The notes beneath the pieces were generated by a model. That model was not told the origin of the DNA. It saw only the letters and a program-made list of their open reading frames with translations, and did no database searches. DNA of 64,000 bases from Paraspadella gotoi (Eukaryota > Animalia > Chaetognatha), in the NCBI GenBank assembly GCA_051294375.1, contig CM119268.1, positions 11,719,585 through 11,783,584 of the forward strand, read 5' to 3'. Position numbers and translations under genes: made by a program. Of this stretch, positions 1-64,000 are shown one piece after another. Within the stretch, counting starts at the first letter, position 1. Every line of letters starts with the position of its first letter.

Positions 1-1564
1 GATTGTTGTTTTTATTTCTTGCTATCCGACATCTAATTTGATAAAGATGATGATTGCTCAGCTGAGAATAATGTCATTGTGGAAAAAAATGACAATCTCA
101 GATAAACTGGAAGATATATGTACTGCAAACATAAAAACTTAATATACCGTAGATCTATAAATATAACTACAATGCATACCACTTTCACTAACTTGTTATA
201 ATTATAATTATAATTATAATTATAACCAAACCTTAATGTAAGCGAATATTTTCCCCGCCAGTGAGAATTTCGGGGATTCCTTTGAAAATATTAGAAAATT
301 CTCCGAACTCAAATGAGTTCTGAGGGTTTTCGCCTAAAATTTTAGCTGAAGGCAACTTTTTTTAAATCTTTTTACTTTTTTTTGTGTAAATTTTGAATTT
401 TTCATTCCCTAGGATCCTCTCCTCATTAGCCGCTTGGGGAGCGAGTTAGGGAGGAAGAGAGAATGAAAGAGAGAGANNNNNNNNNNNNNNNNNNNNNNNN
501 NNNNNNNNNNNNNNNNNNNNNNNNNNNNNNNNNNNNNNNNNNNNNNNNNNNNNNNNNNNNNNNNNNNNNNNNNNNNNNNNNNNNNNNNNNNNNNNNNNNN
601 NNNNNNNNNNNNNNNNNNNNNNNNNNNNNNNGAGAGAGAGAGAGAGTTAATTTCATCTGATTTTGAGTCCGAAACGGCGGCCTTTATTTCGTTTCCCTTA
701 ATCCCGAGAACGACCGACTTCCTTCGCCTGCTCTCTTCCCCAGCTCATCCCCATCACATCTTTCTCTATTCTCCATCAGCTTTTCTCGCCCCTCTTCCCT
801 CCCCCTTTCCTCCCAGCATTCCCCCCTTTTTCCCCTTTTTTCCTCCCCCTTTCAATCTCACCCGTCGCGATGCCCGCGGGCGGTGAGAGGGTAATGAAGT
901 CTGTTCACAGCCGACATCACAGTTCCCTCCTTCGACGTGGACGTCGCTTTCCATCACAGTTCACAGTTCCAACGCTACCGGCCTATCACAGACCGTTACC
1001 GTTATCACTGGTTTCGCATGAGTAAACAGGTTTCTCTCGATATCTCAAACCGATTATATGTCAAAGTTTACACTTTCAATTGAAGAAAGAACCAAGTATT
1101 TAAAATGTGAAAAAAAAAGTTCCTCGGTATTAAATTGCGTCAATGTAAAGCAAAAGTACCGCATTTATTAGAACGAAAACGCGTATTCGCAATCTCTTTG
1201 GCGTTTTGGACAAGCTTCACTCTTCTCAATCGCCAAATAAAAAATTCTCTCGTCTAACGAAGGCGGGCGAAAGGAAAACAATCATCACGAAAACCTCGAG
1301 TGGAGTTTTTTTGATGAAGCCGGTACATCGCGATAAACAAACAAATAGAATGAACCATTAAAGTAAACAAACGAAAATAAGACTCAGGTTTTCTCCTCCT
1401 TTGAGAACTGACCTTGCCTCACNNNNNNNNNNTTTTGTGATACACCCTCATTCTCACTCACCCACCTCTCGACGTTGAACCCTCTCTCGATATGAGTTGG
1501 CTTGTTTTTCCGGCCTCATTGACTCCATATGTCCCAGAGGCTGGAAAAGACCCCTTTTCTAGAG

Positions 1565-1568
<4 letters not shown>

Positions 1569-1655
<87 letters not shown>
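1569..1655. repeat. (AG)n microsatellite, representative of many in the window (e.g. 28270-28535, 31760-31840)
   Basis: Direct inspection. Confidence 0.95.
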
Positions 1656-1659
<4 letters not shown>

Positions 1660-2681
1660 ATACGAAGGGTCGTCTATTCCCTCATCCAAATCGCTTTTTA
1701 TCAAGACCGCCTGGTCAACGAGGGGCGGGAAGGAAGAGGAGGAAGCGTCGGAGGAGGCGGAGGAAGAAGAGGAGAAAAGGGAGGAAAGACTGGAGGAGGA
1801 GGAGGAGGAGGAGGAGGAGGAGGAGGAAGAAGAGTAGGAAAGAAGGAGAATTCGAAACAGATTTGCCGGGAGAAGAGCAAAAAAAATTCTGGAAAGATAA
1901 TATATAACGAAAGAAGATGGGGATGAAAATTGATGGAATAAAAAAAGGGGAAGGAGGAACAGGCAGGTAAATGAATGTGAAGAAAAAACATGACATTTCA
2001 GTTTTTATTTATTATTTTTTTTAATAGTGATTTTGTTTGTTGATAAAAATGACAAATTATTCGCAATGTCGTTATTTTTTATGATTATTTTGTCATCTTT
2101 TAATATTGTTTTCGATGATGTCAACCTTTTCCAGTCTCGTCTCGTCTCGTCTCGTCATTTTTGTCATTTTTTTACGAAAGTCTCTTACCGAATGTATTTT
2201 TCTTGACCATATCTTTCTTGTGAAAAAATTATACCGTTTTTCTTTTGAAAATGGTTCGTTGCACTAAATAGAAAAATACTGGAATTCCGAATGAATGAAG
2301 GAGAGAAGAAGAAATTCCCCGCGGGATTTCGTCTTCATCGTCGCTGATGTATTTTTCGTTGTTTGCATTTTCTCTCGTAATCAATATTCATTGGGAAAAA
2401 GGGAGGAAAAGAAATGCTTTTAATGAGAAAAAAAAAGAAATAGAATAAAAGAAGATAAAAATGAAAACAAGATATGAATGATTTTATTTTTTTTCATTTT
2501 CTTTTTTTTTTCAATATTTTTTTTTTCAACCTCCGGGGATTTTTTCCCTACGATTCCCTTACCTCGGGGCCAACTCCGTTTTTCCATACAAACAAAAGGC
2601 ATAAATTGACGGTGTTTTTTTTTCGACTCGCGCGCTCAGCAGATGTCGCTCTAATGTAAATGAAGAGAGAGAGAGAAACGA

Positions 2682-2720
<39 letters not shown>

Positions 2721-3867
2721 CCTGGCGGCAATTCGAGGAATTTTTTCTGAAAAAATTCTCACTCGCGTTCGATTTTCCGTTTTGTTTGTGTTTTTTTCTA
2801 TATTTCCGCTCGAAGCGTTCCACGGGCGACACCTCAGGGAAGCGATTGGCCGCGCTCAACAAAAGGGCGGGGCGAAGGAAGATGACGACGACGACGAAAA
2901 CGACGACGAAGACGAAGACGAAGAGGATGGAGAGGAAAAACGTCGAAACCTGGCATCGGACAGCCCCATGGCAAATCTCTCTCTCTCTTTCTCTCTCTCT
3001 CTCTTTTTTTTTTCTTTCTCTCTGATCGATATATCGGCCAACGCCGCAGTGTCGTGCAGACTTTGCCTTGGATTAAAATCATTCGTTTTTCCCATGTTTA
3101 TGTTTTCGGAAAAATGAGTTGATAGATAGTAAGAAATAAGTTGTTTACGATTAAATATTTAATAACGGTTTTGTTTTTGTCTAAGAATAAGTTATGTTAA
3201 AGAAAATTCAAAATTGAATAATATAAAATTTAAATAAAAGTAAAGTAAAAAACAGATTTAATAGAATAAAGCATATACAGAATTAAGAAACAAAGATTGT
3301 GATGTAAAGAAAAACAAATTAAAATGAATTACAGTATAACCGTATAATTGAAATGAGAAAAATACTAGCTGCTCATTTGTTCACCTTCTCGTCGAAAAAC
3401 CTTCGGATAAAACCTTCTAGCGATCTCTAACGATTGTATTCAAATCAAAATGCAAAATAAACTTTTATAGCTTCTCCTAAGCTCCTAAGCTTTCTTCTAT
3501 TTGTTCTATTAAAATACTAATGAAATTTGAGTAAGATATTGAATTATACATCATACATTACTTGCCAAAAAGTGCGTAATAATTAAAAAGAAAAAGGGTG
3601 AAGGAGATGGCTAAAGTTGTGAACAAACACTTGAACACCATTTTCTACTTTTGATAAAAGACATACAAGTAAAAATAGAATAAAAAACAATGAAACAAAA
3701 AAAGCAAAACTGTGTCGTTTTCCTATAGAAAACTTCGGACCCCACTTTTCTTGTCTCCCATTTAAATTCTCTTTTAGTCGGATTAAGAATACGGTAATAA
3801 TTTTTTTTTTGGGCACCCTCACTTGACTAGGGTGAGGCGAAATCTATTTTTAGATCCAAATCTCGTT

Positions 3868-6800
3868 TCAAACGTCTTTCCCCCCGACGCGGCCAATACA
3901 GCAGAGGCACAACCCGTACCGACAGAAAAAGCCGACGACGAATTGGAAAAACTCCAAAACAGTCAGCACCGACACTCCGACGAAGAGGCCCAAGTGACCG
4001 CCGATGGCTCCCAGAAGATCCTCCAGCGATTTCGAATTCTCCTGAAGTCAAAAATATTTTTAAAAATAAAATATAGTATATATATATTACAAGTTATAAA
4101 GCATAATAGGACAGCGCATCATTACAAGAAAGTAATTGCAAGTAAGTCCCGTTTCCAAACTAATATATAATATTTAATATTATAAAATTAATTACAGACT
4201 TTTTCATATTGTAAAAAAATGTTAAATTCTGACCCGCCTTATTATCCACTTTTACCACTGCCACCGGGTCTACCTCAGTAACTTTCAAGAATCGCTCCGG
4301 CATGACGACTTTGATCTCGGTCGTTGCTGCGACGTTGCTGTTGCTGCCGCAGGGGCTGCTCGTGAAGGAGAGCGACAATTCCGTGGGCGAGGCCGGGCAC
4401 GTCTCCTTGCAGCCAGAGAAGGGCCGGGTGCTTTCGAGAATAGAGGTGCTGCAGGAACGGTCTGCGAGAAGGCGATCGAATTTCATTTCAAAGTCAAAGC
4501 TTAATCATGATTGAATTGGCTTTCTCAACGTGATTAAGATTACATGGTAAGCTGGGTGCGAAATAGTTTAAAGTTTCGAAGTGTTTCTGCTAAGTTGTTA
4601 GGAAATCTGGTGGGTAAAATTATTTATAGACCAGTAAAATCGTGCAAGAAAAACTAATATGTAGTTTTGTTCTAATGTCAAAGCTCAAACTTTTTTTTCA
4701 GATTAACATCGATAGTTGGTTCGGCCAAGACGACGACTTTCGACATACAAACTGGAGAGTTTACGGACCTTGGAACTCGAGCAACATTTTCCTATTCAGA
4801 ATTCGCGTTCGTAGTCGAATGAATACGTTATGGCAAGCCGGGTTGCCTGTGATGCCCATTGGGATGGGGCATCTCACTGGTTGGCTTTGGGGGCTTCCGA
4901 CCTCAGTGACGCCTCCAGTCATTGGCGCGGTTACCCTAGGACGGTCTCGCTTTGCCAACGCAGAGGGAAGTCGTTTAGGACTGTGGATGGAACACTACGC
5001 CTGGGATGGTGTGTTCCCCCTCTGAGCCAATGGATTGGCTGAAGGATGGTGGACGTGAGGCGTGTGAATATACCGCACAACGTCTTCCATGGAAACAAAC
5101 TATATCATAGAAGGCCCTTTTTCTTTTAGGCTCATCGCCTTTAACGGAGACGACGACAAGTACGACGACGACCACAACGACGATGACGCAAACGACAACG
5201 ACGACGAAGAAACCAACAACGACCACAACAAAGAAAACAACCAAACCGACAACAACTACGAAAAAAACGACCACATACTCCAATGAAAACAACGACGAAG
5301 ACAACAACGGACTACAACAACTACGAAAGCGAGACAAACTACAACAACGACCACGACGACCAAGGCGAAGGATGCAGGTTTGAAATTACTCGAGAAAAAC
5401 AACCTACATATTAAACAACCTACATATTCGATTCTTTTAACGTCATCTCATGTACTGTTAATTTAACGATGAAAACGTTCAATTTCATAATGGAGTACAT
5501 TGCAGAAAAAAAAAAGAGAAAATTATGAAATTTCCATATATTTCGACATATGTTTCTATGTCATTTTCAGTGGAAGTAAGAGAGTTAACAAGCAAACTTT
5601 TACAAAGAAAGAAATAATGAGAGTGGAACTGTTTTTTTTGGGGGGGTTCTTCTGACCACTTTAAGGTCATTTAGTCTTTAGCCTTTTCATTGTTATTGTG
5701 TCTCTCTCTCATTATTTTTTTCTCTTGTAAAAGTTTTGCTTGTTAACTCTCTTACTTCCACTGAAGATGACATAGAAACATATGTCGAAATATATGGAAA
5801 ATTTATAATTTTCTCTTTTTTTTTTCTCTGCACTGTACTCCATTATGAAATTGAACGTTTTCAGAAAACCNNNNNNNNNNNNNNNNNNNNNNNNNATATG
5901 TAGGTTGTTTAATATGTAGGTTGTTTTTCTCGAGTAATTTCAAACCTGCATCCTTCGCCTTGGTCGTCGTGGTCGTTGTTGTAGTTTGTCTCGCTTTCGT
6001 AGTTGTTGTAGTCGTTGTTGTCTTCGTCGTTGTTTTCATTGGAGTAGTGGTCGTTTTTTTCGTANNNNNNNNNNCGGTTTGGTTGTTGTTTTCTTTGTTG
6101 TGGTCGTTGTTGGTTTCTTCGTCGTCGTTGTCGTTTGCGTCATCGTCGTTGTGGTCGTCGTCGTACTTGTCGTCGTCTCCGTTAAAGGCGATGAGCCTAA
6201 AAGAAAAAGGGCCTTCTATGATATAGTTTGTTTCCATGGAAGACGTTGTGGCGGTATATTCACACCGCCTCACGTCCACCTCCTTCACAATCCTTGGCTC
6301 AGAGGGGGAACACACCCCTCCCAGGCGTAGTGTTCCATCCACAGTCCTAAACGACTTCCTCTGCGTTGGCAAAGCGAGACCGTCCTAGGGTAACCGCGCC
6401 AATGACTGGAGGCGTCACTGAGGGTCGGAAGCCCCCAAAGCCAACAGTGAGATGCCCCCATCCCAATGGGCATCACAGGCAACCCGGCTCTGTGCCATAA
6501 CGTATTCATTCGACTACGAACGCGAATTCTGAATAGGAAAAATGTTGCTCGAGTTCCAAGGTCCGTAAACTCTCCAGTTTGTATGTCGAAAGTCGTCGTC
6601 TTGGCCGAACCAACTATCGATGTTAATCTGAAAAAAAAAGTTTGAGCTTTGACATTAGAACAAAACGATGNNNNNNNNNNGTAAACTCTCCAGTTTTTAT
6701 GTTGAAAGTCGTCGTCTTGGCCGAACCAACTGTCGATGTTAATCTGAAAAAAAACTTTGAGCTTTGACTTTAGAACAAAACGATGTAAAGAAAATCTTAA

Positions 6801-9800
6801 AGAAAGAAATATTTTCTAAATGATGTTTTAAACGAAAAGTATTCGCCAAAAGTAAGGTCGACTCACCATGCCCAATTCCGCTCCATTAACATCGATGAAC
6901 TTTCCTCGCTGCAGAGAGAGAATGTCTCTTTTCAAATTGCCTCGGATCGTGAGTCTTGCCCGTCGCTGCCTCATCTCATCCCAAGGCGGACACACCGTCC
7001 AGGTCTTAACTCGCGGCGAACTAGATAACAGTGAAAATAGCATTTCAACCGCTTTTAATGATCTAATTTAATCATTTTATCATTATCTCTTTATATTTTT
7101 TCAAATGTGTATTTAACTTACCCTAAGAATCTTCCTTCGTCGAACTTGAATCGGCAAGCGACCTCACCGCCGCTTATGAGAGCCACCGTGAATCCCGCTG
7201 TCGAATACGCGGCGTTTTCTGTCCCGATAAAAAGTTCGAGCCCAGTGTTGTTCGCGCTTTCCAGTTCGTCTTTGGGAATCGAGAAAAATTATTCAAACTT
7301 AATATATACACCTACTATTACATCCGGCGATTGTTTGTTCGCGGTCTTCATTGTAAAATATTTCTAAAACACAATGTTTTGGCAATACATCTTTAGTGTT
7401 GGGTATGAAATGCCCTATCGCTCGATAAAAAGTTATGAATAAAAAATCCTTTCCCTCTTCCAAATAGAGTACGTATATACGTATATTCATTTAAAAAAGA
7501 AAAAGAAATTAAATTAAAAATATCCTTCTTCACTCGTGCCTCACCCGTCCCGTTTCGTTGACAAATGAAGGGCAACTCCTTATCGCAGGAAGCATCATTC
7601 CACATCTTCACTTTCGGAAAATTCACGGATAGACAATCTTCGTTTCCTCTTTTGTCGTTGGGTTCACCTTGGTTCCACTGAACTGGCGACCCAGTTTGGC
7701 TCACAGGCGAACCGTCTAGCCACCGCCAATCTCCCTCCTTCTCGATGTCAGAGGCGCCCGCCCAAAACGGTTTCGAGTCGCATGGGAACAGGTTACTCGC
7801 CGCGTCAATCAGTTCTTGACTAAACAAATGAAAAGTGAATTAAATATCTGTTTGAAGTGACCGAGAGGAGAGGTCGTCATCATGCCCCGGCGACTGAAGA
7901 TTGGAAAGCCCCCAAACTTAGTGTGCCCAGTAGGTCTTAAACATTTTTTCGTGCTTTCTGGAACTCTTAATCTAGTAGTAGACTTGAGAGCGGTGGTTTA
8001 ATCGGCCCGCCACTATCTCACAAGGATCCTCAGAACCAGGGCGAGAACACGGGTCCGATGGGGGTAGAGCGGAACAGCCGCTGCAGGTTCGCTACTTCTC
8101 TGATACACGTGATCTCACTTTCCCATTTCTATCTCATCAATCACATTTAACGTCTAACCTGTCAAGGACGACCAATCTCATTCCTCGATCCTCGCAGGCC
8201 GCCTTTGCTTTTCCCCATATTCTTTTTCTTCGATCAGCGACAAGGATCGATCCGTCGACGCATTCCACGTCGGTCGGTCCTTCCTCGCTTCCGCCTTCGC
8301 TTCCGCCTTCGCTTTCGCGCTGGCTTCCGCTTTCGCTTCCAACAGATTCACTCTTTCCTCTTCTCGCTTTTCTGTGACGTCTTTTCGCGTCAGCTCTGCC
8401 GCTCTCACGGATGATTTGGGCGCTTCTTTTTTTTCTCTTATCCCCACAAGCATTTTTTTCCTTTTTGCCTTTGCTGCTTTTACTGCCGTGACTTCCGCTG
8501 CTTTGACTGCTTCTCCCTCGCCTCCTCGTCGCTTCGCCGTCGACGCTTCCATCAAGGACTTCGGATATCGATCCCAATAATCTTCCTTTGCAAGTTTTGC
8601 TTTTCAGCGAATCCGTTTTAACTCCTGACAGAAGGGAATTATGAATTAAAACAACAATCTTATTAACCTGGTTACTAAATTAATTTTAATTCGTCGAGAG
8701 CCGCTCACTTCGTCTCAAGGTAGCAACATCGTCGGGAGAAATTTTCTCCTCGTTTTTTTTCACGTCGATGGTTGTAAGTTGGTCACTTTGGCCGGCCCGT
8801 TGCGATCTGCGATCTTGCGATCTGCCAACGCCCCTGGATTTCGAGGACTGGGTGTCGCCTGAATCGTCATCGTCGACGCATTTCTCTTCCTCCTCTTCCT
8901 GCTCTTCCTTCTCCAGCACGAACTTTTCCTCGTCTTTGTCTCCAAAAGGCTTCATCTCGCAATCTTTCTTTTTCATCATCTGAAGAGACGACATGTGTTC
9001 CAAGACACGATATTTAGTTAGCAATTAGAAATTGAACCCTTCTCAACTCATTATTATTATGTATAGATTATTATATGTTAATTTTATTATGTTTATAATA
9101 AAAATATTACGAAATATGTATTACGTAAATGCTTTCGATCCATAAAGCTTACTCAGCCAATGATCAATATATGCCACTGTATTCTAAAGCCGGAATTATC
9201 TTTGTTCTGAGAAGTTTAAAAGCGACAGGCTAGCGTCATATTTATTAATCTTGTTTCTTCCTCAAGCTTTCCTTTTAACACATTCGTCCATACAGCGTCA
9301 GTGTCATAAATGTGGTCTTGAAGGTCGGAGTGGGTTCATTTCCGGTCGGCGCTCTGTTGAAAATCGTTTAAGGTGGCAAAGTTTAAAAATTTGAGAGGAG
9401 AGAAAGAGACCGGTCGTAAGTCGCCCTAATATTCAAAATATTTTTTTTTCTTGAAAAAAAAAAAAAAGAAACAATTTGACAGTTGAAACGATAAAAAGCT
9501 GAGCATTGATTTGGTGGACTTAAAAATCACCAAACCGTTCATCCAGCGGGGTGCAGAGGCAAGATTATTTGCCTCCCAACTCCAAAGGGTCCGGCCGTTC
9601 AAGCAGCCTAGCCTAGGCCTAGCCTAGCCCTAGCCTCCGCCTAGCCTGAGCTATTAAAGTAGGACAGGCTCCAGAGGAACTCTTTATATTAAACGGTTCT
9701 TGTCATTAAATACTACTTATATTGGATAATCCGTTTCTTTTTCGTTGTAAAGATTTAGAGAAAAACAAGTTTTATTAGTTTCAGACGGAAATTTGTTTTT

Positions 9801-12090
9801 ATATGGAAAAACAGAATGTTCCGCTTTTTGGTTTTCAAGCGCTTCTTCCCAGTGTTTGTGAAATTAGACAAAATAATTGCAAAAGAAGAAGTGAGAAGAG
9901 AGAGAGAGAAGACGAAAGTTTAAAGTTTCCAACAAAGTGGTGAGACAGAATAGCTGGTCAGAGGTTGAGGACAGGGTAAGGTTGAAGACTTTGCTTGGAA
10001 ACTTTAACTTTCTCTACCTTCTCTTCTCTCTCACTCTCTTCCTTTTGCGGCACAATATTTTGTCTCTAATTCACAAAACTGAAGAAGGCTTGAAAACCAA
10101 AAGCCGAAACATGTCGTTTTCCTAATAAAAAATTTCGTTGGAAACTAATATAAAACTTGTTTTCTCTATGTCACTTAACTTCATAAAAATTATTTCTGTC
10201 TTCTTCAAAGCCAACATTTGTAACCGGGCCTCTCGATTGCATAAATTTTAAATACATTTTATTATCCGAAACTGTTAAAACAAAAAACAAAACAACCTTA
10301 ACGACCAAACAACCTTAACGACGGCGTCAGCCGTGGGTGCCTTGCTAGTGAACGGCTGGTTGCCGTCGTGGAGCACAGCATCTGCAGGTTGTTTGATGTG
10401 AGGCTGAGGTGTCGATCCCGACGCCGGAGAACGACTTGACGAGGGTTAGAGTCTGCGGGGGGCCAACGTCGCGGAAGAGGAAAAACAGCCTTGGATCGCA
10501 TGGGGCCTTAGATCGGTAGTCCAAGAGATGCGAGCAGATGCGTTAATGACTAATTTATTTCTGTGGTTAACCTGACTGGATTCTAGTAGTTTTATCGATG
10601 TATATTTTTTTTTTCGATCCACGGAAAGATATACACTGGTGACGAGACTGTTACAAATACTAACAAATAAAAGTTCACTCTATACCAACCTCTCCAAAGA
10701 TAGACACCGCGTCCCAGTCCAGGACGTACTTCTTGATCGCCTTCGTTGTAAAGACGCACTTTTTCCGATTGGCGAATCTGGAACCGGCCGTCAGAGGCGC
10801 TGGGGTGGCGTTTTGAAGGGCGAAGACGAGTTCCCCGTGTTCCGTCTCGACGAAAAATTCGCCGCAGGAGAAAGTCGCGTTGGTGATTGAACTTAAGGGG
10901 GCAAAGAGTTTAACAGTATAAAAATTAAAAAAAACAAAGTAAGAATAAAACAAAAGTAATTTAAAAAGAATATTCAGAAAATGTAAAAATTAATTTAAAA
11001 AAATAATCAGAAAAGAAAGAAACATAAAATAGGTAAAAAAAAAAAGAAAGTAAAAATTTTAAACATAATTAAAAGGGCATAAAAAATGAGCCGCTATAAA
11101 ATATATCCGACAATGAAGTCGAGAGTTATGACAATTCTTCAAACTTCTTTCCCCGGCGCGCTCCGTACCTGTTTATCCCTTCCTTGATCGATTCGCAAGT
11201 CGACGCAATCGTCGGACAAAAGACGAGCGACGGAAATCCCTCGGCGGCGTCTCCCTCAGACGTCATTGTGGCGCTAAGAGGCGTCATCGCCACCCGCGAC
11301 TCCGGTTTTTGATGGAGGTAATCCTTTGGTAGGGTTGGTGGGGGTACGAAAGAAGAAACAGATTTGAAATTTTAATTTTTTTGTTCTATTATATGTTTAA
11401 TAAAAAAAATAGGGGAATAGTTAATAAAGTCCCTGCTCTTTTGTTTTTAAAGGAACTTTATACGTAGTGACATCGAGGGGAGTTTTAAGATTTTAGTTTT
11501 TTCATTTTTAGATTTTTTAAAATATATTTTGTGGTGTAATCCTTTCGTTTCGTTGTGTAATGATTAGAAGAGTTTGAAATTGACGCTGATGAAGGCTTGT
11601 AATTGAGCCGAAACATGTCCGTTATTAATAAAAATAAAACGTTGTTGAAAATTAATTTCAAACTCTCCTAAAATATATTTTTAAATATTCTATTTTTAAG
11701 TAATGTCACAGATTAGAAATAATAGAAAAACTGTCTTCTCGAAATTACTGTAAGTCTAACTGGGCAAACACAACCTTTGAGAAAGGGTATGAAGAAAAGG
11801 ATGAAATTACTGAAAAGATGATTGGGAAAACTTTTAAAATTGATTTAAAGTAGCTTTGTAATCAATCCTTTCGGTCTTAAACATCTTACATTGACGTCTT
11901 TCCAGACGAACCACATGACGAGCGAATACATAACGATGCAGACGATGAGCCAAAGAAATCCGCATTTTTTATTGGGATGAAGGACGTGCGCCCAACCGTG
12001 AGCCGACGTCGTCTGGAAAAAGTGGCTGACGGTGAAGGGCGCGGGCTCCGTCGCCTCTTGGGGCGGTTCCGGTGTTGGCGAATCCTTCAT
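3868..12090 (-). CDS. DEG/ENaC (ASIC-like) channel subunit with inserted C-type lectin and mucin segments; multi-exon
   Basis: Exons read by hand: 12090-11890 (FFQTTSAHGWAHV = HG motif, then TM1 GFLWLIVCIVMYSLVMWFVW); 11323-11169 (DYLHQK...FPSLVFCP); 10891-10690 (SITNATFSCGEFFVETEHG); 8979-8709; 8624-8159; 7819-7545; 7269-7168 (NNTGLELFIGTENAAYSTAGFTVAL); 7020-6867 (VRRELRPGRCVRLGM, needs one 1-nt indel); 6627-6522; 6196-5946; 4461-4274 (GCKETCPASPTELSLSFTSS...EIKVVMPERFLKVTE); 4041-3868 (TM2 EDLLGAIGGHLGLFVGVSVLTVLEF, stop TGA). All junctions are GT-AG and phase-compatible once that indel is allowed; the phase across the mucin exon cannot be verified because it contains Ns. Confidence 0.8.
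4666..6666. repeat. Inverted duplication of about 950 bp (arms about 4666-5622 and 5706-6666)
   Basis: The arms are reverse complements differing mainly by small indels; spacer about 85 bp. 6681-6785 repeats 6565-6670 again across an N gap with a few SNPs. Confidence 0.9.
5946..6196 (-). CDS. Thr/Lys-rich mucin-like exon, probably part of the DEG/ENaC gene
   Basis: Acceptor ttcttttag|GC TCA TCG and donor GCA G|GTTTGA (phase 1-1); encodes SSPLTETTTSTTTTTTTMTQTTTTTKKPTT...KAKDA; contains a 10-N gap. Confidence 0.55.
7545..8624 (-). CDS. C-type lectin domain (EPN/WND, mannose/GlcNAc type) on two exons, apparently part of the DEG/ENaC gene
   Basis: ECVDG...IWGKAKAACEDRGMRLVVLD|SQELIDAAS...FWAGASDIEKEGDWRWLDGS...WNQGEPNDKRGNEDCLSV...WNDASCDKELPFICQ. 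A phase-2 intron (8158-7820) joins the two halves. Confidence 0.92.
9512..9715 (+). mobile_element. Degenerate copy of the tRNA-headed repeat family with AACCGTTCA/TGAACGGTT inverted repeats
   Basis: Shares tggtggactNaaaa...aaaccgttca...ggtgcagaggc...gcctcccaa...aaagggtccgg and the 3' aacggttct with the copies at 56.7-58.7 kb. Confidence 0.55.
10075..10120 (+). ncRNA. Minimal type I hammerhead ribozyme (Penelope/retrozyme type), variant core
   Basis: aaaa CTGAAGA a GGCTT-gaaaaccaa-AAGCC GAAA catg TC gtttt: CUGANGA core, stem II, GAAA, palindromic ACATGT stem III, GUC triplet; stem I imperfect. Confidence 0.65.
11581..11624 (+). ncRNA. Minimal type I hammerhead ribozyme (Penelope/retrozyme type)
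   Basis: TGACG CTGATGA a GGCT-tgtaattg-AGCC GAAA CATG TC CGTTA: complete core, stem I TGACG/CGTTA, predicted cleavage after GUC (11619). Confidence 0.8.
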
Positions 12091-12142
12091 TGCTGATGGT
12101 CGATCATTGCTGTTTTGAGATTTTAAGGAAACGGATGGAATT

Positions 12143-12254
12143 ATGAAATTGGTACAACCAATATAAAAATTATCCATTCATTTAATAAATAAGCTATCTT
12201 GTCCCTGACTTTGGACGTCTTTGGTGGTTTAAGGCCTCCATCACACTTACAAGA
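12143..12254. repeat. Dispersed repeat of about 110 bp, copy 1
   Basis: Near-identical to 16453-16565 (atgaaattggtacaacc...ggcctccatcacactt). Confidence 0.85.
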
Positions 12255-13163
12255 GTATGTAAGAGAAACGAGTTTGTCTGACTTAGGGAAGTTATTTTAG
12301 TTTTTTAACGACTTTTACGTTATTTTTTATATTTCGTGTAAGAAACAATTAAATACTCACTCGACAATTTGAGAATCTGTCCTAGTTCGTAAATCGGAAA
12401 GGGCGAAAATGAGTTTGTGTTTCATTGTAACTAGCCAGTTTATTTTTTTATACCTGCGGTAGTTCAGATAAAACGGCTTTGAGAAGTTACAGCGAAATCG
12501 ATAATTACGAAACGAAAGAGAACCTAAAAAAAAAAATGAAAGGGATTAAGTAGCGAAAAATAAATGCGTTTTCGTGGATGGAAAGGATTTGACTTATTGC
12601 TTTCATTTTTTCTTGCAACTGATTTTTATTGTGGATTGCTGATGTTTGGTGGAAATCCCAGATTTGTTGTAGTCCCGAGATTGTATTTGATACGCAGTTG
12701 TTATCATTAAAAGATTAACATAACTAATAACTTTATCGTTATTTTTCTATCAAATAATTTTTGAGGAAATTTAATATCTTTCCCGATTGAACTAGCAAAT
12801 TGGACAGAAATGATTTCTTGATTTGAAAAGTTAAAGAGATAAAATCTATTTTATGGAGTAAATTTATTCTAAGAAAAAAGATCAACAATACATGGCAATG
12901 TATCAACAATTTCAGAAGGATGGACGTAGGTTAAATACGAGTAGAAAACTAAATGATAACGTATTTCCTAACGATGATTTTAAAAATAAATTCATTGACA
13001 AGCAACTAGTCCAATGTTAGTTATTGCACGACGAATTAGAACCAATGCAGTTTTTAATCGTTGTACAAAAATTTCAGTCGTAAAAATAACTCTAATAATC
13101 CTCGCAAAAAAGAAACTTTGAATAATGCAGTTTGCAGCAGCTAATCGTCAAGCCAGTCGTAAA

Positions 13164-13199
<36 letters not shown>

Positions 13200-13345
13200 N
13201 NNNNNNNNNNNNNNNNNNNNNNNNNNNNNNNNNNNNNNNNNNNNNNNNNNNNNNNNNNNNNNNNNNNNNNNNNNNNNNNNNNNNNNNNNNNNNNNNNNNN
13301 NNNNNNNNNNNNNNNNNNNNNNNNNNNNNNNNNNNNGACACTCTT

Positions 13346-13821
13346 TCACAATTCGGTCGTCAGAAACGTGTAGTTGTCTCTTCTCTCGATCGTCGAGTAA
13401 ACTTGTTCGTGTTCTGACACGGCAATGACGGGGCTGCCGCCAATGATCGGCGCCGTCGGGGGCGGCGGATGCGGCGGCGGACGCGCGTCGTGATGCCGCG
13501 GTGGAGGCGGAGGCGGCGTGAGGGGCAGCGGCGAGGGCGTGACGCGCCGATCCCGAGACGGAAGCGGTAGCGTCGCGTCCGAATAAAACTTGTCCGATTG
13601 GATGTCGTACTTGGCCTGCAGCGCGTAGAGGTGAGACGGCGCCGCGTCCATGTAGTAGCGCTGCTGCTTGGCGCCGCCACCGACGCCACCCGAGTGACCG
13701 GAAGTGAGTGAGGGGCGCCGCTGCAGCGGGTGAGGATGATGGAGTTTGGGCGTGGCGTAGGGGTGGTCGAAGCGGAGGTCCTCGTCCGACGTTCTGAAAT
13801 CAATCAATCAATCAATCTATT

Positions 13822-13906
<85 letters not shown>

Positions 13907-16900
13907 ATCAATCAATCAGTTGAAGTACCTTCGCGAATGACGGAACCGCACGCATCGTCGGTAGAAGACGACAAGAATGGCGACGATGACGACGACGATT
14001 ACGAGACCGACGACGACGATGACGACGAAGACGAGGGATTGCGACGAGACGAGTCCCGACCAAAAATCGTCGTCGTCTTCCAGGACGGAGAGGTCGTTGT
14101 CATCCGAGGGAAAGGCTGAAGTGTCTGGCGAAGAGTTAAAGGAAAGAATATGTTATTCACGATTGATTTTCATTAGGTACTTTATCTAAATAGTTTTATC
14201 AATTAGATAAGCAATTAGTTTAGTTAGTTGGTTATTTTAGTTAATTATTTTAGTTAATTTAGTTATTTTCCTTATTTAGGGTATTATTTACATAGATTAC
14301 CTTTGAACTCTCGTAGCCTCTCCTCAACAAACCTTCAAAGTTCAACCAACCTGCGGAGGAAGCGTTGGAGGGTCGTCGTTCCTCCACTTTAAAATCTTCG
14401 TCGTTTGTCGTCGTCGTCGTCGTCTTCGTCCTTGTCGTGGTCGATTCCTCCAACGACTTCGGAGTGTGGCGTTGATAAGTTCGTACAGCCACGGTCGACG
14501 AAGTCGTCGGCGACCTAAGTCGGGGATCGTCGACGGCAGCTTTCGTGACGAGCGGTTGGACGGGTCGGCTCACGGATGATGAAGGAGGCGATGGATGAGA
14601 GGTTGGGGGTTTGAAGGGGGAAGGTGGGGTGTTGGAGGAATGTCTCGCAGTCGACGGAGCGGTTGGGATGTGGGATGAAAAGTTTGGGGATGAATGGGAT
14701 GTCTGATCGAAGGGGCGCGGTGAGAGGGAGTTGGAACGATTGAAGGTCCATCGCGAGTCTGACTGATCTTCGGAAGGAGAAGTTGCGACGAAGTCTTCCG
14801 AAGGGAAAGAAGAGAGAGCTTCGTTGGAGATAGTTGGGGTCTCGTCAGCGTCGGCGCCGACATGGGCATCTGCGTCGGTGTCGTCGAAGGTGGCGTCGGC
14901 AGCGGAGTTCGTCAAAGGCGTCGTCGCGTCGAAGATAGAATGTTCCGAAGTCCATCGGCTCGTCAAGTCATCGACCTCAGCTGAAGGAATTGACGGATAA
15001 GTCGTGGTAATGGAAGATGTAGTTGATGTCGTCGTTGATGTTCTCGGCGTTGTTGTTGCGACTGTCGACGTTTCTGACGTCGTCGTCGTCGTCGTCGTCG
15101 TTTTCGTCGAAAGATTTTCTCTCGCAAAAAAGTCGTCGATTTCGTTCGTTCCTTTCGTTGGATTCGACTTCTGCGGGAAAAAGGTTAAACAATTTTCATA
15201 TTAAATAAATATTAAACGATAAAGTTAAACAATTTATATATTTAATGAAGCGACCAAATCGCTTTAAACTCATTGGATCTACCATGAGCGTCGCCGCGGA
15301 GTTGGTCGTGGATGCAATGGAAGTCGTCTCCGATTTCTGCAGCTGACCCGAACCCTCGAAGATCTCATCAGATCCCGTCGCTCGCGGATCCGTCTCTTCA
15401 TCTTCCACGTCTTTGTCGACGTATTCATCGTCATCGTCGTTGTCGTCGTCTTCTTCGTCTTCGTCTTCGTCGTCATCGTCGTCGTCTTCGTCTTCGACGT
15501 CATCGTCATCGTCATCGTCTTCAATGAAGATGTCGCCGTCTTCGACAGGGATATCTGTTGTTGTTGTTGTTGTCGCTTCTTTCGTCGTCAAAGAAATATT
15601 TTTCTTCGGCGTCTTTGTTGTCGAGTTCTCGCTGACGCTCGAAAGTCTCGCTGTGACCGTTGCCTTGGCAATCGAGGCCTTGGTAGGCGTGGCCGAAGCC
15701 GTCGAATCATTTGAGTTCTCTTCAGAAGCTACCGAAGAGGTTGACTCTTCAGTTTCCTTCGATTTTTCCTTCCTACCCCTACTTTCATCCAAAGTTCCCT
15801 CCTCCTCCGCTTCAGCCACCGGACGCCGCTGCAGCGCCGCTTCCGCAGATCTCTCCTCTTCCGCTGCCTCCGCCTTCCGCTTCCACGCCTCGAAGTCAGG
15901 GATTTCGAAAAGAGAGTCGGAGTCAATCAACTCTTTGGCCAAGTCTTCGTTCATTTCCACCTGAGAAAAAAATATAGTTACTTCTTTCATTGGTTTAGAG
16001 GTTTTCGTGAAACAAAGTAACAGTTTAAAAGTTTAAAGTTTGAATTCATTGACTTTTAAATATTCACAGGAAATGAAAATTGTTTTCAAAATATCTTTTA
16101 ACCTCTACGAATATCGGCGTCATCTTTTCTTCTTTCGTTGACCCTTGCGCTTCCAGCTTCCTCGTCGTTGTCGTCGTCGTCGTCGTCGTCGTCATCGTCG
16201 TAGATGGCGGCTTTCCTTCCTCTCCCTGGTCCTCCTCAGGTTCCCCATCAATCTCCACCCCAGCAGCCAATTCAGCCGGCCAATCGCAATCGAGTATCCC
16301 TAAATCTTCCTGCAGCACGAAACCTTCCTCCTCCAGCACGCAGCGAACGCAAGAGCATTTGATGGCGCGAGGACCCATATGCTCGACTATTTGAAGAGCC
16401 GCTGGATGTTGCCAGGAACGAGTGTCAATGCGGATCTTGCCTGAAGGTTTTAATGAAATTGGTACAACCAATATAAAAATTATCCATCCATTTAATAAAT
16501 AAGCTATCTTGTCCCTGACTTTGGACAGGCTTTGGTGGTTTAAGGCCTCCATCACACTTGCAAGATAATAACAAAACAGGTTTCTGCAAGCTTTTAATCA
16601 AGCCTCTCTAATGTGTAAATTGGATTTTGCATGGGAATGCAATATGCTGGTTAGCTCAGCTGGTTAGAGCGTGGTGCTAATAACGCCAAGGTCGGGTTCG
16701 ATCCCTACTGGCCAAGAATGATTGTAAAGTTTTTGTGTGGTAATGCCAAATTTATAAAAATGTTAATTTTACCAAAAATTCAGCATTCACAACTGGCCGG
16801 TTAGCTCAGCTGGTTAGAGAGTGGTGCTAATAACGCCAAGGTCGTGGTTCGATCCCCCCACTGGCCAAGAATGATTGTAAATTTTTGTGGTAATGCCAAA

Positions 16901-19900
16901 TTAATTAATAAAATGTTAATTTACAAAATTCAGATTTCCACAACTGGCGGTTAGCTCAAGCTGGTTAGAGCGTGGTGCTAATAACGCCAAGGTCGTGGGT
17001 TCGATCCCCCCACTGGCCAGAATGATTGTAAATTTTTGTGGTAATGCCAAAATTTAATAAAATGTTAATTTTACAAAATTCAGCATTTCACAACTGGCCG
17101 GTTAGCTCAGCTGGTTAGAGCGTGGTGCTAATAACGCCAAGGTCGTGGGTTCGATCCCCCCACTGGCAAGAATGATTGTATAATTTTGTGGTAATGCCAA
17201 AATTTAATAAAATGTTAATTTTACAAAATTCAGCTTTCACAAACTGGCCGGTTAGCTCAGCTGGTTAGAGGTGGTGCTAATAATGCCAAGGTCGTGGGTT
17301 CGATCCCCCACTGGCCAAGAATGATTGTAAATTTTTGTGGTAATGCCAAAAATTTAATAAAAATGTTAATTTTACAAAATTCAGCATTTCACAACTGGCG
17401 GTTAGCTCAGCTGGTTAGAGTGGTGCTAATAACGACCAAGGTCGTGGGTTCGATCCCCCCACTGCCAAGATGATTGTAAATTTTTGGTTAATGCCAAAAT
17501 TTAATAAAATGTTAATTTTACAAAATTCAGCTTTCACAACTGGCGGTTAGCTCAGCTGGTTAGAGAGTCGGTGCTAATAACGCCAAGGTCGTGGGTTCGA
17601 TCCCCCCACTGGCCAAGAATGATTGTAAATTTTTGTGGCTAATGCCAATTTAATAAAATGTTAATTTTACAAAATTCAGCTTTCACAACTGCCGGTTAGC
17701 TCAGCTGGTTAGAGTGTGTGCTAATAACGCCAAGGTCGTGGGTTCGATCCCCCCACTGGCCAAGAATGATTGTAAATTTTTGTGGTAATGCCCAAAATTT
17801 AATAAAATGTTAATTTACAAAATTCAGCATTTCACAACTGGCCGGTTAGCTCAGCTGGTTAGAGCGTGGTGCTAATAACGCCAAGGTCGTGGGTTCGATC
17901 CCCCCACTAGCCAAGAATGATTGTATAATTTTTTGTGGTAATGCCAAAATTTAATAAAATGTTAATTTTACAAAATTCAGCATTTCACAACTGGCCGTTA
18001 GCTCAGCTGGTTAGAGCTGGTGTGCTAATAACGCCAAGGTCGTGGGTTCGATCCCCCACTGGCCAAGAATGATTGTAAATTTTTGTGGTAATGCCAAAAT
18101 TTAATAAAATGTTAATTTTACAAAATTCAGCTTTCACAACTGGCCGGTTAGCTCAGCTGGTTAGAGCGTGGTGCTAATAACGCCAAGGTCGTGGGTTCGA
18201 TCCCCCCACTGGCCAAGAATGATTGTAAATTTCTGTCGGTAATGCCAAAATTTAATAAAATGTTAATTTTACAAAATTTCAGCTTCACAACTGGCCGGTT
18301 AGCTCAGCTGCGTTAGAGCGTCGGTGCTAAATAACGCCAAGGTCGTGGGTTCGATCCCCCCAGCGGCCAAGAATGATTGTAAATTTTTGTGTGGTAATGG
18401 CCAAAATTTTAATAAAATGTTAATTTTACAAAATTCAGCTTTCACAACTGGCCGGTTAGCTCAGCTGGTTAGAGCGTGTGCTAATAAGCCAAGGTCGTGG
18501 GTTCGATCCCCCCACTGGCCATAATGATTGTATAATTTTTGTGGTAATGCCAAAATTTAATAAAATGTTAATTTTAACACAATTCAGCTTTCACAAACTG
18601 GCGGTTAGCTCAGCTGGTTAGAGCGTGGTGCTAATAACGCCAAGGTCGTGGGTTCGATCCCCCACTGGCAAGAATGACTTGTAAATTTTTTGTGGTAATG
18701 CCAAAATTTAATAAATGTTAATTTTACAAATTCAGCTTCACACACTGGGCCGGTTAGCGTCAGCGCTGGTTAGAGCGTTGTGCTAATAACGCCAAGGTCT
18801 GGGTTGCATCCCCCCACTGCGCCAAGAACTATCTGTATAACTTTTTGTGGCTATCTCACTCACCACATCTTACACTAAACATGTTAATTTTACCAAATTA
18901 GCAGTTCACAACTGGCCGCGTTAGCTCAGCTGCTTAGAGCGGCCGTGGTGCTAATAATGCCAAGGTCGTGGGCTTCGCATCCCCCACTGGCCAAAAATTG
19001 GATTGTTTAATTTTTGGTGGGTAATGCCAAAATGTTAATAAATGTGTAATTTACAAAATTCAGCTTCACAACTGGCCGGTTAGCTCAGCTGGTTAGAGCG
19101 TGGGTCTAATAAGCCAACGGTCGTGGGTTCGAATCCCCCCACTGCGCCCCAAGGCAAATGCTGTATTCTCTGTCGTGTAATGCCAAAATTTAATTAAAAT
19201 GTTTTAATTTCACAAAAATTCAGCTTCACAACTGGCCGGTTTAGGCTCAAGCTGGTTAGAGCGGGTGCTATAACGCAAGCTCGTGGGTTTTGATCCCCCA
19301 ACTGGCCAAGAATGATTGTATAATTTTTGTGGTAATGCAAAATTAATTAAAATGTTAATTTACAAAAATTCACTTCACAACTTGGCCGGTTAGCTCATGC
19401 TCGGTTAGAGCTGTGGTGCTAATAACGCCAGGTCGTGCAGGTTCGATCCCCCACTGTGCTAAGCAATGATTGTTATAATTTTTGTGGTAATGCAAAATTT
19501 AATAAGAATGTTAATTTAGCAAAATTCCAGCATTCACAACTGCGCGTTGCTCAGCGCTGGTTAGAGCGTCGGTGCTATAAACGCCGAAGGTCGTGGGTTC
19601 GATCCCCCCACTGGCCAAGAATGCATTGTTATAATTTTGTGTGCTAATGCCAAAATTAATAAAATTAATTTACAAAATTCACTTCAAAACTGGCCGGTTA
19701 GCTCAGCCCTTGTTAGAGCGTGGTGCTATAACGCCAAGCGTTCGTTGGTCATCCCCCCACTGGCAAATGATTGTAAATTTTGTGTGTAATGCCAAAGATT
19801 TAATAAAATGTTTAATTTTACAAAATAACGCATTCACAACTGGCCGATTAGCTCAGCTGGTTAGAGCGTGTGCAAATAACGCAGCGTGGGTTACGATCCC

Positions 19901-22900
19901 GCCCACTGGCTCAAGAATGATTGTATAATTTTTGTGGCTAATGCAAAAATTAATAAAATGTAAATTTTACAAAAATTCAGCTTTCACAACTGCGCCGGTT
20001 TAGGCTCAGCTGGTTAGAGCTGTGGTGCTAATAACGCAAGGTTGGGGTTTCGATCCCCACGTGCCAAGAATGATTGTAAATTTTTGTGTTAATGCCACAC
20101 ATCTCACCATAAGAAGTTAATTTTACAAAACTTCAGCATTTAACAACTGGCCGGTTAGCTTCAAGCGGTTAGAGCGTGGTGCTAATAACGCCAAAGGTCG
20201 TGGGCTCGATCCCCCCACTGGCCCAAGAATGATTGTATTAATTTTGGTGTAATGCCAAAATTTAATCAATGTTAATTTTAACAAAATTCAGCATTTGCAC
20301 AACGCTGTTAGCTCAGATGGTTAGAGCGTGTTGCTATAAACGCCAAGGTCGTGGTTCGAATTCCCCACTGGCCAAGATGATTGTAAATTTTTGTGGTAAT
20401 GCCAAAAATTTAATAAAATGTTTAATTGTACCAACAAATTCAGCTTTCACAATGCCGTTAGCTCAGCTGGCTTCAGAGCGTGGTGCTAAATAACGCCAAG
20501 TCGTGGGTGCGATCCCCCACTGGCAAGAATGATTGTAAATTTTTTGTGGTAATGCAAAATTTAATATAAATGTTAATTTTACAAACAATTCAGATTTCAC
20601 AACTGGCGGTTAGCCTCAGCTGGTTAGAGGCGTTGGTGCTAATAACCGCAGGTCGTGGTTCGATATCCCCACTGGCCAAGAATGATTGTAAATATTTGTG
20701 CGGTATAGCCAACAAATTTAATAAGATGTTATTTTACAAAATTCAGCATTCCAAAACTGGCGTAGCTCAGCTGGTTAGAGCGCGTGGTGCTAATAACGCC
20801 AAGGTCGTGGGTCGATTCCCCCACTGGCCAAGAATGATTGTAAATTTTTTGTTGGCTAATGCCAAAAGTTTAATAAGATGTAATTTTACCAAAATTCAGC
20901 TCTCACAACTGGCCGGTTTAGCTCAGCTGGTTACGAGCGCTGGTGCTAATAACGCCAAGTCGTGGGTTCGATCCCCCCCTGGCCAAGAATGATGGTAAAT
21001 TTTTGTGTAATGCAAGAGATTTAATAAATATGTTAATTTTACAAAATTCGCTTACCAACTGGCCGGTTAGCTCAGCTCGTTAGAGCGTGGTGCTAATAAC
21101 GCCAAGGGTGGGTTCGATCCCCCCATGGCCAAGAATGAATTGTTAATTTTTTGTGCTAATTCCAAATTTAGATAAAATGTTAAACTTTTACAAAATTCAG
21201 CTTCACAACTGCGCCGGTTAGCTCAGCTGTTAGAGCGTCGGTGCTAATAACCCAAGGTCGTGGGTTCGATACCCACTGGCCAGAAATTGATTTAAATTTT
21301 TGGGTAATTGCCAAAATTTAACTAAAATGTTAATTTACAACAAATTCAGCTTCACAACTGCCGGTTAGGCTCAGCTGGTTAGAGCGTGGTGCTAATACGC
21401 CAAGGTCATGTGGTGTCGATCCCCCCAACCTGCCAAGAATGATTTGATAATTTTGTGTAATGCCAAATTTAATAAAATGTTAATTTACAAAATTCAGCTT
21501 CACAACTGGCCGTTAGCTCAGCTGGTTGAGACGTTGCTGCTAATAACGCCAGGTCCTGGGGTTCGATCCCCCACTGGCCAAGAATGATTGTAAACTTTTT
21601 GTGGCTAATGCCAAAATTTAATAAAATGTAATGTTACAAAATTCAGCATTCACAACTGGCCGGTTAGCTCAGCTGGTAGAGCGTGGTGCCTAATAACGCC
21701 AAGGTCGTGGGTTCGATCCCCCCACTGGCCAAAGAATGATTGTATGATTTTTGTGGTAATGCCAAAATTTAATAAAATGTTAATTTTTACAAAAAATTCA
21801 GCATTTCACAACTGGCCGGTTAGCTCAGCTGGTTAAGCGTCGGTTGCAAATAACGCCAAGGTCGTGGGTTCGCATCCCCCCACTGGCCAAGAATGATGTG
21901 TATAATTTTGAGTCGCGGTATGCCAAAATTTAATTAAAATGGTTAATTTTACAAAATTCAGACAATTCACAAACTGCTCCGGTTAGCTCAGCTGGTTAGA
22001 GCGTGGTGCTAATAACGCCAAGGTCGTGGCGTCGATCCCCCCACTGGCAAGAATGATTGTAGTAATTTTTGTGGTAATGCCAAAAATTTAATAAAATGTT
22101 AATGTTATACAAAATATCAGCATTACAACTGCCGGGTTAGCTCAGCTGGTCTAGAGCGATGGTGCTAATAACGCCAAGCGTCGTGGGTTCGATCCCCCCA
22201 CTGGCCAAGAATGATTGTGTTATAATTTTTGTGTAATGCCAAAATTTAATAAAATGTGTAATTTTACAAAATCAGCATTTCACAACCTGCGCCGGTTATC
22301 TCAGCTGGTAGAGCGTGGTCTAATAACGCCAAGTCGTGGGCGTTCGATCCCCCCACTGGCCAAGAATGACTTGTATAATTTTTGTAATGCCAAAATTAAA
22401 AAATGGTTAATTTTACAAAATTCAGCATTCACAAGCTGGCCGGTTAGCTCAGCTGGTTAGAGCGTTGTAATAACGCCAAGTCGTGGCGTTCGATCCCCCC
22501 ACTTGGCCAAGAATGATCTGTATAATTTTGTGGTTAAATGCCAAAATTTAATAACAATTTTAATTACAAAATTCAGCATTCAAACTGGCCGGTTAGCTCA
22601 GCTGTTTAGGAGCGTGGTGCTAATAACGCCAAGCGTCGTAGGGTTCGATTCCCCTCATCTCTTCTTTNNNNNNNNNNNNNNNNNNNNNNNNNNNNNNNNN
22701 NNNNNNNNNNNNNNNNNNNNNNNNNNNNNNNNNNNNNNNNNNNNNNNNNNNNNNNNNNNNNNNNNNNATTTACCCTAAACTCGATAAATCTGACAGAAAA
22801 TTGTTTAAAAAAATAATTTTTCTTCTGATTTCCACAAATAATGCGTCATCCAACCTGCAACGTGACGTCGACCTTCTCCAGCGTCGGCATCTTCCCCAAG

Positions 22901-25258
22901 ATTTCGCCGGGAACGCTCTCCAACACCCCGCCGAGCACCGCCTCCTCCAGGGAGGACAAAAACATTAAGGCGAAAGGATGGAGCGACTCGAGGGCGCAGT
23001 CCCGACAGTCGAACACCCTCAGGTCAGAGTTGAAGGCAAGGTCGGCGTGGCCGATGCTGCGGACCGGGTTGGCGCGGAGGTGCAGTCGGCGAAGGGAGCG
23101 CGGGAGGTTGGGTGGGACGGAGGTGAGGTTGTTGTCGGAGAGATCCAGGACCTTGGGACGAAAAAACGGATTTGAGGTTCATTTCATTTGTCCTTTCATT
23201 TTTTTNNNNNNNNNNNNNNNNNNNNNNNNNNNNNNNNNNNNNNNNNNNNNNNNNNNNNNNNNNNNNNNNNNNNNNNNNNNNNNNNNNNNNNNNNNNNNNN
23301 NNNNNNNNNNNNNNNNNNNNNNNNNNNNNNNNNNNNNNNNNNNNNNNNNNNNNNNNNNNNNNNNNNNNNNNNNNNNNNNNNNNNNNNNNNNNNNNNNNNN
23401 NNNNNNNNNNNNNNNNNNNNNNNNNNNNNNNNNNNNNNNNNNNNNNNNNNNNNNNNNNNNNNNNNNNNNNNNNNNNNNNNNNNNNNNNNNNNNNTACTCA
23501 ATGATTGAACATGTCTTTTTGTGTCCGTAAATAACTAGTTTCAATAAAATGTATTGATTCGCCTCGAAACGATTCCGTTTGGTTTCACGATTCATTTATT
23601 CATGTGATGTCAGTCAATAGCCATTTGCTCTTAATTTTTCCCCTTCCCTCACTCGTGAGCGATTCATACCCTTAATATCATTTGGTTTTTAACTCTCTCT
23701 AGTCTTTTCGACATTTCTCTCCGCTCCCTCTCAAGTAAATTACAATCATTCCCTCATATTCAGCATTTTTCTAACGGCTGAAAGCAAATTACAATATAAC
23801 CGTATTATATCCAGGGGGATTAGCTCAAATGGTAGAACGCTCGCTTAGCATGCGAGAGGTACCGGGATCGNNNNNNNNNNNNNNNNNNNNNNNNNNNNNN
23901 NNNNNNNNNNNNNNNNNNNNNNNNNNNNNNNNNNNNNNNNNNNNNNNNNNNNNNNNNNNNNNNNNNNNNNNNNNNNNNNNNNNNNNNNNNNNNNNNNNNN
24001 NNNNNNNNNNNNNNNNNNNNNNNNNNNNNNNNNNNNNNNNNNNNNNNNNNNNNNNNNNNNNNNNNNNNNNNNNNNNNNNNNNNNNNNNNNNNNNNNNNNN
24101 NNNNNNNNNNNNNNNNNNNNNNNNNNNNNNNNNNNNNNNNNNNNNNNNNNNNNNNNNNNNNNNNNNNNNNNNNNNNNNNNNNNNNNNNNNNNNNNNNNNN
24201 NNNNNNNNNNNNNNNNNNNNNNNNNNNNNNNNNNNNNNNNNNNNNNNNNNNNNNNNNNNNNNNNNNNNNNNNNNNNNNNNNNNNNNNNNNNNNNNNNNNN
24301 NNNNNNNNNNNNGAGAATCGAGATTTAAACCTTGGAGGGTGAGGTGTCTGAGCGAAGGAAGGTTGGTGAAGGCGAAGGAGGGGACGAGTTGAAAAGGGGA
24401 GGAGGAAGAGGAAGAGGAGGAGGAGGGGGAGGAGGAAAACGCGGAGGATGTTATCTTGAGGTGAACGGTGTCGGGAGGAAACCCGGTGGGAAATGGGAGG
24501 TCTGTTCGATGTGAGAAAAAGATAATATAAATATTAATNNNNNNNNNNNNNNNNNNNNNNNNNNNNNNNNNNNNNNNNNNNNNNNNNNNNNNNNNNNNNN
24601 NNNNNNNNNNNNNNNNNNNNNNNNNNNNNNNNNNNNNNNNNNNNNNNNNNNNNNNNNNNNNNNNNNNNNNNNNNNNNNNNNNNNNNNNNNNNNNNNNNNN
24701 NNNNNNNNNNNNNNNNNNNNNNNNNNNNNNNNNNNNNNNNNNNNNNNNNNNNNNNNNNNNNNNNNNNNCGCATTCCACGAAGGGTTCCGCGTCGGGCCAT
24801 TGACTTCCCGTGCAACTGCATTGACGAGGACACGCCCCCTTCGCCTCCGCCAACTTTACGATGGAAAAAAACAAAAGAGCAATCCATATTCGGAGCGCGG
24901 TTGACGACGATGAACACGACGATGACGTAAACGAAGAGATTTTCCCTGATTCAACGCCTGTACAAGTTCTGATGTTAGAATCTCTCGAGTCTTTTTCTAT
25001 CATAGTTTTCGATTTAGACGAAATTTGTGCTAAATTTGCGGCGGTCGTTAAAGATGTAGTGGCTGCGGATTTTGAAACAGCACAGACGACATCCGCCGAA
25101 CGCGCGCGAATCAATCGAGCGCCGCCGATGGGCGGAGAAAACGCATAATCGAAATCACACGCGATGGAATCCGCGCGGCGGAGAAAACGCGGCGCGCGTA
25201 TCACGTCGTGCGCGCCGTTGCTGCCATTCGGAGGTGGAGGAGATGGTTCTACTCTCAT
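13346..25258 (-). CDS. Type I membrane protein: signal peptide, LRRNT, LRRs, LRRCT, acidic/Thr-rich stalk, TM, Tyr/Pro-rich tail with PDZ-binding motif
   Basis: Exons: about 25258-24769 (ALRIWIALLFFSIVKLAEA, CPRQCSC...VEC); about 24501-24312 (FAFTNLPSLRHLTL); 23151-22855 (VLDLSDNNLTSVPPNLPRSLRRLHLRANP); 16440-16103 (IKCSC...LDCDWPAELAAG); 15960-15283 and 15170-14301 (stalk); 14124-13929 (TM LVFVVIVVVGLVIVVVIVAILVVFYRR); 13793-13346 (...VYSTI...TTEL*). Two junctions need a 1-nt indel or an exon hidden in a gap. Start codon uncertain. Confidence 0.8.
13800..13918. repeat. (TCAA)n microsatellite filling the last intron of the LRR gene
   Basis: Direct inspection. Confidence 0.9.
16453..16565. 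repeat. Dispersed repeat of about 110 bp, copy 2
   Basis: Near-identical to 12143-12254, same orientation. Confidence 0.85.
16647..22655 (+). tRNA. Tandem array of about 40 tRNA-Ile(AAT) genes, unit about 150 bp
   Basis: Unit = 74-nt GGCCGGTTAGCTCAGCTGGTTAGAGCGTGGTGCTAATAACGCCAAGGTCGTGGGTTCGATCCCCCCACTGGCCA (anticodon AAT, A and B boxes) plus an AT-rich spacer of about 76 bp with a TTTTT Pol III terminator about 13 nt downstream. About 40 units counted by eye; the array runs into an N gap. Confidence 0.95.
18142..18215 (+). tRNA. tRNA-Ile(AAT), representative intact copy
   Basis: Acceptor stem GGCCGGT/ACTGGCC, anticodon loop CTAATAA, T-loop TTCGATC. Confidence 0.95.
23814..23870 (+). tRNA. 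tRNA-Ala(AGC), 3' end lost in gap
   Basis: GGGGGATTAGCTCAAATGGTAGAACGCTCGCTTAGCATGCGAGAGGTACCGGGATCG matches metazoan tRNA-Ala(AGC) including its GGATCG T-arm; one D-stem mismatch (GAAC instead of GAGC). Confidence 0.85.
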
Positions 25259-28200
25259 CGAGTTTTTCTTCCAAGATTTAGTTTCGTCATGGGAACGCGA
25301 CTCGGCTCCAGCGCGATAATCCGTTGAACTGGAGGTATTGGTACTGGAGCAAAGGCGGTATTTGNNNNNNNNNNNNNNNNNNNNNNNNNNNNNNNNNNNN
25401 NNNNNNNNNNNNNNNNNNNNNNNNNNNNNNNNNNNNNNNNNNNNNNNNNNNNNNNNNNNNNNNNNNNNNNNNNNNNNNNNNNNNNNNNNNNNNNNNNNNN
25501 NNNNNNNNNNNNNNNNNNNNNNNNNNNNNNNNNNNNNNNNNNNNNNNNNNNNNNNNNNNNNNNNNNNNNNNNNNNNNNNNNNNNNNNNNNNNNNNNNNNN
25601 NNNNNNNNNNNNNNNNNNNNNNNNNNNNNNNNNNNNNNNNNNNNNNNNNNNNNNNNNNNNNNNNNNNNNNNNNNNNNNNNNNNCTCTCTCTCGCGTCAAC
25701 GATCGATGACGACGAAAGCGTCAATTGTGTTCTTCGTCTTCATCGTCGTCGTCGGCGTCGTCGTCGGTTTTGAGAAACCCTTCACTTCGATAATGACTAA
25801 GATGACGATTGCAAAAGCTCTTCTTTAAANNNNNNNNNNNNNNNNNNNNNNNNNNNNNNNNNNNNNNNNNNNNNNNNNNNNNNNNNNNNNNNNNNNNNNN
25901 NNNNNNNNNNNNNNNNNNNNNNNNNNNNNNNNNNNNNNNNNNNNNNNNNNNNNNNNNNNNNNNNNNNNNNNNNNNNNNNNNNNNNNNNNNNNNNNNNNNN
26001 NNNNNNNNNNNNNNNNNNNNNNNNNNNAGAGAGAGAGAGAGAGAGAGAGAAAGACTCTTGGAGGGTGAGTTATTTGGCAGAGAGTAAGTAGATCCTCGAA
26101 TCTCCCTCGGTGGTCGAGGATATTCGATTTCCCGATTGTTCGGACGAGGATGAGAGGAGGGGAGGTAGAACTGAGTGGGCAAAAGTGGGAGTCGTGGGGG
26201 AGAATACAAAAGCGAGTCTAGACAGGAAAAGAGAGGTTTTTGAGAGGTATAAATGGAGGATGGAGAGAAGAATCGATGGAGGGTCGCGATTGGTCCATCG
26301 ATATCTGTTCTCAATGGCGAAAAACCCAAGATTAATCCTAATTTTCCGACTACTTGATGATCTAAAAAGAAAAGAAAAAAAATCAATGATTATTCAATTA
26401 TTGCTTAAAATTACAATTGTCAATTTAAAAAATGTTATCGACCATTTCAATTCACGACCGATTTATTATCGCATATTTCACTGTTTCAAAGACTCCGTTT
26501 TCACAGGGTGATATATATCATCAAGGATATTTTTTGGTCATTCGCGAGATTCGGGATAACCTCAGTCCTGGAAATTAGGACCTCCGCGTCGAACTGAAAG
26601 ATCAATCCCAAGAACCCATTCGAATTTTGGCGTTTTCTTCGTAATCCATTCAGAAAAAAAAATATGTACAAAAAGATATAATTCTTATGTCATTATATGA
26701 TAGCGGTTATCGTAACGAACCTGTTCTTCTTTATCACAGCCAAAGTCATCATCTATGTCGTTAATGTCGTCGTCCTTGTCGCCTTCGTCGTTATCGTCGT
26801 CGTCGTCGTNNNNNNNNNNNNNNNNNNNNNNNNNNNNNNNNNNNNNNNNNNNNNNNNNNNNNNNNNNNNNNNNNNNNNNNNNNNNNNNNNNNNNNNNNNN
26901 NNNNNNNNNNNNNNNNNNNNNNNNNNNNNNNNNNNNNNNNNNNNNNNNNNNNNNNNNNNNNNNNNNNNNNNNNNNNNNNNNNNNNNNNNNNNNNNNNNNN
27001 NNNNNNNNNNNNNNNNNNNNNNNNNNNNNNNNNNNNNNNCTCAAAGCAGAAAAGATACACCGGCCGGAAAAAGTCGGAGAGCGGGCAACCTTATGTTTGG
27101 AATTTTGTTTGTTTTTATTCTAGAACGGATTTTCTTTTTTTAGAGTTGCGTTAGCGATTCCCCTTTTTAAGAAACTTTTTTTTTTATTAAATCTAATCTT
27201 ATTATTTTTAAACACACATTATTTCTTTATCTACACATTTATTATAAATTCGTTTATTCATTAAACACTTTTGTTTTTGTGCGTTCTGTTTGACTTAATG
27301 ATTAAGATATTTTTAAATAAATTCTAAAAAATGTGTACTCCTAAAAAACATACCTATTTAGTGGCAATTAATCAAACTTTATTATTTACCATTTTGGCGT
27401 AAACACTTTTTTTTGTGAGGGAAGGATTGAAAAAAGTGTAGAGGAGAGAGGGAGTGAGAGAGTGAGAGACTCATTAAATGAGTAGTTTTTTTAAATTTAC
27501 GGGGAAAAGGTAATACAAACATTTCTTTCTGTCATAAACCCAAATCCAAAACCATGGACATCTCGAGATGACGAAAACAATTGTGTTAAAATGTTTCTCA
27601 AAATTATATTTTAAAATAAAACATTAAAAAAATAGTTTTTTTTCTCAATAATCGTTCGTTTGTATATTCGTTTTATTTTCGCCTGTGAGTTCGTTCGTTC
27701 GTTCGTTCGTTCGCAAGTGAGTTTCTTCGACTTTTCAGTAAGAATGAGTTTCTCCCCGTTTCTCTTTCATCGATGGAGTTTTGAAAATGATTCTCTGGTT
27801 GTAGGTCGAGTCGTCGTTTGCTTTGTTTTAAAAGTTGTTCCTTTTCTTATTTTTCTGAATAATATAAAATTACCAAAACCAAAAAGTAAATTTAGATCGG
27901 AATTTAGCGAAAGTCCAACAAAAATTTGACTTTTACGTTTTTTTCTTTTTTAAAAATACGTTCAAAATGCGTTTTAAATCAAAATTAAAAGATTCTAAGA
28001 TCGTAAACGCTCTCCCACCGAGGAAATGTGAAAGTCTGCTGTGATACCTTTTCTTTTGTCACTAAACGGTCAATTACGAACAAGAACACACGATGATGAT
28101 GACGATGACGATAACGACGATAAAGACGAAGCAAAAAAAAATTGGTGAAAACGAGAATCCAATTTTCGAGCTTCGCAAAAGAATGGAGGAGGGGAAACGG

Positions 28201-28272
28201 GGTACGAGGAGGAGAAGGAAGAGGAAGAGGAAGAGGAGGAGGAACGAGGGGGTGATGGTGGTCCGCGAGAGA

Positions 28273-28354
<82 letters not shown>

Positions 28355-28455
28355 AGAGAGAACTAAAAAGCTCTTTCATTCTCGCCCTCTCTCGGGGCCT
28401 TTTTTGAGAAGAGATAAGATGCATTGATAAGAATGACGAGCGAAACAGTTGACGC

Positions 28456-28537
<82 letters not shown>

Positions 28538-30448
28538 TCAGGTCTGACTTGAATTGGGTGATGCTTGAAAGGAATGACATAAACTTAAGCGAAGAAAACC
28601 ACAAAATCTACGACGGCGACGAAAATTAGGGTCCGCGGGGTTTATGATCCACGACGCTCTTTCCTTTCGCTTTTAGATAGTTCTCTTTAAGGCTTTTTTT
28701 TTTTCCTCTGTTTTATTAGGGTCTTTTAGAGATAAATATCACCTTAGATTTCTTAAAAATAGTTTAAAAAAGCTGACAAAAACTTTTGAAGTACTTTCTG
28801 ATTATTGAAGGAAATTTGATTTCAAGAGCCTACTCTTTTTGAATAAATGAATATCACTCTCAATTCATGCTCTTTCTGATCACCACGGATTGGAAGATTG
28901 TGGGTTTTGATTAGTTCAAGAAAATATACCTCTATTCGTTTTGGAGAAATAAATCACGTCGACATAATTTTTGGTTTTTATCAAAGCTTTTCAGAAAGAA
29001 GGCAATTTTTATTACATTTATTTTTTTAAACGATCCGCTTATGGCTAAAGGGTCTGGTTTCTAACACATTTAAATCATTGAAACTTTGGTCCTTGTTGAA
29101 TTTATTTCCGTTAAAATGAATGTTAAAAAAAAAGCAACGAAAGCTTTACGTCTGATGACAAGTCATCTTCCACAATCCTACAGCATATCGAGGAAGATGT
29201 GGATCGAACGGTTGAAGGATGACTTCACCAAAGTCTTCATCGAAGCCGTCGGTCGCAGTCGGCCGCCCTCGCCCGCCCTCGGCCGTCGAATTCAAAAAAG
29301 TACTTCCTTCTTTTCCTCTCAATTCTTTTGTTCTCGAACTCAAACTATATCTTTTTTTTTCGCCCTTTGATCCAGACTTTCTTTTTTATAAGTTTGGCGT
29401 GAAATTCTATTCCCCCGAGAATAAAAAAAAGGGAGCTCTCTCGATTCGGAAACTTACTCTCACGAAATTTGCATAAATGGAGACCCAGACTCAAAACAGA
29501 AGAGTAGATTTTTTTTTTGTTGGGTGTATTTCTCGTAATAAAAGTTGATTCTGAGAACTTTGGAAGCCGGGCGGCTCGGGGAGGCTATGCGCATAATTCC
29601 TAGTAGGCGACATTTATTTCACAATTTAGTTTGTAAACAATATAGTTTTTAGATGCGTCCCTCCAGATTTGTAACATTCTTCAACATATTTATATTAAAA
29701 TAGATTTCAATCGTTTTACTAATTGATTCCATTGGTTAAATGCGCGAGGGAAAATAATATTTTTTTATTATTGAGTTCTTTTTTTTTAAAGATAACGATC
29801 AAAATTAAACGACTGCGATGCGTCCGGGATTGATGGGAACGTTTTTTTTTTTACTTTTTGATGAGAAAACTAAGAGCAAATAATTGAACATAAACATAAC
29901 CTTTAAATCTGCTCCCAAGCAACTAAAATCATTCGATTATCACACAATCTTTTTTTCCCGCCAGAAAATTCGGTTTCAAGACTTTTTAAGGGAGTCGATG
30001 CTCCAGATTGTTTTTCTCTCATTCGTTTCTCTTTTGCTTATTATTATTATTTTTTTATTTTTCGAAAATTATTTTAAAAAATTCGACTTTGATTATTCTT
30101 TCCGTTTTCTTCATCTTCAAAAGACGCCGACTGTCCCTGAGTCTCACTCGCCCTTAATCTTTTTCTCTCTCTTTTTATTTTAACATTTCTTTATTTCGAA
30201 ATTCTCGTTTGGCTCTTTTGTCTTTTGTTTAGATTGAATCCCTTTGTTTTCTTCTTTCCGTCGCGTATATATTTTTTTTGCTTTGTTTACGTCTCAATTT
30301 CTTTTTTTCCTTTCCTCCTTACTTTTTGTCTCTCTCTCTCNNNNNNNNNNNNNNNNNNNNNNNNNNNNNNNNNNNNNNNNNNNNNNNNNNNNNNNNNNNN
30401 NNNNNNNNNNNNNNNNNNNNNNNNNNNNNNNNNNNNNNNNNNNNNNNN

Positions 30449-30486
<38 letters not shown>

Positions 30487-30762
30487 CTATCTTTTCCCAA
30501 TTCATCTGTGTTGTATCCACCCACCCTACGAGGCTACCCCTATCCCCCATCCGTCAGTCCTCGACCTCTGACCCCAACAAATCACAGTTTTCCTCTCCGC
30601 GAGGCAGAGACAAATCAACGGTATTCCCTATAACAAAGAGAAGAGGGAAGAGTAAATCCAGGACGTCCCAGTCTTTTCGCTGGTTATTCACTTGTCCGAG
30701 CAGGAACGAGGTAAGAATCTCGTCGCCGACTCGCTAAATGTTATTTTATACCTTGCAGGAAT

Positions 30763-30804
<42 letters not shown>

Positions 30805-31145
30805 CTCTTAAAGTTACGCCTGTTCCCCCTTTTTTTCTTTCCGTTAAACCCTTTATCGTTTTTCGCTTTTAAGGTGCGTCTTTCAACCTCTCGACCTGTC
30901 GCCGGTCAGTCGGTCAGTCCGTCAGTCCGTCTGTCTGACAGTCTTTTCGTCCTGTCAAGTTCACACTTTCGTTGCTATCTCGATGTTCGGGGGTCACCTC
31001 AGTTCGTTTTTTTTTGGCCGAGCTTGAAACTCAACTTACCTAAATCTCACTCGGTAACTGGGGTTTGGAACCTGGAAACCAAAACTAACAAAAACTAAGA
31101 GAAGGCTTAGGAAAAAAAGGCTAAGAAAGTGGGACGTTATTGTTT

Positions 31146-31180
<35 letters not shown>

Positions 31181-31756
31181 TATCTTACGACTTATTTGAC
31201 GAGGATTTTCTTGACAAACGGTTTGACTCTTATTTCCGCGGATCAAGACAGCTGACAACGACAATTGATAACGATGACCACGATAATGACAAACGACAAT
31301 TAATGACCGACAAAAAAAAAAAAAACGCTGACAACCAAGTGAATACAAGAAAAAGAGATTTTAGCCGGTTCACTAGCACTCAAAGATTTGTATTTTACTG
31401 GATCATAATAACCACAATCAAAGTATCGGTAAAGATTCGGGTGACTGGAGCGTTTGAGTATGAGAAAAAGTTTAGCCGCGATTAATCTGAAGAACTTATA
31501 GGCGAACTCTTCAATGTGCACCGGGCAGATTAGTTGATTTGTCAAACATAACGACCTAAAAATTAGTTTGTTTAATATTTTAACCTCCTAACTTTAAATA
31601 ACTAAAGGAACTGGGTAGACTTTTCTCTGTAGGTTTTCGCATATCCCCTCTTTTGGCGTTTGTGGTGGTAATCGCACTTTATGGATCGGCACTAATTATC
31701 ATTATCTTCAATTCGAATTAAGTGGTCATTTTTAATTCGTTCTGTCTTCGCCACTC

Positions 31757-31821
<65 letters not shown>

Positions 31822-32134
31822 CTCTCTCTCTCTCTCTCTCTCTCCATTTGCATAACTCCGTCGGGCCGAAGATTTTTAAAATATCTCGATTTGGCCCAAA
31901 AGATGAAAACTCCTTTGTCGGTGCGCGAGGCCTGGAACTGATAATGACTTTGATGAGGATAGACAGTTAGATTAAGATTAGAATATTAAGATTATTGTGG
32001 AGATTAAGATTATTAAGACTAATATTAATGGAGATAAAAATTGTATAACAGAACTCATACATACGAACTTAACCACAGGTAAATCAGAAAGAACAGAGGC
32101 TTTTTTTTATTGTGGATGTGCAGTGAGCAACTTT

Positions 32135-32467
32135 ATAACAAGGACGGTGATTCTAACGTGTTGCGCCGCAGTGATTTTATTTTCACGTGTATTTTCCTTT
32201 AATAACATGATATAATATGACATGAAATCACTAAAAAACTTTCTTTGCCGGTGTATTTATTACATGCATTGCATCAAAATTCTGTCTTTTATTCCTTATA
32301 GTTTTAGGATTTCCTAAAGGCGGCGCAAGCAGTCCCTTAGATTTTACATTTTTTCCTGTCTTAACAAATGACTTACCAACTATAGGCGAATTATATGCAT
32401 TTTTAACGTAAGTGGAACAGACCGACGGACAGACGTACCGACCGACATACCGACCGAAAAGCGACTT
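32135..32467 (-). mobile_element. Helentron-associated (HINE/DINE-1-like) non-autonomous element, 5'-truncated
   Basis: Reverse-complement homology to 47590-47935, including GCGGCGCAAC, the CTTGT end and a (GTCG/GTCC)n tract. Confidence 0.7.
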
Positions 32468-35400
32468 CCAAAAACCAAAAACAGTTAATAATCCCGACCA
32501 AAAAACAACAACAACACGACAACAACGACCCAAGCCAACTCCTAATATGAAGAGCGCCCAGGGGAAAATAAAAAGTAACCCCTCGAAAAAATCTTTTCCC
32601 AATTTGTCCCAATTTACTCGAGGAATGTTTCGTCGATCCGTCGATCTCTTTTTCGAAAAGAGAAAACGTCGACGCTTTTTACCAAAACAGTCGATCGATC
32701 GATACGCAAACTTCTTATCCTCTCTTCGACATCCTCCTTTCAATGAACCCCCTTTTTAAGACCACCCCCCCTTACACCCCCCTCTACCTCCTTCAGAATC
32801 GCTCCTCTGACCCTCAACAACCTCTTTTTGCTCCTCATCTTTCACCTTTGCTTCATTTTTTTTGCCTTTTTAAGATTTTTTTTTCTCCAACTCATCCGTA
32901 ATCCGCTCTTCTTTTTCCTTAAAAATCAGGATTTTTCTCGCTGGTTACAAGAATTCCTACTATCTCTCGATCAATTTCGCTTTTTCTTTACGAGGTTCTT
33001 AAATTGTCTCCTTGCTTGTTCCGACACGATTTTCCACCTTTCATGAATGTACCATCGCTTCCAGACTCACGGATAAAGGGACATAAAAAAGATACGCTAA
33101 CCTCGTTTCGTATTAAATTGTCCTATTGGCTATTACCCTTTGACCTTATTTACCTTTTGGCTGCCGTCTTGAGTTATCATTGGCTGTTTAGGCGAGTTGA
33201 TTTAGTCTGTTGTTCATTATCGGCTCCAAGCTTTTTCTGATGTTTCGATTCACTGTAAATATTATGTGAATCTGTATTCTTTACAGATGGAAAGGAGAAA
33301 AAAAAGTGTTCTCTTTTTTTAATATTGAGGCTCCGGTTTTGTAACGAACACACAAAAAAATGGGAAAGTTGCTTTAAATATTCAGACTTTTTGCGAGAAA
33401 TCTTTTCCTGTTTAAAATATGGAATGAGGATATGACGAAGTGATTGTAATCAATAAGACTAGTCGAGCATCTTGTTATGCCAACGCCGCATCGCAAATCG
33501 CATGGATGACTGACTGCGAAGTGAGCAGCCAATTGAAAAAGAAGAGAGTTTCGAAGTGAAGGGAAGACGTGAGCAAAGAGAGAGAAAGAGAGAAAATCAT
33601 TTTTTTTTCCTCCGGCCCGATGTTCTGTTTACCCTCCGCGTTTTAAAAAAAAATACATAAAATATGGCCCCTTTTTTTTGTTACCGGAAATTCTTGCGGT
33701 TTTTCACGTTGAGTTTTTGCGAGATTCGATCCTCGATATTCGAAGAAAATAAAGGATCAGATTCGGAGAATCTGGAGCCACTCGATCGATCGATCGCCTC
33801 TTAAAAACATCAAGGTCGTGGCGACCGCGAGGGACCGTTGTGAACGAGTTTTATTGTGACGAGATGTTGTGAAGATGTGGGGAAATGTGTTTACATCTTC
33901 AGTTTATTCTGAATCTAAAAGTCGCTGGGCCGCTGTTGATATGATTGTCGACCGTTAGGCTGTTTTCGAACAGGCAAATGATTGATTTAAAGACTAATTT
34001 TGTTTTTTTTGTGTTTTTATCGTGGCCCAAGCACCCTCCAGCGTTAAGTACTACTAACTGTAATTTCAAGAGCCTTTAGACGCTTAGCGTTAGCCTTTTT
34101 AAAAGCTTTTTTAATATTACAATACTTAAAATATTTTATGGTTAAACTAATTTTTATTATCTTTTTAACGTGGTCGTTGTGACTTTAGGAAATGGATCAG
34201 AAATCCAGTCACAGGATTTCACCTTTAACCCAGTTGAGAAAATAGACTCGTTGTAACTCTGTGATTTGGGGGAATTCTTTCATCAAGAAGGACCTACTTG
34301 GGTTGTGAATACTAAAGTCTATGTTAATCTAAGTAGATAACTAGATATAACTGTATATAGAAAATCAAGAAGACTCTCCAACAAACTTTCAGTTAAATTT
34401 TTCTCATGACACAATATTCTTTTTTAATTTTTAAACTTTCCTGCTGATAATCTCGTCACGAACGGAAAAACAAAGAGGGATTTTAAATCTACAGCCCTTA
34501 GCGGATTGCAGCTTTTCTTTTCTTTTTCTTTTTTTTTACTTAAATATTTATTTTAACTTTTTTCTTTCTGTTTCCCAGATGTTGAATCTTTTTCGTTCCT
34601 ATTATGATGACGAGGAAGACGATGAGATGACGACGACGACAACGACGACGACAATTTATTTTATACGATGGCAATGACGACGCGGAGAAAGACGAAAGCT
34701 ATGAAGCTTTTTTTTTAACGATGAATAATAGATAACATATATGTAGAGTAAATAATAGGAAAAAAAATAAGATAGGTAGTTATTACAGTAATTATAGTTA
34801 TCTGCAATGAGTCCGTTGGTCTTTCAGGATATATTTTTTCCCTACCAGAATTTTTTCCTAAACTTCATTTCTGCTTAGCATTTCCTGTCTGATCGGTAAA
34901 CGAGGTAATTAGTAAAAAAATATCAAGTCGAAGAGACAACATAATTGAATAAGGGATTTTTTTTCCAGTTTTCGTCCAAAAAGCCATTCCCCTTAAATTG
35001 ATTTAAGTTGCTGTGACTTTTCTAAAAGTTATTGACACAACAAATATCAGTAGACGACAAAATTAATGAACTTATTTATTTGTTTAATTTTAAATACTTA
35101 TGCACCAACTTAATTATCGCAATTTAGTCAAATAATAATTAATTTGGCTATAATCTACTAAGTCTATTTGCTACCCAGGAATGGAACGGGTCAAACACCA
35201 AAGAATATCATCATCGTTTAATAGATTATTGATGAGTTCAAATCCCGGATGAGTTGAATCTCGGACCCTCTTCTCTTGACTTCTTCCCCTTCACATCACA
35301 AATTAAAAACACCTTTTTTTTTCAAGCGAAAAAGTAAAAAAAAATTCCCTGGGCAGCGTTTTCATGTAGATCTAATTACGGTGAAAAAAAAGTTTTGGAA

Positions 35401-36046
35401 GCGTGAAGAAAAAACGAAACATAAAAAAGCTTATGAAGGAGAATTTTGAGCAGTTCAATTTTTTTGGTATTTTTTTTAGCGAAAATAATACGAGAATTGA
35501 ATCTGTTTGAGGCTATTTAGTATGCAATCTCTTGTTCGCTTTGGGAAAAGTAAACCTTTTTTATACAATAGTATTTATGTATAAAAAAGAATATCTGGGG
35601 AGAAATCATAAAATTTGATTTATCTTAAAACGGCATTAAAATATATATATATTTTTTGTTTTAAAAATATATAAAATTGACAAATTTCAATGTTTTTTTC
35701 AATTAGGTTTTTTCATCACTAAATTCGCAAAAGTCAAAACTGTCACCTTCCCTCCAGGACAAAACAGAAAAGAAGGCTAACATTTTGGAATTTCCTACAA
35801 AACATTACGTTAAATCTCAAATTGTATGAGGGATTCTCTTTTAATCGTTCTGCCAGACGCATTACCACCGCAGAAGTCGCCCTACATTTCGTCGCTTAGT
35901 TTAATTGTTTGGAATTTAGAAAATGTTTTCTTTTAAAATGGTTTTCGACTCTGGAAATAATTCCTTTCACTCTGCTCTCTCCCCTCCTTCCTCTAAATAT
36001 CACCTACTCTGCACCTTCTCTCTCTCTCTCATCATCCATTCTCTCA

Positions 36047-36077
<31 letters not shown>

Positions 36078-37730
36078 TTCTTTCTCGCTTTCTTTCCAAC
36101 CAGGCACCTCAGGATATTGTTCTTAGCATAGGGTTACGACAAAACAAATGTTTCTTCACGTTTTTTTTAGTTCTAATAATGTATCGTGATTCTAACAAGA
36201 AACGTCTATCATATTCGATATTACAAAATGAAAGATGGTTAAGATTTCGATGTTGAAAGTTTTGTAATTTCGATGGAGAAGCGAAGAGGAAAAATCTGTT
36301 TCGATAATTACACTATTTTCTCTCGTTCCGTTTAAGTTTTGACCTAGAAATATGGCGGAGATAGCGCAACGGCATGGCGTAACGTTATCCTAATGTATGC
36401 CCGTCGACAAATATATAATTAATAAAATTTAATTAATAAGTACGCCTGTTTTTTACGTATCCTTATTGAGTCTTTCAAAGCTTAGCAAGAGGAGCCAAAA
36501 AAAAAAAGGACAATACCTATCAGTGCTTTAGACTAAGTATCAAAAAGAAAGAAAATACCGGATCCCTAAAATCCATTTCTGTCTGGCCTCATATCTGCAA
36601 GCGATAACAGAAAGGAAGGAAGGAGATGCCGAGTGGTTATGACTAAAGGAGCGGAAGAACTTGAGATCGAGTTCGCAACAGAATCACCTCAGGCTCAGGG
36701 CGGAGAGATCGAAAATGGGGTCGCTTCGATCTTCGTAGAATTTCGTCAAACTTTCTTGGAGAACAAATTATCAATGCAAACTGTGAATGAATAAATTTAG
36801 GTTTTCGTTGTTTCCTCCTACAAAGCGAAGTGCGTCTGCATGTCAACTCAACATGAATACTTGAATGCTGTACTTTTGATTAACTTTATAACGTCTCTTT
36901 CTTGAGAATCGGGAATCTTGGATAAAAAAAATCTTTCCTTGGTTAATGGTTTATGTATTACCTAAAATTAATGGCTTATGTGAAAAATGTAAATCGACGA
37001 AAATAATTTTTGTCAAAGTCTCAGAAAAGAATTTCATTAAAGATGTAAAAAAACTTTTCACTGTCATACCTCTATTTGCTTCATGAGAGCATACCCAGAT
37101 GAATGTAGGCTACAGCCAATGCCGAAGAAGGGTATACCAAATATTGATAATATTTTACCCATGTTTTGTATACTTTTTATTGAATAAATGAATTATGTGA
37201 ATTATCCGAAAAGATCACGTTATTTCCCGTAACCGTTAGTCACGCCTACCCGGATCATTATAGTAAAAAAATCAGAATTCTTCAAATTTCAATCAAATTT
37301 AAGCTTTATTTCCAAGAGAATCATTATTTTCAAAGAATAAAGTGAATCGATTGGTCTCGACAGGTAAGCAATTCAGGCGCGGCTTGCGACCCAAATAGGA
37401 TTACACTCCAAAAAAATCCCTCTTCTCTCGTCATTATCATCGCTGTCATCGTCATCATTATCATCGCATAATCGAATTTTACTTTTTCTCTTTATCTTTT
37501 TTTTGTTCGGGCAAATGTCATTAAGCTTAGGATATTTTTATTTTTTATGTTTCGTTTAATTGTTTTAAATCACTTTTTAAAATTTTAGGCCGTGCAAATC
37601 AAAGTATTTAAAAAAAAAACAACATAAATTAAGATAATTCATTATCTTCTAAGGGTAATTTAAACGATTTGCCAAAACAAGAAAATAATTTTTAACTAAA
37701 AAAAAATTAATAAATAAAAAGACGCAAACC

Positions 37731-40352
37731 ATGATCACCCTTTTTCTCGTCACCATTTGGACCTCGGTGACGACGGCGTCACCGACGCCCTCTTCCGTCA
37801 ACTCGGCGTCGTGGAACGTCGACAACGCCAGCGGGAATCTTAGCCAATCGGCGGTGGAGCTGTTTCCCGGGCCACACATGGGCAACGTCGTCGTCGGAGG
37901 CGTTGGAGTCTGCGACGATTACTGGGACATTGAGGACGCCAACGTCGTTTGTCGGCAACTGGGGTACCTGTGCGCCGTCGCGGCCACCACACGGTGAGGA
38001 GAAAGGAGGAAGGCGCGGATTGGGAAGTAAGTTTATTGAAATGATTATCTTAGGAAAGATTACTAGAACGGCTCAGGGTTTAGCAATGAATTTGGCGTTT
38101 AACTGAAAGAGAAAAGGAGAGATATCAAAATCCTGAATTCTCATTTCTCATTTCTTAGTTTCTTAGGTACGTGGCTCAGCCCAAGCTCTTCTTTGCCTTT
38201 CCATAGTTTGAGGATCAAATGTATAGTGTTAGATGATAACCTTGTTTATCACCCTATCCTACCCTACCCATTATCTTTTCACTAGCTCCGCCTTCGGACG
38301 CAATCCTGACCATGTCAGCGTTGACGGCTTCGTCTGTAAAGGGCACGAGTCGAAACTCGACTCTTGTCCTCACATTGCGACCAGAAATTGTCGCAACTAC
38401 GAACTGGCGGGGGTCGAGTGCTTTTTGGGTCAGTACCAGGTGAGTGATGGAGAGGACGTAAAATCTTCAAAGAACAAAGCTTCTTGGGCGTACCTCTGTC
38501 CCACTTAACTTTTTCCAGGACATCCGTCTGACCGGAGGAAACACCTCATCCGAGGGTAACGTCGAAATCAAAGTCGACGGGGCATGGCGCTGTATCTGCG
38601 ACGACGGCACCTCCTTGCGAGTGGCGAAGGTGGTGTGCCGGATGCTGGGCTACACTGGAGCCCTCTATTACCGCACGGGACGGGACAACTTTGGAGAGAA
38701 CGACGGAGAATTCTGGCTCGACACGGTTAGGTAATGTTCGGAAAAGATCTTCAAAAATCGGGTTTCGCCGATTGAACGATCAACATAATTTAGAATTATT
38801 CCAATTTTGACAAAATACTAGTTTTCATCACAGAGACATTGAACGAAACTTCTCTCATTGGCTCGAGATGGAATCGTCTAAGACTGACCCACCCTTTGCT
38901 CACCATTCCTCACCCCTCGATCCCCTCGATCCCCTCGTTCCCCTCGATCCCCTCGATCCCCTCGATCCCCTCGATCCCCTCGATCCCCTCGATCCCCTCG
39001 TCTCCAGATGTCGCGGCGACGAAGAGAACATCTTCCAGTGTCGCCACGATTCCTTCGGGAAACACAACTGTGGACCAACGGAATGCCTCGGCGTCGTTTG
39101 CGACGGCGTCCCTGCCGACGGCGCCGTCGTCAACGGATTCGGCTTCGGAATCGGCGGCGTCAACATCGCCGGCGTCAACATCGCCGGCGTCAACATCGCC
39201 GGCGTCAACATCGCCGGCGTGGCGCCGACGAGGAACAACTATGCCCCCATTTTGAGCGACGGAAGTCCAACAACGACAAGAACGACATCTTCGCCGACGA
39301 CGACTTCACCGACATCAACAACCGCAACAACAACGACACCTACCACGACCACTTCGACGCCGACGACGACGACAACATCAGAAACAACACCAATAAGCAC
39401 TACAACGCCAACGACTACACCGACAACAACCACACCAAAGACCACAACGACAACAACACCAAAGACCACAACGACAACAACAACAACACCAAAGACCACA
39501 ACGACAACAACAACAACAACACCAAAGACCACAACGACAACAACAACAACACCAAAGACCACAACGACAACAACAACAACACCAAAGAGCGCCACGACAA
39601 CAACAACAACCACACCAAAGTCCACAACGACAACAACAACAACAAAACCAAAGACCACAACGACGCCGAAAACTCGGACAACAACATCAACAACATCAAC
39701 CACACCAACGACAACGACGACAACAACATCACCATCTATCACAACAACAACAACCAATCCTCTCTGCAACGAAGAAGTTGCCTCCGCCTGTCGCTTGGTC
39801 ATTTCCCGCGTCGAGCAAATCCCCGACGCCATGCTGCCCGATCAGATTCGCAGGATTTTGAGCAGGTGCGACGCCCAGCTGCAGATTTGTGGCGGCGGCG
39901 GCAGCAGCAGTGGCGTCGGCGGCGGAGGAGAGAACGTTTTTGGCGCGGATCTTCGCGATCCGATTCCGCTGACGATGGAAGACTTGGAATCCATTGATTG
40001 GGAGGCGGCACTGGCGGCGGCGATGACGACGACGACGACCACAACGACGACGCCGCTTCGGTGCGACGAGGAACGCTCCGCCGCCTGCAAGGAGCTCTTC
40101 TCCGCCGCCAAGGAGATGCCCCCGTCGATGGTGACGGAGGACGTCAAGCGGATGCTGCGCAGGTGCCGCCTCGAGGTGGCGGCCTGCTCCGCCACGCCAG
40201 CGCCGGTGCGGAGAGACAGGTGCGGCGTGGAGGCGCTGCAGGTGTGTCGCGTCCTCGTGGAGCAGTACCGCGAGGTGCCGCTGTCACTGGCGCCGCCAGA
40301 AGTCAACGATAAGATGCGCAAATGTGTGGAGACGTTGAAGGCTTGCGAGTGA
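37731..40352 (+). CDS. Secreted protein: 2 SRCR domains, Thr-rich mucin, 3 Cys-helical repeats
   Basis: Exons 37731-37993, 38286-38439, 38519-38730 and 39008-40352, all phase-compatible. Signal peptide MITLFLVTIWTSVTTA; SRCR motifs VCDDYWDIEDANVVCRQLGY and IRLTGGNTSSEGNVEI...VVCRMLGY...WLDTVRCRGDEENIFQC...HNC; no TM segment. Confidence 0.92.
38913..38999. repeat. 9-bp tandem repeat (CCCCTCGAT)n next to a splice acceptor
   Basis: About 9-10 units immediately upstream of tctccag|39008. Confidence 0.9.
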
Positions 40353-41035
40353 AGTAAAGGAAGAAGGGATTGTGGAAGGAAGTAAGCGTGGAGTGGCTCG
40401 GGCTCATTGCGTTTGTAATTTGTCAAAATAATTAAGAAACGGCATCGATATTGACTCATTGAATTGATTTTAGTATTGCTACTTAACAAGCTTTACCACA
40501 AATGTTGGAGATTATAAAAAAGACCCAAAAATGCTAGATTTTTTTGGTTATGTTCCTCATATTTGGATTAAAAATGCAAAACATATAATTGAATCGAAAG
40601 TTTCATACGGATCCTCCGTAAATCTTGAACCAAGCCCACGAAACACAGCTGGTCAATGACCATTGACCAGTGGTCATCATCATGAGATCAACTTCGAGCA
40701 AACGAGTTATTCTGGATAATTCGTGATGATTTTCTAAGGTCATTTCTAATCCTAATCAGCTCCTTATAAATTTAAAAACAGATTTGTGAAAAATTTATTA
40801 TTTTTGCGTCAAAAGATTTGGTCATGCCTGTGTTAACGAAAGGGAAGCAGCGAAAAATTAACAGCCAATATAAATTGTTTTCATGCTTTCAAAAATGAAT
40901 TTTGCAATGAAACACATGAGTAAAGAATGATTGTCTCTTGAGAATATGAGATTCTATAAATAATACAATATAAACAGTCCATATGTCGTTACTTCTACTG
41001 TAACGACATCTTAAAAAAGTAATCTCCCCGCGAAA

Positions 41036-41974
<939 letters not shown>

Positions 41975-42419
41975 ATCTTTTTGTTTTTTTTTGTCTGAGA
42001 TATAAAGAAATCTAATTTTAAAGTTTAAAAAGAAAGCGAATTCGTAAACAAACGAGCATGGATGTCATTCGCGCCCAGACAAGCACTGAATCTGTCGAAA
42101 TATATGGGGCAAAGTGACGTCAAAATAGCACACTTTTAAGTGGGATATTTTTTAGTGCAAGAAATTAAAGATATTGAATTCAAAGTTAATTTTTATTATA
42201 CGCTGCCTTATTTATAAAAAATATCGTCTTTTTCTCAAGATTATTGATTTACGGGACAAAAACAATTTTTAATAATTTAAAAAATTAAAAATTGGAATTG
42301 CCTGCGGTACTTTAATCATTTGTTTATCGTGGTTATTTAACCCTTTAGCGCGGACACCTAGGGGGCCGAATTCGAACTAAAATTTAAAAACAAAATTACA
42401 ACCTTTTCTCTGCTCGTTA

Positions 42420-43323
42420 GTTTATTTTCTCTAGGAGACGTAGACCACATTATGTGAAATTAGATCTTTCCCTTTTTGGTACTAAGATAAGTATTATTAA
42501 AGAAGCAATATTTTTGGGGGTTACTTTTGACGGGAGGCTGAATTGGGGAAAACATATTGATAATATTGCAATTAAAATGCGTCAGAGATGCGGGGTGCTC
42601 AGTAAATTAAATTTAAATATCGTAATTTAAATACTGATGTAATATTAAACCTCTATTCTACGTTTGTGATGTCGATGCTAGAAATAGTATGTCCTGTTAT
42701 TGTATCATGTCCAAAGCTCTTTGGAAAAAAACTTGAAATTATTGAATATCGTTTTTTGAAAAGTATTCTTTGTATCCCTAGAGCGAGTGCTAATGAATTA
42801 GCCTTAGACTTAGTCGGTCTAGAACCATTACGAATTAGAATTAGAAAAAGGGCAAAAATACAATGGGCAAATTAATGGATAATACGCCCCTATTACCAAA
42901 GTATATTGGTGATATGAATAACTATCGTAGTAAATAAGAGTGACTTGTCCAATCGAGTATTTAGCTGAGACAAATTTAAAAGTTTGTTTTTAGAAACATT
43001 TTTGTAAGATTTAAACACACTATGGTATTATATATAGAGGTTACCATTTATCTTCGAATTCACAAGGGAAAAGATTGATGTATTATTGGATGATAAGTAA
43101 AAGCTAATTCTGTTTTCTTACTGTGTAGGTATCATTACGCATGGACATATTGAATTAATACCCTTTCTGAAATTTGCCTTGTATTGAGTTGGAGAAGTTG
43201 AATCTGTACTATTCTGTTTTGTACTGTGATTATTTGTATTGATGTGATATTTTTGTATTACTGCGACCCATGGCCTCTCCGGCCCGTCCAATGAATAAAA
43301 ACCTATTAAACCTATTAAACCTA
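42420..43323 (+). mobile_element. 5'-truncated non-LTR retrotransposon (LINE): RT C-terminal region, 3' UTR and tandem tail
   Basis: FLGVTFDGRLNWGKHIDNI...LYSTFVMSMLE...LEIIEYRFLKSIL...LVGLEPLRIR (frameshifted); ends with aataaaa(acctattaa)2accta. Confidence 0.8.
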
Positions 43324-45199
43324 AGTTTATTTGTCTTAACTTTGTTTTTAAGCTTTTTAACCAACAACGTCACACTTTTTTATTATCGTAATCAATAACA
43401 TGACCTTTTTACCTTTTTAAAATCCGAAATTTTTAAAATTTATTTATTTCTTTAAATTACATTACTTTAAGTATTTACATACTTAAGTAGAACTAGCAGT
43501 GTCAATAAGATTGCTTATAATCACTTTCTTATTTTTGAAATCTAGAACCGCGTAAAATACTTTTGACTGATTTAATCGACTATTAAACAATCGAGAGCTG
43601 GCAGGAAGAGATTTTCGGTTTATAATCACCTAATCATCAATATCATCATAACAATATCACATTCACAGTCATTATTTACACAATTTATTTGTCAAAAAAT
43701 ATATAGAAACCTGTTTACAACATTGTACATGATCAAGCCTCGTGATTGTCTAAAGAGTTAAGTTTTTGGCAATACATATACCTAGATATTGAAGGTCCTA
43801 GGGTTGTTTTGGGTTTCAATATGTTCGATAAGGAAATTAACGAAAAACAGCTCTTTCAAACCGTTTCATGTTTTTCTGATAATATTATTTTTTTTGTTCA
43901 AAGATATAGGAGCCTTTATAGGTTTTAAATTTAAAAAAATAATTATATAATGTTGAAGACGAAATATTTTTCTTTCGAGTTTAGAAATCCCCAAAAAGTT
44001 TTTACAAAGTTTTCAACGTCAGAAACATAAATTACTCAAGAACATAAAAATATAATAGATTAGAATATGAAAATAAAAAGGCATACTTCTGATAAATCGG
44101 AAACAAATGAACAATAACTCACAATGTTAAGCTTTGCTTAACAAGAAGAGATCAAGCAATTACAATCGACACAAATGAAACTAACGAATCAATTAGAAAA
44201 ACCTCGGTATCAGGTTCGGTTTTTGTTTTTTTTTTGGTTTTGTTTTATTTTTTTCAGAAACAATGATAACTGATAAGGGTCGTCGTAACTGAAAACTGTT
44301 CATTGAGTGTTTTTTGGAATTGAGGCGAAAGATATATTACTTAGGAACGTAATGAAGAAATAGTCACGAGGTGAAGAAACAGAATTTAAGTCCAGGTGAA
44401 ACAATTTATTTTGACTAATACGTTTAGTTTCCTGATTTAGGAAAAGTAGCAACGTTTTGTTTCTTCCCATTTAAAAAAAAAAAATTGTTTCCCCCCTCGA
44501 TGACGTCAATTTTTTACCGCGAAAAACGTAACCAGCGTTTATCGCTCAAAAAACAGAACTTTTTATCCGCGCCTGTTTTTTTCAGTTTTTTCACCTCATT
44601 CGATCAGCGAACGACGATGGAAAAGCGATGAGTCATCCGGGAAACTTCGATCGCTTCGTCAAGTCACAGCATTCAATGATTTTTAATTCCGCATTTAGAA
44701 CTCGTAGGGTTAGCGGTAGCCGACCAAATTCAAATTTTAATGGGAACAGCATGAAACAAATCCATTATTGGTATTTGTTATTGTGTTAAAATATTTTTTT
44801 GCCAAAATGTTCCGAACCATGAGTAATTCGCTAATTAAAATTATTATATTGCTGTATAATGTTCAAAAATGTTTTGGGATATTTTAATTTTTTTTAATTG
44901 ATTTTGATAGAGCTCAAAAAAGTTCGATTTTAGAAAATTTTGGTCCATTGAAAGTTTTCTCAGAAATGTATGAAGTTTCATTTGGGAAGGTTCCCAAATA
45001 AAACTTCCGACCCATCCAACTGACAAAGATTGGCCCGAGCAGGGTTTTGTCTCTTCTCTTTAAATCCACTAAGGAGATTTTGGTATCCATTTGCCCCGAC
45101 GTCCTCAGTTCTTTACTTTTTTTTCTCTCCTCGTCGACCGAGCCCCTCTATCTCCCTCAAAAGTCTCGTAAGTTCCGCCCTGCCCCCCCCCCCACATTT

Positions 45200-48100
45200 T
45201 CATTCCCTTCCGATTGAGCCTCCGTTGGTCTTTTCCGAGTTGCCCTCTTGTCCGTCTTCGTTATCGTCGTCGCCGCCGCAGTCTTTGGCGCTGCGGTACA
45301 ACATCAACAGCAGAAAGTCGATGATCTCGTAGATGGTGAAGATGGAGGCGCCGAAAAATAGGGCTAGGGTGCCGCCCACGTCCGCTGGGGATGGAAACGA
45401 AAGTAAAACGAACGAATTGATCGATCGATTTTTGAACGAGCGAATCTAAAGCCGAAGGAAGTTTACGACTTTTCCTTCCGTTTTACTCACATAAAAACTC
45501 GAAAACGTTGTAAGCGGGATATTGGGAGTAGTTGAACGTTTCCAGCCGCTCGAAATAAATGTCGAGAGTCACGAAGTTTCGTCTGAAATTCAAAGTTCGA
45601 TTAGAAATAAACGTCTGTTGTTGATAACTGCTGGTCATGGTGTTTGTCTGAAAAGCTCTGGTTTCAATCAATTGCTAACTATGTAAGTTGTTAAATAAAA
45701 TAAAATTTATTCTTAAAACTACTTATAAATTTTCTAGCATAAAAACCCCCCAAATTTTATTGAAGCGAGAAGTGTATACAATAAAGTCATAAAAATGTTG
45801 GTTTTCAAATCAAAACGAGTATATTGCAGTTGAATTATATCAAAAGTCGAACCGACGAAATGTATAACAAATATTACTTATTAGTTTGTAAAAAATATAC
45901 GAAGAGAAGCAGGTTGTATGATCGAAAAATATAAACTTTCGAAGTAAAAAAACAAAAGATTGAAATAAGTGTATACGTAGATCTACGTGTACTGCTTGAC
46001 TCCCAATTGCAAGACACAAACTTCTTGCATCAATCAAGACGGTGGAAATTGGCAGCAAAACATGCTGATCTCATTGACGCCGGAATCGTCGTAAAAGGTT
46101 CGAGGCTCCGACTCGACCTTCGCCTGGAACCCGCAAATGGCCGACCCGATCGGGCATCTCAACCAGGGTGTTCTTCTTGAGCAAGGCTCCTCGCAACTCG
46201 ACGTGGACAGGCCGCTGTCCACGAGTTCCGTGCCCCAACCTCTCTCGGGACACTCGGGAACGTCGCAGAGCAAAGAGAGGCTGAAGGCACCGACGCTGGA
46301 TCCGTCGAATCCAACGCGGAATCCGTTGACGAAGTGTTGGGGACTCGGGCAAGACTTGAAGATCGAGGGGTACTCTGTTTCGACGCCGGCGGACGAGATG
46401 AAGCGACGACGAATCGGCGGCGTCGTCGGGTCAGTTCGGTTGACGACGGCGCGGACGGAGCAAGGGGGCCCCGTCTCCGACTTCTCTACGACGCTCTCGC
46501 ACTCCAGACGGAATTTGGTGATGCCTTTGGTAGGGGGGGAATCAATTTCGTGAATATAATGATTTAGCATATCTACCGCGGTCGGTACCAAATATAAACA
46601 CGTTGTAGGGTATTACGAACGGCTGGACATTTAATGTTTTGGTCTTGTTTTGATCAAGTATGTCTTATTGCAGAATTACGGACTTTTGTTGTCTGAATTG
46701 AGAGATAAGAGAAAAATAATTTGTTTTGTTTTTGAAATTTTGAAATTTATTATAATATATAAATATTATAATTGATATAAATATAATTATAATATACATG
46801 CGCCAGCTTGTATAATAACATTAAGCCAATATTTCGACTTAATTCGCTTAAGAAAGGTTAAAATGTTAAAAAACTGGTACTCGACATTTTTCAAAATTGT
46901 TTCCCCCCCCCTACCTTTGGCGTCGAGCCACCGTCCATTGTCCACCCAGACTTGAAAACCGCGCACGAAGGTTTTCTCTGGACAAAAAACTGGCGCGTAG
47001 AGAGACGCCGCGGAATCGGAATCAACGCCGGGCGGCGGAACGGCGTCTAAAACCGCGAGGTAGAATCGAGGATGCTTTAGTGACGGCGTCAGGCGCGTCA
47101 GCCGGAGCGGCGGAGGCGGCGGCGGTGGCAGAGGCGGGGGTGGGAGATAAATCGACGAAGCCAAGAACGAACCAATAAAGAGATTAATGTAGACGAAGGG
47201 TTGGAAAAACATTTTTTTAAATATACCGAGATTCATTGTCCTTTTTTAAGGATGGAAATTCGAGACGAATTTTGAAAGGGATGCAACAACGATTTTTATT
47301 TATGAAGAAACGATAAAGGATGTTACACAATAGATAGAAAATAAGAATCTTTAGTGTCGAAAGGAAAAGTTCAGCATGACAGGAACAAAAACGGTTCCTG
47401 CTGACGCAATTAAAAAGAATGAGGAATAAAACAAAGTGGAAGAACCCGAGGAGAATGAGTCAGTGAATTTATATTTAGAACGAAAAAAGCAGTTCCGAGA
47501 ATTGATTATTCAAAGCGCATTATAAAAATTTTTGTCATTTTTTATCTTTATGAGTTGCGCCGCGAGTACTCACGGAGAATCTCGATAAGTCACTTTTCGG
47601 TCGGTCTGTCGGTCGAAATGTCTATCCATTGGTCTGTTCCACTTATGTTAAAAATGTATATAATTCGCCTATAGTTGGTTGCTCATTTGTTAAGACAGGA
47701 AAAAACCTATAATCTAAGTGACTGCTAGCGCCGCCTTCAGGAAATCCTAAAACTATAAGGAATAAAAGATAGAATTTTGATGCAATGCATGTCATAAATA
47801 CACGGGCTCAGAAAATTTTTTAGTCATGTCAAGTATTGTCATGTCATGTCAGGTTATATCATATGTGATCAAAGGGAAATACATGTGAAAAGAAAGTCAC
47901 AGCGGCGCAACACATTGGATGAACCGATCTTGTTTTTTTATAATTGTTATAGACGAAACAAATCGTTCCTCAATAAGTTTGTTCAATTATTTTCGATGAG
48001 GCAAGGTCAGGGATACATTGAATTCTAGATTACTAAATCAGAGTGAGACTTTTCGTTAAACAAAATATTTTGAAAGTTTTTTTTATCATTTCAATGATCG

Positions 48101-51100
48101 GATCCAAAGACTTCGTCCACAGAATCCAGCCTTCATCAATACTTTCATTTATAACATTCGTTAACCTGTAAAACTCGTGATTGAGTTGAGCGCCGCCGAC
48201 GAAGTCCCGGAAGTGGGCACGGACGCCGGCGAAGGAGGCGACGACTTCCGGCAACGCAGACTCCAACGTCGTCGTCAACTTGTGGAGGCGTTGGAGCCCC
48301 GACCATGTCTCGGAGTCCCACTCTCGGAATCGCTCCTGAAGAAGGAAGATGATGAGAATGATGATGATGATGATGATAATGATGATGGTGATAAAGACGA
48401 TGATGATGATGATGGTGATGACGATGGTGTTGATGATGATGATGACAATAGGTCATCCTGATTAACGGCGATAGTCACCTGCATCAGATGCTTCTCCGTC
48501 TCCGGGAGCAGCACCGCGGGTTCGCTTGACGACCCTTTCCGGAAGAGCTGCAGCAGGACCTCTAGCTGCTGTTGAAACTCCGTCAGTTTTTGGTGAATGT
48601 CCAAAGAATCACCTTGAACAGGGAATGCCGAACGTGAGCGATGAAAGTACGGTTTTATAATTAATTTAATGCAATATTAATCAATTCTCACTGAGAATAT
48701 CTTCGGTAAACTTTTCCAGTCTTTCGGAAAGGGTCACAAAATTCGGAGAGAGGACGAATCTCCCCAGCTCCATCTTCGAGACGAATTGGCTATGAAACGA
48801 CTTCGTTCTGCGGGAGAAAATTTGTTTTGTAATTTTGTATTTCTACCAAAAGTAGCTCACCTGTTGACTAGAGAGTAGTCTAGCTCGTCTTGAGAGCGTC
48901 GACTTTGCTGCTGCTGAGTTGATGCAGACCCTCGAGTCGCCGCACGATCTCAAGTAGGTCTTTCTGAGTCTCGTCCAGGGTGTGCCCCAACTCCCCAAGG
49001 TCCACCGAGAGCTCGTCCTGGAAAGAGGGGGGATTAATTGATTTAATTATTTAAATGTTGATGTAATGGTTTTAATTGGTTTTATTGACATGTTTGATGT
49101 AATTAATTTGTTCGATTGTTCATATTGATCATTTAATATGACCATTTCATTGATTAGTTGATTGGATGATTATTCTATTGATTGATTGAATGATTGATTG
49201 ATGGATTTTTTAAGTCACACATTAACCTCTATGCTTTTGTATTCGCTCAGAAGATCTTGAATGGTTCGTTGATGATTCTCGAGAGAAGACGAAATATTCT
49301 GAAAGAAAAAAATTAGAACTGTTATTTTTTGGGGGTCATTTTTGGTGGTAACATCAATTTTACGCCCGCGAAATATACCCAAAATTAGAATGCGCGTTGT
49401 TAAGCAACTTTCAAGCAATCGAAACTTTTTTTTTTTCTGTTCACTTCTCCAATTCTTTCCCTTTCCAGGCTTCTCCAGACTTTACGATCCAAATCAAGCC
49501 TTTTCCTCACGCCCGGACCCGCCAAATTCCCCGTCCAAAAAATACCTTCACCATCCCCCAGCATCCCTCCATCCCCCCCCCACCCGCCAAAACCTGCTCA
49601 CACATCTCCAATTCCCTGAGCACCGATTTCCCCGCCATTGTCTGGTTCTTCAGGAAGCGGGCGTGGCTCTCCTCGATGCGTCGCGTTCCCTGCAGGCGCC
49701 GCCGCCGCCGTGGAGGGAAGGAAGAGAGAGAGAGAGAGAGAAAAAAAAAGGTAATGATCCAATTAATGGACGATCGAAGGGAAAAATTTGAAGGGAAAGG
49801 GTTATAGCCCGGGGGGGTAAGGGGTAAGGGGGACAGGTGGGGGGAGAAAGGCGGGGAGACGACGTGGATTACGTTTTCGTTAAAAGTTAGAGGTAGGAAG
49901 AAAAGTGAAGTAACGTTTTTTTAAATAGTCGGATAAAATTGGAAAAAAAAAAACATTTTTAGTCGGATCTGCTTATCAGCAGATCCCGACTCTACAATTC
50001 ACTTTGTCGGTCCGTCGGTCAATCAATCAATCAATCTATCTATTTATCTATTAATTAATTATTCAATCAATCTGTAAATAAATCAATCAATCAATCTATC
50101 AATCAAATCAATCGTTATAGGCATTATTGTCGTCGTCGCCACCGTCGTCGTCATTGCTTTGTTTAGTGACGAAAAGACCTAATTTCAGATCAAAAATTAA
50201 TTATTATTAATTAATAACGCTAATGATCGTTGCAGATCCGAAAAATTGTTTGCTTAATCTTGTTTAAAAATTTGTACACTTTAAATAAAGTTTTGACATT
50301 CATTTAATAAATGACTTTAGAACTGCGATGATGTTTTAGGACCCTGCAAGCTTTGAATCAAAAACTATCTCACTGACTTTATTAACTCCCTTAACAGAAA
50401 AGGGGTAAATATTATTTTAAGTTGTTAATTAAATCGAACATCGTTTTATTTCTTCAAAAAATTAACTAACTGAACTCGGAGTAAGAAATATTTTGTGCCG
50501 CAAAGTAAAAAGAAATAATGGTTTAGTCGAAGGATAAAGTGTGAAAAACTGTGAATGGTGAAAGTCGAGATGAAGGGATGACCTTCTTTTTGGAAAGGAA
50601 GGACGTGGATGATGGAAACTCCGATAGTGACGGTGACAAAAAGGGACGCGTTTATGGTGAAAGCTGTGACGATCATTGTGAGTGAAGGTGAGTTTTCCTC
50701 ATGAGAATTAAGTCGAAAGACTTGATGATAGAAAAGATTATGAAGACGAAGTTAATCACGATCTACGATTTTGATGATTATTTTGATAATAACAATAACG
50801 AGTGAAAAGAACCTCACCTTGTTCCTGAGAGTGATAGTGATGTCGCGAGTGATCCTCTCCGTTTTCTCAGAAATGATGGAGGCCTTTTTGAATGGGTAGT
50901 GGGATCGCCGCCAGGAACTTCGTCATCTCGCGCGACTTCAGCTTTTGCCCCTTGGAGAAGAAATCAGTGGAAAAATTAAAGGAAGGAAAAGAAATAAAAA
51001 GTCGAGAAGAAAGAAACTGTCCCAACCATAGACTCGCAACAAATAGAAATATACAATTAAAAATAAGTCCGTAAAAAGACATATTTCGGGTCTCTTTTTT

Positions 51101-51843
51101 TTTTTTTCCGACGGACGAAGCTCGATCACTATTTTTGTCATCTACACCCGCCCCCCACTTTGAATAGCCATAGTAAGGTGTGACAGCAGAAAAATTTTCG
51201 ATCAGGCCTCGCTAAACCCAGCTGTAACCACTACACTTTGAAGGCCATAGTAAGGTGGACAGCTAGAATAATTTCATTAAGCCGTCGCGTTACCCAGCTG
51301 TAACCACAATAGTGGCCCCCTCCGTTCCAGTATCTTTATCGACTATGACTATGACTATGACACACGTCTCCAAATCCTTTTCTCCTTACCTATAACTCTC
51401 CAAAAACTCCAGCTCGTCCTTCCTGGCGTCCTCCAAGGTCTTGTTGTAGTAGATGGACATGTCGTTGACGAGATCGCGGACGTCTTCGAGATTCTCCATG
51501 ATCTTGACGGTGCGATCGATGACGTGGCGGAACTCCTTCTTGCTCCAGTGAAGCTTCGACTTTTTCTTGGCGATGTCCTTCTGCAGGATCATCTTTTCCT
51601 AAGGGTGGCATAACGTAGTGGACGAGGGGGTGTTTATTTTTAAACATACTTGCTTGTAGTTTTATAAAGGTTTGTAAATAGTATTTCTTATTTCAATAAA
51701 AAAAATGGTTTACTTTAGAAATTTCGTCCATGACAAAATTGAGCGTCAATTGGCGAGAACTTCGACTCCCGACGATTCCGTTGTAATCTTGAGCGGATCT
51801 GAGAAAAGGAGGTTTTGTAAAGATTGTTTGTTTGTTTGTTTTG

Positions 51844-51886
<43 letters not shown>

Positions 51887-52162
51887 ATTTTTCTTTCTTT
51901 CTATCTCGCTTTATTTTCTTTTGTATTTGTCCATTTTTCTCTCTTCCTCTTTTTGTTTTTTTTCATCTTGAGTCTTTACCCTTCCAAAAATCTCCTACCT
52001 TCCAAGGATGGAGTGTTGTCGCCTGAGGAAATCTTCGAAGAGACCGAAGAACTTGTTGAGGGTGTTGTTAAGCCTCTTGGTGACGTCATCGATGGGGGGG
52101 CGTTCTTGTCTCACCGCTCGCAAGATGGCGTAGTAGGAACGAAGCATACGAGAGAGCATGTC
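45200..52162 (-). CDS. Second DEG/ENaC channel gene, 3' part, with long helical extracellular insertion
   Basis: Terminal exons 45582-45491 (RNFVTLDIYFERLETFNYSQYPAYNVFEFL) and 45384-45200 (SDVGGTLALFFGASIFTIYEIIDF; GAS filter). Exon 48335-48166 ends LNHEFYR in phase 2 and joins them. Further helical exons: 48612-48479, 48807-48692, 49017-48861, about 49298-49227, about 49690-49594, about 50950-50818, 51598-51390, about 51798-51713, 52162-51999. A few 1-nt indels are required. The N-terminal exons were not found. Confidence 0.8.
46034..47212 (-). CDS. Vitelline membrane outer layer protein 1 (VMO1)-like secreted beta-prism protein
   Basis: Exons 47212-46915 and 46524-46034 (phase 1). Signal peptide, FCPEKTFVRGFQV, CPSPQHFVNGFRV, and C-terminal WLRCPIGSAICGFQAKVE...DDSGVNEISMFCC. 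Confidence 0.85.
47545..47935 (+). mobile_element. Helentron-associated (HINE/DINE-1-like) non-autonomous element
   Basis: Subterminal inverted repeats GTTGCGCCGC (47554) / GCGGCGCAAC (47902), internal (GTCG)n tract, 3' small hairpin and CTTGT, T-rich flanks; second copy at 32.1-32.5 kb. Confidence 0.75.
49956..50020 (+). mobile_element. 5' end of another HINE-like element
   Basis: tttttAGTCGGATCTGC-ttatca-GCAGATCCCGACT palindrome followed by ctacaattcactttgtcggtccgtcggtc. Confidence 0.55.
51156..51308. repeat. Two-copy direct repeat of about 77 bp in an intron
   Basis: cactttgaa...gccatagtaaggtg...acccagctgtaaccac occurs twice. Confidence 0.75.
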
Positions 52163-52989
52163 CTGAGGCCAAAGAATTCTTTTTATTCTTTTTATTCTTT
52201 TTATTTTTATTCATCGCTTTGTTTCTCTATACTTTTTGCTCTTTACTTTTTCTACTATATCTTCTAAGGGCGACTGTTCTTTAGATTCAGTCACAAATGG
52301 ACTCTCCTTCGTAATGTTTTTTCCTTACTATATAAACACCTCTTAAAGTTGCTAAATATTTATTTCCTTTATTTTTTTATGTCTTTTCTTTGATCAACAT
52401 CACTGCTCCATATTTTTAAACCATTTTTTAGTTATTCTCATGCATATGTGGAGATTTATGTAAAAAAAACTGTGGTCGTAAGCCAACTAAAAACAGCATA
52501 TAAACAAAACGAAAAGAGAAGAAACCTAATATTTAAAAATAATTTTCAACGCGACAACTAGACTTAACGATTTAAATTTAATTTGCATACTGAAGCGCGA
52601 ACGAAAAATCTTTCGAAGATGACATACACGAAATTTTATTCGTCAGTTCGATCGGCCAATCGTCGGCTCCAAATTAATTCATAAGACGCGTGAATCTCGA
52701 CGACATTTTTCGAATCTTCTTCGATAAGTTCATCAACGCGGAGAATTTAGAGACGCAACTTCGCTCTCAAAGATTTTTTAAGATATGACGATAGGGCATT
52801 TCTGCAAATAAAGAGCGATGATAACGATTCAAATCCTATTCAAATCCTATTTTTAGGAGCTAAAAAAAGCTTCGATTGACCCGTTTCGGGCGTCCCTCGG
52901 GGGTNNNNNNNNNNNNNNNNNNNNNNNNNTCGCGCGCGAATATGATCGGAAAAAATTTTAGAAAAAACGAAAAGCGAGCGACGCGACCT

Positions 52990-53662
52990 GAGCCGGACCA
53001 GGCGACCGACGACGATCTACCCAATAGACCTGGTCCGACGAACCCGAAGCCGATCTACCCAATAGACCAGGCCACGACCGACGATCTACCCAATAGGACC
53101 TGGCCGACCCGACCGACGATTCTACCAATAGACCTGCGAGCCGACCGACCGATCACCAATAGACCAGGCGACCGACCGACCGATCTACCCATAGACCAGG
53201 CCGACGACCGACCGATCTACCCAATAGACCTGGCGACCGGATCTCCGAAATCTACCCAAAGACCTGGCGACGACCGACCGATCGTACCCAATAGACCAGG
53301 CCGCGACTGACCGATCTACCCAATTAACCTGGCCACCGACCGACGAGCTACCAATAAGACCTGGCGACCGACGACCGATCTACCCAATAGACCAGGGCCG
53401 ACCGACCGACCATCTACCCAATTAGACAGCCGACCCCTGACCGCCGACCGATCTACCCAATAGACCTGACCGACACCCGACGACCGACGATCTACCCAAT
53501 AGACGACTGGGCGAGCGCACCGACCGCATCTACCCAATAGACCAGGCGCCGACCGACGATCCGATCTACCCAAAGACCTGCGCCGACCGACCGACCGATC
53601 TACCCAATACGACGCTGGCAGCGCGATCACCCAGAACTGCCGAACGCCGACGTCTACCCAAT
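52990..53662. repeat. Minisatellite of about 30-33 bp (CCAGGCCGACCGACCGATCTACCCAATAGA), about 20 noisy copies
   Basis: Recurrent GATCTACCCAATAGACC core. Confidence 0.9.
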
Positions 53663-54307
53663 ATGACGTCTCCTCGCTGAATTGAAAAATGGATTTTTTT
53701 TTTGTCCAGGCGGACGACAAAAGACAGCCGCGTCCCGCGTCCTTGGAACACCCGAAAGGAACAGGCGTGTTTTTCCGATACAATTGTCGGATCTTTGATG
53801 AGCGGCACAACTCTCGATAACCTCGAGACGATCGAGTCACGATCGACGACGCACGACGATAAAACGACGACTTCTGATCTCGTGTGCGACGACGACAAAG
53901 ATGGCGGACCAAAAATCATAAAGAGACTAAAAATGACCAATACCAACAGAACTGAGCACAGCAGCAACATAGCAAACGAACAAGACGTTAGATGTACGAT
54001 GTGAGCATGACGAACAATCGTCTACAATGAAAATGGAGAGACAGTAAGATCGACAGATAATCAGATCGATGATGCGCTTTGCACGGCGAACCAAACGACG
54101 ACCACGACGACGACATCCGACCGACGCCTTGAGAATGATTAGTTCTTATTGTGGAATATCTCGCAAATTCCAGATGAACTGAGTTATGAAATAAAATCCC
54201 GCAGACCCGGGAAAAGCATTAAACCTGATTCTCAGTCTCCACGGAATGATTACGGGACGAGAACTCACACGAGGTTGTCGGAGGCACTATCCTTTGATAC
54301 TCTCTCA

Positions 54308-54346
<39 letters not shown>

Positions 54347-55073
54347 CATCTCTCTCTCTCTTCTCTCTCTCTCTCTCTCTCTTCTCGTCCCCCTTTTCAA
54401 CCACCAACCTTCCTCTCCTCTTTCCTTTCCTCTCTCCTCCTCCTCTCTCTCTCCCTTCTTCTCTCTCCTTGCCCAAAGAAGAACGATCATTTGCACCTGC
54501 CGAGTTGTTGTTCCTCAGGTTGTTGATGACGTTAGTTGCCGATTGTTAAAACGTCTCCGGACGATTGGATGACAACTTGACGCGTTCAAACTCGAAACTC
54601 TTTTCCATCGATCCCAACACTTACACTACGGACCTCATTTTTTCGTTTAATCGATTAATTCATTAATGACTTTTCAATCGCCAACGCAAACGATTATTAG
54701 CCAGATATATACATATTAAAAAAAAGTCTTCCTGCGACATTTTCTCGATCTTCCCGCACGATTATCCACGGGACCGACAAAAACTACCCCCTCACTCCAG
54801 CCCCACCGTCCCCTTCTTCCCCCTCTCAAAAAAATAAAAGAGTTAGGTCGGCCAGTTCAATTTTCTTCTTTCGCGCGAATTCTGACGATATTAACCCCGC
54901 ACTGTGCGGCAGAAAGAGAGAGAGAGAGAGGATGAGAAGAAGAGGAGAAGAGACCGGACAGAAGGCAGGCAGTGTCGAGTTATGCACCGTAGTTTATAAA
55001 CTTGCAGGAGAGCGAGAGCGTGTCGCGCCGACGACCAGATGAGGAGAGCATCGGCGTTCTTCTCGCCATGTGG

Positions 55074-55111
<38 letters not shown>

Positions 55112-55818
55112 AAGAGAGAGAGAGAGACCAGTCGATCAAACCCCCATTATTCATGTTACCTTTATTTTCTTTTCCCCAATAAATTATTGATGTTTTCATC
55201 GCAGAAAGAAAATCGTTGGGTGGGCTGCCAAAAGCGGAAATAAATATGTTCGACGGATTGTAGACACGGGCGGCGTCGGGTGCGCAGCCGGAGAATCAGA
55301 CTGAGAGCTCCTCGTCGCCTGCGCACCTTATTCTCTTATTCAAAAGCAACATTGAGTGCCCAGATCGCTTTTTCTGGCGGGAAATGTGTTGTGTTGAAGG
55401 GGTAAGAAAGAGAAGTGCACTGTGTTGACGACCTTCGATTTAAAAAAAAGAAAAACACACCAAAAAAAGAGGGAAAAACAGGATCGGTAAAACAAGCGCT
55501 TTTCCCTCTTTAAAATTTTAAGCTAAGCGTATTATCGCGTTTGTGGGCGTCGTTCTCGAGCGTTTGAAAATTCGTTTCAGATTCCAGGTTTAAATTATTA
55601 GAAAATGCGCTCTGCGCGCTCGTAAACCAAATTAGAAAGGATTTTACAATTTACTCTTAATACGCGCAAATCAATTGAATCGATAAATTTACATCGAGAA
55701 AAAAAGGGCAGAATTGGACAAACGGTAATAATGAAATATAGATGAATGACGAAAAAAGTTGAGAGAAAAGTAAGAAGGGCGAAGAGAGAGAGAGAAGAGA
55801 GGAGAGAGAGGAGAGGAT

Positions 55819-55851
<33 letters not shown>

Positions 55852-56676
55852 AGAGAGACGAGAGAAGGAGAGAAGAGAGAGAGATGATGAAAGGATAATT
55901 CCGAACAAACGAAGACGACAGATAATGAAAGGCACCAGCTGAAAAAATCATCCGTCCACTTCTTAAATCAAACTTTCCTCGAAAAAAAAAAAACCATCTT
56001 CCCCCAGAATTTAAATTTCACGAATTTCTTAAGTCCTTTTTCCTGTTCAGTTACGGATCCCGCACTGGGTCTCCTGCGTTCCGAACGATGCCGAGCAGAT
56101 GCCAGGAGAGAGTGACGAGAGACGGAAGGACGAGAGAGAGAGAGAAGAGAGAGAAGAGAGATAGAATAGGAGAAAAAAAACAGAATTTGGAAAAAAGAAT
56201 AGAATAGAGGCTTTGGCAGTGAAAACCTTATCTCAACTCCCAGCTAAATACTTAAGGTTCCGGGATCACTTCAATTAAATTATAATTAGGCTAAAACCGA
56301 TCTCGGATTTGAAAAGAAGATGCTCCTGACGAATTCCGAAATATGTATTCACTTCTTACTATTCTTTCAAAGGCGTTAGTCGTTTTTCTCTGCACTTTTT
56401 TTCTGGCTACTTATATAAATATAATAAGCGAAACCTATTTGCAAGAGTGCAGCCCACAACGGTAAGGCGGTTCTAATAAAATTTGGGATGAATTACCCTT
56501 TAGGTCATCAACTCCAATTCTATGAAAAGATATGGTCAAAATTTGCCTTCCTTTCATAGAAAATTGATTATTCTTTAGATCAAATTTTGAGATTATTCCA
56601 TTATATCTTTGAAACAAAAAAACGTTTTCAAAAAAAGGCTCTGCATAGAATCTCCCCCACCTTTCTTTCTTGCCCT

Positions 56677-57540
56677 TATGGGTGACTAAAAATCCACAAC
56701 CGTTCAATCAGCGGCCTTGGTGCCGGCAGGCAAGTTCATTCGCCTCCCAATCCCAAAGTCCGCGGGTTCTAGCCCGGTGGTCGTCTGCAGGTAAGAGAAC
56801 GGGCCTTAACCCGCCTGTAACATGGTGTTACTATCTAGGAAAAAAGTTAGAAACATTTTTTTTTAAAGTTTCATTTATTCAATAAAAAATATAAAAACCA
56901 TGGGTAACAAAACATTATCAATATTTTGGTATGCCCTCCCTCGGCATCGACCACTTTCCTGCATCTCGTCTGGCATGCTCTCGTAAAAAGCTGAACACAC
57001 CAATGTTTTTTGATTTGTTGTATCGCTGTAAAAAATTTGCAATGGTGGAACGAGGATCCAAGTCTATTGCTGATGAAATTGTTGCATCTTCCCTCTTTTC
57101 TCAGAGCACAAAAATTGCAACCTTATGAAAAACCCAAAGAGAGGGGCTGTACTATTCCATAACCAAATTTAAAAAATGAAAAAAATAACTAACTCAATTT
57201 GAAATAAAACAAATAACTTCCAATACCATAGAATGTGGAAAATAAAGACCGATTTTTCCGCCATTTTTTCAACTTTGCAGGTAGCAATTCTTATTTTGCC
57301 TCTTAACTTTCTATACCGGTTGGATCTTACGAAAAAAATGGAAAGGACAGCAACTGAAAGGAAATTTATGTGTAAAGATCTGAAATATCTAGATTTTTAA
57401 AAATCAGCCAAGTTTTCGAGTAGATATCCTCAATTAAAAAATGTTTCTAACTTTTTCCTAGATAGTACCAGCCTGATCCGAAGCTCAGGGACTGCTTATA
57501 TTGAACGGTTCTGTCATTAACACTTGATCAATAATTACTG
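56677..57540 (+). mobile_element. tRNA-headed repeat interrupted by a MITE
   Basis: The halves 56677-56830 and 57466-57540 join to match the uninterrupted copy at 58495-58697. Confidence 0.7.
56831..57465. mobile_element. MITE / non-autonomous Tc1-mariner-type DNA transposon
   Basis: TIRs of about 30 bp (CTATCTAGGAAAAA(A)GTTAGAAACATTTTTT and its reverse complement), TA duplicated at 56829-30 and 57466-67. Confidence 0.85.
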
Positions 57541-58494
57541 TCTTCTTCATTTGGTGAGCCCGAGCTCCGAACACCAACAGCAACAACACACCTTTCAGCG
57601 ACATGCGCTCAACCTGGCGATGCCACTTCCGCCCACAACAACATCACGCGACTGCCTCAACGTGGTGACGAATTTTCCACCAACAGACAACAATTCGCAC
57701 AAGAGACGCACTAACAGCGGAACCTTCTCCCTGAATGCGGAGGCCCGCGCGCAGGGGGTGGAGTATGATGGTCCTAAAAGGATATCATATCAGCCACACG
57801 CTCGTCGTCAGTTCACCTTGCTATTTTTTCCTGTATTTGAACGAAGATAGGTCACTGTACCTGCCTGGCGGTCGCGAACCACGACCACAGGTCTGCCCGG
57901 TGCACGTAGTCCCTCGGGTCGATCGTTTCTGCTAGTTAAGAGCGCAACGGGGCCGCTGGAATAACCGCAGCATGTAAATCATGGTGTACAAGCCTTGATC
58001 CGAAGCTCAGGGACTGCTACTCATTGGCAACGGTTCTGTCATAAATCACTTATCAATAATTTACTTGTCCTTCTACCTAGAATTTTTTCTAAAGATTTCA
58101 GTCCACGGTCTTCGAGCTGCAACTCTTCGTTCTCAAACTTCTTTCGTCAAGAAAGTTAAAATTCCGTACTCATTACTCTGCAACATTCAACACAAACATA
58201 CACAAAACACGGATGTACTATCGACGTTGTTACAGCGACTTGTCTTAAAAAACGGCTACTGTTTGTTAATTTTTTTAATCCAGATTTTGATTTTTTTTTT
58301 TTCAGTTGATTCCTAGAAAATAGGGCAACTATTTATGATATAAGCATTTACATAAAGTAAAAAGCCAAATTTGGAAAATTAATTTGATTAAGTTTTTTAA
58401 ACTAATAAAACTTATTAAAACCATAAAAACCGTCTGGAAAATAGTGATAGAGTAGAAGAGACAGTATAATTATTGTTATGAGGTTTACGTGATA

Positions 58495-58697
58495 GAACCC
58501 GTTCAAATGATAAGCAGTCCCCTGAGCCTTCGGATCAGGCCTGTTACACCATGTTACAGGCGGTTAAGCGCCCCGTCCCTCTTAACTGCAATGACGACCA
58601 CCGGGCTAGAACCCCGGACCTTTGGTTGGAGGCGAATGACTGCCTCCGCACCAATGCCGCCTGTATGAACGGTTTGTGGCGTTTTAGTCCACCATAG
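58495..58697 (-). mobile_element. tRNA-headed SINE-like repeat with subterminal inverted repeats, least degraded copy
   Basis: A-box-like TTGGTGCGGAGG and B-box-like GGTTCTAGCCC, enclosed by AACCGTTCA...TGAACGG(G)TT; a further partial copy lies at about 57900-58060. Confidence 0.65.
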
Positions 58698-59829
58698 TAG
58701 TTTATTTTAGACTTATTAGTGTGATACAATTCAAGTACGTACTTGCATCAAAAGAAGAATTAAATATGAAGAGTAGAAATTGAGCTTACTGTAAAGAATC
58801 CAGTTTTTTAAGTAAAAATTTTTGTCATAGAATTTTAGTTACCTTAAAAAAATATTTTTCTCTTGAAAATCTAGGTTTACCGAGAAAAAAAAATTTTTTT
58901 TAAATTTTCATGAACATTTTAGGTAGATTTTTAAAAGTTTTTCGATTATTTTTTTAATGAAAATCTCCTACAGGATGCAAGAAAATGATTAAAGATACAG
59001 TAAATTGAGATTTCTACAATTTTAGGTGAGTGATCCGCTGGCCTTTAAACGAGTTATCTTTAAGAAAAATATATTTATGATCATAATGTGCGTCTTATCT
59101 TTAAAAAATGCCACTTGAACGCTTATAAAGAATGAATTCGTCATATAAGAGGAAAAACCGATAGACGACCGACGACGGCGACGAACAAGGACGGGGACAT
59201 GGACGGCTGGGACAGGTGTCGCCCCCTTCTTCCCCCCTGTAAATCTCAATTTTCTAAAAAATAAAGGACATAAAAAAATTTAACGTTCATTTAAAAAAAG
59301 AGAGAAAGGGAGGTAACGGTAAACCATCTGTTTGGGTTTTCCTTCGCCCCGCCGGCCTGAGCGAAGATTGTGTTTGTTCGAATGAGTTGCGTTCGCGGAC
59401 GCGAGCGTGAGAAGGGTGTGAATTGTGCGGTGCGTTTTGGACATCACACCCGAAGCGATTGCTCATTTGACTCGCGCGCCCCCCCTCGGTCTCCGTGACG
59501 TCGCCTGTTCGTTTCGGAATTTAACATGATTACAAAAATATGAGCTTTCAAGTTGAGGTTAGTCAAGCGCAAAGAATGTTACTTCGATGATTACTTCGTC
59601 ACAACAAATTTTGTTCTTGAATAATTAAATATATTTTTCTCAAAACCGTTTGGCGCCATAATCGTATAAAAAAAACACTACACCGATTACCGTCCACCAT
59701 CGCCTCCTGTTAATCAATATTAATTTGTCGTAAGAAAATTAAAAAAAAAAAACAACTAAGCGAAATTTGTCAAAAACAAAATAACGACGAAAATACAAAT
59801 AAGCCTTATTTGTTTTCGTCGTTTATAAG

Positions 59830-60137
59830 GAGCAGGTCGCGAATCGTGTCTGGAAATATAGGCCTCCATAGGGTCGCCGGAAAAACCGAGCCGAGCTCCC
59901 CCCCTCCTCCCGGGCACGTCCCCGGCGCCTCCGCACCCCCCCCCGTATCTTGCCGCTCCACATCTGGGGAGCCGCCAACAAAAACTGGCCCATGTGCGCG
60001 CCGCCGGTGCCAGCGGGGAAAGCTGGGGCCAGGGGCAGAAGCTGCAGCCCGAGGCGCCGGGGCGCCGCGAAGAGGGAAAAGGAAGGAGAAGAAAAAAAGA
60101 AGAGGGAGGAGAGAGGAGAGAGAGAGAGAGAGAAAGA

Positions 60138-60186
<49 letters not shown>

Positions 60187-62260
60187 AGGAGAGAAGAGAG
60201 AGGAGAGAGAGAGACGAAGAGAAGAGAAGGGCAAAAGGGAACGGCGACGCCCGGCGAGGGCCACGGGACCGCGGCAGGGCCAGAAAGGAGTGGGCCGGGG
60301 GCTAGCCGGAATGAACGGGGCGGGGACCGGGCGGAGGGGGCGAGAGGGCCCCCAGGAAAGAGAGAAAAAAAGGGGTTGGGGCGGGGGAAAACGGGGGCGC
60401 AGGGACCAACGAGGGGCGGGCCATTGCGGGAGGGGGGCCGAAAGAGGGGGACGGGGGCAGCCGGATAGGGGGGAAAAAGGAGAGAAGCAGGGGGGGGGGC
60501 GAGGCGCGAAAGGGGGACGAAGGCAGACCGCGGGCAGGCGAGAAAGAGGCACAAGGAGGGGGAGGGGGAAGAGAACCAGGAAGTCGGTGTGGCAAAAGGG
60601 AACACGGGGAGAACGGGGAAGGCGCGCAAAAAAACGCCGGGGGCCGGCGAGTACGTAAAGCGAAGGGGCAAGGGAACGGGGGAAGTGGGCAGGGGGGGGC
60701 ACGGAAGCGGGGAAAGAGGGAGGAAGATAGAACAAGGACAAAAAGGGGGGGGGAAAAGGAGGGGAGAACGAGGCCGAAGAGCGGGAAAGAAAGAAAGGGA
60801 GACGACAAGGGGAAAAAGGGGACAAAGAAAGAGGGGAAAAAGCAGAAAAAACGGGAAAAGCAGCGAGCAGCAGCAGCAGGGGCGGAAGGGATAGGGGGAA
60901 AAAGGGGTGAGCGAAGAAAACAAAAAAAGGGGAAAAGGGGATGAAGGAACCGCAGCGAACGGGAAAGCGCGATCAGGAAGCATGGAAAAAAAAAGGGAAA
61001 AAGGCAAAAAAAATTGGACCGGGAGAGAGGAAGAAAAGAAGCGGGAAAGGCGGCCGGCGCGGAGGAAGAGAAGAAGGGGGAAAAGTAGGGGAGGGCAGAG
61101 GCCGCGAACAGGCACGGGAGGCAGTAGGTAGGGGAGAGGAACGGCGAGGGGCAACGGGGCCGGCCGAAGAACAGAGCGCGAGGGCGGGCAAAGGGGCAGG
61201 GGGAAAAACGAAGCGTCGAAAGCGCAGCGGGGCAGAAGGGGAACAATAGTAGACCCGCGCGCAGAGCAAGAGGAGAGGCGACAAGGAGGCGAGGAAAAAA
61301 AAAAGCAAAGAAAAAAGAGGGCAGGGAAAACAGCCAGCCAGGGGGAGAGGGGGGAAGCCCGGCAGGGGCGGCAGGAAGGGCCCGCCAGGGCGCTCGCCGC
61401 GGCGCGCCACGAAGCCGCAGGGGGGAGGCGCGAAGCAACGCAGCGGGACGCGGGACAAGCGGACAGGCGAGCGGCGCGCGGGCTTAGAGGGTTCGATTGT
61501 GGACACAGGGGAAGAGGAGGAGACCACGGAGCAGCGGGAAAGGCGGCCACAGAAGAAAGGCACGGGTGAAGGAAAGACGAGAACGAAGAGAGAGGAACAT
61601 AGAGGGGGGCCCATAAGAAGGGCGCAGGGGACGCGAAGGAGCGGGAAGGCAGCGAAAGAACGATGGGGCGGAGGAAACCGCAGCAGGAAGACGAGGGCGC
61701 AACGCGCGCGCGTCGGCGCGCGCGCGCGGCGCGCGCGCGCGCGCGCGCGCGGCGCGCGCGCGCGCGCGCGCTCGCGCGCGCGCGCGGGCCGGGCGCCCAG
61801 AGCGGAGACGACTAAGAAGGAAAAAAAAAACGGGTTGGGGAACGGGCCAGGGCACCGGCGACCCAGGGCCGCTCCCGCGCGGGGGAGAGCGACGGGCGCA
61901 AACAGGGCCGGCGCAAGGGAGAAGCCGAGCGAGAGGCAGCGCGGCGGCTGGCGGCGGACGGCAGGCGCGCGGCGGCGGCGGCTAAGGGCGGGCGGGGGGG
62001 GGAACGAATGGGGCGCGGCGGCGGAGTCGGGCGGGGGGGGCGCAAAGGCGGGAGAGAGAGAAGGGAGAGGAGGACTACGAGGGGAGAGCGACGACAACGA
62101 CGAGGAGGACGACGACGGCGAACGACGAAGCAGGGCCAAAACGGGCGGCGGAAAGGGGGAAAAGTGGGGGGCGGGAGGCAAACGAGGGGAGGCGCGGCGA
62201 GAGACGACGTGCGGCGCCCAAGTACAACGAACAGCAGCAGCAAATAGCAAAGAAAAGACG
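59830..62260. other. Purine/GC-skewed low-complexity stretch, probably uncorrected long-read noise
   Basis: Abrupt compositional shift, severe T depletion, (CG)n tract at 61700-61790, no recognisable protein in any frame. Confidence 0.75.
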
Positions 62261-62269
62261 TAGATGTAG

Positions 62270-62341
62270 ATGTAGATGACGAAATCTACAATGAAAATGG
62301 AAATAAAGACGATGATAAAGACGATGATGGCTTTGAGGAAA

Positions 62342-62391
<50 letters not shown>

Positions 62392-63881
62392 TGAGAATGA
62401 TTTACGTTCTCGCGCTGATTTTGTGGAATATCTCGCAAATCCAGATGAACTGAGTTATGGGAAATAAAATCCGCAGACCGGAAAAGATTACAATCGCTGA
62501 TTCTCAGTCTCCACGAATGATTTACGGACGAGAACTCACAACGAGGTTGTCGGAGGGATTATCCTTTNNNNNNNNNNNNNNNNNNNNNNNNNNNNNNNNN
62601 NNNNNNNNNNNNNNNNNNNNNNNNNNNNNNNNNNNNNNNNNNNNNNNNNNNNNNNNNNNNNNNNNNNNNNNNNNNNNNNNNNNNNNNNNNNNNNNNNNNN
62701 NNNNNNNNNNNNNNNNNNNNNNNNNNNNNNNNNNNNNNNNNNNNNNNNNNNNNNNNNNNNNNNNNNNNNNNNNNNNNNNNNNNNNNNNNNNNNNNAGTTG
62801 TTGTTCCTCAGGTTGTTGATGACGTTGTGCCGATTGTTGTCTCCGACGATGATGACACTTGACGCGTCAAACTCGAAAACTCTTTTCGCATTCGATCCCA
62901 ACATTAACTACGGCTCATTTTCGTTTAATCGATTAATCATATGACTTTTCATCGCAATGTCAAACGATTATTAGCCCAGAATATATACATATATTAAAAA
63001 AATGGCTTCCTGGACATTTTCTNNNNNNNNNNCATTATTCATGTTACCTTTATTTTCTTTCCCCATAAATTATTGATGTTTTCATCGAGAAAGGAAAATC
63101 GTTGGTGGCGCCAAAAGGCGGAAAAATAGTCGACGGTAGAGGGCGGCGTCGGTCCAGGCCGGCGTCGCTGCCACTTTTTTTTCAAGATGAGTGTAATCGT
63201 TTTTTTTTGGGGAAAATTGTTTTGTTAAAGGTTCATGAAAAGAGTGATTGTTATCGACTGTTTTAAAAATAAAACACAAAAAATAGGAAAACAGGATGTA
63301 AACAAAAGCGTTTTCCCTTTTTAAAATTTTAAGCTAAGGTTTATCGGGTTTTGTGGTCGTTTCTCGAGGTTGAAAATTCGTTTTCAGATTCAGGTAAATT
63401 TATTAGAAAATGGTTGGGTGTAAACAAAGTTAGGAAAGGATTTTACAATTTAGCTCTTAACTTACGCATGAAGATAAATTTAACGAGAAAAAGGAGAATG
63501 GAAAACGGAAAAAAAAAGATGAAGNNNNNNNNNNNNNNNNNNNNNNNNNNNNNNNNNNNNNNNNNNNNNNNNNNNNNNNNNNNNNNNNNNNNNNNNNNNN
63601 NNNNNNNNNNNNNNNNNNNNNNNNNNNNNNNNNNNNNNNNNNNNNNNNNNNNNNNNNNNNNNNNNNNNNNNNNNNNNNNNNNNNNNNNNNNNNNNNNNNN
63701 NNNNNNNNNNNNNNNNNNNNNNNNNNNNNNNNNNNNNNNNNNNNNNNNNNNNNNNNNNNNNNNNNNNNNNNNNNNNNNNNNNNNNNNNNNNNNNNNNNNN
63801 NNNNNNNNNNNNNNNNNNNNNNNNNNNNNNNNNNNNNNNNNNNNNNNNNNNNNNNNNNNNNNNNNNNNNNNNNNNNNNNNN

Positions 63882-63919
<38 letters not shown>

Positions 63920-64000
63920 ATAGGAGAAAAAACAGAATTGGAAAAAGAAATAGAGGTTTGGCAGTGAATAACCTTATCTCAACTCCCAGCTAATATACCT
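62270..64000 (+). repeat. Direct duplicate of about 54000-56250 (haplotype or read redundancy, or segmental duplication)
   Basis: 62400-63020 matches 54130-54745, 63033-63520 matches 55145-55750, and 63915-64000 matches 56160-56250; the earlier copy is richer in indels. Confidence 0.85.

Follow-up and report, generated by a model that had tools for sequence, protein, structure and literature searches.

It is an open question how sensory cells of animals convert microbial polysaccharides into electrical signals. In Caenorhabditis elegans, the part of one study available to us describes two DEG/ENaCs, named DEL-3 and DEL-7, as required for the reaction of a neuron to polysaccharide and peptidoglycan from bacteria; no primary sensor has been identified, and C-type lectin receptors were proposed for that missing role (PMC12425002). 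A natural protein uniting a DEG/ENaC channel with a C-type lectin would make this idea testable in a single chain. Here we ask whether a locus of the chaetognath Paraspadella gotoi encodes such a protein. The window, the 64,000-nucleotide stretch analysed in full, is animal DNA with AT-rich introns, and an initial annotation made from its letters had proposed that a C-type lectin domain is spliced into the extracellular loop of a DEG/ENaC subunit. We find the fusion to be the best reading of the DNA, given that a strong donor forces inclusion of the inserted exons, that the lectin has no start or end of its own, and that the lectin side of the gene is physically bridged by sequencing contigs.

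Exon chain and inserted module

The DEG/ENaC gene, on the minus strand, begins with the ATG at 12090 and reaches its stop codon at 3868 (Table 1). The five exons of the initial annotation have AG/GT ends where it had put them and chain without a stop in the phases it gave, with one correction: the exon that starts at 7269 ends at 7122 and not at 7168, since no other end is in phase with the exon that follows. The three inserted exons (L1, 8979-8709; L2, 8624-8159; L3, 7819-7545) do lie on the same strand between DEG/ENaC exons, and each is open in a single frame, which is the one that the chain requires. With first-order, composition-matched resampling, that frame was open in 4.3% (L1), 0.7% (L2) and 2.7% (L3) of 5000 trials. 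The GC content of L1-L3 (0.49-0.52) matches that of the channel exons (0.53-0.56); the L2-L3 intron is also GC-rich (0.47). Further downstream, exon 6 recurs in part at 6681-6743, next to an N gap, and the Thr-rich exon contains an N gap that leaves its frame discontinuous in the assembly. Over 4664-6666, exon 6, the Thr-rich exon and introns are duplicated in inverted orientation at 90% identity, with N gaps; this is probably an assembly or haplotype artefact.

Table 1 Features of the predicted gene, by position in the window
Feature	Position	Strand	Basis
Channel exon 1: start codon, HG motif, TM1	11890..12090	-	weak match to N-terminal part of a 7-sequence DEG/ENaC profile
Channel exon 2: beta1-beta2, FPSLVFC (like FPAVTxC)	11169..11323	-	chain frame, profile
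Channel exon 3: short finger through beta4-beta5; ends in the strong phase-0 donor 10690	10690..10891	-	frame, donor score
4-nt extension to a weak phase-1 donor that permits a lectin-free or shorter isoform	10686..10689	-	open paths, donor score
Inserted exon L1: spacer, first acidic and then rich in Ser/Arg, phase 0 to 1	8709..8979	-	frame; X9 contig end
Inserted exon L2: basic spacer, RKKR, then start of lectin, phase 1 to 2	8159..8624	-	frame; X9 contig 8243-8410
Inserted exon L3: C-type lectin core with EPN, ED, WND, phase 2 to 1	7545..7819	-	Pfam Lectin_C
Channel exon 4: beta6, beta7, beta8	7122..7269	-	block placement; X9 splice to 7020
Channel exon 5: beta9 and start of non-canonical thumb	6867..7020	-	frame, blocks, X9
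Channel exon 6	6522..6627	-	X9 depth fits splice 6867 to 6743
Thr-rich mucin-like exon where the thumb is expected, phase 1 at both ends	5946..6196	-	
Channel exon 8: thumb end, beta10 to beta12	4274..4461	-	position and frame only
Channel exon 9: TM2, G-V-S filter motif, stop	3868..4041	-	Pfam ASC; ASIC1 best solved match

Together L1, L2 and L3 add 337 residues. The initial annotation had called all three lectin exons, which overstates the domain: about 127 residues form it, and the 210 that precede it are a low-complexity charged spacer, acidic at first and basic later. Rich in Lys, Arg, Ser and Glu, the spacer is unlike a typical extracellular stalk and holds one furin-type RKKR site (8436-8425, in L2). 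Throughout the insert, hydrophobicity is too low for a signal peptide or a helix (highest mean over 19 residues, 0.86). The lectin domain begins in L2 at about 8265, with its first strands and helix 1, and has its core in L3. In a Pfam scan of 12 pieces, two exceeded the cut-off: ASC in the TM2 exon (3871-4047) and Lectin_C in 7546-7818, the latter with 55.4 bits (E 1.2e-14). Among solved structures, L3 is closest to the mannose receptor and langerin (E 2e-17 to 5e-17), and all four core cysteines, the signature of the two core disulfides of this fold, are present across L2-L3; the first hairpin is degenerate. Aligned without gaps to langerin, L3 retains EPN, the following Glu, WND and the cysteines. 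The calcium-sugar site is complete in this comparison, which bears out the motifs first noticed in the exon. The EPN/WND motif set marks Ca2+-dependent binding of mannose, GlcNAc or fucose, and the domain is predicted to bind mannose/GlcNAc-type sugars in a Ca2+-dependent manner. A single-sequence fold of L3 gave no usable structure (pLDDT 37).

L2 and L3 together span 741 nt with phase 1 at both ends. Symmetrical phase 1 is the pattern of shuffled extracellular modules, and by this pattern the pair looks like a shuffled exon module; no second copy of the L1-L3 block was found within the 64-kb window.

The surroundings of the gene are varied. A second, unusual DEG/ENaC lies at 45200-54021 (minus strand, TM2 at 45.2-45.6 kb), in which some six exons of helical, coiled-coil-like sequence precede two canonical last exons with below-cut-off Pfam ASC matches (E 0.02 and 2.5e-4). 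Nested on the same strand within one of its introns is a VOMI-domain gene (46034-47236, minus) with its own start, hydrophobic N-terminus and stop, across which the channel can splice in frame from 48166 to 45582. The window also holds a tandem array of ~150-nt units with tRNA-Ile(AAT) at 16645-22207 (17 ARAGORN calls, 14 of them Ile, the later copies degraded), flanked by exons of a probable single-pass membrane protein with leucine-rich repeats and an acidic and Thr-rich stalk (13346-25400, minus); a protein that combines SRCR repeats, a Thr-rich stalk and three short Cys-helical repeats (37689-40352, plus); and a KCTD-like BTB_2 gene (41052-42064, minus). A very GC-rich low-complexity stretch at 59700-62300 is unlike the rest of the window and possibly poor sequence.

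Splice choice and read support

We examined eight splice paths around the insert, of which four are open: the full chain, 10686 to L2-L3, 10686 to exon 4, and L1 to exon 4. The last two are lectin-free and had been overlooked by the initial annotation. Donors were scored with a matrix trained on 14 other donors of the window, a small set used with leave-one-out, and compared with 135 decoy GT sites. Donor 10690 scored 5.0 bits, above 12 of the 14 reference donors, and was equalled by none of the decoys, while donor 10686 scored -1.8 bits, below all 14, and was equalled by 22 decoys. The insert donors reached 1.8 (L1), 6.2 (L2) and 5.9 bits (L3). A third donor, at 10679 (-2.6 bits), likewise keeps phase when paired with an acceptor at 7256. 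Joined straight to the exon at 7269, donor 10690 is out of frame and meets a stop, so that use of the strong donor forces inclusion of inserted exons.

The lectin exons had been said to have no signal peptide or terminal exon of their own, and this holds. In the upstream intron, none of ten candidate first exons feeding L1 and none of 20 feeding L2 carries a hydrophobic stretch; neither AATAAA nor ATTAAA occurs between 7545 and 7269; no stop lies near the end of the lectin domain; and the strong L3 donor at 7545 is in phase with exon 4.

To this picture four sequencing runs, out of nine listed from three studies and none of them on record as RNA, add physical evidence, aligned over 6690-12300: X1, X5 and X6 (DNA) and X9, which was judged RNA-like from its spliced contigs, with some unspliced material. 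One X1 contig spans 7176-8909 with no difference from the window, and in X5 and X6 overlapping contigs together do likewise, which indicates that the lectin truly adjoins exon 4. In X9, the alignment of a 169-nt contig begins at 7020, with 57 letters of the contig preceding it, and another contig stops at 8708 with nine unaligned letters, as expected for splicing at the L1 donor; this fits a join from that donor to an exon whose first letter is G, true of L2 but not of exon 4. Splices 7122/7020 and 6867/6743, together with the contig stopping at 8708, reproduce the bin depths of X9 (0.79, 2.23, 2.67, 0.66). X9 hence gives support for splicing at two junctions of the channel and at the L1 donor, as inferred from tables at a depth of 2-3. 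Two further X9 contigs are unspliced, one of them across the L2 donor, and small depths occur at 8946-9133 and 10638-10825. Among the X9 joints listed there is neither a fusion junction (10690/8979, 7545/7269) nor a skipping junction; its cover over 7254-7817 is zero and says nothing for or against the fusion.

Sequence variation is very low over the lectin block, with 0/1734 (X1), 0/1345 (X5) and 1/1630 (X6) substitutions, against 28/2539, 35/2138 and 40/1794 in the flanking contigs (1.1-2.2%), as counted in eight listed pieces per run with two X5 repeat-element pieces left out. The near-invariant stretch (7417-8934) includes introns, and its depth suggests one copy; the simplest reading is a possible recent sweep over the block. 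X5 and X6 carry a 12-nt gap, which would preserve the frame if it fell in an exon; a tandem 12-mer lies in L2 at 8314. Contigs overlapping the L1 start show gaps of 4-31 nt without exact positions. The seven listed variants in exons 4-5 comprise four silent changes, three residue changes and no stops. High-copy short repeats lie at 12141-12254 (very deep in all four runs), 9400-10200 and 11390-11765.

Two alternatives bear on whether the fused chain is made at all. The lectin exons might mostly be skipped, through donor 10686 or from the end of L1, with L1-L3 or L2-L3 forming a minor isoform or belonging to a lectin gene that is nested or a relic. The two paths without the lectin are open, AATAAA hexamers lie upstream of L1 at 9246 and 9088, and the window does contain a same-strand nested gene, the VOMI-domain gene in the second DEG/ENaC. 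In contrast to that gene, the lectin block has no start, hydrophobic N-terminus, terminal stop or poly(A) signal of its own and ends in a strong in-phase donor, its reading frames are unbroken and hardly vary among three samples, and the skipping donor 10686 is weaker than every reference donor; we regard predominant skipping as improbable. An assembly misjoin in the intron at 9425-10181 could instead have joined the 5' half of one channel to the lectin and 3' half of another gene. This interval is repeat-rich, no listed contig of any of the four runs bridges it, the samples differ there from the window in repeats, the contigs on both sides run into other sequence, and the nearby assembly is untidy (the inverted copy over 4664-6666, N gaps). 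Yet the 5' half ends where the 3' half resumes, with channel order and frame kept, and the junction of lectin and exon 4 is bridged by single or overlapping contigs in all three DNA runs, so that, with regard to the raw-read check proposed at the outset, the reads support the lectin side and leave the interval 9425-10181 unbridged among the listed contigs. A misjoin thus appears very far from probable. We return to the fusion: the three exons keep the reading frame within a divergent DEG/ENaC gene and likely contribute, through splicing, to a single protein, the C-type-lectin insertion is real and probably expressed, and we hold with considerable confidence that it is translated as one chain with the channel.

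Channel core and position of the insertion

The TM2 exon matches Pfam ASC with 34.7 bits (cut-off 23.6, E 1.3e-8) and carries the GGxxGLFxGxS signature. Its best solved match is ASIC1 (E 8e-7), and 35 of its 37 library matches are ASC proteins. The HG motif and TM1, including its Trp, are retained, as is the G-x-S filter; HG motif and TM1 are in frame with TM2, with a weak profile match (E 0.012) and a frame that crosses the N gap in the Thr-rich exon. By TM2 and layout, we assign the gene to the DEG/ENaC family. Judged by its motifs, it is not filed as an ASIC: the long acidic stretch of the ASIC1 beta6-beta7 loop is missing, this loop being ~10 residues shorter than in ASIC1, and the thumb is not cysteine-rich, with four cysteines against 10-11 in all four references when the Thr-rich exon is left out of the count. 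A thumb exon is possibly missing from the assembly, given the N gaps and the inverted copy at this place. The conserved Asp of GDIGG is Ala, and comparison with Pfam ASC and with solved channels gave no match for the ectodomain exons. In its predicted form, the channel is degenerate: pore motifs are kept, the Cys-rich thumb is largely lost and a mucin-like exon is added. The lost thumb, the unrecognised ectodomain and the Ala in GDIGG make conduction uncertain.

The insert had been placed in a surface loop between two strands of the ectodomain. The downstream strand maps to beta6 as proposed, its block being in register in five of six references and that of beta7 in four of six; the upstream beta4-beta5 strand could not be confirmed, since the beta5 candidates, like the beta9 block, were placed in none of the six. 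Of 1000 shuffles, 38 reached the regional profile score. The loop before beta6 is 14-23 residues long in all but one of 11 reference instances and 62 long in that one, which suggests that the loop tolerates insertion. Placement of the insert in the acidic beta6-beta7 loop of ASICs, to which one local alignment had pointed, was rejected: 155 of 500 shuffles scored as high, and block placement favours a position before beta6.

Proposed protein and known relatives

We propose a two-helix subunit that displays a Ca2+-dependent lectin before beta6 and anchors the channel to glycans, likely acting as a tether; we put the chance that this model is right at about even. TM1 would carry the loop outside without a signal peptide, and the lectin would be held by a flexible arm of 210 residues on its N side and by 14 residues on its C side, the distance between its last Cys and beta6. 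Because the C-side link is so short compared with the N-side arm, glycan binding or pull could be passed on to beta6. Cleavage at RKKR would free the arm and leave the lectin on the beta6-TM2 half. Trimers, possibly including a partner closer to canonical channels, would carry as many as three lectins and could bind dense microbial, mucus or matrix glycans avidly. Any influence of the lectin on the channel would likely be that of a tether rather than of an acid-sensing pocket.

A stronger form of this model is a glycan-gated channel, in which the lectin replaces thumb and acidic pocket and, after furin cleavage of the arm, mannose/GlcNAc-rich glycans of microbes or mucus pull beta6 by way of the 14-residue link to open a Na+ pore directly, the sweep having acted on this function; we think it doubtful and would not favour it. 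The initial annotation had proposed that a lectin-bearing channel might couple glycan binding to ion flux, unaware of the thumb loss. Its lectin-bearing channel stands as the best reading; the coupling is speculative, because most of the thumb is lost, the fusion junctions are absent from the listed RNA-like joints and a weak in-frame skipping donor exists. The fusion might instead be real and non-conducting, its DEG/ENaC core serving as a trimeric membrane scaffold for the lectin and a mucin-like arm in adhesion or pattern recognition. The mostly missing thumb cysteines, the added Thr-rich exon, the very short finger and an ectodomain that Pfam does not recognise all fit such a scaffold, as does the observation, in the accessible part of an oocyte screen, that the C. 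elegans EGAS proteins, which combine EGF domains with a DEG/ENaC, gave no current above controls (PMC10424705). Against it, the HG motif, the TM1 Trp and the G-x-S filter are retained, and many genuine DEG/ENaC subunits were also silent as homomers in the same part of that screen (PMC10424705). We consider a silent scaffold less likely than the tethered channel and still a serious alternative. Even if silent, the tethered-lectin protein would be a case of a DEG/ENaC core reused through exon shuffling as a trimeric display scaffold.

A literature search for channel-lectin fusions, with most subscription journals outside its coverage, found no describing paper, and the available part of PMC9949801 does not mention lectins. 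Word-index protein searches returned no longer protein among 31 candidates for the lectin exon or 38 for the TM2 exon, which is weak evidence; Lectin_C was present in none of 37 TM2 relatives, mostly fragments, of which only ~8 were long enough to show it. Four metagenome loci with lectin matches (41-47% and 36% identity) had no DEG/ENaC match. In the ESM Atlas, TM2 retrieved ASC clusters only. A profile search for fusions among proteins of 981-2800 residues yielded one match in 5807 candidates, the uncharacterised NCBI model LOC100368436 (P0038) of Saccoglossus kowalevskii, for which the ESM Atlas gave no usable match and the literature search no paper.

Compared with ASIC1 and other DEG/ENaCs (PF00858), the predicted protein shares the two-helix layout, the HG motif, the beta2 motif and the order of beta6 and beta7, and differs in its 337-residue insert before beta6, short finger, mostly lost thumb Cys ladder and mucin-like exon. 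With langerin, the mannose receptor and DC-SIGN it has in common the EPN, Glu and WND ligands and the core cysteines, and oligomeric display would be similar; unlike in these receptors, the domain is loop-tethered at both ends, has no coiled-coil neck and has a degenerate first hairpin. Added extracellular modules on DEG/ENaCs are known from EGAS-1 to -4 of C. elegans, as described in the available part of PMC9478639; these are EGF domains and not lectins, have no sugar-binding motif, and gave no recorded currents in the accessible part of PMC10424705. DEL-3 and DEL-7 differ in that the available part of PMC12425002 reports no lectin domain in them.

The nearest parallel is LOC100368436, a full DEG/ENaC with carbohydrate-binding-type modules in its ectodomain, namely three F5/8 type C repeats and four LDLa. 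Two of the three repeats contain H-x26-R-x-D-x4-R, which we take to be the fucolectin motif. The expectation that automated annotations may hold similar fusions was thus right as to lectin-like modules in a DEG/ENaC ectodomain, which are already public in this model; its modules are F-type-like and not C-type, and domain tables such as those of InterPro may contain further channel-lectin models. The Saccoglossus modules occupy the finger, with beta2 (residue 163) before them and beta3 (residue 983) after them, and the thumb is canonical with 10 Cys, unlike in the gene described here. Beside the Saccoglossus model, the chaetognath insert represents a second loop and a second lectin class for DEG/ENaC proteins.
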